A DNA stretch of 64,000 bases from an archaeon (GCA_035528795.1 DATKXY010000177.1:2634-66633), one strand, 5' to 3'; positions 1-64,000 are shown, counted from the first letter of the stretch. Numbers and translations are program-made. Notes: generated by a model from the sequence alone, not told the origin.

Positions 1-165
1 TGCTTTAATATCGAACGCTTTCGGAATCATAGCTTGATGTCTTAAACCGCTCACAGGGTGGTTGTTAAGAAAAGCTGCCACGTTAATAAGAGTGTCCTGA
101 TAAAGCACTCTTATTTCGTAGTCTTTTTCTTCAAATCTCAGCGGATATTTTTTGTACAATATCAT
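1..165 (-). CDS. Hypothetical protein, N-terminal 55 codons only. The gene runs off the window start.
   Basis: ATG at 165..163 with GGAGGG 6 nt upstream on the minus strand. Open frame to position 1. AT-rich context. Confidence 0.3.
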   Translation of the reverse strand, partial: MILYKKYPLRFEEKDYEIRVLYQDTLINVAAFLNNHPVSGLRHQAMIPKAFDIKA

Positions 166-277
166 AGGATTCTCCCTCCAGTTCATCCCGGGAAGCCTGA
201 ATCAGTAATGAAATTAAACTTTGTCCTTACCCGGAATAAATCTTACTTTAAAACCATTTTTTAAATTATCTCTTTAA

Positions 278-496
278 TCAGAATCTGAATTCTTCTGGTT
301 CTGAATTCTCAAAACCCGCTTTGCAAGCTTTCAATTCTCTGTCTATTGCATTCCAAATTTTATTCAATTGTTCATTGTTCCATCTGTACATTCTTTTATT
401 AGAACAGTGTGCCAGACTTCTTATGCTATCGAGAACGCGCTGGATACGCTTTTCAGCTATCCGCTTGAAGCGTTCTTCTTTGGTTTCTCCTTTCAT
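278..496 (-). CDS. Small hypothetical protein (72 aa, basic, helical)
   Basis: ORF track. Charged, K/R-rich sequence. Sits in the AT-rich segment at the window start. No recognisable family. Confidence 0.3.
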   Translation of the reverse strand: MKGETKEERFKRIAEKRIQRVLDSIRSLAHCSNKRMYRWNNEQLNKIWNAIDRELKACKAGFENSEPEEFRF

Positions 497-725
497 ATTG
501 TCCTCCCATAATTTTGAGATTATTTCTTCTACTGCATATTACGCCCCCAAACTCATTTATTTTTTCTTCCAGCAGACAGCTATCAAGTTGTCGCTATTTA
601 TTGGCTCATTATTTTATAAATAATAACAACATTTTATTCTACATTATATTTAATTTATTGTATGCTTATCTTTTGATAATGTCAAGCTTTTTTACATATT
701 TATGAGCAATTTTTTTTCATTTTTA

Positions 726-923
726 TTACTTTTTTAGAGCATATTTTAATTCGTTTCCAAATACATATTCCTGCATTTTTTGTTTATTATTTTCTTGAAT
801 CGTGCTTTTGTCATGCGTGCGCTCAAGCCGTCTTTCTACGGCCAAACCCATGACATCCTTTTGTCTGAAAAGACAAGGCCTGTCATATTCAGAATTTATA
901 ACCATACTATTCTGGTTGATCAC
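726..923 (-). CDS. Small hypothetical protein (65 aa)
   Basis: ORF track only. AT-rich context. Weak support. Confidence 0.15.
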   Translation of the reverse strand: MINQNSMVINSEYDRPCLFRQKDVMGLAVERRLERTHDKSTIQENNKQKMQEYVFGNELKYALKK

Positions 924-1028
924 CGCGGCTTGCGGTCATGGAAGTTTTTCTGAATAACCCGGTTGCTAGTGCCAGTTTCAGGGAGGTCAGTTCTTCTTTT
1001 GTTGGCATGGCAGGTGAGCGGGGAGCGG

Positions 1029-3542
1029 CTATCTGTGGGTTTTTGAGCGCCTATCGGCGTCCGGGTCCCAGGCCTGGCGGTCCGGCGAGCGCGGGAGGCG
1101 GGCTGTGTCTACCCGATTGACATAAACAGCCAAAGCCCCTTCAGTGCCCCCCAGCAGAAAGAGGCGCTCGCTGTCCGAGGCGGCGTCAGTGGGTATCACG
1201 GGCAGGGTGAGTTCCTGGAATATCATCCCCCGGTAACCATCCGCCACTATGAGCTTGCGCGGATCAGAGCGGTCCCGCAAAAAAAGCTCGTTGCCGGACA
1301 CATAGACAAATGAGCCGCCCACCTCGATTTCATCCCGCCTGAAAAGCGTTTCGCGGTCGAAGATAGTGATTTTTTCCGGGCTGGCGAGGTAACCGTGAAT
1401 CGAGCCTGCAGGCAGGTAAATATCATCCACACCTTCTTCGACCGGGATGATATATTTCTGCCGGGAGCTTGCCAGCGCGAAAACATAAACATTCCTGGAA
1501 GTACCGATAAAGATATTTGCGGTGTCCGGGTCCTGCCGCATTACTCGAATCTCTCCCTGGGTGGAGAGGATATCCAGGAGCCGGTCCTGCGAGAGAAGAT
1601 TGATAATACTTCCCGTGCGGCGGCTGAAACCATCGGTGGCTACAAACGGCGGGCTGATTTTGAACGGGCGGGCCGAGAAAGTGCGGGAAAGTCCGATGGT
1701 TTCACCAATTGAAAGACGGTAGAGCTCAGTGGGCGCAAACACCCAGGCATCCTGATCCAGAGTGAAAAGCCCCTTGCAGTCTGCAGGCAGAGGAATCATC
1801 CCCCGGCGGAACCTGCGCTTGAGGTCCACCTGGGTGATATAGCGGTCCTGGTCTACTATCAGAAAAACATCGGAGTTTTTCGTGGATGAAAATAGTTTCA
1901 CTCCCTGCGGCAGGTCAAGGGAGTTATGTATCGAAACCTTGGAGGGTGGAGACTCCATGGAAACCACCAGGCTGTCGTCGAAAAAAACGAAATCCCTGTT
2001 GCCTGGGGAGTATTCCATACTGCCGCCCACCGGCACTATTTCCTCGATAATCAAGTCGTCGGGATTGAGCACCATTACATTGTTGCGGAAACAGTTGTTG
2101 ACCACAATCCGCTGGTTCTCATAAACCATCCGTCCGATCAATACGCCGACCAGAACGGATATTTCCTCCTCCAGAGTTTTAGCGCTGAGGAAAGTGATAG
2201 AATTGGAGAGCCCGTTGGCTACATAAAGCCTCCCGCCGCTGGCCACCATGGGTCCTGGTCCCATCTCAAGTGTCACTCTGCCGGGTTTGGCACTGCTCAG
2301 GTCCTCCTTAAAGACAAAAAGGTCTGTCAAGCCGCCGGACACAAAAACTTTCCCCTCGTAAGCTAGAATGTTTCGAATATGGGTCTGAAAACTTACCCGG
2401 TTAATATTATCAGGCTGATCCACATCTATTCGATAGAGGTCGCTGCCTGCCAGGGCATAAAGAATTCTGCCCTGGGAGTCTGAAGTCAGGCGGCTGACCG
2501 GCCCTCTTAAATTCAGAATACGCTCAAGGCTGATCTCTTTACCCTCTGTGAGACTGAGACAGTAGATATCGGAAAACTCGCAGTCTCCGGAGGCGAGATA
2601 CAATAGGTTCGCTTGCCGCGGCGCACAAAAAGAGAGCAACCGACCGCTGACAGAGAGCTTCATGGTGCCAGTATCGATGTTCCGAGGGTCAAAAACGCTG
2701 ATCTCTCCTGAGGAACGGCTGATCAAAATAATTTTACCTGAATCCGTCTCTCCGGCCAACAGGTACGGTGGCTGGAGACCGGTGCGCACTTTTCGGGGTT
2801 CTTCGTTCCCAGCCAGGTCATAACGAACCAGAGAGCCGCTCGATTCATCGGTCAAATATAGATAGCGGGTATCCGAAGAGAGGAAAACAGCTTTGGGGTG
2901 AAACCCGAGGAAAAGAGTATCGCTGACTGTGTAGTTCTCAAGGCTGTATACCAGCATGCCCAGAGCATTGCGCTCGGCCAGGTAAAGTTCCTGTGCGTGA
3001 AGATTAAACTCAAGCGCTTCAAGCCCCTGCAGGCTCGGAATGACTCCCGCGACATCCGGATTTTTGACATTTATCACCGAAAGATTGCTCGATCCCCTGT
3101 TTACGGTAACGAGCCTGTTTTCATCCAGCTCCAGCAGCTCAGCGATCAAGGTTCCGTTGCCCCCCAGCGGACCGAAATGAAACAGGGATTCGAGCTCCAT
3201 GTACCTTCTGACTGTATCGTAACGGAAAGCGTTCTCGACATCCGCTCCGGGAATGGCTTTCGGGGTATAAACACGGCGATCCATCCTTTGCCAGCCCAAC
3301 ACCGGATAGGTGCGCACGAGCCACTCAATAGTCTCGGGATCCAGGCGTTCGACAAGCTCTACATATTCAGGCCGGAAATAACCTCCCTCCCAGTCTTTGA
3401 CCTCGCAGTCGAGCAAGGGTTCGAAGCTCTGGTAGGGAATCCGGAAAGACCCCTCAAGCCGCTGCTCGACCCAGCAAAGAGAAGCACTGATCAGAAAAAG
3501 CGCTACGCAGTGGTGCTTCCCGAATATCCATTTAACTTTCAC
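1029..3542 (-). CDS. Secreted beta-propeller repeat protein (YVTN/NHL-like repeats, probably two propellers)
   Basis: 837 aa. N-terminal hydrophobic signal. Many repeated ~40-aa blades such as LYLTDESSGSLVRYD, RLYVANGLSNSITFL, ILYALAGSDLYRIDV, NVYVFALASS. Confidence 0.55.
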   Translation of the reverse strand: MKVKWIFGKHHCVALFLISASLCWVEQRLEGSFRIPYQSFEPLLDCEVKDWEGGYFRPEYVELVERLDPETIEWLVRTYPVLGWQRMDRRVYTPKAIPGADVENAFRYDTVRRYMELESLFHFGPLGGNGTLIAELLELDENRLVTVNRGSSNLSVINVKNPDVAGVIPSLQGLEALEFNLHAQELYLAERNALGMLVYSLENYTVSDTLFLGFHPKAVFLSSDTRYLYLTDESSGSLVRYDLAGNEEPRKVRTGLQPPYLLAGETDSGKIILISRSSGEISVFDPRNIDTGTMKLSVSGRLLSFCAPRQANLLYLASGDCEFSDIYCLSLTEGKEISLERILNLRGPVSRLTSDSQGRILYALAGSDLYRIDVDQPDNINRVSFQTHIRNILAYEGKVFVSGGLTDLFVFKEDLSSAKPGRVTLEMGPGPMVASGGRLYVANGLSNSITFLSAKTLEEEISVLVGVLIGRMVYENQRIVVNNCFRNNVMVLNPDDLIIEEIVPVGGSMEYSPGNRDFVFFDDSLVVSMESPPSKVSIHNSLDLPQGVKLFSSTKNSDVFLIVDQDRYITQVDLKRRFRRGMIPLPADCKGLFTLDQDAWVFAPTELYRLSIGETIGLSRTFSARPFKISPPFVATDGFSRRTGSIINLLSQDRLLDILSTQGEIRVMRQDPDTANIFIGTSRNVYVFALASSRQKYIIPVEEGVDDIYLPAGSIHGYLASPEKITIFDRETLFRRDEIEVGGSFVYVSGNELFLRDRSDPRKLIVADGYRGMIFQELTLPVIPTDAASDSERLFLLGGTEGALAVYVNRVDTARLPRSPDRQAWDPDADRRSKTHR

Positions 3543-3706
3543 TGAAACAGGATCTCCAGTTCAGGATAAACCGATTGAGTGTTATGGGTGGGATCATGGG
3601 CGGTAAAAAGCTAGACTTTTCTGGAAGAAAAAACCTCTTTTGACGCTAAAAAGCCGCTGGAAGCTTTCGATCTCAGACTTTTCTCTTTCCACAAGCTGAT
3701 CAAAAC

Positions 3707-5368
3707 TCATCGAGGTATTACATAAGAATCGGGCTTGTTGGACTTTTCATTAAGATCGAGTGTATCCGGCAGGTTTCTCCCAGCTAGTAACATTTCGACA
3801 AAGTTGCCTTCATGAGGTGCCTTTTTAATCAGCTCCAGCGCCTTCTGGAGCTGTTTATCGTAGTTGGCCAAAACACGCTGGGCGGTATTGCGATCGTAAC
3901 AGGCATCCGCAATATAGTAGTAGATCCACTGAGTAATTAAAGGCCGCACCTCATCGAATTCGGCCTTGCTGAGCTCGAACCCGTCTTCCTTAATCATTTC
4001 GCACGCTTTATCGATCATTTCCGGAGTAACTTTAAGAATGTGCTCTTTGAAATTCTCCATGTATTGTACAGAATCGATAGAGTCCCTGCCGACTTCCGGG
4101 TGCTGGTTTTTGAATTCCACCGCATAGCGGAACATCAAATTGCGGAACTTGCCTAACTGCTTGAAAATCTTTCGCTCGGTCGCTGTAAGAGTGTCGGTCT
4201 TTGTAATCAGGTCTGGAGTTATTCCCCCGCCGCCGTGGACAATGCGGCCGGAATCGGTGGTAAAGGATTGCAGGGTATCCTCCGCTGAAAGCAGGGGATG
4301 CTGGTCCTCCCCGATTTTGCGGTCGGAGTGGATGCAGCGCCCGCTGGGGGTGTAATATTTTGCTGTGGTGAGTTTGAGGGCGTAACTTTCCTTGAGATCG
4401 ATCAATGTCTGAACGCTGCCTTTGCCATAGCTCGGAGTGCCTAGAATAACCGCTTTTTCGTGATCCTGAAGGGCGCCGGCGACTATCTCGCTGGCCGAGG
4501 CGCTGCCTCCTGAGATCAGGGTAATAATCGGCCCTGTCCCCCAGAAAGCGGGGTTCTGCGCCCGGAACACCTTATTGGCGGTTCTGATCCTGCCTCGCGT
4601 GGAGACAATTACCTGGCCCGGGTCCAGAAAAATGTCGGCCACATCCACGGCCCGTGAGAGTAAACCCCCCGGATTATCCCGCAGGTCAAAGACCAGCTTG
4701 TTCACCCCAAGTTTTTTCAGCTCCTGGATCGCCTCGTAGAGTTCCTCCCCGCTCCTGTCCGAAAACACTCCCAGGTGTACATACCCGATATCCGGAGCCA
4801 GCATGAACTTGGATGTTACGCTCACTATCTTGATTATCGCGCGAACAATCGGAAAATGGATCTCGTCATCCACACCGATCCTGTGCACCCAGATATTGAC
4901 AAGCGTTCCCGGCTGTCCTTTGAGACGCCTGACCGCCTCCTCCAGCTTCATCCCGTAGGTCGGCTCGTTCTCGATCCGCACAATCCGGTCCCCGGCCTGC
5001 AAACCGACCCGGGACGCAGGTGTGCCTGGAATAGGGGAAAGCACTGTCAGAGTGTCATCCCGGATCGAAATCTCGATGCCGATCCCGCCGAACTCCCCTT
5101 TTGTCTGCTCCATCAAGCGCTTGTGATGGCTCTGATTCAGAAGCTGGCTGTGGGGATCCAGACTTTCCACCAGGCCCTCGATAGCCTCCATGACCAGATC
5201 CTCGGGGGGGATCTCATCCACGTAATATTCTGAGACTATGCCCAGCACATCATTGAGCAGCAAAAGCTCTTTCGTTCCCCAGGACCGCTTCTCGGGATAT
5301 TGAGAACTGAGTGTTCCCACGCCAGCCAGTAACAATAAAAAAATCAAAACTTTCGTATAACTTCTCAT
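3707..5368 (-). CDS. ctpA: Carboxyl-terminal processing protease, S41 family (PDZ + peptidase S41 domains)
   Basis: Signal peptide. PDZ segment GIGIEISIRDDTLTVLSPIPGTPASRVGLQAGDRI. S41 core motifs LVFDLRDNPGGLL and ISGGSASASEIVAGALQDHEKAVILGTPSYGKGSVQT. Confidence 0.9.
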   Translation of the reverse strand: MRSYTKVLIFLLLLAGVGTLSSQYPEKRSWGTKELLLLNDVLGIVSEYYVDEIPPEDLVMEAIEGLVESLDPHSQLLNQSHHKRLMEQTKGEFGGIGIEISIRDDTLTVLSPIPGTPASRVGLQAGDRIVRIENEPTYGMKLEEAVRRLKGQPGTLVNIWVHRIGVDDEIHFPIVRAIIKIVSVTSKFMLAPDIGYVHLGVFSDRSGEELYEAIQELKKLGVNKLVFDLRDNPGGLLSRAVDVADIFLDPGQVIVSTRGRIRTANKVFRAQNPAFWGTGPIITLISGGSASASEIVAGALQDHEKAVILGTPSYGKGSVQTLIDLKESYALKLTTAKYYTPSGRCIHSDRKIGEDQHPLLSAEDTLQSFTTDSGRIVHGGGGITPDLITKTDTLTATERKIFKQLGKFRNLMFRYAVEFKNQHPEVGRDSIDSVQYMENFKEHILKVTPEMIDKACEMIKEDGFELSKAEFDEVRPLITQWIYYYIADACYDRNTAQRVLANYDKQLQKALELIKKAPHEGNFVEMLLAGRNLPDTLDLNEKSNKPDSYVIPR

Positions 5369-5509
5369 TCGGGGCTCTCTTTCTCAAATTATGCGCTTAA
5401 AACCTGTTCGGAATGAACCCGAGCTCAATGATCTCTATAATTTATACTTTAGCTGATCAAAAAGTCAACCAGAATGTAATTATACTTATAACATGGATTA
5501 TTCATCCCG

Positions 5510-5625
5510 TATTATTCACAAATTACCACAAAACGCGTAGGGGCGGACCCATGTGTCCGCCCGTCGTTCGGTAATTTTTCGATGGTAATCGGTCGCACAC
5601 GCGGGTGCGCCCCTACAAAAAACGA
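5510..5625. repeat. Two CCCCTAC-type palindromic hairpins (REP-like)
   Basis: gtaggggcggaccca...gtccgcccgtcg and cgcgggtgcgcccctac. Same motif class as the elements near 16.6, 22.3, 28.0, 43.8 and 55.6 kb. Confidence 0.6.
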
Positions 5626-5766
5626 GAACGGAAAATTTTTATGAATTTTCCGGATTCATATACAATCATACTCTCGCTTGGGGACAACGAAGAGGGACAA
5701 AGACACAAAGGGGCAACCAGGCACAGAAAGACAAAAGAACAAAGTTTATGATATGGCCTATCCTGC

Positions 5767-5921
5767 AAATGAACCACTCCGCGGCAAGCTTCGAGGTATC
5801 ACAAGGTTGGTAATGATTATTTTCACCCCCCGCCCCCCGGGCGACCGCCGGTCGCCCCTACGGTTGGCTTAAGGGGCCGTTTACCCTGCAGCAAGCTGCG
5901 TGGACTTCTCTTCGATTAAAA
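5767..5921. repeat. Intergenic repeat family B, copy 1 (~155 bp)
   Basis: About 88% identical to 55151..55317. Shared core: cgcggcaa..cgaggtatca.aaggttggtaatgattattttcacc...ggcgaccgccggtcgcccctacggtt.gcttaaggggccgtttaccc...ttcgattaaaa. Confidence 0.7.
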
Positions 5922-6076
5922 CCGCAGGACCTCGGAATCCAATCCAGCCAGAAAAATTAGGGATTTTGATGTATCAGGGATTTTGAAGGGTGAAAAGCCC
6001 GCCGGCAAAATTTTTATAATGCTGGGGAGTGCCCGGCTTAAATGCAGCGGGAAGGAATAATAAGCGAGTCTCAGCT

Positions 6077-6961
6077 TCAACTGGCCATCACGGATTTGCC
6101 TTGGGGGAGTTTATGCTTGTCCAGGCTGATCATCTTGTGGCCTCCGGGCAGATAATCTTCGGAAACCGGGCTGTTGATCCGGCGCAGCGCCTTTGTTATT
6201 TCAGCGATTCGTTTGGATTCAATAATAATATGATTGACTTTCCTCAGGATCTTCTTATCGGTACCCGCCAGGTCCTTGACCAGCAGCTCCGCATTACCGA
6301 TGATCACAGTGAGCGGATTGTTTATCTCGTGGTTAACAGTGACCGCCACCTCGCCGATAGCGGCCAGGCGTTCCTGTTCGAGGAGCGCTTTCTGGGCGGT
6401 TTCGAGCTGACGGTTTTTTTCCTCGAGCTTGCTGTTGGTCTCCTCAAGCTGGTTGAAATAGAGAGTTCGCTCGATTATCACGCTGAGCTGTCCAGCGGCT
6501 ATAGAGAGAACTTGCAGGTTATGGCGGGTAAAAGTGCCGGCAGTCGTATGTCCGAAATTCAATACTCCGATCAGCCTGTCTGCCAGCAGAAGGGGTATCG
6601 AGAGAAACGAACGCACAGGGGCCTTGACCATGCTTTTGCCCCGATGTATCTCGCTCAAAAGAATCGGCCGTTTCTGCTTGGCCACCCAGGCGCTTAATCC
6701 GTTGCCCATATCGAAGCTGACCGGCTGGATCAGGTCCACCGCATGGCCCTTGCTCGCCACCAGTTTGAGTTTCATGAGCTGCTCATCATAGATAAACAGG
6801 GCGGCAAACTCAAAATCAGCCAGTTGTTCGAGCAATTTCAAAACCGAATTATATGTATCCTCGGGTCTAGTGCAGGATTGGATTACCTGGCCGATTTTGA
6901 AAAGAATCTCGAGCTCGTCCTGTTTTTTTCGCTCGACTGAAGATTTTAGTGTTGCATTCAT
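6077..6961 (-). CDS. GAF-domain protein with HisKA phosphoacceptor domain and no HATPase_c domain (truncated sensor kinase or phosphotransfer protein)
   Basis: N-terminal GAF-like region. H-box NHEINNPLTVIIGNAELL around aa 205. Protein ends about 35 aa after the dimerisation helix. No N/G1/G2 ATP-binding boxes. Confidence 0.65.
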   Translation of the reverse strand: MNATLKSSVERKKQDELEILFKIGQVIQSCTRPEDTYNSVLKLLEQLADFEFAALFIYDEQLMKLKLVASKGHAVDLIQPVSFDMGNGLSAWVAKQKRPILLSEIHRGKSMVKAPVRSFLSIPLLLADRLIGVLNFGHTTAGTFTRHNLQVLSIAAGQLSVIIERTLYFNQLEETNSKLEEKNRQLETAQKALLEQERLAAIGEVAVTVNHEINNPLTVIIGNAELLVKDLAGTDKKILRKVNHIIIESKRIAEITKALRRINSPVSEDYLPGGHKMISLDKHKLPQGKSVMAS

Positions 6962-7152
6962 ATTTAGAATTATCGGTAATAGATCAGGAAAATTGAATTT
7001 TTAGCCTTCTTCCAGCGGGAAGTTCCGACTTTTCAGATTGCTAAAAACAAGAGTTCATCGCATACCTTGGCCAATAGCAGGGGCTTCCCATGCTTATCAG
7101 GAGCAGCAGCATTTTTTGAGATTGTGAGTTTTTCAGCCGGGGGGCAGCCGTT

Positions 7153-8100
7153 TCACCAGATATATTTTTTCACCAGGCGGGACCCGCATATCGGACACAG
7201 GCCGGGTTTGTCGGAAATGACATGGATCTCGTCCTGCCAGTAACAGACATACCTGACACCCAGCGGCCGGTGGATACCTTTAATCAGAGGCTCGAATGTC
7301 TGGCGGGCTAAATCCTGCATGGCCTGGCGGGCGAGAGCCTCTTTCTGGCGGAAGTCTAATGAATAGTAAGCGGGGTCCTCGGTTACCGGAAATATCTGTA
7401 TACCCCGCCCCACGCCTTTTTTGCCGCGAATCTTTTCGGAGAAATACAGGGTGCCGGTTTTACCTTCCACCACTGCTAAATCCAGCTCTGCCCGGTAGGT
7501 TACTTTATTGCGGTGAAAGAGCACAGGAATGGAGAAACCGTCGTGAAGGTCTATCTCAAAGCCGATCATCCTGAAAAAGGCTGTATAGTCGCACTCAGTG
7601 AGCCGGCATATGCGAGTCAAGATGTCCGTTTCGTAAGTATCCGGCACGGAAACACGGTGACGGGCCAGGATCTCTGCCACTTCTTCCTCGGGCTTCACAG
7701 TCAGATAGTCCGACGAGCGAAGGTAAGCCAGCAGTTCAGTCCGGAAAACATTCATATCAAAGGGGGGGAAAACAGCCGCTCCGCGGGGATTGAGCAAACA
7801 GAGGCTGGTGTGGGGATGGATTATTTTTTCCGGAGGCACCGGCGGCCCGGTATAGTCCTGGCTTCTTAAAGAAGAAAAAGCCAGGAGGCCAAAAGCTAAA
7901 GCACAAACCCAGTTCCTGGCTGCCAGGAAAGAGCACGGGCCCTGCTTTTTTACAGAAGAGTCAGCGCCCGAGAGATCTCGCCTCTGCCGGGATGATTTAA
8001 AATTTGAAAAAAATCTTTGAGTTCTCTTTCTGGATAGAGTCCTCATTCTAGTTCTAAACATTGATCTGAAGTTCAAAATCCACCTCGCGATCAATTTCAT
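7153..8100 (-). CDS. Hypothetical secreted protein with C-terminal CxxC pair. The true start is probably internal, because the ORF-track start overlaps the upstream gene by 47 bp.
   Basis: ORF track. Hydrophobic signal-like stretch ALAFGLLAFSSL. C-terminal CPICGSRL. Confidence 0.35.
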   Translation of the reverse strand: MKLIARWILNFRSMFRTRMRTLSRKRTQRFFSNFKSSRQRRDLSGADSSVKKQGPCSFLAARNWVCALAFGLLAFSSLRSQDYTGPPVPPEKIIHPHTSLCLLNPRGAAVFPPFDMNVFRTELLAYLRSSDYLTVKPEEEVAEILARHRVSVPDTYETDILTRICRLTECDYTAFFRMIGFEIDLHDGFSIPVLFHRNKVTYRAELDLAVVEGKTGTLYFSEKIRGKKGVGRGIQIFPVTEDPAYYSLDFRQKEALARQAMQDLARQTFEPLIKGIHRPLGVRYVCYWQDEIHVISDKPGLCPICGSRLVKKYIW

Positions 8101-10168
8101 CCGGCTTCATCTTGGAAAGCTCATCCGGCTTGACATTGAGAAGACCGCGTGCCTGCCCGTACTGCCTGCCGTCAAATCTATCGATTTTATCATCTTCCAT
8201 GGATTCCCCAACGCTTGAAATACCGGCGAGCGCCCACTTGATCTCCTCGCGGGAGAGGTCCATTTCCTGGGCGATATCGCTGATAGTCCAATTCTTACTC
8301 CTTAACTGGCGGATCAGACGGGTCTGGATGTCATCCCTGCGGCGGCCGAAAAGGCTTCCGGAGGATCCGACTGCTTCGCTTTTCTCTTCCTTTAAAAGCT
8401 CCTCTTTTATCCTGTGGGCGATATCCGCACCGTAAACTACCCTCTGCCCGACCGGTTGAAAGCGAAGCTCCAACATCCCGCTGTTTCCGGCTTTCTCTTT
8501 ACCCTGAGTTTCATTCCGACCCTCCCCGGTCGTCCTCCCTCTCTGCTTGGCTACAAGCTCTGCGGCAAGCACTCTTTCAACCTGCCGCTTCCTCTCGGCC
8601 ATGCTTTGTCCCGCCTTGACCGAGCGATCTAGTCGCTCAATCTTATTCCCGCTTCCGCTGACACTATCGGTTTTAACCGGCAGCGCCTTTCTGCCGGGAT
8701 TGCTCTTCCGCAGGACCAGCCTTCCCCCTATCAGGATCAGGACAAAAAGAATTCCGAGCAACAGAGTCAAAAGTTTCACCTGCTGGCGCAGCAGCCTGAC
8801 ATCAGGCAGGGAAACAATTCTTGCGGCGCCGGCGCGGAGTGTCTTCAGAAACGGCTGTTCCACGGGCGCAGGGGAAGTTTTTCCCGTGGTTTCAATTGCA
8901 GCCTGCTTAATTCCCGGATCTCTTCCAGGGGATTTTTCAGAATTTAACTCTTCTCTCACAGAGCCCGCCTGTTGAGAATCCCGTGTCCCGGGATCCTCAG
9001 CTTGTATTCGGGAAGCAAGCTTTAATTCATCATTCTCCCGGTCCGGAAGTTTTTCCTCTGTTATTTCCACAGGGGCTTTTAACTCATGGTTTTCTCCCAG
9101 CGATTTTTCAAAATAGCTAGTCGACAACTCGCTCTGGCCGAGAGATTTATAGATCACTCCCAACTCGAAGCAGGCCTGGGAGTGATTCTTGTCAACAGCC
9201 AGAGTCTTTTTCAGATATTCCACAGCCTCCAGGAGATGCCCCTCTGCTTTAAGCTCCATCCCCTTTTGGAAATACAAGGCGGCGGAGTCCTGGGAAACTG
9301 ACTGTTGTGGTTCTAATTCTTGAGCCGGTGCCGAAAGTTCACCACTGGCCACAGGATTCCTGTCCTTGCCGGTGACCGCAGCTTCCAGCACCCGATAATC
9401 TATATCCGGATGGCTGGCGGCCAGCCTGGTTCTTTCCGCCTCGTCAGGCATCTGGCCGAGGAATCTTTCCCAGTTTTCTTTCATGGCCTGCAGGTTGCCG
9501 TTTCTATAATGCAACCAGCTCAGGTAAAGAGATACCGCAGGTCCATACTTCGTACTTTGTCCGGCGCGGCTGAAATTGACCAGGGCATTATCGTATTGGC
9601 CGAGCCGGCAGCGGATCAATCCGGCCTGATAGTAGCTGTCGGCCACCTGGTTGCCTGCCCGGATCGCGTTGCGGAAAGAGATGAGAGCGGCATTATAAAT
9701 GCCTTTCTGCATCTGGCTCAGGCCGTGCTGATAGTAGCTGTCCGTGGTAATCAGACTTCCCGGCTGTTTTCCGGGAAAGCTGTTTTCGGAAATCTCCAGA
9801 ATGAAGCGCCGGGGATTCTGGATATCGAAAGTGCGAATCTTGAAAGGATGGCGGGCCTTGATCCGAGCTACAGTGGCTCCCTGACCCATCGGCAACAGGG
9901 TCACAGACTCGATATGCGGGTTGTCGTCATAAATAAAAGATTGCCGGTCGAGTGCTCCGACCTTTGTCTGGTCAAAACGTATAAAAACAAGCTGCTCTTG
10001 AATATTGGTTTCAAGCTGAGGATTGACTGTTCCATCCAGCCGAAAGGCTACTCTGGCATAGTCGTTTTCGCTGAATACCTGAAGATCCGTTATTTCAGCG
10101 GCATTGATTACCCCGCAGGCCCCGGATACAGCCAGGAAAGAGGCGGTAATAATATGGGAGAGTTTCAT
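8054..10168 (-). CDS. AMIN-domain / TPR-repeat single-pass membrane protein with cytoplasmic HTH-like C-terminus
   Basis: Signal peptide. AMIN-like beta domain (ARVAFRLDGTV...RFILEI). TPR-like helical repeats (AALISFRNAIRAGNQ, YYQAGLIRCRLGQYDNAL, ALYFQKGMELKAEGHLLEAVEYLKK). TM helix LLTLLLGILFVLILIGG. C-terminal WTISDIAQEMDLSREEIKWAL. Confidence 0.55.
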   Translation of the reverse strand: MKLSHIITASFLAVSGACGVINAAEITDLQVFSENDYARVAFRLDGTVNPQLETNIQEQLVFIRFDQTKVGALDRQSFIYDDNPHIESVTLLPMGQGATVARIKARHPFKIRTFDIQNPRRFILEISENSFPGKQPGSLITTDSYYQHGLSQMQKGIYNAALISFRNAIRAGNQVADSYYQAGLIRCRLGQYDNALVNFSRAGQSTKYGPAVSLYLSWLHYRNGNLQAMKENWERFLGQMPDEAERTRLAASHPDIDYRVLEAAVTGKDRNPVASGELSAPAQELEPQQSVSQDSAALYFQKGMELKAEGHLLEAVEYLKKTLAVDKNHSQACFELGVIYKSLGQSELSTSYFEKSLGENHELKAPVEITEEKLPDRENDELKLASRIQAEDPGTRDSQQAGSVREELNSEKSPGRDPGIKQAAIETTGKTSPAPVEQPFLKTLRAGAARIVSLPDVRLLRQQVKLLTLLLGILFVLILIGGRLVLRKSNPGRKALPVKTDSVSGSGNKIERLDRSVKAGQSMAERKRQVERVLAAELVAKQRGRTTGEGRNETQGKEKAGNSGMLELRFQPVGQRVVYGADIAHRIKEELLKEEKSEAVGSSGSLFGRRRDDIQTRLIRQLRSKNWTISDIAQEMDLSREEIKWALAGISSVGESMEDDKIDRFDGRQYGQARGLLNVKPDELSKMKPDEIDREVDFELQINV

Positions 10169-10429
10169 GGCAATCTTCCCGTCAAATGGTTATCGACCCC
10201 GAAACTCCAAGTGAGCGGTGAAACAGGCCAATAAGCGGCGTTAATTATATTTTGCCAGCTAAGGAGAGCAATAGTCGTGCCAGTTGTACAGGGGACCTTG
10301 GAAATCCTGTAAAGCGTATAGAAAGGGGGTTTAAGCTGAACCGGGCAGGAAAATAAAGCGGGAAAGCCTGACGTACTCGGAAAATTTTGCCATGGAGGAT
10401 TTAAAAATAAAAGAGAAAATTTTTCCAGC

Positions 10430-11446
10430 TCAAGCGCTCTTCACGCTATCCGTGGCGCCGCTTTCTGTCTCCTCCTCCTCCCTGTATACCGGGGTCCTGC
10501 CGAGGATAATTTTAATAAAGGTATCCGCGTTTTCCATCTCCTCGCGGATGGCACCGAGATAGTAGTCAAGGTCCACACGGTTATTGTTACCGTTATCAAG
10601 CTGCAAGTGCAGTGTATGCAATACCCCTCGATAGAAAGGAGGAACAAGCGAATCGCCGCCCGAGCCGATATGAGCGGCGCGGGTAATAATATCGCCGAAA
10701 TGAACCAAAGCGCTCAATTCAGGTCTTATTCTGGCGGTGAGCGGCACGTGGTGCAGCTTGATAGCCTCGACCAGCGAGTCGGGCAGGTTCCACCTTTCGG
10801 CCAGCCAGCCGCCCACCTCGGCGTGATTCACCCCGAAAACGCGTTCTTCAGCCCGGGCCAGAAGGATCTTATCCTCGGCTACCAGCCTGAGACACTCGGA
10901 GTAGCTGGCAGTGTGGAACTGGCTTAAAATAACTTTGCCGATGTCATGAATGAGGCCGGCGACAAAGGCCTCGCTTTCTATGGCCCGGAAACCGTGGATG
11001 CGTGCGAGCATTCTGGAGGCCACTGCGACTCCCACCGAATGTTCCCAGAAGCGGCTGTAGTCGAGGAGCTCTTCTCCTTTGTGGGCTCTGGCAAAGCGCG
11101 AGATCACAGCCACGGAAAGCCCAAGGTTTTTAATAGTTTCAAATCCCAGGACAACAATGGCGAGGTTGACCGAGCAAATGGGGTTGGGAAAGCCGTAATA
11201 TGCGGAATTGGCCAGCTTCAAGATTCGTGCGGTCAGCACCTGGTCTGTTTTGATAAGCCTGCTTAATGATCGGGCCGAGCTTTTCGGATCATCGATCAAC
11301 TCGATCATTTTGGCCACCACGGTCGGCAGAGTCGGCAGATTGATAATGGTCTGCGTAATTTTTTTGAGTCGTTCTTTCTCGATACCGGGTACTTTTTTCA
11401 TATTTGACTGCAGGGTCTTCAACCGAAAGCCTTTCGTGGGATGCAC
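10430..11446 (-). CDS. HDOD domain signalling protein
   Basis: HDOD-like N-terminal region (LPTLPTVVAKMIELIDDPKSSARSLSRLIKTDQVLTARILKLANSAYYGF) and HD-like core (HDIGKVIL...HAEVGGWLAERW). ORF-track start is GTG. ATG at MKKVPGIE is plausible. Confidence 0.7.
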   Translation of the reverse strand: MHPTKGFRLKTLQSNMKKVPGIEKERLKKITQTIINLPTLPTVVAKMIELIDDPKSSARSLSRLIKTDQVLTARILKLANSAYYGFPNPICSVNLAIVVLGFETIKNLGLSVAVISRFARAHKGEELLDYSRFWEHSVGVAVASRMLARIHGFRAIESEAFVAGLIHDIGKVILSQFHTASYSECLRLVAEDKILLARAEERVFGVNHAEVGGWLAERWNLPDSLVEAIKLHHVPLTARIRPELSALVHFGDIITRAAHIGSGGDSLVPPFYRGVLHTLHLQLDNGNNNRVDLDYYLGAIREEMENADTFIKIILGRTPVYREEEETESGATDSVKSA

Positions 11447-11749
11447 TCAAGCCCGCAGGTCGATCCTTCGTCCCCGCAATGACTCTGAATTTTCCTCGCC
11501 GCCTCCATGCGATCCGGTGTCCGTCTTCTCGCCGGCTGACAAATTTTCCTCGGAATTGTTCTTTTCCCCGCGCTTGGCGGGCTGCTCATTCTCTTTGCCG
11601 AGACCCGCGCCCTCTTCGAAAGGTTCAATCCTTTCGACCAGATACTCCTCAAAGCTTACCTTTTCGCTTTCCTTTTTGTAGTTTTTTTTGCCTATCTCGA
11701 CCGGCAAAAAATTCAGGTTACCTGAAACAGGTACCACCATCCGTATCAC
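11447..11749 (-). CDS. Low-complexity acidic hypothetical ORF. Doubtful; may be non-coding or a read-through extension.
   Basis: ORF track. Separated from the HDOD gene by a single in-frame TGA. Confidence 0.15.
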   Translation of the reverse strand: MIRMVVPVSGNLNFLPVEIGKKNYKKESEKVSFEEYLVERIEPFEEGAGLGKENEQPAKRGEKNNSEENLSAGEKTDTGSHGGGEENSESLRGRRIDLRA

Positions 11750-12014
11750 CCCCTTTCATCCAGCTTGGGGTTGTCTGGCCCTAAGGTTAATCAGGCTTTT
11801 CGGGCATTCCTTTCCTCTGGAAGAGGCTGCTGGTGGTAAACCGTATGGACTAAACTGCAATTTTAGTGCCTGAAAAGATAAATCAGCGGTCGCTGTTGGA
11901 TGATCTGAATTCAAAGCAGAAAAGGCGCTCTCTCGAGCTGACTATCAGGCTTAAAACCCCTGTCTGACCGGAGTGATTTCAGTTTTAAGGTCTCACACCA
12001 CACCGGCTGCCAAA

Positions 12015-12887
12015 CTATAAAGTATAGCGGAGCTTCCCGCGCATCCGCAGCATGGCCTCGGTATGAATCTGGCAGACCCTGGATTCTGAAATTTGCATCA
12101 CCTCCCCGATCTCTTTAAGGGTCAACCCTTCATAATAGTAGAGCGCAACTACAAGTTTTTCGCGCTCCGGTAAGGTGTTGATCCCATTGACCAGGATCTG
12201 TTTAATCTCCTGGCGCTCGAGCACTGATAGCGGTCCGAAATTCTCGTTGTCCTCGATTACATCGCCCAGACTGATAGACTGGTCGTCCTCTTCGTAAACC
12301 GTATCGTTGAGTGAGAGGAAAGTAATCGGGCTTACCTCTTCCAGTAAAAACTGGTATTCGCTCAGACTGACTCCCAGTTTTTCCGCCATTTCTTTTTCAG
12401 TTGCCGGGCGGCCGAATTCTCCTTCCAGTTGATGCAGGATTTTTTCAAGCTCACGGGCTTTCTTGCGCACGCTGCGCGGAACCCAATCCAGGCTGCGCAA
12501 ACCATCGATAATCGAACCCTTGATTCGCAGAGCAGCATAGGAGGTAAAACGAACCTGTTTTTCCGGTTTATAATTCTCGATGGCATCGATAAGCCCGAGT
12601 ATTCCCAGGCTTTTCAAATCATCAAGATCCACGGACTGAGGCAAGGTAACAGCCAGGCGCTCGGCAATGTAGTGAATCAGGGAAAGGTTGCTGAGCAGAA
12701 TTTTTTCCTTGATTTTAGGATTGCCTGTCCGGTGGTACTCATCCACCATCAGCTCGACCTGCTTGTTTTTGCGAGCTCGCTCCTCCGCTTTATCATTGAT
12801 GCTGGTCAGAGGGATCTTCTTTTTACCTTCAGCCCTCAGCCCTGCGGACTTCTCAGGAGCAGCTTCTGTCTGATATTTTTCGTGCAT
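12015..12887 (-). CDS. fliA: Flagellar sigma factor sigma-28 (FliA/WhiG family)
   Basis: Region 2 motif LIHYIAERL...SLGILGLIDAIENYKPEKQVRFTSYAALRIKGSIID. Region 4 motif LPEREKLVVALYYYEGLTLKEIGEVMQISESRVCQIHTEAMLRMR. Confidence 0.85.
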   Translation of the reverse strand: MHEKYQTEAAPEKSAGLRAEGKKKIPLTSINDKAEERARKNKQVELMVDEYHRTGNPKIKEKILLSNLSLIHYIAERLAVTLPQSVDLDDLKSLGILGLIDAIENYKPEKQVRFTSYAALRIKGSIIDGLRSLDWVPRSVRKKARELEKILHQLEGEFGRPATEKEMAEKLGVSLSEYQFLLEEVSPITFLSLNDTVYEEDDQSISLGDVIEDNENFGPLSVLERQEIKQILVNGINTLPEREKLVVALYYYEGLTLKEIGEVMQISESRVCQIHTEAMLRMRGKLRYTL

Positions 12888-12922
12888 AGGACGTTTAAGA
12901 TGTGATAGTTATTTAACTCAGA

Positions 12923-13234
12923 TCAAAGTTGTTCGATATCTTCCCTTATTCCGGTTTGAGTGGTGTCCTCTTCACTGACAAAACTCTCCCCTTCCTCTTC
13001 TTCTTTCATCCGCGGCAGACCTTTCGGCTCGAGTGAGGTAATTGTAATCAATAGATACCAGTGTAAAAAGAGGCCGATAAAAATGAAAAGCACCAGTAAA
13101 ATGAACGAACGAAAAAGCGCTGTCATAAAAGGAAGCCCGCTGACAACACAAATCAGCAGTGTCAAATAAGAGAGCAGGAACGCCAGTTTTATAATGTTAG
13201 CTTGCATTTTCCTTAAAGCTTTCTTCGTCAGCAA
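12923..13234 (-). CDS. Small two-TM membrane protein (hypothetical) between flhF and fliA
   Basis: ORF track. Two hydrophobic helices. Acidic C-terminus. Abuts the flhF stop. Confidence 0.35.
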   Translation of the reverse strand: MLTKKALRKMQANIIKLAFLLSYLTLLICVVSGLPFMTALFRSFILLVLFIFIGLFLHWYLLITITSLEPKGLPRMKEEEEGESFVSEEDTTQTGIREDIEQL

Positions 13235-14479
13235 TTAAAAAATGTTCTTTACAACCAGTTTGGCGATTTTATCCGGTTGGGCCAGCTCGATATCTTCAGG
13301 CACTTCCTGTCCGAATGTTAAAAAGCTCAGCGGAATTCCCGCTTGCCGGACCACTGAAACAATGGAGCCGAAAGTCAGGGTTTCGTCGAACTTGGTGAAC
13401 AAAAGCCTTATATTTGGGCCCACCTGGAAGCATTTGATAGCGTGCAGCAAGTCTTTGGGCTTGGCGTTGGCACTCAGCACCAGGTGGATCTCATCCGGCC
13501 TGGCGCTTTCCATGAAGCCTTTCAGCTCGCCCAGCAGACGGTCATTGAACTGGCTTCCCCCTGCCATATCGAGCAGGATCACTTCCTTATCTTTGTGTCT
13601 GGCAATGGCTTTGGTCATGTCACGCGGGGAGTGGGCAATTTCCATGGGGATATCGGCAATTTCCGAGAAAGTGCCTAATTGCTGGGTGGCGGCCACCCGG
13701 TAGGTATCCGCTGTTATCATGGCCACCCTGCGATCCCCGTAAAACTTCTTACTCGTGGCCAGTTTGGCCAGACAGGTGGTTTTTCCTACCCCGGTGGGCC
13801 CTGTAAAAGCGATTATCAGCGGAATGTTCTCCCTTACCGGGGCGGGCGGCACCACCTTGATCATCGAGGAGATTTCCCCGATAAGGTATTTTTCCACAAT
13901 CGACATATTTGAATACTGTTTTTCGCTGAATCTTGCATAAAGGCTCTGTATCAGCTCCAGAGAGATTTCTTCCTCAAGCTCGTTTTTTATCAGTTTCTTG
14001 AAAATTTCCTTAAGCACCTGAGGCAGGGCAGGCATACGCTGATAGCGCATCTGCTCGGCCATCTCGCCCAACACCCCTCTCAAATCCTTGAGCTCCTGTT
14101 TCAGCAGGCGGACTGTTTCCGAATCGGACTCCGGGGCACCCTCCGGCTCAGGGTATCGGGGGCTTACTCCATTCAGAGAATTCCGGATAACATTCGAGAA
14201 CTCGGCAGGTCTGGGTTCGGCGACCGGCCCTTCATCGCCCACTCTGAACGAAATGCGTGAGCCTGCGGGCCGGGCGGCAGAGCCTGAGTGCTTTGCTTTC
14301 AGCAAGACATTTTCCTCTGTTGTCGCCGTAACTTCGAACATCTCTTTGCCAAGAAAATCCAGCAATCCTCCCCGGCTGATCTTGCGTGAACCCAGGATCA
14401 CCGCACCGTTGCCTAAATCCCTTTTCATTTTTTCAAGGGCTTCCCGCATTGTAGAAGCAGTGTACTTTTTTACTTTCAT
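13235..14479 (-). CDS. flhF: Flagellar biosynthesis GTPase FlhF (SRP-type GTPase)
   Basis: GTPase motifs IAFTGPTGVGKTTCLAKLA, DTYRVAATQQL, LLDMAGGSQ. 4-bp overlap with the flhA stop. Confidence 0.85.
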   Translation of the reverse strand: MKVKKYTASTMREALEKMKRDLGNGAVILGSRKISRGGLLDFLGKEMFEVTATTEENVLLKAKHSGSAARPAGSRISFRVGDEGPVAEPRPAEFSNVIRNSLNGVSPRYPEPEGAPESDSETVRLLKQELKDLRGVLGEMAEQMRYQRMPALPQVLKEIFKKLIKNELEEEISLELIQSLYARFSEKQYSNMSIVEKYLIGEISSMIKVVPPAPVRENIPLIIAFTGPTGVGKTTCLAKLATSKKFYGDRRVAMITADTYRVAATQQLGTFSEIADIPMEIAHSPRDMTKAIARHKDKEVILLDMAGGSQFNDRLLGELKGFMESARPDEIHLVLSANAKPKDLLHAIKCFQVGPNIRLLFTKFDETLTFGSIVSVVRQAGIPLSFLTFGQEVPEDIELAQPDKIAKLVVKNIF

Positions 14480-16560
14480 GTGGCAACACTCTCTGTTTCA
14501 GCGTTGACTGTACCATAGGAGGTTATTTCAGTTGTCTGCGGCAATTCGCCGTAAGAGATCACCACCAGATTGGGGAAAACAGGCTCGACAAGACGCTTGA
14601 AATATTGGCGGACAGTCGGCGAGCAAACCAGAAGCGGCTGCAGGCCTTCCGAGCTCATCTTCTCGACCTGTTCTTTCAAAGAGGAAGTGATCCGCTCGAT
14701 GAAACGCGGCGGTAAAGCCAGCGGACTACCTTTGGAGACACTGGACTGCAGGATATCCACAATTACCTTCTCGACTTCCGGCGCCAGGGTTATGGCAGTC
14801 ACATTCCCTTCACTGTCTTTGTACATACTGTAGATCGTTCTTTTCAGATTCTGGCGGACATATTCGGTCAGGGTGTTCAGGTCCTTGGTATGGGATGCGT
14901 AATCCGACAACGCTTCAAGGATCGTGACCAGGTCCCGGATCGGTATACGTTCGCGCAGCAGATTCTGCAGCACTTTCTGCACTGCGCCCACAGTCATCAC
15001 ATTGGGCACGAGCTCATCGACCAGAGTGGTATTTTCCTTTTTCACATTATCTACCAGGATCTGGGTATCCTGCCGGCTCAGTATCTCGTGGGCATGCCGC
15101 TTGAGAATCTCCATCAGATGGGTCGCCAGTACTGCAGGAGCCTCAACTACAGTATAGCCTGCCATCTCGGTTTTCTCTTTCTGCTCTTCAGTGACCCAGA
15201 TGGCCTGCAGGCCGAAAACCTGCTCTACTGTGGGGATACCCTCGACTTTTTCTATAACCGTGCCGGGATCGAGAGCCATGAAATGGTTCACCATCACTTC
15301 TCCGCGGGCCATTTCCACACCGCGGATCTTGATCACATACTCATTGTTTTTGAGCTGGATATTATCCCTGATCCTGATCGGCGGCACGATAATCCCGATC
15401 TCGAGGGCGCACTGCTTTCTGATCTCTGTAATGCGACCCAGCAGGTCGCCTCCCTGGTCGGCATCCACCAGAGGAATCAGGCCATAACCGATTTCAAGCT
15501 CCAGAGGATCGACCTGAAGGTATTCCTCGATCGATGTGGTGAGATCGGCTTCGAGTTTTTCCTCTTCGAGTTCCTCGGCCTTTTCCCGGGCTGCGATTAT
15601 CTGTCGTCTCGATCCCAGGCCCAAAATGCCCACCAGGGTGGCCAGAATGACGAACGGAAAGGTGGGAAGCCCAGGTGTGAAACCGAAAAAGTACAGCACG
15701 GCAGAGGTGATAAAAAGCGCGCGCGGCTTGGCGAGAAGCTGGTTCTGGATATCGACACCGAGGTGGCTGTCGCTCGAGGCCCGGGTGATAATCACACCCG
15801 CTGCGGTTGAGACCACGAGTGCGGGGATTTGGCTCACCAACCCGTCACCCACCGTGAGCAGAGTGTATGTTCTGATAGCATCGCTGAAAGGCATGCCCCG
15901 CTGGGCCACTCCGATAATAAAGCCTCCCAGGATATTGATAAAAGTAATTAAAATAGCCGCAATGGCGTCACCCCTGACAAACTTGGCCGCACCATCCATG
16001 GCCCCATAGAATTCGGCTTCGCGGTCGATCTTGTCGCGCCGGGCTCTGGCTTGCCGCTCATCGATCAGGCCGTTGTTCAAATCGGCGTCAATCGCCATCT
16101 GCTTGCCCGGCATTTTATCCAGGGTAAACCGCGCCGCCACCTCGGCGATACGCTGGGCGCCCTTGGTCAGGACAACGAAATTAATGATTACAAGTATGGC
16201 AAAGATAATAATTCCGACAACGTAGTTTCCGCCGATCACAAAGGTGCCGAAAGCCTCGATCACCCGCCCGGCGTAAGCCTCCGAGAGGATCAAGCGGGTC
16301 GAGGCCACATTGAGCGAGAGCCTGAACAGGGTGACCATCAGAAGCAGGCCTGGAAACACTGAAAGCTGCAGGGGCTCAGTAATATAAAGTACAACTACCA
16401 GGACCATCAGGGCAATCGAAATGTCCAGGGTCAGCATCAGGTCCAACAGAAACGGCGGTATGGGGATAATCATTACCACCAGGATAGCCACCAGCCCTAA
16501 AGCGAGCAGCACATCGCTGTATTTCGAAAAACTTATCGCTGTCTTTCTTCCTTCCGCCAC
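14476..16560 (-). CDS. flhA: Flagellar export apparatus protein FlhA
   Basis: 694 aa. N-terminal multi-TM domain (VLLALGLVAILVVMIIPIPPFLLDLMLTLDISIALMVL). FHIPEP-like conserved cytoplasmic domain. Confidence 0.95.
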   Translation of the reverse strand: MAEGRKTAISFSKYSDVLLALGLVAILVVMIIPIPPFLLDLMLTLDISIALMVLVVVLYITEPLQLSVFPGLLLMVTLFRLSLNVASTRLILSEAYAGRVIEAFGTFVIGGNYVVGIIIFAILVIINFVVLTKGAQRIAEVAARFTLDKMPGKQMAIDADLNNGLIDERQARARRDKIDREAEFYGAMDGAAKFVRGDAIAAILITFINILGGFIIGVAQRGMPFSDAIRTYTLLTVGDGLVSQIPALVVSTAAGVIITRASSDSHLGVDIQNQLLAKPRALFITSAVLYFFGFTPGLPTFPFVILATLVGILGLGSRRQIIAAREKAEELEEEKLEADLTTSIEEYLQVDPLELEIGYGLIPLVDADQGGDLLGRITEIRKQCALEIGIIVPPIRIRDNIQLKNNEYVIKIRGVEMARGEVMVNHFMALDPGTVIEKVEGIPTVEQVFGLQAIWVTEEQKEKTEMAGYTVVEAPAVLATHLMEILKRHAHEILSRQDTQILVDNVKKENTTLVDELVPNVMTVGAVQKVLQNLLRERIPIRDLVTILEALSDYASHTKDLNTLTEYVRQNLKRTIYSMYKDSEGNVTAITLAPEVEKVIVDILQSSVSKGSPLALPPRFIERITSSLKEQVEKMSSEGLQPLLVCSPTVRQYFKRLVEPVFPNLVVISYGELPQTTEITSYGTVNAETESVAT

Positions 16561-16593
16561 AGACAGAACCCTTATCTTGAAAACGAATTATTA

Positions 16594-16752
16594 AGAGACC
16601 TTTGAAAAAAGCCCAGGTAAAAGGATAATATTCGATCCATAGGGGCGGTTCGCATATTGCCCCTACAATAACCTATTGATTTTTATAGCGTTATAAAAAG
16701 TAAGCAATGGTGCTCGAGTAAAATGATATTATGTTTCAAAAGTTTCATTAAG
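16594..16752. repeat. Intergenic repeat family A, copy (agagacctttgaaaaaagcccaggtaa...taggggcggttcgc..gcccctac...AT-rich tail)
   Basis: High similarity to 55531..55700 and, in reverse orientation, to 43795..43905. Tail shared with 27955..28070. Confidence 0.7.
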
Positions 16753-16786
16753 TAAAAACACCGGCTAGATCCAGCCCGGTTCATTT

Positions 16787-17869
16787 TCACACCACAACTC
16801 TTTTATTTTTCAGACGGTAGACATAGGCCAGCACCTCAGCCACGGCTCTGTAAAGGTGGGCCGGGATTTCGGTTCCTATCTCGACCGTTTTAAACAAGAT
16901 CTGGGCCAGAGGTTTGTTTTCCACAATCGGGATGTCATTCGCCCGGGCGATCTCCTTTATCTTTTCAGCCACAAGCCTTGCCCCCTTGGCCACCACTACC
17001 GGCGCTCTCATTTTCAGCTGATCGTATTTCAGCGCCACGGCCAGGGCGGTGGGGTTGGTAACCACCACATCCGCTTCCTTGACATCCTGCATCATTCTTC
17101 TCCGGGCCGTCTCTATCTGGATCGCGCGGATCCGGCTCTTGATCACCGGGTCGCCTTCCTGCTGCTTGCGCTCCTCTTTGATTTCATAGTGGCTCATCTT
17201 GAGGTTCTTAAAATACTGGTAGCGCTGCCAGAGGTAATCCAGGATAGACAAGGCCAGCAGCATCAGTGCGATCCGCAGGCTCAGGAAAAAAATCTGTTTC
17301 ATCAGGTAAATAAAAAACTGGCCCACCTCCTGGTCCAGGAGCAGAATATAATCAGCGAACATCCCCCTGATTGTCCAGATTGAAAGGGCGGCCACTGCGG
17401 CTACTTTGAAAATGCTTTTAAAAAGCTCGACCAAAGCTTTCGAGGAGGCGAAAGTCCGTTTCAGCCCTTTGATCGGGTCCATTTTACTCAACTTTGGCAT
17501 CAGGGGCTTAAAAGTGAAATTGGGACCTGACTGGGCGACGCCGGTCAGAACCCCGATAACCATCAATACCAGAAAAAGCGGCCCCAGAAGCTGGATCAGG
17601 AAAAAAGACGCCGCTTTGATATATTCCTGCAAGCTTTGCTGGTTGAGCTCTATGTTTACCGCGTTGTTGAAAATGAAATAGCCGGCCTCCATCATTTGAC
17701 GCCACATCATGGAGCCCAAAAAGTAGAGCGCTACCACCCCGGTCAAAAGAACCATCGTGCTCGACAGCTCGACCGACCGGGGTATATTGCCCTCCAGCCG
17801 CGCATCCTCCAGCCGTTTTTGTGTAGGTTCCTCTGTCTTTTCTTCCTGCGGAGTGTTCTCTTCGGCCAC
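16787..17869 (-). CDS. flhB: Flagellar export apparatus protein FlhB
   Basis: 360 aa. Four TM helices. Autocleavage-region motif NPTALAVALKY. Confidence 0.9.
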   Translation of the reverse strand: MAEENTPQEEKTEEPTQKRLEDARLEGNIPRSVELSSTMVLLTGVVALYFLGSMMWRQMMEAGYFIFNNAVNIELNQQSLQEYIKAASFFLIQLLGPLFLVLMVIGVLTGVAQSGPNFTFKPLMPKLSKMDPIKGLKRTFASSKALVELFKSIFKVAAVAALSIWTIRGMFADYILLLDQEVGQFFIYLMKQIFFLSLRIALMLLALSILDYLWQRYQYFKNLKMSHYEIKEERKQQEGDPVIKSRIRAIQIETARRRMMQDVKEADVVVTNPTALAVALKYDQLKMRAPVVVAKGARLVAEKIKEIARANDIPIVENKPLAQILFKTVEIGTEIPAHLYRAVAEVLAYVYRLKNKRVVV

Positions 17870-17877
17870 TTTACCCT

Positions 17878-18657
17878 CTAAAGAAATTTAAGCAGGATCA
17901 TGATATTATTTTCCATGCTGGTAACCAGCTTGGAAAACACATAGGCGAAAAACGGAAGACTGATCCCTAAAAGCAGGATTCCCACGCCGACCTTAACTGG
18001 AAAACCGATAATGAAAATATTGATCTGCGGTGCGGTGCGGGCGATAAATCCCAGGGCGACATCGGCCAGAAAGAGCGCGGCAAGAATCGGCGCTCCCATT
18101 TTCAAGGCAATGATAAAAACCTCCCCGCTCATGCGTATCAACTCTCCGGCCAGCGGCCCCTCCAGCGTTACGCCGGCTACAGGAATCACATGGAAACTGG
18201 CCGCCATGGCCTTGAAAAGAAAATGGTCCCAGAACATGCTCAGATATATCAACACAGCAAGCAGGTTCTGCAGGGTGCCGATTATGCTGATCTGTTCCTC
18301 GCTCATTGGATCGATGATATTTCCAATGCGCAGTCCCATCTGGAATCCAACCAGGTCTCCCGCAAATTGTATTCCATGGAACACCAGCATGGAGACAAAA
18401 CCCAGCAGAAAACCCACCAGAAGCTCTTTGGCAAGCATCACCACATAACTCACCATGCTCTCGGGCAGCAGAACCCCGCTTATCTGGACAGTGGGCACCA
18501 GGATAAAGGTGATAACCAGCGCGAGACCTATCCGCACCAGGCGGGGCACATTCTCCGAGCCGAAAAACGGCATCATGAACACAATGCCGCTGATGCGAAT
18601 GAAAATAATCGAGTAGATTTCAATCTGGCGCAGCGCAATTTCCGGGACCGGCAGCAT
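17878..18657 (-). CDS. fliR: Flagellar export apparatus protein FliR
   Basis: 259-aa polytopic membrane protein located between flhB and fliQ. Confidence 0.85.
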   Translation of the reverse strand: MLPVPEIALRQIEIYSIIFIRISGIVFMMPFFGSENVPRLVRIGLALVITFILVPTVQISGVLLPESMVSYVVMLAKELLVGFLLGFVSMLVFHGIQFAGDLVGFQMGLRIGNIIDPMSEEQISIIGTLQNLLAVLIYLSMFWDHFLFKAMAASFHVIPVAGVTLEGPLAGELIRMSGEVFIIALKMGAPILAALFLADVALGFIARTAPQINIFIIGFPVKVGVGILLLGISLPFFAYVFSKLVTSMENNIMILLKFL

Positions 18658-18821
18658 TTGATCAACCCCTCACTTTTTCCAACTCGGAAAGAGATTCCTT
18701 CCCGCAGCGGGAAATGATTGCCGTGCTTAACCCGATCAAACCCTTTAAGACTCAGACCTGCTTCAACCTGAGGGGTAAAAACTTCCCTGGACAAATTTTC
18801 CGGTAAAGAATACCGGCTTGC

Positions 18822-19091
18822 CTAGTGGATATAGTTCGGAATGTTGTTCATCAATTCCGTCGTAAAATCAAGGAGTGTATTCATCATCCAGGGCAGGAAA
18901 AGGATCAGGGAAACTACCACGGCCACTATTTTCGGGATAAAGGTCAGGGTCTGCTCCTGGATCGAGGTTGCAGTCTGAATGACACTTATCGTGACCCCGA
19001 CAATCAGTCCTGCTATGAGCATGGGAGCAGCGATTATGATCGAGGTAAAAAACACCTCCCTGCCGAGATGGATGACAAATTGCTGGCTCAA
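18822..19091 (-). CDS. fliQ: Flagellar export apparatus protein FliQ
   Basis: 89 aa with two TM helices. Conserved position between fliP and fliR. Confidence 0.85.
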   Translation of the reverse strand: MSQQFVIHLGREVFFTSIIIAAPMLIAGLIVGVTISVIQTATSIQEQTLTFIPKIVAVVVSLILFLPWMMNTLLDFTTELMNNIPNYIH

Positions 19092-19101
19092 GGAACGCCC
19101 C

Positions 19102-19917
19102 CTAATGAAATGTTTGCATTAAAGAACTTACCAGAAGGTACCAGCCGTCGACCATCACGAAAAGAAGCACCTTGAAAGGCAGGGAGATAATAATCGGCGG
19201 CAACATCAGCATACCCATCGAAAGCAGCACGCTGGAGACTATCATGTCGATCATGATAAACGGCAGGTAAATCAGGAATCCGATCTGGAATGCGATCCTC
19301 AGCTCGCTGATAATGAAAGCCGGAATGAGCACCAGGGTAGGAATGTCAGCGGGTGCGGCCGGTTTTTCCATTTTGGCCATGGTAATAAAGAGCCCGAGGT
19401 CCTTTTCCCTGACCTGGCTGAACATAAAGGTGCGGATCGGCTTGAGGCCATTGTCGAAAGCATCTGCCTGGGTGATTTCGTGCCTCAGGTAGGGCTGGAG
19501 CGCCTGGTCATTGATCTCTTTCCAGACCGGGGTCATAATGTAGAAGGTCAGAAAAAGCGCCAGCCCGATCAAGAGCTGGTTCGCTGGCATGCCCTGTGTT
19601 CCCAGGGCCTGGCGCAGGAAATGGAAAACCACCACGATTCTGGTAAAACAGGTCATCATAATCAGGATCGAGGGCGCCAGGGCCAGCAGGGTCATCAGAA
19701 AAAGGAGCTGCAAGGTGATAACCAGGTCCTCGGGCTTCTCGGCGGTTCCCACCCCGATAGACACGCTGGGGAAAATTGTGCCGCCCGGACCAGCCGGCGC
19801 AGGTGCCTGGGCCTGGGCGGTCGCCTGGCAGGAAAGTATAAGCAGAAGAAAAAGCAGCACCAGTCCCAGACTTGCCGTGATGCCCCTTTTCTTCAGCGGT
19901 CTTTTCATCAAAGTCAA
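19102..19917 (-). CDS. fliP: Flagellar export apparatus protein FliP
   Basis: Signal peptide plus FliP-type TM core (LALFLTFYIMTPV...IPAFIISELRIAFQIGFLIYLPFIMIDMIVSSVLLSMGM). Confidence 0.9.
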   Translation of the reverse strand: MTLMKRPLKKRGITASLGLVLLFLLLILSCQATAQAQAPAPAGPGGTIFPSVSIGVGTAEKPEDLVITLQLLFLMTLLALAPSILIMMTCFTRIVVVFHFLRQALGTQGMPANQLLIGLALFLTFYIMTPVWKEINDQALQPYLRHEITQADAFDNGLKPIRTFMFSQVREKDLGLFITMAKMEKPAAPADIPTLVLIPAFIISELRIAFQIGFLIYLPFIMIDMIVSSVLLSMGMLMLPPIIISLPFKVLLFVMVDGWYLLVSSLMQTFH

Positions 19918-20329
19918 TCTCCCCCCGGTTCAAGGTTATTTTCCCTTTTAATTTAGCAAATTCCGTACCGCAAACTTACAGCCAGGTTCCCAATCAGAAA
20001 AACACCCATAAATTTCAGGGCATCCCTGCATGTCTTTCATGATCGGTGCCTGAGCCTCCACTGTGTCAAAAAAAAAACGAACCGGGCAAAAACGGGGTGA
20101 TTCCCTACTCTTTTGCGTTTTCTTCAAATTTCAATTATATTGACAAACCAAAGCCTTAATGTATTGATACAAATTCCGGACTGACTCCGAGGATAAATAC
20201 TGGCAAAAGATATATTCCAAAATGGACAATGCAGCAAACCAGCCCTGGTAAGCGAATCATTCGGGGCGGCTTGAAATCGATTTCTTTTCCAATAGTTGTA
20301 TTCAATGAAACTCAAGGAGGAGAGATAGA

Positions 20330-22258
20330 ATGGGTATGAATGTAGCGCAAAAGATACTCTCCGCACATCTGGTCAAGGGAAAGCTCGCTCCGGGCACAGA
20401 GATCGCCCTGCGTGTAGACCAGACCCTGACCCAGGACGCTACAGGCACCATGGCCTATCTTCAGTTCGAGGCCATGGACATTCCACGGGTCAAAACCAGA
20501 CTGTCAGTAAGCTACGTGGATCACAACATGCTCCAGACCGGCTTCGAAAACGCCGATGACCACCGGTATCTTCAGAGCGTGGCCCGGAAGGTTGGAGCCT
20601 ATTTCAGCCGGCCGGGCAATGGGATCTGCCACCAGGTGCATCTCGAGCGGTTCAGCGTGCCGGGACAGGTGCTTCTTGGCTCGGACAGCCATACCCCCAC
20701 CTGCGGGGGCGCCGGGATGATCGCAATCGGCGCGGGAGGCCTCGATATCGCCGTGGCCATGGCCGGAGGCCCATTCCATCTCACCTGCCCCAAAATTGTC
20801 GGGGTGCGCCTCGAAGGCCAGCTCAGCGGCTGGGCCACGGCCAAAGACATCATTCTGGAAGTGCTGCGCCGGCTTACAGTGAAAGGGGGCGTAGGCAAAA
20901 TCATGGCTTACCATGGACCAGGGGTAAAAAGCCTCGATGTGACCCAGCGCGCAACTGTCACCAACATGGGAGCCGAGCTCGGCGCCACCACGAGCATTTT
21001 TCCGAGCGATGTCCGAACCAGTGAATTTCTGGAAGCCCAGGGCCGCGGGGAGAGCTACAGGGAAATCCTGCCGGATGCTGACGCAACTTACGATGAAGAA
21101 GTCCTGATCAACCTCTCAGAGCTCCATCCCCTGGTTGCCATGCCTCACTCCCCTGATGCGGTAGCGCCGCTCGAGGAATTAAAATGCACTCCTGTCCAGC
21201 AGGTCTGCGTGGGAAGCTGCACGAACAGCTCCTACCATGATCTGATGGCTGTGGCGGCCATCCTCAAGGGCAAAAAGGTGCATCCCTCGGTGAGCCTGGC
21301 TGTCACTCCCGGAAGCCGCCAGGTTTTCGAGATGATTGCCGAGAGCGGGGGACTGAGAGACCTGATTTCCAGTGGAGCACGGATTATCGAGTCCGCCTGC
21401 GGTCCCTGTATCGGCATGGGACAGGTGCCGGCTACCGGGACCCTTTCAGTACGCTCTTTCAACCGTAATTTCAAGGGCCGTTGCGGGAGCAAGGAGGCAG
21501 GGGTAATCCTCGCCAGCCCCGAGGTCTGCGCTCTGGCAGCGCTCGAGGGCGCCCTGCCAGATGTCTCTGCGTACGGCGACCCGCCGGAAGTCCCACTGCC
21601 CGGGCGGTTTATTATCGATGACTGGATGATTATCCCCCCGGCACCGGAAGGCGAACAAGTGGAAGTGCTGCGAGGCCCCAATATCAAGCCCTGCCCGGTG
21701 AACCAGCCCCTTGAAGACCGAATCCAGGGCCGGGTGCTCCTGGTCACAGGGGACAATATCACCACTGATGACATCATGCCAGCCGGGCCCAAGGTTCTTC
21801 CCCTGCGCTCCAATATCCCTAAAATCAGCGAATTCGTTTTCGCAGGCCTCGATCCGGATTTCAGCCGCAGGGCAAAGGAAACCGGCCGGGGAATCATTGT
21901 GGGCGGCAACAACTACGGACAGGGATCATCGCGCGAGCATGCGGCCATTGCGCCCATGTTTCTGGGGCTCAAAGCAGTGATCGTGAAAAGCTTTGCCCGT
22001 ATCCACCGCAGCAACCTGATCAATTTCGGGATCCTGCCGGTGGTGTTCGAGCAGGAGGCAGATTACGATTCAATAGAACAGGGAGACGAGCTCCTGATCG
22101 AGGGAGTGCACTCAGGCCTGGCCACTGAGGATGGGCTCCTTACAGTAACCAACCGCGCCAAAGGCAAAAGCTTCAAAGGAATCGCCAGGCTGACCGGGTA
22201 CGAGCGTGAAGTGCTCCTGGCCGGAGGCCTTCTGCCCTACACCAGACAGCAGGCCTGA
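20330..22258 (+). CDS. Aconitase-family hydratase with fused large (LeuC-like) and swivel (LeuD-like) domains. Putative aconitate hydratase.
   Basis: AGGAGG Shine-Dalgarno. Fe-S ligand motifs GSDSHT, GSCTNSS, CGPCIG. C-terminal swivel domain GDNITTDDIMPAG...GGNNYGQGSSREHAA. Confidence 0.8.
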   Translation: MGMNVAQKILSAHLVKGKLAPGTEIALRVDQTLTQDATGTMAYLQFEAMDIPRVKTRLSVSYVDHNMLQTGFENADDHRYLQSVARKVGAYFSRPGNGICHQVHLERFSVPGQVLLGSDSHTPTCGGAGMIAIGAGGLDIAVAMAGGPFHLTCPKIVGVRLEGQLSGWATAKDIILEVLRRLTVKGGVGKIMAYHGPGVKSLDVTQRATVTNMGAELGATTSIFPSDVRTSEFLEAQGRGESYREILPDADATYDEEVLINLSELHPLVAMPHSPDAVAPLEELKCTPVQQVCVGSCTNSSYHDLMAVAAILKGKKVHPSVSLAVTPGSRQVFEMIAESGGLRDLISSGARIIESACGPCIGMGQVPATGTLSVRSFNRNFKGRCGSKEAGVILASPEVCALAALEGALPDVSAYGDPPEVPLPGRFIIDDWMIIPPAPEGEQVEVLRGPNIKPCPVNQPLEDRIQGRVLLVTGDNITTDDIMPAGPKVLPLRSNIPKISEFVFAGLDPDFSRRAKETGRGIIVGGNNYGQGSSREHAAIAPMFLGLKAVIVKSFARIHRSNLINFGILPVVFEQEADYDSIEQGDELLIEGVHSGLATEDGLLTVTNRAKGKSFKGIARLTGYEREVLLAGGLLPYTRQQA

Positions 22259-22331
22259 GCCTTTTTCCTGCGATTAGAGTGTGCGGCGCGCGATATTTTT
22301 TGCGCTCATGCGACCGCTGGGGTAGAAAAGA

Positions 22332-22352
22332 TCCGTAGGGGCGGTTCGCGAT
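22332..22352. repeat. CCCCTAC-family palindromic hairpin (taggggcggttcgcg)
   Basis: Same core as the family A repeats. Confidence 0.5.
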
Positions 22353-22480
22353 ATTTGTAAAGACACATGGGTGACACTAGTTCGGACACATAGGTAGCGC
22401 TTTCATGCTATGTTATCTCCGCAAAGCGGACATGATGGTCTATGAATAATACGTGTTAAAAAAATGTCACCTGGAAGGGA

Positions 22481-23890
22481 TTGAAAGTGGATTACCGCAC
22501 AGAAAAGGACTCTCTGGGCGAGGTAAAAGTGCCGTCAAGCGCTTACTGGGGCGCTCAGACCCAGCGCGCAGTGGAAAACTTCCCGGTCTCTGGAAGGACC
22601 CTGCCGCCGGAGATGGTCTGGGCGGCTGCCTATATCAAGAAAGCGGCTGCCATGGTGCATTCCGAACTGGGACTTCTCAAGAAAAAAGTGGCCCGGGCAA
22701 TTTCAGAGGCAGCGGATAGGGTTATTGCAGGGGAGCTTGCCGACAACTTTGTGGTTGACATCTACCAGGCCGGAGCTGGAACCAGCTTCAACATGAATGT
22801 GAATGAGGTGCTTGCCAACCTGGCGATCGAATCCCTGGGCGGAGAGCGCGGTGACTATAAGCTGGTCAGCCCGAACGACCATGTTAACATGGCCCAGTCG
22901 ACCAATGATGTCGTGCCTGGCGCTATCCGCCTGGCCTGTCTGAAAGTTTCGGGCAGCCTGATCGAGGCGATAACAGACCTTGCAGGCGCTTTCTCGGAGC
23001 GGGCGAAAGCGTTCGAGGATCTAGTCACCACCGGCCGGACCCACCTTCAGGATGCAGTTCCGATAACCCTGGGCCAGGAATTCGGAGGCTACGCGCATAC
23101 TCTGAAAAAGTGCGCCCGGCGCCTGCGCACTGCTTTCAACCGGGCCGGAGTTCTGGGTCTTGGCGGCTCTGCCGCAGGCACCGGACTGAACACGCACCCT
23201 GAATACGTGAGCCGTATCGTGGGAACCCTGCGCCAGCTCACCGGATTCGATCTTTCGGCAGATACCAACCTGTTCTCCGCCATGGCCAGCATGGATGTCT
23301 TTGTGGACATTTCATCCAGGATGAAAGCCACGGCTATCGAGCTTTTGAGGATCACCAATGATCTGCGCCTGCTATCGAGCGGGCCCACAAGCGGCCTAGC
23401 CGAGGTCCGCCTGCCCGCGCTCCAGCCGGGAAGCTCGATCATGCCGGGCAAGGTGAACCCGGTGATCCCGGAGATGACCGCCATGGTGGCTTTCCAGGTG
23501 ATCGGCAACGACACCTGTATCACACTGGCGGCCCAGGCAGGCCAGCTCCAGCTAAATGTAATGCTGCCGGTTATCGCTTATAACCTCCTGGAATCGGCTA
23601 AAATATTGACTGCGGCAAGCAGCCTTCTGGACACCAAATGCGTCTCCGGCATCGAGGCCAATCCCGAGCGCTGCCGGGAATATTTCGAAAAAAGCCTGGG
23701 CACTGCCACTGTGTTGAACCCGTTAATCGGGTATCTCAACACTGCTGAGGTGGTGAAAGAATCCATGGCTACCGGCAAATCACTCAGGGAGATTATCCTT
23801 GAGCGTAAAATCCTGACTGCCGGGGAACTCGAGAAGGCGCTTGATCCCAAGGTAATCACCAGGCCGGGTATTTTGAGACGCTCAAAGTAA
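22481..23890 (+). CDS. Class II fumarate hydratase / aspartate ammonia-lyase family enzyme
   Basis: Signature GSSIMPGKVNP. N-terminal KDSLGEVKVPSSAYWGAQTQRAVENF. Sits next to the aconitase. I cannot decide between fumarase and aspartase. Confidence 0.8.
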   Translation: MKVDYRTEKDSLGEVKVPSSAYWGAQTQRAVENFPVSGRTLPPEMVWAAAYIKKAAAMVHSELGLLKKKVARAISEAADRVIAGELADNFVVDIYQAGAGTSFNMNVNEVLANLAIESLGGERGDYKLVSPNDHVNMAQSTNDVVPGAIRLACLKVSGSLIEAITDLAGAFSERAKAFEDLVTTGRTHLQDAVPITLGQEFGGYAHTLKKCARRLRTAFNRAGVLGLGGSAAGTGLNTHPEYVSRIVGTLRQLTGFDLSADTNLFSAMASMDVFVDISSRMKATAIELLRITNDLRLLSSGPTSGLAEVRLPALQPGSSIMPGKVNPVIPEMTAMVAFQVIGNDTCITLAAQAGQLQLNVMLPVIAYNLLESAKILTAASSLLDTKCVSGIEANPERCREYFEKSLGTATVLNPLIGYLNTAEVVKESMATGKSLREIILERKILTAGELEKALDPKVITRPGILRRSK

Positions 23891-23949
23891 GCAGCGGCGG
23901 GTTCCAAGCCTGTCAAACTTTCACCCGGATCTAGAAAGAAGTCGGACGA

Positions 23950-24939
23950 ATGCTGATCGTGATGGACAAAGCGGCTTCCGGAGAGCAGATCGACGCTGTG
24001 GCTGAACTTATCCGTTCCCTGGGCCTGAAAGCACAGGTACTGCCGGGCTCGATCCGCACAGCTATCGGGGTGATGGGCAACACCGGCTATGTGGATGCAG
24101 ACCGGGTGATGCTCATGCCGGGAGTGATCGAGATTATCCATGTCTCCAAGCCTTACAAGCTGGTGAGCCGGGAGTGGAAGCCCGAGGACACGGTTGTCCG
24201 GGTTGGAAAAGTGGCTGTCGGCGGAACCAACCCCTTTGTGCTGATTGCCGGACCCTGCAGTATCGAAAGCCCGGAGCAGGCGGTTGCCTGCGCCCGGGAG
24301 GTGAAAAAATATAAGGGGACGATATTTCGCGGGGGGATTTTTAAACCCCGGACTGCACCTTACGATTTCCAGGGCCTGGGAGCCGAAGGCGTAGATATTC
24401 TTAACGGGATAAGAAAAACTCTGGGCCTTCCGGTGGTGACTGAGGTGCTCCACGTGAAAAATCTGGAGCTTGTCGCCTCCTGTGCTGACATGCTCCAGAT
24501 CGGCACCCGCAACATGCAGAATTTCGACCTGTTGGTCGAGGCAGCCGGGTGCGGCATGCCGATTCTCCTTAAGCGCGGGATGAGCGCGCGCCTGGAGGAA
24601 TTCCTGCTCGCCGCTGAATATATCCTGAATGCCGGAAACAACCAGGTAGTCCTCTGCGAGCGGGGTATCAGGACTTTCGAGACTGCCACGCGCAATACGC
24701 TCGATCTGAACTCTGTGGCCCTGGCCCGTGAGCTCAGCCACTTGCCGATCATAGTCGATCCGAGCCACGGCACAGGACGGGCGTCCCTGGTCCAGCCGAT
24801 GAGCCTGGCCGCCAAAGCAGTGGGCGCGCATGGAGTAATGGTGGAAATTCATCCTGAACCCACAAAGGCCCTCTCGGATGGCCAGCAGTCCCTGGACTTC
24901 GAGCGCTTCAGGAAACTCGTCTCTGCACTGGGAATATAA
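23950..24939 (+). CDS. 3-deoxy-7-phosphoheptulonate (DAHP) synthase, class I-beta type with N-terminal regulatory domain
   Basis: 329 aa. N-terminal ferredoxin-like domain. Catalytic core FVLIAGPCSIES...KYKGTIFRGG..KPRT..DPSHG. Confidence 0.75.
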   Translation: MLIVMDKAASGEQIDAVAELIRSLGLKAQVLPGSIRTAIGVMGNTGYVDADRVMLMPGVIEIIHVSKPYKLVSREWKPEDTVVRVGKVAVGGTNPFVLIAGPCSIESPEQAVACAREVKKYKGTIFRGGIFKPRTAPYDFQGLGAEGVDILNGIRKTLGLPVVTEVLHVKNLELVASCADMLQIGTRNMQNFDLLVEAAGCGMPILLKRGMSARLEEFLLAAEYILNAGNNQVVLCERGIRTFETATRNTLDLNSVALARELSHLPIIVDPSHGTGRASLVQPMSLAAKAVGAHGVMVEIHPEPTKALSDGQQSLDFERFRKLVSALGI

Positions 24940-25176
24940 CAATTCCTCGCGCCGGGTCAGTGTTGAATATGTCTGAATTCAGCGGCGGAAACAGCGGACA
25001 AAAACAGACTTTAATGATCGCCAAAAATTTTATGGATTTTTTAGACAGGTTATATTATCTATTCAAAATATTCTACCTCAAATAGTAAAAACGGTTATAT
25101 TTCCGGCCGGTATTCTCCTGGAACTGTTTTCAAATTTATTCTAAAAGCTTGAAGCCCTATTGTCCGGAGGTAATTC

Positions 25177-25818
25177 ATGTCTTTGCTTGATGAAATCCGT
25201 GAATCTCTTGTGGTTGGAAATGCTCCGAAAGTTGGTGATCTTACCCAGAAAGCCTTGCAAGAGGGAGTTACGGCCCTTGAAATTCTCAATGAAGGTCTTG
25301 TCAAGGGCATGGATCTGGTTTCCGACAAATGGAAATGCGGAGAGTATTATATTCCCAATGTGCTGATCGCTGCCCGGGCGATGAAACAGGGCATGGCGGT
25401 TATCAAACCCAAGCTCGTAGAGGGAGACTATAAGGCCAAAGCTGTAGCTGTAGCCGGTACGGTGAAAGGCGACTTGCACGATATCGGGAAAAACCTGGTT
25501 GTGATGATGATGGAGGGCGCAGGCTTTGAGGTGATCGACCTGGGAACCGATGTGTCGCCGGAGAAATTTATCGAAACGGCTAAGAAGAACAACGCTGATA
25601 TCATCCTCATGTCCGCTCTTTTGACCACTACCATGATGTCTATGAAAGATGTAATCTATGCGCTGAAAAAATCCGAGCTCACCGGCAAAGTCAAAACCAT
25701 GGTCGGCGGTGCGCCGATCACCCAGAAATTCGCCGATGAAATCGGAGCGGATGGTTACGCTCCCGATGGCAGCAGCGCTGTGGAGCGCGCAAAATCCCTT
25801 TTAGGCATCGCAGCCTGA
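25177..25818 (+). CDS. Cobalamin-binding corrinoid protein of a methyltransferase system (B12-binding cap + Rossmann domain)
   Basis: DxHxxG motif DLHDIGKN. B12-binding_2-like helical cap. 213 aa. Confidence 0.8.
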   Translation: MSLLDEIRESLVVGNAPKVGDLTQKALQEGVTALEILNEGLVKGMDLVSDKWKCGEYYIPNVLIAARAMKQGMAVIKPKLVEGDYKAKAVAVAGTVKGDLHDIGKNLVVMMMEGAGFEVIDLGTDVSPEKFIETAKKNNADIILMSALLTTTMMSMKDVIYALKKSELTGKVKTMVGGAPITQKFADEIGADGYAPDGSSAVERAKSLLGIAA

Positions 25819-26078
25819 GAATTACGCACGGTGTTATGATCCACAGGGCGAGGTGTGCCTGACCCTGAAAATATACTCTTCGTGCCCAGTGTTGGTCCGC
25901 TGGATGCCTGTTTCCGGTATTCTCCAGCCGCCAGGCGCTGTAAACCGGTCGAAATAAGCCTTTTGCAACTCGTGCAACAATGCTATCCCCCGGGTTTCCC
26001 CTTTTACTCCCCAGCCCGGGATTTTTTTTGAAGCCATACAGAGAAAGTTTTCTGCGCCAGACTTAAGGAAAAACCGGC

Positions 26079-27944
26079 ATGCAAACTTTTTCAGTGACAT
26101 TCCTCCCGGGTGACCATAAAGCGCGTGTCACCGCCGGAAAAACCCTCCTTGAGGCGGCCAGGGAAAACAACATCCCTGTAAATGCGCCCTGCGGCGGCAA
26201 GGGGCTCTGCGGCGGCTGCGCTGTCCAGATTATCGAGCCTCAAGACCTGCCCCTGGGCGATGAGGATTGCCGCCGCCTCACTAGCTATCAGCTCCAGCAA
26301 GGCTTCCGCCTGGCCTGCTGTCTCCGGGTGAACCGCTCCTTGAAAGTGCGCCTCCCCCAGCCAGAGGAAATACCCCGGGCCAAACTCGAGCTGCTCGAAC
26401 TTGAAAGCGCTGAAATCAAGCCTCAAGGCCCTGTTCTGCGTAAAGTGCTTTTCACTCCGGGCCAGGCCTCGCTGGAAAACCTCAATATCCCGCTCAAACA
26501 CGCCTTGCTCGATGCCTTGCCGCCCGGCAGCTCACCCGCGCTCCCGCTCGATGTTGCGGCAAAATTCGCCGAGCTCATGCAAACAGGCCATGACCGGTTG
26601 ACCCTCCTTGTTGAAGGCGATACGCTTGTCGGGGCCGAGCCAGGCGATTCGAGAGGCAAAATTTTCGGAGCCGCGGTTGATATCGGCACCACTACCATAG
26701 CCCTTTACCTGTGCGATCTCGCAAACGGAAGGATCCTGGCCTCAGACGCTGCAACCAACAGCCAGACCGCTTACGGCGCGGATGTGATGAGCAGGATCGG
26801 CTATACTCTGGAGGAGCGTGAAGGCAGAGAAAACTTGACCCGCATTGTGCGCGGGGATATCGGCAAACTCGCCTATCAGGCCTGCCGCAGGGCCGGGACA
26901 GCACTCGAGCATATCTATCGCTGGACTCTGGTAGGCAATACCACCATGCAGCACCTGTTTTTAGGGCTCGACCCGTCACCACTGGGCCGCTCTCCTTTCC
27001 TGCCTCTGGTAAACGGCGCGGTCCGGTTCGACCCCGGAGAGCTGGGACTTCCAGGCGCCCGTTTTTCCGAGGGTCTCTTTCTGCCTACAGTCGCCGGGCA
27101 TGTGGGAGCAGACACTGTGGCCGTGGCTTTAGCAGCCCATCTGGACCGGTGCGAAAAACTCACCCTGGCCATTGATCTCGGCACAAATGGAGAAATCGTG
27201 CTTGCCGAGCAGGGCCGCATGCTCTGCTGCTCGACAGCCGCCGGGCCAGCTTTCGAGGGCGCCAAAATACAACACGGCATGCGGGCCGAGACAGGGGCCA
27301 TAGACAGGTTCTGGATCGATGAAAAGGGGCTGGTCAATTATCATGTGATCGGCGATAAATCTCTCCCGCAAGGGATCTGCGGCTCCGGGCTGGTGGAGAT
27401 TGTCTCGGAACTCCTGCGCCTTGGAATTATAGACAAAAGCGGAAGAATCCTCCCGCCTGAGGAGCTCTCCGGCAGCGCGGCGCGGAAACTCGGGGAGCGG
27501 CTCGCTCCGGAAAAAAACGGGCAGTGGTCTATCATAATCAGCGAAAGCAAAGAAGATGCCGGGAGTTCCGGCATTATGCTCACCCAGCGTGATGTGCGCG
27601 AGCTGCAGCTTGCCGTGGGGGCGATCTCATCCGGTATTCAGGTGCTGTTGAGCCTGGCCGGCCGGACCCCGGATGACATAGAAGCAGTGCTCCTGACCGG
27701 GGCGTTCGGCCATTACATCCAGCCTGCAAGCGCCATAGGTGTCGGATTGATCCGCGGCGTGGCGCTCGAGCGGATCCGGTCGATAGGGAACGCTGCCGGT
27801 CTCGGCGCCCGTCTGGCGCTCGTCTCTGCGGAGGAACGCAAGAGGGCCATTCAGATTGCCGGGCGCATGGAGTTTGTGGAGCTTGCCACCCGGCCGGACT
27901 GGCAGGATAAATTTACAGAGGCGATGTTTTTTCCCGGGCAGTAG
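26079..27944 (+). CDS. RACo-like reductive activator of corrinoid proteins (2Fe-2S ferredoxin domain + ASKHA ATPase)
   Basis: N-terminal CGGKGLCGGCAV ferredoxin. ASKHA phosphate motifs DIGTTTIALYLCD and DLGTNGEIVL. Confidence 0.75.
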   Translation: MQTFSVTFLPGDHKARVTAGKTLLEAARENNIPVNAPCGGKGLCGGCAVQIIEPQDLPLGDEDCRRLTSYQLQQGFRLACCLRVNRSLKVRLPQPEEIPRAKLELLELESAEIKPQGPVLRKVLFTPGQASLENLNIPLKHALLDALPPGSSPALPLDVAAKFAELMQTGHDRLTLLVEGDTLVGAEPGDSRGKIFGAAVDIGTTTIALYLCDLANGRILASDAATNSQTAYGADVMSRIGYTLEEREGRENLTRIVRGDIGKLAYQACRRAGTALEHIYRWTLVGNTTMQHLFLGLDPSPLGRSPFLPLVNGAVRFDPGELGLPGARFSEGLFLPTVAGHVGADTVAVALAAHLDRCEKLTLAIDLGTNGEIVLAEQGRMLCCSTAAGPAFEGAKIQHGMRAETGAIDRFWIDEKGLVNYHVIGDKSLPQGICGSGLVEIVSELLRLGIIDKSGRILPPEELSGSAARKLGERLAPEKNGQWSIIISESKEDAGSSGIMLTQRDVRELQLAVGAISSGIQVLLSLAGRTPDDIEAVLLTGAFGHYIQPASAIGVGLIRGVALERIRSIGNAAGLGARLALVSAEERKRAIQIAGRMEFVELATRPDWQDKFTEAMFFPGQ

Positions 27945-27954
27945 GAGCCTGAGG

Positions 27955-28070
27955 GATGGCTCGCGAACCGCCCCTGCAATAACCTTTTGATTTTCATAGC
28001 ATTACAAAAGCAGAAAATGCTTTCTTGCTGAATCGATAACATTTTTCAAAGGTTTCAAAGTTTGATTAAA
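27955..28070. repeat. Intergenic repeat family A, partial copy (half hairpin + AT-rich tail)
   Basis: cgcgaaccgcccctgcaataacc...catttttcaaaggtttca, shared with 16594..16752 and 55531..55700. Confidence 0.6.
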
Positions 28071-28136
28071 TTTACCGCAATCGATAAAAAATCTTAACTG
28101 TAAACAGACAAAATTTACAATTATGGAGAACTACCC

Positions 28137-28937
28137 ATGCTGATAATCGGCGAAAGGATCAACTCGAGCCGCAAGAGGATCGCCCCGGCAGTGGAATCGA
28201 AAGACACTGATTTTATTCTCGATGAAGCGGGCCGCCAGCTCGAGGCCGGCGCTGACTATGTCGATGTGAACGCGGGCACTTTCGGGCCGGAGCGCGAACC
28301 GGACTTTCTCTGCTGGCTGGTCAAGACAATCCAGGGCAAATACGGCTGCTGTCTGAGCCTGGACAGCCCCAACCCTGCGGCAATCGAGCCGGCCCTGAAA
28401 CTGCACCAGGGTAAAGCCCTGATCAATTCGATCTCCCTGGAAACCAGGCGCTATGACTCTCTGATGCCCCTGGTGCGTGATTACAAAACGGATGTGATCT
28501 CCCTCTGCGCGGATGACGATGGCATGCCCACAGCGCTCGATAAAAAACTGGCTATTGCGGGCAAGCTGGTGGCAAAGCTCACCGGTGACGGGGTCCCCCT
28601 GGAGAATATCTATCTCGATCCGCTGGTTTACCCAATTTCCACGGACCACACCTACGGCACAGTGGTCCTTGAGGCTATCGAGCGCATTATGAAAGATTTT
28701 CCGGGAGTGCACACGGTGATCGGCCTGAGCAATGTATCCTACGGGCTGCCTTTCCGGTTCCAGATAAACCAGATGTTCATGGTCCTGGCCATGGGGCGCG
28801 GCCTGGACGCCGCGATTATCGACCCCACTGACAAGCGGATGATGGCCAACATTATCACCACCCAGGCCCTGCTGGGCCAGGATGAATTCTGCATGAGCTA
28901 CATCCAGGCGCACCAGAGCGGCAAGCTGGAGCTCTAG
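28137..28937 (+). CDS. Methyltetrahydrofolate:corrinoid methyltransferase (pterin-binding, MtrH/AcsE-like)
   Basis: Motifs IGERINSS, DVNAG, LSNVSYGLP. Confidence 0.8.
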   Translation: MLIIGERINSSRKRIAPAVESKDTDFILDEAGRQLEAGADYVDVNAGTFGPEREPDFLCWLVKTIQGKYGCCLSLDSPNPAAIEPALKLHQGKALINSISLETRRYDSLMPLVRDYKTDVISLCADDDGMPTALDKKLAIAGKLVAKLTGDGVPLENIYLDPLVYPISTDHTYGTVVLEAIERIMKDFPGVHTVIGLSNVSYGLPFRFQINQMFMVLAMGRGLDAAIIDPTDKRMMANIITTQALLGQDEFCMSYIQAHQSGKLEL

Positions 28938-29000
28938 CATTTTTTCCACTTGGAGCTACCGCAGCTTAAAACGTAATTCCACTTGTAAAAATACAAAATT

Positions 29001-38537: not shown

Positions 38538-39179
38538 TTAAAACATATTGACCTCAAAAATGTACAAGTTATTCATACCATACAGAAACTTTCGGTGGGC
38601 TCGCAGACGAAACCCGGCATCAGAACACATCCTGACTATGTCTCTGGTCCAGAGCCCACCTACTTCTCCTTCTTCCATTCCACCCCGTTTTTTATCTTCA
38701 GAGTACCACCAGATTTTATGGCCGACATATCCAAATATGGGATTTATCATCGTAATAATGAGTTTACCGTCAGGTTTGATCAGGCGACGAGCTTCTTTGA
38801 GGGCTTCCAGACGATAGGGAATATGATTCAGATTGGCCAGGAATGTAATAGTATCGAATGTGGCATCATTAAAGGGGAGGTCTGCTGAGCTTTTCACCAC
38901 CATTGCGTTTCCACCCCAATCATATACATCGACACCTATTCCGTTCCCATACAGATGCACAAGATTATTATACCCTGCGCCAATATCGAGCAGGTAACCT
39001 ACAAGATGAGGGAAAACAGCGCGAATCCGCTCTTCTTCCGTAGTGGTCCATCCAAAAGAAGGAAGCCATTGCTGGTCGAACAAGATCAGTCGGAAAGGTA
39101 TTCCAATGAGATCCCATACTTTTTTTAAAAGGCTCTTGTTTATCAAAACAGATCCGAAATTTATCACTTTAATGCTCAT
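38538..39179 (-). CDS. Class I SAM-dependent methyltransferase
   Basis: Motif I LDIGAGYN. VVKSSADLPFNDATFDTITFLANLNHI. KPDGKLIIT. Confidence 0.7.
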   Translation of the reverse strand: MSIKVINFGSVLINKSLLKKVWDLIGIPFRLILFDQQWLPSFGWTTTEEERIRAVFPHLVGYLLDIGAGYNNLVHLYGNGIGVDVYDWGGNAMVVKSSADLPFNDATFDTITFLANLNHIPYRLEALKEARRLIKPDGKLIITMINPIFGYVGHKIWWYSEDKKRGGMEEGEVGGLWTRDIVRMCSDAGFRLRAHRKFLYGMNNLYIFEVNMF

Positions 39180-39427
39180 AAATTGATCCAGCCTTTCTTC
39201 TTATAGAAACCTTTTATTTCACCTCTGCCTGTGTGCATGACAGCCCGAAAACTGAAAAGCTGACCTGTGGTGACAAACGTTATTTGTTTGCAGACAAGGC
39301 ATATACCAATGACGAGTCGAATCGCTAATGCCGTAGAAAAGATGTCTATTATGGAATTCTGGACCAGGAGCGAAGAAACCGCCTCTTGAGTGAAAAAGTA
39401 AAAGAAAGCCAACCGCAATAAAAGCAA
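39176..39427 (-). CDS. Small hydrophobic hypothetical protein
   Basis: ORF track. 4-bp overlap with the methyltransferase start. Membrane-like. Confidence 0.25.
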   Translation of the reverse strand: MLLLRLAFFYFFTQEAVSSLLVQNSIIDIFSTALAIRLVIGICLVCKQITFVTTGQLFSFRAVMHTGRGEIKGFYKKKGWINL

Positions 39428-39448
39428 TGTTCAAAATATACAGGAACC

Positions 39449-41482
39449 TCAATCAGCCAGGATCTCCCTGGCGAACGGGCTGCGGCTGCCGGAAATCTCG
39501 ATCTCTCCCCCGACCCGGGCTTTGGTAAAGCTGATTTTTGCTTTTCCTATCGTAATCGCAACCTCGGTGTCCGTGACCCGGGATTCAGCCTGCGGCACGC
39601 TTGCTGTGGCTGAATCTGCAGCAGTCAAAACGTGCAGGAAGTAATCCACAGCCGCTGGCACGGGCGGTGAGACCTCGACACGGCACTCAGGCGAGGGGCC
39701 GAACTCGCGCCCGGGCGGATAGCTCCTGCCTCCGTAGCTATAAAGGTCCGGCCCCTGGTTGAGCTTTACCCTGGCCTCCTTAGGCAGCACTGTCTGGACA
39801 AACAGCCGCCCCCTGCCATTGGCGATCACGAGGTTCGGCGCTGCTCCGGTGGGCGGCTTTGCAGCCTGAAGGAGCCAGGTCTTCTTGAAATTCGGGTCTT
39901 TTGATTTCACCCGGTCGAAAATCACGAACGTGCCGGGCCGGATATAGACAATCTGTCGGGTGAAATAGTCGAGCTTTTTGGCCCTGTAAGCCCTCGAGCA
40001 GTCACCGGCAAGGTAGAGGTAGGCGCTCCGGTCCTCGAAAGCGAGCATGTCCGCGATATCGTAAAGCCGGCGATCTTTCTCCCAGGCCGCCGCATCCTCG
40101 ACAGAGCCGTTGTGATGCGGCCAGTCGTGGTGCTGCCCGCCGTCGTTGCCTGTGACATTTCCCAGGCGGATAGCGGGCCAGGTCTCATCCGGATCGTAGA
40201 CCAGGATTGTATTATGGGCGATTGTGCGCAGCATGTAGTTGACCTCGTGGTCCGAGTTCCATGCAAAATACTGGCCGCCGTCGCCTGCCAGCTCCTCATA
40301 CTTGAAAATGACAAAATGTCCCACATCCAGGTGCTGGTGGGCAGTGAACCGGTCTCCGCATCTGAAGAAAAAGTAGGTGGCATCGTCATCCCACGAACTG
40401 CGCGCATAGACAAAGCCCGGGCCGGTGCTGATATGCGAGAGCTTGAAAGATTTCAGGTCGCCTTTCACTACTGTCGGATCGCGCCAGAGGAAATCTTTGT
40501 AAGCATTGACCACCATGCACGAGACCGGCATGGTCTCGTTGAAAGTATGGACACACCTGTGGGCCGGGTCATCGCGGAAGCGGCTCACCAGGATGCGCCG
40601 GGCCGAGAGGGTTTTGTCGCGGTCGTTTCCGGGGATCCTGCCGCAGCCGTCGCCCATGGGAACCGGCCGGCGTGAATTGTGCTCCCCGATTGCCGGGTAA
40701 GCCTCGAACATGCTTGCAATAGCACGTTTTCCCAGGAACTCCGGGGACATTGCGAAATAGTCAACCCCCTCGCAGCGGCGGGCCACCTCGCAGAAAAACA
40801 TCCATTCATAAGTCCAGTAATTCACATAGTAGCCCTCGGCCCAGCCGCCGCCGTCACCGGTTAGCTTAAAGGCCGGGACCACACGCTCGCAGAACTCTTT
40901 TTCCATGGCCGCTAAAATTTCCGGAGACCGCTTATTCTCATAATAAGTGGCGTAGCAGGCCATGCCGATCCCCCAGTGCTTGTAGCTATACCAGCCGTTA
41001 TGGAACGGCGAGGTCTCGGAGCGGACATTGGCATCCACGGTCTCGTTCAGGTAGCGGTGGAACTTCTCCCGTTCCACTTCTGTCCAGCAAGGGTAGCACA
41101 GGTCATAAATAATAGCGCAGTTGGCCAGGATATCGCCGAAACGGACATGGCCCACCAGAATCGGGGCGTTTATATATCTCATGGCTAGCTCGACTGCTTG
41201 CTTGCCCCTTTCTTCGTCCCCTTCGATCGCATACATCAGGGACATGGAGACCATCCTCTCGTGGTCGCCCCCTTCGCGCTGGGTGACCATCTCCACAACG
41301 CGGGCATAGGCCATCGGGCGCTGGCGCTCCAGGTCCTTCAGCTCCTCGCGGGTACCGAGCAGGCGCGGGTGTTCCCTGGACACTGCATGCCTTGTGGAAA
41401 AATCCGCGGTCTGCGCAGGACCTGTAATAAAGAACAGTCCGATCAGCGCCAGCCCAGCCGGTTTTTTCAATAATTCGAACAT
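39449..41482 (-). CDS. Secreted heparinase II/III-like (alginate-lyase-like toroid + Hepar_II_III beta-sandwich) protein, paralog 1
   Basis: Signal peptide. Motifs HPRLLGT, YDLCYPCW, FHNGWYSYKHWGIG, FTAHQHLDVGHF, IAHNTILVYD. About 60-70% identical to the other four. Confidence 0.55.
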   Translation of the reverse strand: MFELLKKPAGLALIGLFFITGPAQTADFSTRHAVSREHPRLLGTREELKDLERQRPMAYARVVEMVTQREGGDHERMVSMSLMYAIEGDEERGKQAVELAMRYINAPILVGHVRFGDILANCAIIYDLCYPCWTEVEREKFHRYLNETVDANVRSETSPFHNGWYSYKHWGIGMACYATYYENKRSPEILAAMEKEFCERVVPAFKLTGDGGGWAEGYYVNYWTYEWMFFCEVARRCEGVDYFAMSPEFLGKRAIASMFEAYPAIGEHNSRRPVPMGDGCGRIPGNDRDKTLSARRILVSRFRDDPAHRCVHTFNETMPVSCMVVNAYKDFLWRDPTVVKGDLKSFKLSHISTGPGFVYARSSWDDDATYFFFRCGDRFTAHQHLDVGHFVIFKYEELAGDGGQYFAWNSDHEVNYMLRTIAHNTILVYDPDETWPAIRLGNVTGNDGGQHHDWPHHNGSVEDAAAWEKDRRLYDIADMLAFEDRSAYLYLAGDCSRAYRAKKLDYFTRQIVYIRPGTFVIFDRVKSKDPNFKKTWLLQAAKPPTGAAPNLVIANGRGRLFVQTVLPKEARVKLNQGPDLYSYGGRSYPPGREFGPSPECRVEVSPPVPAAVDYFLHVLTAADSATASVPQAESRVTDTEVAITIGKAKISFTKARVGGEIEISGSRSPFAREILAD

Positions 41483-41590
41483 TTTTACCTCTGTGAAAAA
41501 TTAAGGGAGTTTGGTTTGATCGATAGCTGGACTAAACTCACAGTTTTAGAGCGCAACGCCGAAAGCCTCTGTAAACCGGCGGCCGGCGCA

Positions 41591-43648
41591 TTATTGATCA
41601 TGCCCTGCGTTTGCCGCGGTTCCTTTGGGGAACGGAATATGGCTGCCGGAAATCTCGATACTCCCTCCGACTTCTGCTGTGGTAAAGCTGAGTTTTATCT
41701 CGCCGAGCGTGGCTCTGACCGCAGTGTCCGTAACCTCTGCGGATGCCTGCGGTACGCTGGCTGTGGCGGAGTCGGCTGCTGTCAACACATGCAGGAAGTA
41801 ATCCACAGCCGAGGGGGACGGCGGCGAAACCTCAACGCGGCACTCTGGCGCTGGACCCGTATCGCGCTCCGGGGGATAGCTCTTGCCGCCATAGGTATAC
41901 AGGTCCGGCCCTGAGAAAAGCTTCACCTGAGGATCAAGCGGCAGCACGGTCTGGATAAACAGCCGCCCCCTGCCGTTTGTGATCTGGAGGCTCGGCGCCT
42001 TGCCTGTAGGAGTCTTCATGGCCTGCAAGAGCCAGGTTTTTTTAAAGGCGGGATTCCTGGATTTCACCCGGTCGAAAATCACAAATGTGCCGGGCCGGAT
42101 AAAGACAATCTGACGGGTATAATATTCGAGCTTTTTAGGGGAATAGGCCCTTGAACAATCACCGGCTGCGTACAAGTGGCTTCCCAGGTCTTCATAAGCG
42201 AGCATGTCCGCGATGTCGAAAAGCCGGCGGTTTTTCTCCCAGTCAGCCACATCTACAGCTGCGCCGTTATGGTGCGGCCAGTCGTGCATCTGTCCGCCGT
42301 CATTGCCTAGCAGGCCCTTCCAGGCGCGGATATTGGTCCAGGTCTCATCCGGGTCATAGACCAGGATGGTGTTATGGGCTATTGTGCGCAGGTGATAGTT
42401 GACATCGTGGTCGCCGCCGAATGAGGAATAATGGCCGCCGTCGCCGGCAAGCTCCTCGTACTTGTAGATCAGGAAATTCCCCAAATCCAGGTGCTGGTGC
42501 GCGGTGAACCGGTCGCCGCATTTGAAAAAGAAGTAAGTGGCGTCCTCATCCCACGAGCTGCGCGCATAGACATAACCCGGGCCGGGACTGTAATGGGAAA
42601 GCTTGAAAGCTTTCAGATCGCCTTTTATAACTGAGGTGTCGCGCCACAGAAAGTCCTTGTATGCGTATGTGCTCACGGCCGACTGGGGCGTGGTCTCGTT
42701 GAATGTATGTACCGCCTGGTGCGCCGGGTCGTCACGGTAATGGCTCACCAGGATGCGCCTGGCGGAGAGCGCCTTGTCCCGGTCTCCGCCGAACACCCGG
42801 CCGCCGCTGTCGCCGATCGGGATCGGCCGGCGGGAGTTATACTCGCGCAAGCCCGGGTAGGCCTCGAACATGCTGGCCACGGCGCGGTCAGTGAAAAATT
42901 TCGGCGCGAGCCCGTAGCAATCGAAGCCTTCGCACAACCGGGCGACCTCGCAGAAAAAAAGCCATTCATAGGACCAGTAATTGATATAGTATCCCTCGGC
43001 AAATCCCCCGCCGTCCCCTGACAGCTCAAGGGCCGGAGCCGCACGCGTGATATAATCCTGTTTCGTGGTCTCGAGAATCTCAGGGGCCCGCTCGTTCTCG
43101 TAATATGTGGCATAGCAGGCCAGGCCGTACCCCCAATGCTTGTATCCATACCAGGCGTTGTGGAATACGTGGGTTTCCGAATTTAGATTGGCATCCACTG
43201 TCTTGTTCATGTAGTCGTGGAACCGGACCCGCTCTTCAGGGTTCCAGCAGGGATAGCACAGGTCGTAGACAATGGCGCAGCGGGCCAGATCTGAGCCGAA
43301 AGTGACATGGCCCTGCCGGATCGGTCCGTTGACATATCTCATGGCCATCTCAACAGCTTTTTCGCCGATCTCTTTGTCCCCTTCGATTGCGCAGACCAGG
43401 GACATGGAGATCATCTTCTCGTGGTCGCCAGCCTCCCGGTTCCGGGCCACATCCACCACGCGCGCATAAGCCTCCGGGCGCTCCCTGGCCAACTGCTGCA
43501 GCCGCTCGAGCGAGCCCAGAAGGCGCGGGTGTTCCTTAGGGACAGCCTGCTTTTTTGTTCCGGCCTCCTCTTGAGCGCAGCCGGTCAAGAAAAAAACGGA
43601 CAGCCCGAACAAGATCAAGCCATTTAAGAAACGCGTGGTTTTAGACAT
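41591..43648 (-). CDS. Heparinase II/III-like lipoprotein, paralog 2. Start refined to MSKTTRF.
   Basis: Lipobox LTGCAQ. Same conserved blocks as paralog 1. Confidence 0.55.
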   Translation of the reverse strand: MSKTTRFLNGLILFGLSVFFLTGCAQEEAGTKKQAVPKEHPRLLGSLERLQQLARERPEAYARVVDVARNREAGDHEKMISMSLVCAIEGDKEIGEKAVEMAMRYVNGPIRQGHVTFGSDLARCAIVYDLCYPCWNPEERVRFHDYMNKTVDANLNSETHVFHNAWYGYKHWGYGLACYATYYENERAPEILETTKQDYITRAAPALELSGDGGGFAEGYYINYWSYEWLFFCEVARLCEGFDCYGLAPKFFTDRAVASMFEAYPGLREYNSRRPIPIGDSGGRVFGGDRDKALSARRILVSHYRDDPAHQAVHTFNETTPQSAVSTYAYKDFLWRDTSVIKGDLKAFKLSHYSPGPGYVYARSSWDEDATYFFFKCGDRFTAHQHLDLGNFLIYKYEELAGDGGHYSSFGGDHDVNYHLRTIAHNTILVYDPDETWTNIRAWKGLLGNDGGQMHDWPHHNGAAVDVADWEKNRRLFDIADMLAYEDLGSHLYAAGDCSRAYSPKKLEYYTRQIVFIRPGTFVIFDRVKSRNPAFKKTWLLQAMKTPTGKAPSLQITNGRGRLFIQTVLPLDPQVKLFSGPDLYTYGGKSYPPERDTGPAPECRVEVSPPSPSAVDYFLHVLTAADSATASVPQASAEVTDTAVRATLGEIKLSFTTAEVGGSIEISGSHIPFPKGTAANAGHDQ

Positions 43649-43794
43649 AGCGAGTTTGCTCCTGTGGGGTGAGAAAAGGCGGTTTTCCCTTTTTACAGAA
43701 GGAATCTGATTCAACTTCCCGGACTGCAGGTAAATCCGATTCGAATCAAAGATACCTTTGAAAAATGTGATCATTTTGCTTTAGAACTATGGCC

Positions 43795-43905
43795 TGCTTT
43801 ATATAACTCTATAAAATTCAATAGGTTATTGATAGGGGCGGTTCGCGAACCGCCCCTACGGATAGAATATTATCCTTTTACCTGGGATTTTTTTAAAGGT
43901 CTCTC
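43795..43905. repeat. Intergenic repeat family A, reverse-orientation copy
   Basis: gataggggcggttcgcgaaccgcccctac perfect palindrome, plus the reverse complement of agagacctttaaaaaaatcccaggtaaaaggataa. Confidence 0.65.
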
Positions 43906-43958
43906 AAAGATAAATTTTTAAGGATTTTTTTAAGGAATCAAGGGTTCGCAGTTTTAAG

Positions 43959-46139
43959 CTACATCTTTTTCAGGCATTCGAGCACGTCGAGAACGTCTAT
44001 TGCCCCGTCCTCGTTCATGTCCGCGCAGACTGACTGCTGCCCGGTCGGAGCTCCCAGTCCCAAGGCGAACCGGAGGATCGTCACCGCGTCCAAGATATTT
44101 ACAGCACCGTCATCAGTGACATCCCCAGGCAGGAAGCACTCAGTACTCTCGAAAGTATAACCGACCTCGCCTGTCTTAAAAGTGATCTCTGTCCTGCCCA
44201 GCGTGACCTTGACCTCTGTTTCCGTGACCTGCGCCGCTGCCTGCGGGACGCTCGTGGTGGATGAGTCGGTGGCAGTCAAAACATGGAGGAAGTAATCCAC
44301 AGTTGCAGGCAGGAAGGGCGAGATCTCGATTCGGCACTCGGGCGCCGGGCCGGTATCGCTCTCCGGCGGATAGCTCCTGCCGCCGTAACTGTAAAGGTCC
44401 GAGCCTGAGTTAAGTTTTACCACGGACCTGGTTGGGAGCACGGTCTGCACGAACAGCCTTCCTCTCCCATTGGTGATCCGGAGGTTCGGCGCCTCCCCTG
44501 TGGGAGGTTTCATGGCCTGCAGGAGCCAGGTTTTTTTGTAGGTGGTTCTCCTAGATTTCACCCGGTCGAAAATCACGAATGTGCCGGGCCGGATGAAGAC
44601 GATCTGCCTGGTGAAATATTCGAGCTTGCCTGTTGAATAGGCTCTCGAGCAGTCGCCTGCCACATAAAGGTAGCGGCCCTGGTCTTCGAAAGCGAGTATA
44701 TCGGCGATATCGTACAGATTACGCCCTGTTTGCCAGGCCGCTGCGTCTTCGACAACTCCGTTATGATGGGGCCAGTTGTGGTGCTGCCCGCCGTCGTTGC
44801 CAGTGACCGTGCCTGCCCGGATGCCCGGCCAGGTCTCGTTCTGATCATAGACCAGTATCGTGTTATGGGCGATTGTGCGCAGGTGGTAGTTGACATCATG
44901 GAACGAGCCGAACGAGTCGTAATGGCCCCCGTCTCCGGCCAGCTCCTCGTACTTGCAGATCAGGAAATGCCCGTTGTCCAGATGCTGGTGCGCGGTGAAC
45001 CGGTCGCCGCATTTGAAAAAGAAATAGGTGGCGTCCTCATCCCACGAGCTGCGCGCATAGACATAACCCGCACCCGGGCTGTAATGCGAGAGCTTGAAAG
45101 CTTTCAGGTCGCCTTTGGGTACGGAGGTATCGTGCCACAGAAGGTCTTTGTAGGCGTAAGTGCCGGTAGCCGAGCGCGGAGTGGTCTCGTTAAAAGCGAA
45201 GACTGCCTGGTGCGCCGGGTCATCGCGGTAGCGGCTGACCAAAATGCGCCGGGCCGAGAGGGCCTTGTCCCGGTCGCCGCCGTATACCCTTCCTCCTCCG
45301 TCACCCATGGGAATCGGCCGGCGGGAATTATATTCGCGGATGCCGGGGTAAGCCTCGAACATGCTGGCCACGGCGCGGTTCCTGAAAAATTTAGGCGCCA
45401 TCTCATAGTAATCCAGCCCCTCACAGTAGCGGGCGACCTCGCAGAAAAACATCCATTCGTAGGACCAGTAGTTGATATAGTATCCCTCCGCCCAGCCGCC
45501 GCCGTCCCCGGCCAGCTCGAGGCACGGAGCGGCGCGGTTGCGGAACTCCTGCTCCAGGGCTTTGAGAATCCCAGGCGCGCGGTCGTTCTCGTAATATGTA
45601 GCATAGCAGGCCAGGCCGATCCCCCAATGCTTGTAGCCGTACCAGCCGTTGTGGAACGGCGAGGTCTCGGAGTTGACATTTCCATCCACAGTGGCGTTCA
45701 TGTATACATGAAACTTCGTGCGCTCCTCCTGAGTCCATGAGGAATAGCACAGGTCGTACACAACCGCGCAGCGCGCCAGGTCGTGGCCGAAAGTCTCATG
45801 GCCGATTATGATCGGGCCGTTGACATAGTTCATAGCCAATTCAACGGCCTCCCTGCCGATTGCGCTGTCCCCATCGATTGCACAGACCAGGGACATGGAG
45901 ATCATCCTCTCATGGTCTCCCGCTTCCTGGTTGTGTGCCACGCTCACAGTGCGCGCGTAGGCATCAGGCCGCTCACGGGCCAGTTCTTTCAGCCGCTCCA
46001 GCGAGCCCAACAGGCGCGGATGTTCAGTGGGGATAGAGTGCCGCGTGGAATCGCCAGCGCTCTGGGCGAATACGGCCAGACAAAACACCGAGAGCCAGGA
46101 AAGTGCCAGTCCAACTGATAACTTTATTAATTTAAACAT
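43959..46139 (-). CDS. Heparinase II/III-like secreted protein, paralog 3, with C-terminal dockerin-like module
   Basis: Conserved lyase blocks plus C-terminal GDVTDDGAVNILDAVTIL...DMNEDGAIDVLDVLECL (two Ca-binding loop repeats). Confidence 0.55.
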   Translation of the reverse strand: MFKLIKLSVGLALSWLSVFCLAVFAQSAGDSTRHSIPTEHPRLLGSLERLKELARERPDAYARTVSVAHNQEAGDHERMISMSLVCAIDGDSAIGREAVELAMNYVNGPIIIGHETFGHDLARCAVVYDLCYSSWTQEERTKFHVYMNATVDGNVNSETSPFHNGWYGYKHWGIGLACYATYYENDRAPGILKALEQEFRNRAAPCLELAGDGGGWAEGYYINYWSYEWMFFCEVARYCEGLDYYEMAPKFFRNRAVASMFEAYPGIREYNSRRPIPMGDGGGRVYGGDRDKALSARRILVSRYRDDPAHQAVFAFNETTPRSATGTYAYKDLLWHDTSVPKGDLKAFKLSHYSPGAGYVYARSSWDEDATYFFFKCGDRFTAHQHLDNGHFLICKYEELAGDGGHYDSFGSFHDVNYHLRTIAHNTILVYDQNETWPGIRAGTVTGNDGGQHHNWPHHNGVVEDAAAWQTGRNLYDIADILAFEDQGRYLYVAGDCSRAYSTGKLEYFTRQIVFIRPGTFVIFDRVKSRRTTYKKTWLLQAMKPPTGEAPNLRITNGRGRLFVQTVLPTRSVVKLNSGSDLYSYGGRSYPPESDTGPAPECRIEISPFLPATVDYFLHVLTATDSSTTSVPQAAAQVTETEVKVTLGRTEITFKTGEVGYTFESTECFLPGDVTDDGAVNILDAVTILRFALGLGAPTGQQSVCADMNEDGAIDVLDVLECLKKM

Positions 46140-46326
46140 AATCCGGCAGCTCCTGTGTATTGAGGAATGGAGTGTCTCTCTGGATTATCGACAGGATCAG
46201 GTCTGCCCGCGGACAGCGGTTGAAACTCCTGAACAGATTTCGGGCAAACAGCACCCAATCAATCAAGACACCCCGGCCTGATGGCCGGAAGCTTTATATC
46301 TCAGGATCTCTGATCCTGCATAAAAT

Positions 46327-48429
46327 CTACTCGGCTATGATCTGTTTAGCTAACGGGACACGTCTGCCCGAAATCTCGATCTCTCCCCCGACAGCGTCTT
46401 TTGTAAAGACAAGCTTAGCCTCGCCGAGCGCGGCTGTGACCTCTGTGTCCGTAACCTGCGCCACTGCCTGGGGGACACTGGAACAGGCGGAGTCTGTAGC
46501 TGTCAATACGTGCAGGAAGTAATCCACAGCCGAAGGCGAGGACGGCGAGACCCCGACACGGCACTCGGGCGCCGGGCCCCGTTCCTCCTCAGGCGCATAG
46601 CTCTTGCCGCCGTAGGTGTAAAGGTCCGACCCCTGGTTGAGCTTCACCAGGGCCTTTTCTGGCAGCACGGTCTGGACAAACAGCCGCCCCCTGCCGTTGG
46701 TGATCACAAGCTCTGGCGCCTTGCCTGTGGGCGGCTTCGCGGCCTGAAGCTGCCAGGTCTTCCTGAAATTCGGGTCTTTGGATTTCACCCGGTCGAAAAT
46801 CACGAATGTGCCGGGCCGGATAAAGACAATCTGGCGGGTGAAATATTCGAGCTTTTTCGGCGAGTAGGCCCGCGAGCAGTCCCCGGCCACGTAGAGGTAT
46901 TCGCCCCTGTCCTCAAAGGCGAGCATGTCCGCGATATCGTAAAGCTGGCGGTTTTTCTCCCAGTCAGCCACATCTACAGCCGCGCCGTTGTGGTGCGGCC
47001 AGTCGTGCATCTGCCCCCCGTCATTGCCTATCGCACCTTTCCAGGCCCGGATGTTAGTCCAGGTCTCATCCGGGTCGTAGACCAGTATCGAGCTGTGGGC
47101 GATCGTGCGCAGGAGATAGTTGACATCGTGCTCCCCGCCGAAATAATAGTACTGGCCGCCGTCCCCGGCGAGCTCCTCATACTTGCAGATCAGGAAATGC
47201 CCGTTGTCCAGGTGCTGGTGCGCGGTGAAGCGGTCGCCGCATTTGAAATAGAAATAAGTGGCGTCCTCATCCCACGAGCTGCGCGCGTAAACATAGCCTG
47301 CACCCGGGCTGAAATGCGAGAGCTTGAAAGCTTTCAGGTCGCCTTTGTTGACAGTAGTATCCCGCCAGAGGAAGTCCTTGTAAGCGTTTCCGGGCACTCC
47401 TGAGACAGGGGTGGTCTCGTTGAAAGCATGCACCACCTGATGCGCCGGGTCGTCGCGGAAAAAGTTCACCAGGATGCGCCTGGCGGAGAGGGCCTTGTCG
47501 CGCTCAGGACGGAATTTCTGGCCCCCGCTGTCGCCCATGGGGATCGGCCGGCGTGAATTGTTCTCGCGGATCCCAGGGTAGGCCTCGAACATGCTGGCCA
47601 CGGCGCGGTTAGTGTAAAACCTGGGCGCCAGCTCATAGCAGTCGAACCCCTCGCATCTCCGCGCCACCTCGCAGAAAAACATCCATTCATAGGACCAGTA
47701 ATTGATATAGTACCCCTCCGCCCATCCGCCGCCGTCCCCGGCCAGCTCAAGGGCCGGAGCCGCGCGCGTGATATAATCCTGCCTGGTGGTCTCGAGAATC
47801 TCCGGGGCGCGCTCGTTCTCGTACCAGGTCGCATAACAGGCCAGGCCGTATCCCCAGTGTTTGTATCCGTACCAGGCATTGTGGAACACATGGGTCTCGG
47901 AGTTCACATTGGCATCCACTGTCCGGTTCATGTAGTCGTGGAATTTCAGGCGCTCTTCCTCTGTCCAGCAAGGATAGCACAGGTCGTAAACCAGGGCGCA
48001 GTTGGCCAGGTCGTGGCCGAATGTCTCATGGCCCACCCGGACCGGGGCCTCGATATATTTCATGGCCATCTGCACGGCCTGTTTGCAGAGCTCATTGTCC
48101 CCGTCGATCGCGCAGACCAGCGCCATGGAAATCATCTTCCCGTGCCTGTCAGCTATCAGCTGGTCGCCGGCCTCGATATTGCGCGCTACACCCACAACAC
48201 GCGCATAGGCCTCAGGCCTCTGCTCGGCCAGGTCCTGCAGTTCCTGCCTGGAGCCCAGCAGACGCGGGTGTTCCTTGCTGATTGCGTGCCTTGTAATACC
48301 AGTCTGCCCGGGAGTGGAAACAGCCTGTACCGGGGTTGACTCTTTCTCTTTTTTTGCGCACCCGGCCCAGCAAAAGACAGACAGACAAAGCAACACCAAA
48401 GCCTTCTGTAAATAAGTTGATCCAGACAT
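46327..48429 (-). CDS. Heparinase II/III-like lipoprotein, paralog 4. Start refined to MSGSTYLQ.
   Basis: Lipobox WAGCAKK. Conserved blocks as above. Confidence 0.55.
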   Translation of the reverse strand: MSGSTYLQKALVLLCLSVFCWAGCAKKEKESTPVQAVSTPGQTGITRHAISKEHPRLLGSRQELQDLAEQRPEAYARVVGVARNIEAGDQLIADRHGKMISMALVCAIDGDNELCKQAVQMAMKYIEAPVRVGHETFGHDLANCALVYDLCYPCWTEEERLKFHDYMNRTVDANVNSETHVFHNAWYGYKHWGYGLACYATWYENERAPEILETTRQDYITRAAPALELAGDGGGWAEGYYINYWSYEWMFFCEVARRCEGFDCYELAPRFYTNRAVASMFEAYPGIRENNSRRPIPMGDSGGQKFRPERDKALSARRILVNFFRDDPAHQVVHAFNETTPVSGVPGNAYKDFLWRDTTVNKGDLKAFKLSHFSPGAGYVYARSSWDEDATYFYFKCGDRFTAHQHLDNGHFLICKYEELAGDGGQYYYFGGEHDVNYLLRTIAHSSILVYDPDETWTNIRAWKGAIGNDGGQMHDWPHHNGAAVDVADWEKNRQLYDIADMLAFEDRGEYLYVAGDCSRAYSPKKLEYFTRQIVFIRPGTFVIFDRVKSKDPNFRKTWQLQAAKPPTGKAPELVITNGRGRLFVQTVLPEKALVKLNQGSDLYTYGGKSYAPEEERGPAPECRVGVSPSSPSAVDYFLHVLTATDSACSSVPQAVAQVTDTEVTAALGEAKLVFTKDAVGGEIEISGRRVPLAKQIIAE

Positions 48430-48613
48430 GGTCGGGTTTCTCCTCTGAAAAGGGAAGTTAAGTGAGATACGGTTAGTGACGGCAGCGGGTCGTCTAAAGA
48501 ACGGCAATTGGAATCCGGATCGAATCCGGGACAAACTGCATTCAAGAAATCTCGAGATCCAGGTCATAGAATGAACTAACCATTATTTCAGGCTCAATGT
48601 TCCTGCCGGAACA

Positions 48614-50656
48614 TTACTGAGCCACTATCTCCTTAGCGAACTGGGTGCGTCTGCCGGCGACCTCGATCCCTCCGCCGACCTCCTGAGTAGTAAAGACAAT
48701 CTTCCTCCCGGCGACCGTGACCGTGACCTCCGAGTCTGTCACCTCGGCGGCAGCCTGGGGCACGCTCACTGTGGACGAGTCTGCCGCTGTCAGGACATTC
48801 AGGAAATAATCCACTTCCGCGGGCACTGGCGGCGATACCTCGATGCGGCACTCTGGCGCCGGGCCGACATTGTGATAGGGCGGATAGCTCCTGCCGCCGT
48901 AGCTGTAAAGCACCGGGCCGGAGAAGAGCTTTACTCTGGGTTCCAGCGGCAGCAGGATCTGGACAAACAGCCGCCCCCTGCCGTTAGTGATCTGGAGGCT
49001 CGGCGCTTCGCCGGTGGGAGGCTTCATGGCCTGAAGGAGCCAGGTTTTCTCGAACCCCGGGTCTTTGGATCTCACCCGGTCGAAAATCACGAATGTGCCG
49101 GGCCGGATAAAGACAATCTGGCGGAAGAAATACTCGAGCTTTTTCGGCGAGTAAGCTCTGGAGCAGTCGCCTGCCACATAGAGGTAGCCGCCCCGGTCCT
49201 CGAAAGCGAGCATGTCCGCGATGTCATAGAGCTTGCGCCCTTCCACCCAGGCAGCGGCATCCTGGACAGAGCCGTTGTGATGGGGCCAGTTGTGGTGCTG
49301 CCCCCCGTCATTGCCGATCGGGCCCTTGAAAGCGCGGATCGCGGGCCAGGTCTCGCCCGGATCGTGGACCAGGATTGAGTTATGGGCGATAGTGCGCAGA
49401 AGGTAGTTCACCTCGTGGTCAGTGTCGAACGCATAGAACTGGCCGCCGTCGCCCGCCAGTTCCTCGTACTTGTAGATCAGGAAATTCCCCACATCCAGGT
49501 GCTGGTGCGAGGTGAACCGGTCGCCGCACTTGAAAAAGAAGTAGGTGGCGTCTTCATCCCACGAGCTGCGCGCATAGACATACCCCGGGCCTTGGCTGAT
49601 ATGCGAGAGCCTGAAATTTTTCAGGTTGCCTTTCTTGACACTCGTATCGCGCCAGAGAAAATCCTTGTAGGCATTCGCCACTACACCCGAGACCGGAGTG
49701 GTCTCGTTAAAAGAGTGCACCACCTGGTGCGCCGGGTCATCCCGGAAAAAGTTCACCAGGATGCGCCGGGCTGAGAGGGCCTTGTCGCGCTCGCCTGTAA
49801 ATACCCGGCCCCCGCTGTCGCCCATGGGAACCGGTCGGCGGGAATCGCGCTCCCTGATACCAGGGTAAGCCTCGAACATACCGGCCACTGCGCGGTTCCC
49901 TAAAAATTCAGGGGAAAGGTCGAAATAATCCATCCCCTCGCATCTTCGCGCCACCTCGCAGAAAAACATCCATTCATACGACCAGTAGTTGACATAATAG
50001 CCCTCGGCCCAGCCGCCGCCGTCCCCGGCAAGGGCAAAGGATGGGACCACGCGCTCGCGGAACTCATTCTCCAGGGCTTTTAAAATCTCCGGCGACCGGG
50101 GGTTCTCGTAATATGTCGCATAGCACGCCAGGCCGATCCCCCAGCTCTTGTACCCGTACCAGCCATTGTGGAACACGCTGGTCTCCGAGCCGAGATTGGC
50201 ATCCACTGTGCGGTTCAGGTAGTCGTGGAATTTCATGCGCTCTTCAGCGGACCAGCAGGGGTAGCACAGGTCGTAAGCAAGCGCGCAGCGGGCCAGGTCG
50301 TGGCCGAAAGTCTCATGGCCCACCCGGACCGGGCCGTTTATATATCTCATGGCTATCTCGACAGCCTTCTTGCCGTACCACTGATCCCCCTTGATCGCAT
50401 AGAGCAGGCCCATGGAGATCATCTTCTGGTGATCGTCCCCCTCCTGCTCGAACGCCACCTCAGCGACACGGACAAAATCCCCGGGTTTCTGCCTGGCCAG
50501 CTCTTTCAGCTCTCCCGCTGTGCCCAACAGCCGTGGATGTTCCCGGCTTACCGGGTGTCTCGTTGACACGGTTTCAGCCGAGAATAGCCCTGTGCAGCAG
50601 AAAAGGAACAACGCGCTCAGACCAAAGGCATTTATGTTTTTTATGGATTTGCACAT
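48614..50656 (-). CDS. Heparinase II/III-like secreted protein, paralog 5
   Basis: Signal peptide. Conserved blocks as above. Confidence 0.55.
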   Translation of the reverse strand: MCKSIKNINAFGLSALFLFCCTGLFSAETVSTRHPVSREHPRLLGTAGELKELARQKPGDFVRVAEVAFEQEGDDHQKMISMGLLYAIKGDQWYGKKAVEIAMRYINGPVRVGHETFGHDLARCALAYDLCYPCWSAEERMKFHDYLNRTVDANLGSETSVFHNGWYGYKSWGIGLACYATYYENPRSPEILKALENEFRERVVPSFALAGDGGGWAEGYYVNYWSYEWMFFCEVARRCEGMDYFDLSPEFLGNRAVAGMFEAYPGIRERDSRRPVPMGDSGGRVFTGERDKALSARRILVNFFRDDPAHQVVHSFNETTPVSGVVANAYKDFLWRDTSVKKGNLKNFRLSHISQGPGYVYARSSWDEDATYFFFKCGDRFTSHQHLDVGNFLIYKYEELAGDGGQFYAFDTDHEVNYLLRTIAHNSILVHDPGETWPAIRAFKGPIGNDGGQHHNWPHHNGSVQDAAAWVEGRKLYDIADMLAFEDRGGYLYVAGDCSRAYSPKKLEYFFRQIVFIRPGTFVIFDRVRSKDPGFEKTWLLQAMKPPTGEAPSLQITNGRGRLFVQILLPLEPRVKLFSGPVLYSYGGRSYPPYHNVGPAPECRIEVSPPVPAEVDYFLNVLTAADSSTVSVPQAAAEVTDSEVTVTVAGRKIVFTTQEVGGGIEVAGRRTQFAKEIVAQ

Positions 50657-51402
50657 TACCTGGCAGCTCCTCCGGCGGTGAGAAAAGGGGTGAAGCCGTT
50701 GTCAGGAAAAGTAACATCTCCGGACTGAAAAGACGGCAAATGAAAATCTGAACCGGATTGTGATAATTTGCAAGGAGTTTTTGAAAGGAGGTAAGACTTT
50801 AGGTCGACCACCAAAGTTGAAGATAGTTGTGAGCTTCTAATTAAAGCGATAGTTTGAAAGAACTCGTAGTGACAAGGTACTACTAGACCTTAACTTTAAT
50901 AAATTCGGAAATTTATAACTTTAGCACTTTTTCACACAGATTTAGAATGTTTTATGACTTTTGCAGCCTATCAAAAGTACTAAAAATTTTTGGCGTGTAG
51001 TAAATCGAAGACCTCCGTAGGCTTCAAATAAACCTCTGTTGCTAATAGGGGCTTTATCTGTTAATCTCTTGAGACTCATAAAGGAGGCCTGGTTGCGGCC
51101 TGGGAACGCATGCCGTTGAAGATTTAAAAGAATGACCTTGTTAACCAAATAAATTTAGATTTAATGGCAATATCTTAAAAATGTAGTTCTGAAATAGAAA
51201 TAGATAGAAAATGTACGGTTCTTCTTGACTTCAATGATTTTGAACATTATAAAAAAAATAGATAATAAAAAAGGCAGTTGTTGAAAATTTAAGATACAAT
51301 ATTTAAGTTAAATTTTAATAAATTAGACATGTATTAGTTTTATTTAATTAAAGAACTAGATTTACAATAAGTTATAAATATTGTTCTTTTAAGGAGATTA
51401 AA

Positions 51403-54327
51403 ATGAATGGATATAAAAATCTTTTGGAAAGGCTTGAGAAACTAAAAGAAAATATAGCTATCTTCCAAAAAGTAGTATTACACGCTCATTCCCCTGACAG
51501 TTATGACTATGCGCAAATTATTAAAAGAAAAGAAAAAATGGTTTTTGATACAAGAGATAAAAATATTATTGAAAATATTTTCTTGGAGGAGATAAAATCT
51601 ATTAACATAGATATGTTAGCAATAACAGATCACATGAAATGTGATTTTTCTTGTCGATTGTCACAATTAGCTAAAAAAAGTAATAAATGTATTCTTCCTG
51701 GAATGGAAATTAATTTTCAACCTTCACCACCTTTAGATACTTTTAAACTACATATAATAGCAATATTCCCCGAAGATTACACACTTGAGCAAATATGCAA
51801 GATTTTACCTAAAGACATACCAGATGAAAAAAATCGCACCGGGAGAGAATTAATAAAGGGTTCAGATCTTACAGTATTTATTAAAACCATCCATGATTTT
51901 GGAGGACTTTGTATAGCAGCACATATTGATAATGAAAGTGGAGTTAGAAAAGCCTTTAGACAGCTTGGTAAAGATGGAATTGTATTATATTCAACCGAAG
52001 GAGAATCTTCTAAAGAAGAGGATAGACAAATTTCAGGAAAATTCAAAGACTGGATTCTCACCTCTGGTTTTGATGCAATTGAAGTGGCAAAAGAGACAGA
52101 TAAAGAGCATTACCGTTGGATTAGTGAAATAGCAGGTAAAAAAGTTAGTATCCCGGTTCTTTTGTCAACAAATGCTCACAATGCTCAAGATATTGCAAAT
52201 GAAAATCGAGTTACGCATATAAAAATGACTTCCATTTGCTTTGAAGGCTTAAAGCAAGCTCTTCAATTTCCTGATACACGTATTAGATTTCCTGGTGATG
52301 TACCAATTCCTCCGTCGCCTATTATCCTTGGTCTAGAAATAATTGCTAGTGATGAAAAAGGCTTTTTTAAGACACTTCGGATTTCATTCTCAGATAATCT
52401 TACATGTCTAATAGGACCTCGAGGTTCTGGAAAGTCAACTATCATTGAGGCACTTCGTTATGCTTTTGGCTACAATAGAACATTACATGAGATTGAACAA
52501 CCTAGTGCAGATTTAGCTAATAAAGTGAAAGGACTTCAAGAAGCTACTTTAACCAATTGCGTTATTCGCGTAGTATATTGTGTCAAGGATAGAGAAAATC
52601 ATATCTTGGAGGCCACCTATGATCAAAAACAAGATTACACAACTAGGGTTTTTACAATAAATGGAGATGAACGGGAAGTCCATGATGTTGAAACTAGTGG
52701 ATTATATCCTATGAGACTTTTCGGATGGAGTGAAATAGAAACTTTAGGACGAGAAGCACATCGCCAAAGAGACCTTATTGATAGACTTATACCTGGGATT
52801 AATGTAAAACTTGAACAATTGTCAGATTTCAGATCCTCGCTAGCAGATAAACGAAGAAACATTGAGACCTTAGTGTCCAATCTTTCAAATACAATACTAA
52901 GAAACAATGGTGAAATAAAAAGATATAAGGAATATAAAGCAGATTTCGATCTACTTAATACACCAGTAGTACAACAGTTGTTTTTGGAAATTGATACAGC
53001 AAAAACAAAAGAAAAAATTCTATCAGAACTTAAAAATAAAACACAAGAAAGGATAGATTCACTTTTGAACACTATGAAAACAGAACTTTTTGAAGGTCTT
53101 GATGAATTGCTTATTGATCCATCAGAAACACTTAAAAATTGGTGGTCTGAAACTAAATTAGAATTAAAGATTCCCGATATAGAAGCTGATGTACGTAAAA
53201 AAACTAACCAAGCAGTAGATCTTTTAAAAGATCTTGTACATGAAGTAGATATAAATATTCAAAAATTAAAAGAAATAATACAGAAAAAGGAAACGGAAAT
53301 TAGAGAAAAAGTTAGTGATGAAACTGCCAAACAAGTGGCTGCTGAAAGGAGAAGAATAGCTGAAGAACGCCTTCAGCGCGTGCAAGAACTAAAACGGGAT
53401 TATAAAAAAATATGGGAACAATTTGAAGATAACATAAAAAATTGGATGGAGATAGCAAAAAAACTTGCAGATTTATCAGATGAAATTAGTGATAAAAGAG
53501 CAAGGCGAAAAGAAGAGATTGAATCTCGCCTTAATCAATTTGGAACTCAAGAAATGAAAATATCCTTACGGTTTAAATCTGGTGGAGATAGAATAAATTT
53601 TGAAAATTATCTTCGTGATAGTGGTTTTTTAAATAGAGACTTACATGGTAATTACAAGGCAAACAAATGGCCTGAGAAAATTTCTTCGAACTACACTCCA
53701 ATTGAATTGGCAAAAGCAATACTATTAAAAAAACCACACCAAATAAACAAAAGTACCTCTCTTATGGTAAAATTATTATTAGATAATGACATTGAAAAAA
53801 GATTGATAGATACACTTTTTCCATTCAGTCATGATGATGATGCTGATATACCAATAGTCGATAGTAAAAAACTCGATAAAATTTTGGAGATGGCAGAAGT
53901 GGTTTGGAATGATGAAGAAGGCATACTTCTGAATAATAGACCTGTTGAGAATCTTTCGCCTGGACAAAGGTCGAGCGCTATGCTGCCACTAATCGCCCTG
54001 TCAGAAGATGCACCTTTAGTTATCGACCAGCCAGAAGATAATCTTGATAACCGTTTAGTTGGTAAAATGCTTGTTGACATACTTACAGATCTTAAAGAAA
54101 AACGACAAATCATAGTTGCAACCCATAATCCTAATATAGTAGTCTCTGGAGATGCAGAACAGGTAATTGTTCTTGATGCTCTAAGTGATTCTGAGGGAAT
54201 TTGCACTCAAAGTGGTTCTATTGACAATAAGGAAATTATAAAATCAATTCTCGAAATTATGGAAGGAGGTAAGGACGCTTTTATTGCAAGACAGCATAGA
54301 TATGGTCTTTCTAATTCGTCAATATAA
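51403..54327 (+). CDS. PHP-domain phosphoesterase fused to an SMC/Rad50/SbcC-like ABC ATPase with long coiled coil. Candidate single-gene defence protein (Ppl-like).
   Basis: AAGGAG SD 7 nt upstream. PHP motifs LHAHSPDS, AITDHM, GMEINF, HIIAIF, AAHID, TNAHNAQD. Walker A GPRGSGKST. ~400-aa K/E-rich coiled coil. Signature-like LSPGQRS. Walker B LVIDQPEDNLD. H-loop ATHNP. Strongly AT-rich gene and flanks. Confidence 0.8.
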   Translation: MNGYKNLLERLEKLKENIAIFQKVVLHAHSPDSYDYAQIIKRKEKMVFDTRDKNIIENIFLEEIKSINIDMLAITDHMKCDFSCRLSQLAKKSNKCILPGMEINFQPSPPLDTFKLHIIAIFPEDYTLEQICKILPKDIPDEKNRTGRELIKGSDLTVFIKTIHDFGGLCIAAHIDNESGVRKAFRQLGKDGIVLYSTEGESSKEEDRQISGKFKDWILTSGFDAIEVAKETDKEHYRWISEIAGKKVSIPVLLSTNAHNAQDIANENRVTHIKMTSICFEGLKQALQFPDTRIRFPGDVPIPPSPIILGLEIIASDEKGFFKTLRISFSDNLTCLIGPRGSGKSTIIEALRYAFGYNRTLHEIEQPSADLANKVKGLQEATLTNCVIRVVYCVKDRENHILEATYDQKQDYTTRVFTINGDEREVHDVETSGLYPMRLFGWSEIETLGREAHRQRDLIDRLIPGINVKLEQLSDFRSSLADKRRNIETLVSNLSNTILRNNGEIKRYKEYKADFDLLNTPVVQQLFLEIDTAKTKEKILSELKNKTQERIDSLLNTMKTELFEGLDELLIDPSETLKNWWSETKLELKIPDIEADVRKKTNQAVDLLKDLVHEVDINIQKLKEIIQKKETEIREKVSDETAKQVAAERRRIAEERLQRVQELKRDYKKIWEQFEDNIKNWMEIAKKLADLSDEISDKRARRKEEIESRLNQFGTQEMKISLRFKSGGDRINFENYLRDSGFLNRDLHGNYKANKWPEKISSNYTPIELAKAILLKKPHQINKSTSLMVKLLLDNDIEKRLIDTLFPFSHDDDADIPIVDSKKLDKILEMAEVVWNDEEGILLNNRPVENLSPGQRSSAMLPLIALSEDAPLVIDQPEDNLDNRLVGKMLVDILTDLKEKRQIIVATHNPNIVVSGDAEQVIVLDALSDSEGICTQSGSIDNKEIIKSILEIMEGGKDAFIARQHRYGLSNSSI

Positions 54328-54550
54328 GAAACATTATTTTAATTATTCAAAACATAATTAATTCCAGGTTTGCTTGATTAATAAAAAATATAAATGTTTT
54401 TTTAGTATTTTTGAGTATAACTACCCCCCTGCAAGCACACCAACCCCTTTGCCAACCTATTCCTAGCGCTGGCGGCTCACTAATGGTGAAAACCCGGGAC
54501 CAAAATCAAGAGTTACTAAAAAATTCGCCTGACCGATGAGAGAAATACAG

Positions 54551-54850
54551 TTATTTCGCAGGCTCTTTCGGGGCTTCGGCTTTTTCCTTGGGCTCGCATA
54601 TCAGCTTGTTGTACAGCCAGGCGAAAACCGCCCCACCGATAAGTCCCTCCACCAGCCCGTATCCCAGCCCGATAACGCTCCCCAGCGGGCTGATACAGTA
54701 GCCCCGGTAGCCATAGCTGAGCGGGCTCACTTCAGCGATCGGGCCCTCAAAAGCTATCACCCACCAGGTGTACAGGAACATACCCAGGCCCAAGAAGATA
54801 GCGCAGGTGAAAGAAAAGGCCTTGACATTCAGCTTCATCTTGCCCTCCAT
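54551..54850 (-). CDS. Small membrane protein (hypothetical, 2 TM)
   Basis: ORF track. GC-rich. Hydrophobic helices. K/E/P-rich tail. Confidence 0.4.
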   Translation of the reverse strand: MEGKMKLNVKAFSFTCAIFLGLGMFLYTWWVIAFEGPIAEVSPLSYGYRGYCISPLGSVIGLGYGLVEGLIGGAVFAWLYNKLICEPKEKAEAPKEPAK

Positions 54851-55150
54851 GTGCTGGAATTGATAAGTTTACAGGCCCTGCAGCCTGTGCGGGAAAAATA
54901 AAGCGCAGGACTAAAAAATCAGCTTGACTCCTTCCCTCGAGCCAGGCTTAGACTTACCCGGAACAACCCATTTATTCTATTCTGAAATGAACCAGCCTGC
55001 GGCAAGCCGCGAGGTATCTGTTCGGAATTCGATTTATGAATTTGATGCCACACTTTCACACCACCCCCATAGAGGGCACGGCATGCCGTGCCCCTACGGC
55101 TGGAATCAGCGGCAGGATGCCCGGAAGCAGAGCTTCGAGGAATTCTTTTC

Positions 55151-55317
55151 GAATGAACTACCCCGCGGCAAACTGCGAGGTATCATAAGGTTGGTAATGA
55201 TTATTTTCACCATCCGCCCCCGGGCGACCGCCGGTCGCCCCTACGGTTAGCTTAAGGGGTCGTTTACCCCTCAGCAGAGCTTCGAGGAATTCTTTTCGAT
55301 TAAAAAAATTATTTTCC
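55151..55317. repeat. Intergenic repeat family B, copy 2. A partial third copy lies at 54985..55020.
   Basis: About 88% identical to 5767..5921. Confidence 0.7.
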
Positions 55318-55530
55318 CATTCGTTTTTGCTTGCCGCCTAATAACAGTATTAATGAAATTATCAAAATATGCAAGAGCTTAGAGTAAGAAGTAATGAGCG
55401 ATGAGCAATGAGTATTTCCCTTATTCGATAAAAGATCGCTACATTCTTTGCCACCGCGGTCTGAAAATAATGGTATATAAAACTGTTTTCCTCCTGACTG
55501 AACCTGAGAGCGCGGACCAGATATACATAA

Positions 55531-55700
55531 AGAGACCTTTAAAAAAATCCCAGGTAACAGGATAAATTTTGCATGTAGGGGCGAGTTTGAAACCCGCCCC
55601 TACAATAATACATTGATTTTTATGGTTTTATAAAAAAGCAAACAATATTCTTCTGGTAAAAGGATAACATTTTTCAAAGGTTTCATAAAAACTCTCATGT
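55531..55700. repeat. Intergenic repeat family A, copy
   Basis: agagacctttaaaaaaatcccaggtaacaggataa...gtaggggcgagtttgaaacccgcccctacaataa...AT-rich tail, shared with 16594..16752. Confidence 0.7.
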
Positions 55701-55834
55701 CCGCGGGGCGGTCAAAACGAAGCATGAAAATCAAGAAGACACACCCTGTCCGCTTCGCGCCCCACCCCTCTCAATAGGGGATTTCCATGTAGAACTTTTA
55801 GTGCAAAGCCTTGCTTTCAAAAACACAAGCAAAA

Positions 55835-55871
55835 GGGACACTCTCCGTATCCGGGAATGTCCCTTTTTTTT
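55835..55871. terminator. Hairpin-plus-T-run terminator, possibly bidirectional (serves the gpmI 3' end on the minus strand)
   Basis: gggacactctccgtatccgggaatgtccc followed by tttttttt. Confidence 0.5.
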
Positions 55872-55950
55872 AAAGAAAAGATTTCATCATCAAGTAAATA
55901 AGAACATCAGGAGCTTTAAAAGATAAAATTCCAGCTTATTCAGAGAGCTT

Positions 55951-57726
55951 TCACCTGCCATTGGCGAAAAGCAGCTTTCCTTTCATGCCCTTTTTGACCG
56001 CTTGGATCTCCTCTCCGAAAAGCAGGCTGAGCATTGTGGGCGCCACATCGCTTAGGGTGCCGTCCTCGCGGAGCTTCGTTTTGGGCGGGCCAACCAGGAA
56101 GAAAGGCACCTTGTTGCTGGTATGGAAAGTGTTTAGCTCTCCGTCCTCGGTGATCATCTCCTCGATATTGCCGTGGTCGGCGGTGATAATGGCAAAGCCC
56201 CCCTTGGCCCGGATTGCGGTCACTATGCGCTCGAGGCTTTTGTCCACGGCCATCATGGCCATGATGCCCGCGCTGATATCCCCGGTGTGCCCGACCATAT
56301 CCGGGTTGCACAAATTGATCAGCAAGACAGTTTTCGAGTCCCCGGCCTCGATAATCTCGATGATCTTTTCAGTCAAATCTTCGATCTCTATTTTGGGGAA
56401 TTTCCGGTAAGGCTCGAACTTGTAGCCTGTCTCACCCTTATGCTGGTCGTATTCCTTGATATAGCGGCGCACCTCGGAGGACAGCGGAATTGTGATTCTC
56501 TCTTCACCCGGTAACGGGGCGCCGACCTTGTTTCCAGAGAGCAGAGTGAGCGCTTTGGCCTTATCCACGCCACTGACCCGGTACTGGTTAAAGTTGTAGT
56601 TGGCAAGCACCTTGCCCAGACTTATATCCTGGATCGGCTCCCGGAAGGCCACCGGGCATCTCATGCCGCGGTAATACTCCACCAGCCCCACGATATGCAG
56701 GGTATCATAGTGCAAAGCGGGTTTATTTTTCCAGCGCTCGAAACGCTTAAGGCCTGTGTAGGTGTCATCCGGAGAATTCCTGAGCCTCTCGGTAATGTCG
56801 GTTACGGGGTCCACCAGCATGCGCATCAGGAATTCCCCCCGGTCCTTGCGGAAATTCCATTGAATCAGCACATCGTTGTTCTCCACGCCTGCATAGTCCC
56901 CGAGCACTGTGGGCGTAATGTACTGGTCGGTAAGGCCCTTGTCATAAGCTGCCTTAAGCGCTTGCTCCGGTTCTTCCATCCGCGGGCCCTGGCCTTCCAC
57001 AATGGCGCGGAAAGTAGCCTCGGTTTTGTACCAGGATTCCGTACTGCGGTTCATGGTTATGTCCCGCCCGCCGATAGTGGCCACCTTGTAATCGACTTTA
57101 CGCTCCTTGTTGAGTTCTTCCGCTGTGGTTATCATCAGCAGCATGTCATTTAAATCTTCCAGAAAACGCGCGGCGCTGAAAGGCGGCGTTCCCCGTCCGT
57201 CAGAGAAATAATGGATGCGGATCTTGCCTGCCCCGCGCTGGACAATCCGGCGGAGAATCGCATAAAGGTGGATGATATGGCTGTGCTCCTGGTTGTTAGA
57301 GACCAGACCGATCAAATGGATTGCACTGTTATGGGCCACAGCGTGATCGATAGCTTCATCGATTGCCGGATTAACCATTACACCATCGATTACAGCGCTG
57401 TTTATCTGATGCATTGGATGAACATAGTCGACGCCGCTCAAGACCTCGTGTCCCACTGCAGTAGAGCCTTTAGCGCCCTCCGGCATGCCCACTTTCGGCC
57501 CTACGGCCACCAGCTCGGTGTAGCTTGTTTCCTCGAAAAGCGCGCCGGTCCTTACATCGCGCACTGCCTGGCATATACCGTCGCGCAGACAATCAAGAAA
57601 AGGAGTCTGGGCCAGGGCCACGCAGTTGTAAGCCTCTTCATCTCTCACACCGCAACCGTCCATGATAATGAGAGCGGACGGACCGTTAAACTTTTGCATC
57701 TTTTTGTTTTCAGCGGGGGGACTCAT
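55951..57726 (-). CDS. gpmI: 2,3-bisphosphoglycerate-independent phosphoglycerate mutase (iPGM)
   Basis: N-terminal ALIIMDGCG. C-terminal DMVGHTG...ITADHGN. Confidence 0.85.
   Translation of the reverse strand: MSPPAENKKMQKFNGPSALIIMDGCGVRDEEAYNCVALAQTPFLDCLRDGICQAVRDVRTGALFEETSYTELVAVGPKVGMPEGAKGSTAVGHEVLSGVDYVHPMHQINSAVIDGVMVNPAIDEAIDHAVAHNSAIHLIGLVSNNQEHSHIIHLYAILRRIVQRGAGKIRIHYFSDGRGTPPFSAARFLEDLNDMLLMITTAEELNKERKVDYKVATIGGRDITMNRSTESWYKTEATFRAIVEGQGPRMEEPEQALKAAYDKGLTDQYITPTVLGDYAGVENNDVLIQWNFRKDRGEFLMRMLVDPVTDITERLRNSPDDTYTGLKRFERWKNKPALHYDTLHIVGLVEYYRGMRCPVAFREPIQDISLGKVLANYNFNQYRVSGVDKAKALTLLSGNKVGAPLPGEERITIPLSSEVRRYIKEYDQHKGETGYKFEPYRKFPKIEIEDLTEKIIEIIEAGDSKTVLLINLCNPDMVGHTGDISAGIMAMMAVDKSLERIVTAIRAKGGFAIITADHGNIEEMITEDGELNTFHTSNKVPFFLVGPPKTKLREDGTLSDVAPTMLSLLFGEEIQAVKKGMKGKLLFANGR

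Positions 57727-64000: not shown

Follow-up and report, generated by a model that had tools for sequence, protein, structure and literature searches.

Tandem arrays of closely related genes can mark a recent burst of duplication, an acquired island or a long-kept set of specialised enzymes. Which of these applies to five consecutive heparinase II/III-like genes in a 64-kb stretch of DNA (the window, i.e., the whole of this stretch) deposited under the source name "archaeon", and what do their products do? We consider it likely that the products of all five genes are exported and belong to a single tight, uncharacterised clade within the heparinase II (PL21)-like polysaccharide-lyase superfamily in a Candidatus Glassbacteria genome, proposed to act by beta-elimination, and that the copies are old paralogues under purifying selection.

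Organization of the gene array

The array and the module that sets one copy apart are as follows:

39449..41482, minus strand: paralog 1, ORF of 677 aa with a predicted type I signal peptide
41591..43648 (corrected start; ORF to 43774), minus strand: paralog 2, 685 aa with a predicted lipoprotein signal
43959..46139, minus strand: paralog 3, 726 aa with a predicted type I signal peptide, catalytic module and C-terminal type I dockerin
43962..44129, minus strand: dockerin module of paralog 3 (aa 671-726), Ca-binding repeats DVTDDGAVNILD and DMNEDGAIDVLD
46327..48429 (corrected start; ORF to 48567), minus strand: paralog 4, 700 aa, probable lipoprotein
48614..50656, minus strand: paralog 5, 680 aa with a predicted type I signal peptide

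The first-pass annotation described five consecutive same-strand genes of 677-746 aa, and ORFs were indeed found exactly at 39449-41482, 41591-43774, 43959-46139, 46327-48567 and 48614-50656 on the minus strand. The lower end of the size range holds, whereas the lengths of 727 and 746 aa are artefacts of the ORF caller. In paralogs 2 and 4, an AGGAG ribosome-binding site precedes the Met to which the alignment with the other copies points (at 43648 in paralog 2), and independent gene callers chose the same Met in other assemblies (685 aa for paralog 2 in L001, 700 aa for paralog 4 in L003). The true lengths are therefore 677, 685, 726, 700 and 680 aa.

Pairwise identity among the five proteins is 68-78% (68-71% to paralog 1), with a mean column identity of 72% in their alignment, and the nearest relative of paralog 2 within the array is paralog 4 (77.5%). 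All conserved motif blocks quoted earlier were found in this alignment with small deviations, namely YDLCYSSW in paralog 3, IAHSS in paralog 4 and FTSHQHLD, YKSWG and ILVHD in paralog 5. A terminator-like hairpin is located at 46290-46271, 3' of paralog 4.

The array is not an assembly artefact: three other contigs match the window gap-free at 99.97-100% identity, namely L001 (MEGAHIT, 15.8 kb, with all five copies), L002 (from JGI) and L003 (a second one from ENA). An exact copy of paralog 5 is also present on a 133,667-bp NCBI contig labelled "archaeon".

Host and age of the copies

The host is a flagellated, uncultured Glassbacteria bacterium (GTDB phylum Gemmatimonadota), and the GenBank name "archaeon" is a mislabel. 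The window encodes the flagellar proteins FlhA, FlhB, FliP, FliR and FlhF and a sigma-70 factor, and its FlhA is 77-82% identical to that of Glassbacteria, with the next group at ca. 62%. An archaeal host was rejected on the grounds of the bacterial flagellar export proteins, the sigma-70 factor and the Glassbacteria-like FlhA.

The duplications within the array are old. The first reading of the locus as a recent tandem amplification does not survive a comparison of the copies, which share 72-79% nucleotide identity at a pairwise dS of 0.74-1.11, with a dN/dS of 0.18-0.28 in all of them. In the family phylogeny the five copies were monophyletic in 0/100 bootstraps, and each falls within a subclade common to other Glassbacteria/Gemmatimonadota MAGs: paralog 1 groups with copies from L041, L045, L004, L031 and L042 (100/100 bootstrap), paralog 5 with L004_7857 (84/100), and paralog 3 lies in a clade with 72/100 support. 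The copies belong to at least three to four subfamilies older than the split among the Glassbacteria-class MAGs, and purifying selection maintains all five.

Could the array nevertheless be an amplification in situ or a horizontally acquired accessory island, in one variant a bacterial block moved into an archaeon? The tandem, same-strand arrangement, the source name and a drop in GC from 58% across the array to 33-47% in the flanking DNA would fit such a history, as would the mixing of phyla in the family tree, which suggests horizontal gene transfer at deeper levels. However, the GC content of the array (58-59%) and its GC3 (0.71-0.75) equal those of housekeeping genes in the window (aconitase, fumarase and RACo), and arrays of two to three family copies also occur in other Glassbacteria MAGs. 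What had been called an accessory mosaic region is foreign-looking in its flanks only, i.e., in a Ppl-like defence gene (33% GC), a methyltransferase (43%) and ABC ATPase genes (ca. 43%), while the array itself is host-like. The "recent" and "archaeal" parts of the explanation are already refuted by dS, the phylogeny with its orthologous subclades and the bacterial genes of the window, and we regard the explanation as a whole as highly improbable.

Fold and family assignment

The heparinase II/III-like fold proposed at first sight, a toroid joined to a beta-sandwich, was recovered by profile searches, profile-profile alignment and structure prediction alike, with heparinase II (HepII; HepB, PL21) of Pedobacter heparinus as the closest relative. 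In profile searches of the PDB (phmmer/hmmsearch), HepII (2fuq) was matched at E 1.8e-38 over aa 332-658, nearer by >30 orders of magnitude in E-value than PL15 (1e-6) or PL12 (1e-3). Alignment of the family with the HepII clade by hhalign gave a probability of 100% (E 4.8e-85, 660 aligned columns, 25% identity), BLASTP gave 29% identity to HepII across 366 aa (E 5e-37), and bridging homologues align with HepII over the full length. The AF2 model of paralog 1 (pLDDT 85.3, pTM 0.87) consists of helices (aa 45-333) followed by strands (aa 349-669), and its top Foldseek matches are the HepII structures 3e7j and 2fuq (E 1e-31, TM 0.71-0.72), followed by PL15, PL35, PL17 and PL39; TM values to these PL21, PL15, PL17, PL35 and PL39 structures span 0.60-0.72.

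Support from Pfam is marginal: against a gathering score of 24 bits, PF07940 matched paralogs 1, 2 and 3 at 24.0, 27.9 and 33.5 bits, but not paralogs 4 and 5. Most homologues have a precomputed PF07940 match. The NCBIfam HepB model NF045571 gave a clear match also where Pfam did not (E 2.8e-40 for paralog 1, 1.1e-36 for paralog 5); since the paralogs score 126-138 bits, far under the equivalog cut-off of 600 bits, they are not heparinase II proper. Database names of family members likewise stop at "heparinase II/III family protein".

The family thus shares with HepII (2FUQ/3E7J) full-length homology, the two-domain fold, the N-terminal HPRL motif and the NDGGQ and RTIAHN blocks, but at 25-29% identity only and with a toroid that is barely alignable in sequence (E 1e-3). 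The C-terminal HepII domain PF18675 had no match in any of the five paralogs, and family proteins stop near HepII residue 725. The hosts differ as well: the family occurs in uncultured lineages from sediment, soil and aquifers, whereas HepII is found in Bacteroidota that degrade glycosaminoglycans (GAGs).

Catalytic residues and proposed mechanism

Alignment of the five paralogs and the family equates the catalytic residues Tyr257 and His406 and the Zn ligands His408, Asp425 and His451 of HepII with Y219, H382, H384, D401 and H423 (paralog 1 numbering), so that all of them are kept. The HepII sequence from which residues were numbered agreed with PDB-derived fragments and with the residue identities published for nine positions. 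The conservation of the catalytic His and Tyr, on which the lyase assignment had been made to depend, is complete: none of 118 family sequences departs from H161, N162, E216, G217, Y219, H382 or H423, and H384 and D401 are each kept by at least 90% of them.

The equivalence ends at the pair His202 (anti-base) and Glu205 (neutraliser) of HepII, for which there is no unambiguous family counterpart. In this segment MAFFT and hhalign differ, the former aligning H202 with a Tyr of the family, the latter S204-E205 with an invariant S-E-T, leaving H202 at a gap edge and the invariant His-Asn a few residues off; the His-Asn motif either replaces His202/Glu205 or is not alignable to them. Further differences are the replacement of HepII Asn405 by Ala/Ser and of Arg261 by Trp. 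Relatives carry an HN or NH motif 57-61 residues before the catalytic Tyr (57 residues from N162 to Y219 in paralog 1). In PL12, PL15, PL17, PL35 and PL39 the canonical Asn/His is tabulated at this position, an Asn, often with an adjacent His, preceding the Tyr by ca. 54-57 residues (PMC12088678). PL15 (the alginate exolyase Atu3025 and exoHep), PL17, PL35 (GAGases) and PL39 thus share with the family both the fold class (TM 0.60-0.70) and the catalytic logic of Asn(/His), Tyr and beta-domain His (PMC12088678). In contrast, sequence similarity to them is marginal (PL15 at E 1e-6, the others without a significant match), and their substrates (alginate, HA/CS/HS) are not transferable to this clade.

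We infer that the paralogs are lyases, which most likely cleave uronic-acid polysaccharides. Each protein would set an (alpha/alpha)6 toroid against an antiparallel beta-sandwich and break a 4-linked uronic-acid glycan through beta-elimination. With the numbering of paralog 1, Asn162 would neutralise the carboxylate, perhaps with the aid of His161; Tyr219 would take the C5 proton and then protonate the leaving O4, with His382 in an assisting role, and His384, Asp401 and His423 would bind a structural metal ion. That the copies are instead surface proteins without catalytic activity that bind glycans or act like adhesins, the "binding" option of the first-pass annotation, is the least probable of the explanations weighed here: the invariance of the metal ligand His423 and of the catalytic Tyr, His and Asn speaks against it, as do the dN/dS values seen in all copies, although enzymatic partner genes are missing among the scanned window ORFs, paralog 3 is tethered by a dockerin, and paralog 4 carries a TAT to TAG nonsense variant at 47254 in assembly L001, which suggests that this copy may be dispensable.

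Export signals and the dockerin

All five N-termini contain a hydrophobic h-region and a predicted signal peptide, in line with the secreted or lipid-anchored proteins first envisaged. Of the two lipoboxes then proposed, LTGC in paralog 2 (Cys24; FGLSVFFLTGC) is canonical and fits PROSITE PS51257, whereas the atypical WAGC of paralog 4 misses the strict pattern by one position, both as judged by regex match only; clade orthologues have IAGC or FGC.

The dockerin noted at the end of paralog 3 was confirmed as type I (PF00404, Dockerin_1) at 36.8 bits (cut-off 22.9; E 4.4e-9, aa 671-720), with two Ca-binding repeats. Orthologues with a dockerin are present in L008 and L009, the match there extending to aa 726. 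Paralog 3 shares this canonical two-repeat module with the dockerin-bearing CAZymes of cellulosomes; in contrast to these, the module is limited to one of the five copies and its two orthologues, cellulosome production is not known from the host, and Pfam matched no cohesin among the window ORFs scanned (a part of all ORFs).

Deployment would be the most visible difference between the copies, with paralogs 2 and 4 lipid-anchored, paralogs 1 and 5 freely secreted and paralog 3 dockerin-tethered.

Gene neighbourhood and substrate

The scanned ORFs of the window include no glycoside hydrolase (GH), SusC/D or membrane-transporter gene, as already remarked in the first-pass annotation, and the array locus has no sulfatase; the SusC/SusD pair with GHs by which a polysaccharide-utilisation locus of the Bacteroidota type is recognised is missing from these ORFs. 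It is this locus that is peculiar in lacking GHs; sibling loci carry degradative genes. L031 and L042 combine two family copies with a GH123 gene and a canonical HepII-type gene that has the HepII_C domain (PF18675), L041 has three family copies with GFO/IDH/MocA and BNR_4 genes, L045 has a GH109 gene, and Planctomycetota loci have sulfatase, GH129-like and beta-helix/GDSL genes. In three fusion proteins the family module is joined to a CE15-like glucuronoyl esterase. Conservation of neighbours over 79 loci is weak, the best partner occurring in 13 of them.

This context also bears on whether the proteins could be uronate C5-epimerases acting on polymers, or other non-cleaving modifiers, like dermatan sulfate epimerase 1 (DS-epi1) or the bacterial heparosan and alginate epimerases. 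Such enzymes share the toroid, the beta-sandwich and the Tyr/His/His chemistry, and C5 proton abstraction is the first step in lyases and epimerases alike. Human DS-epi1 (6hzn) is a strong Foldseek match (E 1.7e-18, TM 0.67), and the anti-base/neutraliser pair His202/Glu205 of HepII is without clear conservation. We nevertheless consider this unlikely: a lyase, HepII, is the nearest relative in sequence by a wide margin, while DS-epi1 and the C5-epimerases give no sequence-level match. These epimerases are biosynthetic, whereas all five copies are exported, lipid-anchored or dockerin-tethered, and their relatives adjoin degradative genes (GH123, GH109, sulfatases and the CE15 fusion) rather than glycosyltransferase/export clusters.

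The genes found around relatives suggest that the proposed lyases would act on acidic glycans that contain amino sugars and may be sulfated or esterified, for example exopolysaccharides of microbes or algae; heparin from animals is a less likely substrate. Besides their deployment, the paralogs probably differ in fine substrate preference too, which would amount to sub-functionalisation. The array is best seen as a solid but fairly ordinary carbohydrate-enzyme expansion.

Organization of the array

The five minus-strand open reading frames reported in the first-pass annotation lie exactly where it had placed them, and the collinear paralogy that it described holds in a whole-length alignment, with 68–71% identity to par1, a mean column identity of 72% and pairwise identities of 68–77.5% after trimming (closest pair, par2 and par4). 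The conserved motif blocks that it listed are present in all five paralogs with small deviations. Its gene sizes needed revision for two open reading frames that had been listed too long: because in each gene an AGGAG ribosome-binding site precedes the Met that lines up with the start codons of its paralogs, and independent gene callers start at these aligned Mets (giving 685 and 700 aa), we assign the shorter products listed here.

Open reading frames of the array and lengths of their corrected products
39449–41482 (−): par1, 677 aa
41591–43774 (−): par2, 685 aa
43959–46139 (−): par3, 726 aa, with dockerin
46327–48567 (−): par4, 700 aa
48614–50656 (−): par5, 680 aa

In all five paralogs the N-terminus combines a basic n-region with a hydrophobic h-region. 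Of the two lipobox sequences listed in the first-pass annotation, that of par2 (LTGC) is canonical and that of par4 (WAGC) atypical; among five other par2/par4-clade sequences that were compared, all but the copy L041_+8297 have a Cys after the hydrophobic stretch. The dockerin is confined to par3, as previously annotated, and is of type I (PF00404, 36.8 bits against a cut-off of 22.9).

The regions upstream of par2–par5 (43649–43958, 46140–46326, 48430–48613 and 50657–50900) share, besides the AGGAG site, a loose common block TTTCA..TGCCGTC, which suggests that the 5′ regions may have been duplicated along with these genes. Promoter and terminator scans gave matches no better than those in shuffled controls.

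A collapsed repeat or other assembly artefact, raised in the first-pass annotation as a possible source of the array, is ruled out by three independent contigs from other assemblies, which keep the copies separate and match the window without gaps at 99.97–100% identity.

Contigs from other assemblies that match the window
L001: MEGAHIT contig (ERZ27256828), 15.8 kb, spans all five genes
L002: JGI contig, matches the window
L003: second ENA contig, matches the window

Contig L001 carries five SNPs, one of which (window position 47254, coding-strand T to G) changes codon 392 of par4, counted from the Met at 48429, from TAT (Tyr) to TAG and splits the gene into products of 391 and 227 aa. This variant reflects either a sequencing error or a nonsense allele that is polymorphic in the population.

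Host and age of the array

In GenBank, the identical proteins (P0001 and P0014, on a 133,667-bp contig) are attributed to “MAG TPA ... [archaeon]”. The window encodes FlhA, FlhB, FliP and FliR, an FlhF-type GTPase, a sigma-70-family factor, an HDOD protein and a Ctp-type S41 peptidase, and its FlhA is 77–82% identical to that of Candidatus Glassbacteria, with the next group (KSB1 and others) at ~62%. Because of the flagellar export and sigma-70 genes and this FlhA identity, the host is a flagellated Glassbacteria bacterium; the same genes exclude an archaeal host or a transfer from bacteria to archaea. Either the “archaeon” label is wrong or the contig was mis-binned, and the GenBank label of the 133-kb contig is hereby corrected. 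Glassbacteria form a class of Gemmatimonadota in GTDB (PMC11316326), which accounts for the grouping of MAGs labelled “Gemmatimonadales” with Glassbacteria copies.

The array had been attributed to recent amplification, and this is contradicted by the divergence of its members, which have pairwise nucleotide identities of 72–79%, dS of 0.74–1.11 and dN/dS of 0.18–0.28. In a neighbour-joining tree built with copies from 56 loci, par1–par5 sit in separate subclades that are common to other Glassbacteria/Gemmatimonadota MAGs, and their monophyly was recovered in none of the bootstrap replicates.

Bootstrap support in the neighbour-joining tree
par1 clade: 100/100
par2 + par4 clade: 86/100
par5 with L004_7857: 84/100
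dockerin-bearing par3 with copies from loci L008 and L009: 72/100
all five paralogs monophyletic: 0/100

The composition of the array (GC 58–59%, GC3 0.71–0.75) is like that of the aconitase, fumarase and RACo genes in the window, and the compositional outliers are its flanks: an SMC-like gene with 33% GC, a methyltransferase with 43% and ABC ATPase genes with ~43%. A foreign GC island is thereby excluded, and the placement of the array in an accessory mosaic region does not apply to the genes themselves, since only their flanks are atypical. Given the dS values, the bootstraps and the host-like GC3, the duplications are old and the array is native.

Relationship to heparinase II and catalytic residues

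The recognition of a heparinase II/III-like fold in the first-pass annotation was correct and the feature is real, although support from Pfam is marginal, as the model PF07940 matches three of the five copies (24–33.5 bits) and gives no match in the other two. All five copies score against the NCBIfam HepB model (E 1e-37 to 1e-40), at 126–138 bits and thus far under its equivalog cut-off of 600 bits. A profile of the family, i.e., the tight group of PL21-like proteins that holds par1–par5, matched Pedobacter heparinase II (HepII, PL21) in the PDB over its C-terminal half (E 1.8e-38), followed by PL15 (E 1e-6) and PL12 (E 1e-3). The N-terminal (toroid) halves used as a profile gave a weak match (E 0.36) that does not cover His202/Tyr257, and the toroid residues were instead placed via bridging homologues and hhalign. 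Several bridging representatives from an exhaustive search align full-length to both the family and HepII at 27–29% identity, and a comparison of the family with the HepII clade by hhalign gave a probability of 100% (E 4.8e-85, 660 columns, 25% identity). AlphaFold modelled the catalytic centre poorly when given 39 sequences (pLDDT 65.6), and the model used is one from 118 sequences (pLDDT 85.3, pTM 0.87), in which residues 45–333 are helical and are followed by a beta-sandwich. Foldseek with this model ranked HepII first (E 1.2e-31, TM 0.71–0.72), followed by PL15 Atu3025/exoHep, PL35 GAGases, PL17, PL39, human DS-epimerase 1, PL12 and PL33. No closer characterised enzyme was found in a literature search on PL21.

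The HQH, GDGG and IAHN motifs of the family align with His406/His408, Asp425 and His451 of HepII (PDB index + 25). For the toroid we numbered residues on a 772-aa HepII sequence that we take to be correct, with both PDB-derived fragments in place and nine published residues right. In the bridging alignment, Tyr257 of HepII aligns with the second Tyr of an invariant AEGYY (Y219 in par1), and the counterparts of His202/Glu205 are ambiguous, as MAFFT and hhalign disagree. An invariant F-H161-N162-G-W-Y motif lies in the family 57–58 residues ahead of the catalytic Tyr, and in most relatives an HN or NH pair is found at −57 to −61. A neutralising Asn, often with an adjoining His, has been tabulated at the matching position for PL12, PL15, PL17, PL35 and PL39, with HepII as the exception that uses Glu205 and His202 (PMC12088678).

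Across 118 family sequences, H161, N162, E216, G217, Y219, H382 and H423 are invariant, so the catalytic His and Tyr positions are indeed conserved; H384 and D401 are shared by at least 90% of the sequences. In contrast to HepII, the family has Ala/Ser in place of Asn405 and Trp in place of Arg261, seems to differ in its neutraliser residues and stops short of the C-terminal domain (PF18675). This conservation indicates that the beta-elimination apparatus, as read from the alignments, is intact, with substrate-contacting details unlike those of heparinase II. A purely binding role, which had been offered as an alternative to cleavage, is unlikely because the catalytic residues are invariant.

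Distribution of the clade

At least 871 relatives were found at 90% clustering, the best 120 of which are all 63–74% identical to par5, and at 50% clustering the clade is reduced to essentially one full-length representative within a wider superfamily that comprises 530 clusters below E 1e-30 and 3,940 below E 1e-3. Among GTDB species representatives the clade is encoded in 184 stretches; the best 80 of these 184 are all from MAGs, mostly of Planctomycetota, and also of Verrucomicrobiota, Glassbacteria, Gemmatimonadales, Poribacteria, Armatimonadota, Anaerolineales, Hebobacteria, Omnitrophota, Aegiribacteria and Bryobacterales. Tandem copies occur in 8 of 82 loci, chiefly in Glassbacteria/Gemmatimonadota with two to three copies, and the five-copy array of the window is the largest among them. 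We define an uncharacterised PL21-like clade with wide occurrence among uncultured members of Planctomycetota, Verrucomicrobiota, Glassbacteria/Gemmatimonadota, Anaerolineales and other groups.

Family identity is 60–75% over a dozen or so phylum-level lineage labels, which is unusually high for an exported CAZyme, and the family tree mixes phyla, with Verrucomicrobiota and Aegiribacteria nested in Planctomycetota clades. Both features together suggest repeated horizontal transfer, strong constraint, or both.

Genomic neighbourhood and domain fusions

In the window, flagellar and central-metabolism genes lie upstream, the immediate flanks are unrelated to the array, no functional partner genes were found among the open reading frames scanned, and tRNA and Rfam scans gave no match. 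Three other observations concern the surroundings.

Other features of the window
51403–54327 (+): protein of 974 aa; N-terminus PHP-like, ATPase domain of SMC/AAA_15 type
35137–36792 (−): two adjoining ABC_tran ATPase open reading frames, 222 and 317 aa
60997–62613 (−): large secreted protein ending in an FlgD_ig-type domain

The first of these (GC 33%, GC3 0.20), which divergently adjoins par5, has as its best PADLOC match the single-gene defence system Ppl (PDLC02208, E 1.5e-35) and is a candidate for a compositionally foreign defence gene. The ABC_tran frames (~43% GC), near which no membrane component was found, may be one frameshift-split ABC-F-type gene or two genes. A protein with the same FlgD_ig-type ending is found near the family at L042:13444–15087, and this C-terminal domain may be a sorting or surface-anchoring module in this lineage.

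Elsewhere, loci L031 and L042 each carry a canonical HepII-type gene with the HepII_C domain, a GH123 and two family copies. L031:949–3240 and L042:3332–5587 with their adjoining genes form a four-gene block conserved between a Glassbacteria MAG and a “Gemmatimonadales” MAG, which suggests that the clade works beside a true PL21-type enzyme and a beta-N-acetylgalactosaminidase. Three family copies accompany a GFO/IDH/MocA oxidoreductase and a BNR_4 protein in L041, a GH109 lies near the copy in L045, and Planctomycetota loci contain sulfatases, GH129-like, beta-helix/GDSL, ThuA and xylose-isomerase-like proteins. Clustering of 472 neighbours from 79 loci revealed no fixed gene partner, the commonest neighbours being GFO/IDH/MocA (13 loci), a PQQ-like propeller (11 loci) and sulfatase (8 loci).

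In three metagenomic proteins of 1033–1055 aa (P0057, P0068 and P0082; 66–67% identical to par5), a C-terminal alpha/beta-hydrolase is fused to the family module. Over its entire length the hydrolase domain matches structures of CE15 glucuronoyl esterases (8trx, E 8.3e-8; 7nn3; 6hsw), and it conserves the GxSYxGK nucleophile motif (GHSYGGK); no description of such a lyase-esterase fusion was found in the literature searched. The CE15-like fusion is independent evidence for uronic-acid chemistry.

Putative function and implications

The best-supported reading is that par1–par5 encode exported PL21-like uronate-glycan lyases, which would have diversified in localisation (free, lipid-anchored and dockerin-tethered) and probably also in subsite preference. 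An epimerase role, although compatible with the sequence, is less likely, as it agrees poorly with the export signals and the degradative neighbours.

We also consider, as a tentative and rather doubtful proposal, that the clade is a functionally new polysaccharide-lyase subfamily whose substrate would be not a classical glycosaminoglycan or alginate but an abundant esterified and/or sulfated glucuronate-containing glycan (microbial, algal or plant) of anoxic sediments and soils; we keep it in view because the clade is tight, the members seen are all from uncultured lineages, CE15-like fusions occur and the neutraliser seems unlike that of HepII.

Tandem CAZyme expansion is in itself an ordinary genome feature. 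The analysis now supplies specific targets for mutagenesis and five natural isoforms for expression. Were the clade a new subfamily, the five-gene array would be a localisation-diversified toolkit for such a glycan. In any case, knowledge of the substrate would contribute to the picture of acidic-polysaccharide carbon turnover in sediments and soils.

What the first reader, a model, noticed from the sequence alone, without database searches (positions are those of the whole stretch)
50657..54540. AT-rich island carrying a single 974-aa PHP-nuclease / SMC-like ATPase fusion gene: candidate single-gene anti-phage or DNA-surveillance system
Seen in sequence: about 3.9 kb of strongly AT-rich DNA sits between two GC-rich regions (the lyase array and the small membrane protein / repeat cluster). 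It contains a ~750 bp A/T-tract-rich leader and one long ORF with a canonical AAGGAG SD.

The protein, read from the translation:
- aa 1-290: PHP phosphoesterase with all expected metal-ligand motifs (HxH, DH, E, H, AAH, NAH-type).
- ~aa 320-470: ABC/SMC head N-lobe with Walker A GPRGSGKST.
- ~400 aa of heptad-like K/E/L-rich coiled coil.
- C-lobe with signature-like LSPGQRS, Walker B LVIDQPEDNLD, D-loop, and H-loop ATHNP.

Established knowledge: a nuclease plus a Rad50/SbcC/OLD-type ATPase is the logic of SbcCD, OLD, Gabija, Lamassu and related defence systems. From memory of defence-island surveys, a single-gene candidate called Ppl is a PHP + ATPase fusion.

Inference: this is a horizontally acquired, possibly xenogeneically silenced, defence gene. 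Its PHP-SMC-coiled-coil arrangement is the reverse of OLD (ATPase-Toprim), and it has no partner genes.
Basis: partly seen in the sequence, partly recalled or inferred. Interest (0 to 1): 0.85.

Follow-up and report, generated by a model that had tools for sequence, protein, structure and literature searches.

The report
Acquired TrlF/Ppl-family PHP nuclease–ATPase gene
A foreign, AT-rich 3.7-kb insert in a Glassbacteria-like chromosome carries one gene for a nuclease-plus-ATPase fusion from an already named family (TrlF) related to the phage-defence protein Ppl, and this copy has an unusual change at one conserved active-site residue.

Summary
ORF 51403-54327 (+) encodes 974 aa at GC 0.33 (GC3 0.20), against about 0.53-0.58 (GC3 0.68-0.75) in the flanks.

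It is not a new kind of gene:
- It passes NCBIfam's curated 'TrlF family AAA-like ATPase' model end to end (390 bits, cutoff 350).
- The identical protein is already in NCBI.
- The superfamily has about 2,800 50%-identity clusters.
- It is a distant relative (about 23% identity) of the validated single-gene defence protein Ppl, but fails the Ppl equivalog model (184 bits against 1000).

The gene is an insertion. Five related Glassbacteria contigs lack it at the conserved iPGM junction, and one relative has a frameshifted copy there. Its clade has no conserved partner gene. Neighbours elsewhere are recombinases, RM enzymes and nucleases.

New detail: this copy has N257 where 113 of 113 close homologues have Asp, at the presumed metal-ligand Asp of the last PHP motif. 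Its nuclease may therefore be attenuated.

Verdict: a new, possibly decaying, member of a known kind. Interest is modest.

The parts
50700..54415 (.). AT-rich inserted block (island) between the first gene of the lyase array and the 99-aa ORF/iPGM side
   Evidence: 100-nt GC profile drops from 0.60 to 0.39 and below after about 50,700 and returns to 0.50-0.60 after about 54,415. Gene-sized window z = -5. The same block, 100% identical, occurs in three other assemblies. It is absent at the syntenic iPGM junction in five relatives.
50657..51402 (+). 746-bp AT-rich 5' leader with no recognisable gene or RNA
   Evidence: No ORF above 72 aa and none with homologues. No Rfam match at E<=1. No similarity to leaders of homologues except the RBS region TTTTAGGAGAT. 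Promoter-like hits are no more frequent than in shuffles.
51391..51396 (+). Shine-Dalgarno AAGGAG, 6 nt before the ATG
   Evidence: Sequence read directly.
51403..54327 (+). 974-aa ORF: TrlF-family PHP-ABC/SMC-like ATPase fusion
   Evidence: NCBIfam NF045780, 390.3 bits (cutoff 350), residues 20-968 against profile positions 4-944 of 944. 483 or more homologues, full length, 40-65% identity. AF2 model pLDDT 83.7.
51460..52287 (+). PHP phosphoesterase domain (aa ~20-295); ligands H27 H29 D35 H77 E102 H117 H174 N257(!) H259
52171..52173 (+). Codon AAT = N257, replacing the family-invariant Asp of the last PHP motif (DxH)
   Evidence: D in 113/113 other full-length homologues and in 59/62 wider family members. 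The identical protein is present in at least four assemblies.
52318..52797 (+). ABC/SMC head N-lobe (aa 306-465) with Walker A GPRGSGKST (52414-52440)
   Evidence: Pfam SMC_N, AAA_15, AAA_23 and AAA_29. PDB profile hits to Smc4/Smc heads. K344 invariant.
52798..53535 (+). Antiparallel coiled-coil insertion (aa 466-711); apex 559-589 with invariant W580 and near-invariant W581, no Cys
   Evidence: AF2 helices 466-518, 521-558, 590-636 and 641-711. Apex alignment. Segment length about 245 aa in all subgroups.
53536..54324 (+). ABC head C-lobe (aa 712-974): signature LSPGQRS (53953-53973), Walker B PLVIDQPEDNLD (54013-54048), H-loop ATHNP (54118-54132)
   Evidence: Pfam AAA_21 and SMC_N. The motifs are invariant across the family. 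D875-Q876-P877-E878 is invariant in 114 + 62 sequences.

Best explanation
The island carries one horizontally acquired gene of the TrlF family, the PHP-ABC ATPase superfamily that also contains the anti-phage protein Ppl. It belongs to a roughly 970-aa clade that has no partner gene.

Shown:
- The protein is a PHP-fold phosphoesterase fused to a Rad50/SMC-like ABC head, whose two lobes are separated by a roughly 245-aa antiparallel coiled coil without a zinc hook.
- The gene is foreign to its Glassbacteria/Gemmatimonadota host and is sporadic among relatives.
- Family members sit on plasmids, next to recombinases, and among restriction or defence genes.

Inferred by analogy with Ppl, SbcCD/Rad50-Mre11 and OLD-type nucleases:
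- Two protomers pair through nucleotide-bound heads.
- The ATPase acts as a DNA-end or nucleotide-state sensor more than as a motor. The residue after the Walker B Asp is an invariant Gln throughout the family, where ABC ATPases usually have the catalytic Glu.
- The PHP domain degrades invading DNA from free 3' ends.

In this particular copy the presumed metal-ligand Asp257 is Asn. The nuclease is therefore probably weakened or dead, which fits a gene that is being tamed or is starting to decay.
For: Family:
- NF045780 passes its cutoff end to end.
- PGAP labels homologues TrlF.
- 2,778 cluster representatives at E<=1e-30.

Fold:
- The whole-chain Foldseek hits cover only the ATPase/coiled-coil part and are MukB, Smc, RecF, RecN, Rad50 and JetC, at E 1e-10 to 1e-6.

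Ppl link:
- PADLOC Ppl is the best model, E = 1.5e-35.
- Collinear 23% identity to a Ppl-like protein.
- Ppl is a single-gene defence protein with PHP and ATPase domains.
- A review summarises Ppl as an NTP-inhibited ssDNA 3'-5' exonuclease that senses 3'-OH ends (primary citation).

Foreignness:
- The GC deficit of -0.21 to -0.24 is the largest of 75 loci, and GC3 is 0.20.
- The junction is empty in L093, and the gene is absent in L092, L094, L095 and one further contig.

Mobility and defence context of relatives:
- Large serine recombinases, Eco57I RM, Toprim, PLD nuclease, integrase, VapBC, PD-(D/E)XK with UvrD.
- DUF1156, DUF262, DUF499 and SNF2 on a haloarchaeal plasmid.
- Directly after brxL on a Klebsiella conjugative plasmid.

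Other:
- Solo members keep the full PHP ligand set, whereas TrlG-partnered ones do not.
- Walker B DQPE is invariant.
- N257 is unique.
Against: - There is no experimental data for this clade. The link to Ppl is only about 23% identity, and the Ppl equivalog model is failed by a wide margin (184 against 1000 bits).
- The TrlF score is only just above its cutoff, and a clade member (L012) scores 345, below it.
- The only genetics on a protein named TrlF (Photorhabdus) found no phenotype attributable to trlF itself.
- In the window the gene is not in a defence island; its neighbours are lyases and housekeeping genes.
- D257N, together with a frameshifted copy in the nearest relative, may mean the gene does nothing here.
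- The assignment of D257 as a metal ligand rests on motif order and invariance, not on a solved structure (one search aligned only the first three motifs).
Confidence: 0.62

Rival explanations
1. The gene is a decaying remnant. It was acquired as a defence or selfish nuclease-ATPase, has lost nuclease activity through D257N, and no longer has a function in this host.
For: - N257 is the only exception among 114 close homologues, at a residue conserved even in family members with otherwise degenerate PHP sites.
- The copy at the same junction in the nearest relative carries a frameshift.
- The gene is missing in five other relatives.
- GC3 of 0.20 in a 0.7 host suggests poor adaptation to host translation.
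Against: - The 2.9-kb reading frame is otherwise fully intact, with every other catalytic and ATPase residue conserved and a strong SD.
- The identical sequence is maintained in at least four independently assembled samples.
- Asn can still ligate metals, so activity may be reduced, not abolished.
- The L091 frameshift lies in an A-rich run and could be an assembly error.
Confidence: 0.25
2. It is half of a two-gene TrlF-TrlG system, as in Photorhabdus, where the AlbA_2/HATPase_c_4 partner is the effector. The partner would be encoded elsewhere or has been lost.
For: - The family name comes from the trlR-trlF-trlG operon.
- 22 of about 75 family loci have an AlbA_2 + HATPase_c_4 gene immediately downstream.
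Against: - None of the roughly 14 loci of the window's own ~970-aa clade has that gene at +1. One (L017) has a DUF4062-HATPase_c_4 gene upstream.
- There is no such ORF within the island.
- TrlG-partnered proteins have degenerate PHP sites (20 of 21 lack H259, 10 of 21 have QxN for HxH). The window's clade keeps the full site, which argues for a self-contained enzyme.
Confidence: 0.05
3. It is a housekeeping DNA-repair enzyme, a single-chain SbcCD/Rad50-Mre11 analogue that processes hairpins or DNA ends for the host.
For: - The architecture is nuclease plus Rad50-like head plus coiled coil.
- RefSeq attaches the GO term 'double-strand break repair' to family members.
Against: - Extreme compositional foreignness.
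- Present in 2 of 7 related lineages at this junction.
- Frequent plasmid carriage and association with recombinases and RM genes.
- No zinc hook.
Confidence: 0.05

Closest known systems
TrlF family AAA-like ATPase (NCBIfam NF045780; type member TrlF of the Photorhabdus laumondii temperature-restriction locus, PMC7554251)
   Same: End-to-end match above the curated cutoff. Same PHP-like N-terminus, ABC head, roughly 245-aa coiled coil and invariant DQPED Walker B.
   Different: - The window's clade scores at the margin (345-390 bits), against 500-630 for other subgroups.
- It is about 90 aa longer.
- It lacks the TrlG and TrlR partners.
- It keeps a complete PHP ligand set, which TrlG-partnered members have lost.
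Ppl (single-gene anti-phage protein of E. coli; NCBIfam NF042955, PADLOC PDLC02208)
   Same: Single-gene, PHP + NTPase fusion with collinear domain order. Ppl is the best PADLOC model. The mechanism reported for Ppl (NTP-gated 3'-5' ssDNA exonuclease that senses 3'-OH ends) is the best available working model.
   Different: - About 23% identity to a Ppl-like protein.
- 184 bits against the 1000-bit equivalog cutoff.
- Different clade, different phylum, and N257 in the active site.
SbcCD / Mre11-Rad50
   Same: ABC head split by an antiparallel coiled coil and working with a metal-dependent nuclease on DNA ends. Rad50, RecN, RecF, Smc and MukB heads are the top structural matches.
   Different: - The nuclease is a PHP domain fused in cis, instead of a separate Mre11/SbcD calcineurin-like phosphoesterase.
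- The coiled coil is short and has no CxxC zinc hook.
- The Walker B Glu position is Gln.
OLD-family and related defence ATPase-nucleases (Gabija GajA, PARIS AriA/AriB, Septu PtuA/PtuB)
   Same: An ABC-type ATPase of the AAA_15/AAA_21 kind coupled to a nuclease. PADLOC and PDB give weak hits to AriA, PtuA and GajA.
   Different: The nuclease is N-terminal PHP, not C-terminal Toprim or a separate HNH/Toprim protein, and the coiled-coil insertion is much longer. Similarity is restricted to the ATPase motifs.
PHP-family nucleic-acid enzymes (EndoQ, RNase AM/YciV, Pol III alpha/PolC/PolX PHP exonucleases)
   Different: These are stand-alone or polymerase-attached domains, and none is fused to an SMC-like ATPase.

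Membership tests
TrlF family (NCBIfam NF045780) | Whole-protein score at or above the curated cutoff (350 bits), with an end-to-end match | tested here: met
   390.3 bits, residues 20-968 against profile positions 4-944 of 944. This is marginal: the clade scores 345-390, and L012 falls just below the cutoff.
TrlF family (NCBIfam NF045780) | Architecture: PHP-like N-terminal domain + ABC ATPase head split by a coiled coil | tested here: met
TRL operon as described in Photorhabdus (trlR-trlF-trlG) | Adjacent AlbA_2 + HATPase_c_4 gene (TrlG) and a small regulator (TrlR) | tested here: not met
   No such ORFs in or next to the island. The partner is absent at +1 in the whole ~970-aa clade, yet present in 22 loci of distant relatives.
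Ppl (NCBIfam NF042955 equivalog) | Score at or above the 1000-bit equivalog cutoff | tested here: not met
   184 bits in 3 stretches.
Ppl (PADLOC/DefenseFinder call) | Passing the tools' own per-model score and coverage rules | not testable with these tools
   Only the raw hmmscan is available: PDLC02208 is the best PADLOC model, E = 1.5e-35, 120.6 bits, 3 stretches. PADLOC's rule file was not run.
Ppl (function) | Protection against phage when expressed alone; PHP-dependent 3'-5' exonuclease | not testable with these tools
   Known for E. coli Ppl only from the literature. There is no experiment on this clade.
PHP superfamily | Distorted (beta/alpha)7 barrel fold | tested here: met
PHP superfamily | Nine metal-ligand residues (HxH, D/H, H, E, H, H, DxH) | tested here: inconclusive
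   Eight of nine are present. The ninth is N257 in place of the invariant D. Whether Asn supports catalysis is unknown. The register of the last motif is inferred, not aligned to a structure.
SMC/Rad50-type ABC ATPases | Walker A, Q-loop, signature, Walker B, D-loop and H-loop, with a coiled coil inserted between the lobes | tested here: met
   Pfam SMC_N at 62.5 bits (above 40) spanning residues 314-917. The motifs are invariant. Structural hits. Deviation: the residue after the Walker B Asp is Gln, not Glu, family-wide.
SMC/Rad50-type ABC ATPases | Apex dimerisation module (SMC hinge or Rad50 CxxC zinc hook) | tested here: not met
   The apex (559-589) is about 30 residues, has no Cys, and carries only a conserved WW.

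The most novel reading that the evidence does not exclude
The roughly 970-aa solo clade is a functionally distinct, uncharacterised single-chain 'SbcCD-like' defence nuclease. Within the TrlF superfamily there would then be a division of labour. Solo forms, including this clade and Ppl, are self-contained PHP nucleases. TrlG-partnered forms have an inactivated PHP site and act only as sensors for a Schlafen-like effector. The window's D257N allele would be a naturally attenuated or sensor-only intermediate of that transition.
Probability: 0.2. Interest if true: 0.55.

Novelty: new member of a known kind. Interest (0 to 1): 0.3.

Why it matters
For this window it matters little. The gene belongs to a curated, widespread family whose best-studied relative, Ppl, already has a published mechanism.

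Three things are worth keeping:
- The window's clade is uncharacterised, has no partner gene and sits at the edge of the TrlF model. It is a reasonable candidate for testing whether the Ppl mechanism generalises.
- Across the family, loss of PHP ligands tracks the presence of the TrlG partner. This suggests how a nuclease-ATPase can turn into a sensor for a separate effector, and it explains why Photorhabdus suppressors mapped only to trlG.
- The D257N allele, together with a frameshifted copy at the same chromosomal site in a relative, gives a natural example of defence-gene attenuation or decay.

The deposited MAG is also mislabelled 'archaeon'.

Tried and rejected
- A literature search for 'TrlF' alone returned only the spectroscopy acronym TRLFS. 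Adding 'ATPase' returned irrelevant papers. The name was finally traced through 'trl locus'.
- My first recollections of the name's origin were both wrong. I recalled a Helicobacter tRNA-associated locus for TrlF, and Rousset 2022 for Ppl. A review table lists ppl in the same row and under the same reference [20] as tmn, qatABCD, hhe, mzaABCDE and upx, which I recall as the Gao et al. 2020 set; the snippet did not show reference 20 itself.
- The primary Ppl paper (Mol Cell 2026) is not held.
- Sequence searches of the PDB gave only ATPase-head hits with the full protein or profile, and nothing significant for the PHP domain profile. Fold search was needed.
- No Ppl or TrlF experimental structure turned up in the PDB copy.
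- tRNA, integrase and flanking direct repeats as island boundaries: no tRNA in the window, and only weak 17-nt repeats of 82% identity near the borders, judged to be chance.
- A leader RNA or small ORF such as trlR: none found.
- Promoter and terminator scans gave nothing above shuffles.
- PHROGs gave only weak hits to families of unknown function.
- I first read the 359-aa 'AAA_21/SMC_N' gene next to iPGM in L091 as a different ATPase. It is a frameshifted TrlF-like copy.
- Whether the window and L091 copies are orthologous or independently acquired could not be settled.
Full report
**Observation**

The window holds one long ORF at 51403-54327 on the + strand: 974 aa, ATG start, TAA stop. AAGGAG lies at 51391-51396, six bases upstream of the ATG.

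The ORF sits in a low-GC block from about 50,700 to 54,415.
- Gene GC is 0.332.
- 541 other windows of the same length in the 64 kb average 0.528 (sd 0.039, minimum 0.435), giving z = -5.
- Third-position GC is 0.20, against 0.75 for the adjacent lyase gene and 0.68 for iPGM.

The 746-bp leader has no credible ORF, no Rfam match and no similarity to the leaders of homologues beyond the ribosome-binding region. The coiled coil is about 245 residues, not about 400. The last PHP motif, 'NAH', is an anomaly and not an accepted variant (see 'The active-site anomaly').

**What the protein is**

NCBIfam places the protein end to end in NF045780, 'TrlF family AAA-like ATPase': 390.3 bits against a cutoff of 350, residues 20-968 on profile positions 4-944 of 944. 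Two related models are matched but failed: Spaf_1101 (226 bits against 475) and the anti-phage protein Ppl (184 against 1000). In PADLOC the best model is Ppl (E = 1.5e-35, three stretches), followed by the ATPase parts of mad3, AriA, PtuA and GajA. Pfam gives SMC_N, AAA_21, AAA_15 and AAA_23 above threshold, and PHP only at 16 bits.

Because the PHP call was weak by sequence, I tested it by fold.
- A profile of the N-terminal domain finds no PDB relative by sequence.
- An AlphaFold2 model of residues 1-305 (pLDDT 85, pTM 0.85) matches only PHP-family structures by Foldseek.

The full-length model (pLDDT 83.7, pTM 0.66) shows the following layout:
- the PHP barrel, residues 20-295;
- an ABC head N-lobe, 306-465;
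- helices 466-558 and 590-711 forming an antiparallel coiled coil;
- a roughly 30-residue apex containing W580 (invariant in the 34-sequence alignment A1) and W581 (conserved in at least 90% of it), and no cysteine;
- the head C-lobe, 712-974.

Whole-chain Foldseek hits cover only the ATPase and coiled-coil part. They are MukB, Smc, RecF, RecN, Rad50 and JetC (E 1e-10 to 1e-6). No Ppl or TrlF structure was found in the PDB copy.

**Where the name comes from and what is known**

TrlF is the large 'histidinol phosphatase'-annotated gene of the Photorhabdus laumondii temperature-restriction locus trlR-trlF-trlG (PMC7554251). In that study, all suppressor mutations that allowed growth at 36 C fell in trlG (AlbA_2 + HATPase_c_4). 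None fell in trlF.

Ppl is a single-gene defence protein with ATPase and PHP domains (PMC11482910). A review table lists it in the same row and under the same reference as tmn, qatABCD, hhe and mzaABCDE, which I recall as the Gao et al. 2020 set (PMC13223576). A 2026 review summarises E. coli Ppl as an ssDNA 3'-5' exonuclease (PMC12904381). According to that summary, Ppl is inhibited by NTPs bound to both its domains and is activated by nucleotide depletion together with 3'-OH ends made by a phage homing endonuclease. The primary paper is Xu et al., Mol Cell 2026 (cited). I could not read it.

**How common the family is**

- The identical protein is already in NCBI as 'AAA family ATPase [archaeon]'.
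- Full-length homologues at 40-65% identity number in the hundreds.
- At least 578 GTDB species representatives encode a relative.
- An exhaustive profile search finds 2,778 50%-identity clusters at E<=1e-30.
- RefSeq annotates plasmid copies as TrlF family in many phyla, including a haloarchaeal plasmid.
- One copy sits directly after brxL on a Klebsiella conjugative plasmid.

**Host and island status**

The flanks are a heparinase-II/III-like lyase paralogue array on one side and iPGM plus an ATP-cone protein on the other. The nearest iPGM homologues (74-82% identity) are from Candidatus Glassbacteria/Gemmatimonadota MAGs. The host is therefore a bacterium of that lineage, and the 'archaeon' label looks wrong.

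In relatives, the gene order TPR-AAA_16, aspartokinase, GFO_IDH, CBS, ATP-cone, iPGM is strictly conserved, while the other side of iPGM varies.
- L093 has iPGM followed directly by the dockerin and heparinase-like array, with no TrlF-like gene. This is an empty site.
- L092, L094, L095 and one further contig also lack the gene.
- The closest relative, L091 (82% iPGM identity), does carry a TrlF-like gene. It is tail to tail with iPGM as in the window and is also AT-rich (0.26-0.34 against 0.52). It has a frameshift at the coiled-coil apex.
- The L091 copy is only 58.6% identical to the window protein. Proteins from unrelated genomes reach 64-66%. I cannot tell whether the two same-site copies descend from one old insertion or from separate acquisitions at a hotspot.

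Across 75 loci the family gene is typically a little lower in GC than its flanks (median -0.03). The window is the most extreme case, at -0.21 to -0.24. That condition is not met, because the only syntenic homologue is equally foreign in composition.

**Partners**

Clustering the neighbours of 75 loci shows one recurrent partner. It is an AlbA_2 + HATPase_c_4 gene, the TrlG architecture, lying immediately downstream on the same strand in 22 loci. All of these accompany distant relatives of about 870-900 aa and about 25% identity, which score 500-530 bits on the TrlF model. The window's roughly 970-aa clade scores 345-390 and never has that gene at +1.

Neighbours of the window's clade vary. 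They include large serine recombinases, an Eco57I-type RM enzyme, Toprim, a PLD nuclease, an integrase fragment, VapBC, PD-(D/E)XK with UvrD, and DUF1156. The 99-aa ORF downstream in the window is on the opposite strand, has host GC, and has no counterpart in any other locus. 'No partner gene' therefore holds.

**The active-site anomaly**

In 114 full-length homologues, the positions H27, H29, H77, E102, H117, H174 and H259 are invariant or nearly so. Position 257 is Asp in all 113 others and Asn only in the window. In a wider set of 62 family members, D257 is kept in 59. It is kept even where other ligands are lost.

The codon is AAT at 52171-52173. The identical protein was assembled from at least four samples, so this is a real allele. 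By motif order this Asp is the Asp of the terminal DxH ligand pair of PHP enzymes. hhalign against YcdX confirmed the register of the first three motifs only, so the assignment of residue 257 is an inference. In my experience, Asp-to-Asn substitutions at a metal ligand usually cripple such enzymes, but this was not tested here.

**A family-level pattern seen in passing**

- Most solo members keep all PHP ligands.
- 20 of 21 TrlG-partnered members lack H259.
- 10 of 21 TrlG-partnered members have QxN in place of HxH.

This fits the Photorhabdus result that only trlG matters for the growth-arrest phenotype. It suggests that partnered TrlF proteins are sensors, while solo ones are self-contained nucleases. 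Separately, the residue after the Walker B Asp is Gln, not the usual catalytic Glu, in all 176 sequences examined (DQPED). That is compatible with nucleotide sensing more than with fast hydrolysis, and with the NTP-gating reported for Ppl. This last point is an inference.

**Mechanism, with levels of support**

Shown:
- the domain architecture and folds;
- family membership;
- foreign origin;
- sporadic distribution;
- mobile and defence-type contexts of relatives;
- the unique N257.

Inferred:
- The protein dimerises through nucleotide-bound heads and the coiled coil.
- It recognises DNA ends or the nucleotide state.
- It degrades invading DNA with its PHP site, as reported for Ppl.
- In this copy the nuclease is probably attenuated.

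I put about 0.6 on 'acquired solo TrlF/Ppl-type defence nuclease-ATPase', about 0.25 on 'already non-functional remnant', and about 0.05 each on 'needs a TrlG-like partner elsewhere' and 'housekeeping repair enzyme'.

**Verdict**

This is a new, marginal and possibly decaying member of a known, curated family. Interest 0.3.

Noticed in passing
window 52171-52173: Codon AAT (N257) replaces an Asp that is invariant in 113 of 113 close homologues and kept in 59 of 62 wider family members. It is the only deviation in an otherwise complete PHP ligand set, and it is present in the identical protein from at least four independent assemblies.
   Followed up: yes
L024, L025, L027, L030-L032, L038, L039, L041-L044, L046, L054, L056, L059, L064, L066, L075, L076, L078, L084 (the family gene plus the gene immediately downstream): Across the TrlF superfamily, members followed by an AlbA_2 + HATPase_c_4 (TrlG-like) gene have degenerate PHP sites: 20 of 21 aligned members lack the last His and 10 of 21 have QxN in place of HxH. 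Most solo members keep all ligands. This would explain why Photorhabdus suppressors mapped only to trlG.
   Followed up: partly
window 54025-54036 (D875-Q876-P877-E878): The position after the Walker B Asp, normally the catalytic Glu in ABC ATPases, is an invariant Gln in all 176 family sequences examined, with an invariant Glu two residues later. This suggests nucleotide sensing or slow hydrolysis.
   Followed up: partly
L091 3425-5061 (JGI 3300035688): The closest Glassbacteria relative carries a TrlF-like gene at the same iPGM junction. It is also AT-rich, is 58.6% identical to the window protein, and is interrupted by a frameshift in the coiled-coil apex. This is either a pseudogene or an assembly error in an A-rich run.
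   Followed up: partly
window, whole (for example iPGM 55951-57726): NCBI labels the source MAG 'archaeon' (locus-tag prefix VM123). However, iPGM and its conserved neighbourhood match Candidatus Glassbacteria/Gemmatimonadota MAGs at 74-82% identity, so the taxonomic label is probably wrong.
   Followed up: partly
window 54986-55304: Local direct repeats lie between the 99-aa ORF and iPGM: a 68-nt unit at 55090 and 55237 (76% identity, with an exact 26-nt core GCAGAGCTTCGAGGAATTCTTTTCGA present twice) and a 33-nt unit at 54986 and 55152. There is also a 15-bp perfect-stem hairpin at 55574-55604. Function unknown, and no significant Rfam match.
   Followed up: partly
window 39449-50656 (- strand): An array of at least five paralogous genes of roughly 680-750 aa for heparinase-II/III-like proteins, one with a dockerin domain. 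The paralogues are about 70% identical at the DNA level to a similar array next to iPGM in relative L093. Two members (680 and 746 aa) have no Pfam hit at all.
   Followed up: no
window 50657-51402; L006 7143-8168; L096 6450-7193; L008 1-665: Long (650-1,025 nt) upstream non-coding leaders recur in the closest homologues. They share no sequence except the RBS region TTTTAGGAGAT.
   Followed up: partly
L089 1343-3959 (Vibrio phage 10N.286.54.E11_PE001, PQ189346): A 14-kb integrated element with a PM2-like capsid gene carries a PHP protein and an ATPase as two adjacent CDSs next to its integrase. Together they match the window protein. This is either a split two-gene version of the family or a frameshift.
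   Followed up: no
window 57723-58928 (- strand): The ATP-cone + AAA_33/Zeta-toxin-like 401-aa gene overlapping the start of iPGM is strictly conserved next to iPGM in all Glassbacteria relatives examined, so it is a core gene pair and not a toxin-antitoxin or defence gene.
   Followed up: partly
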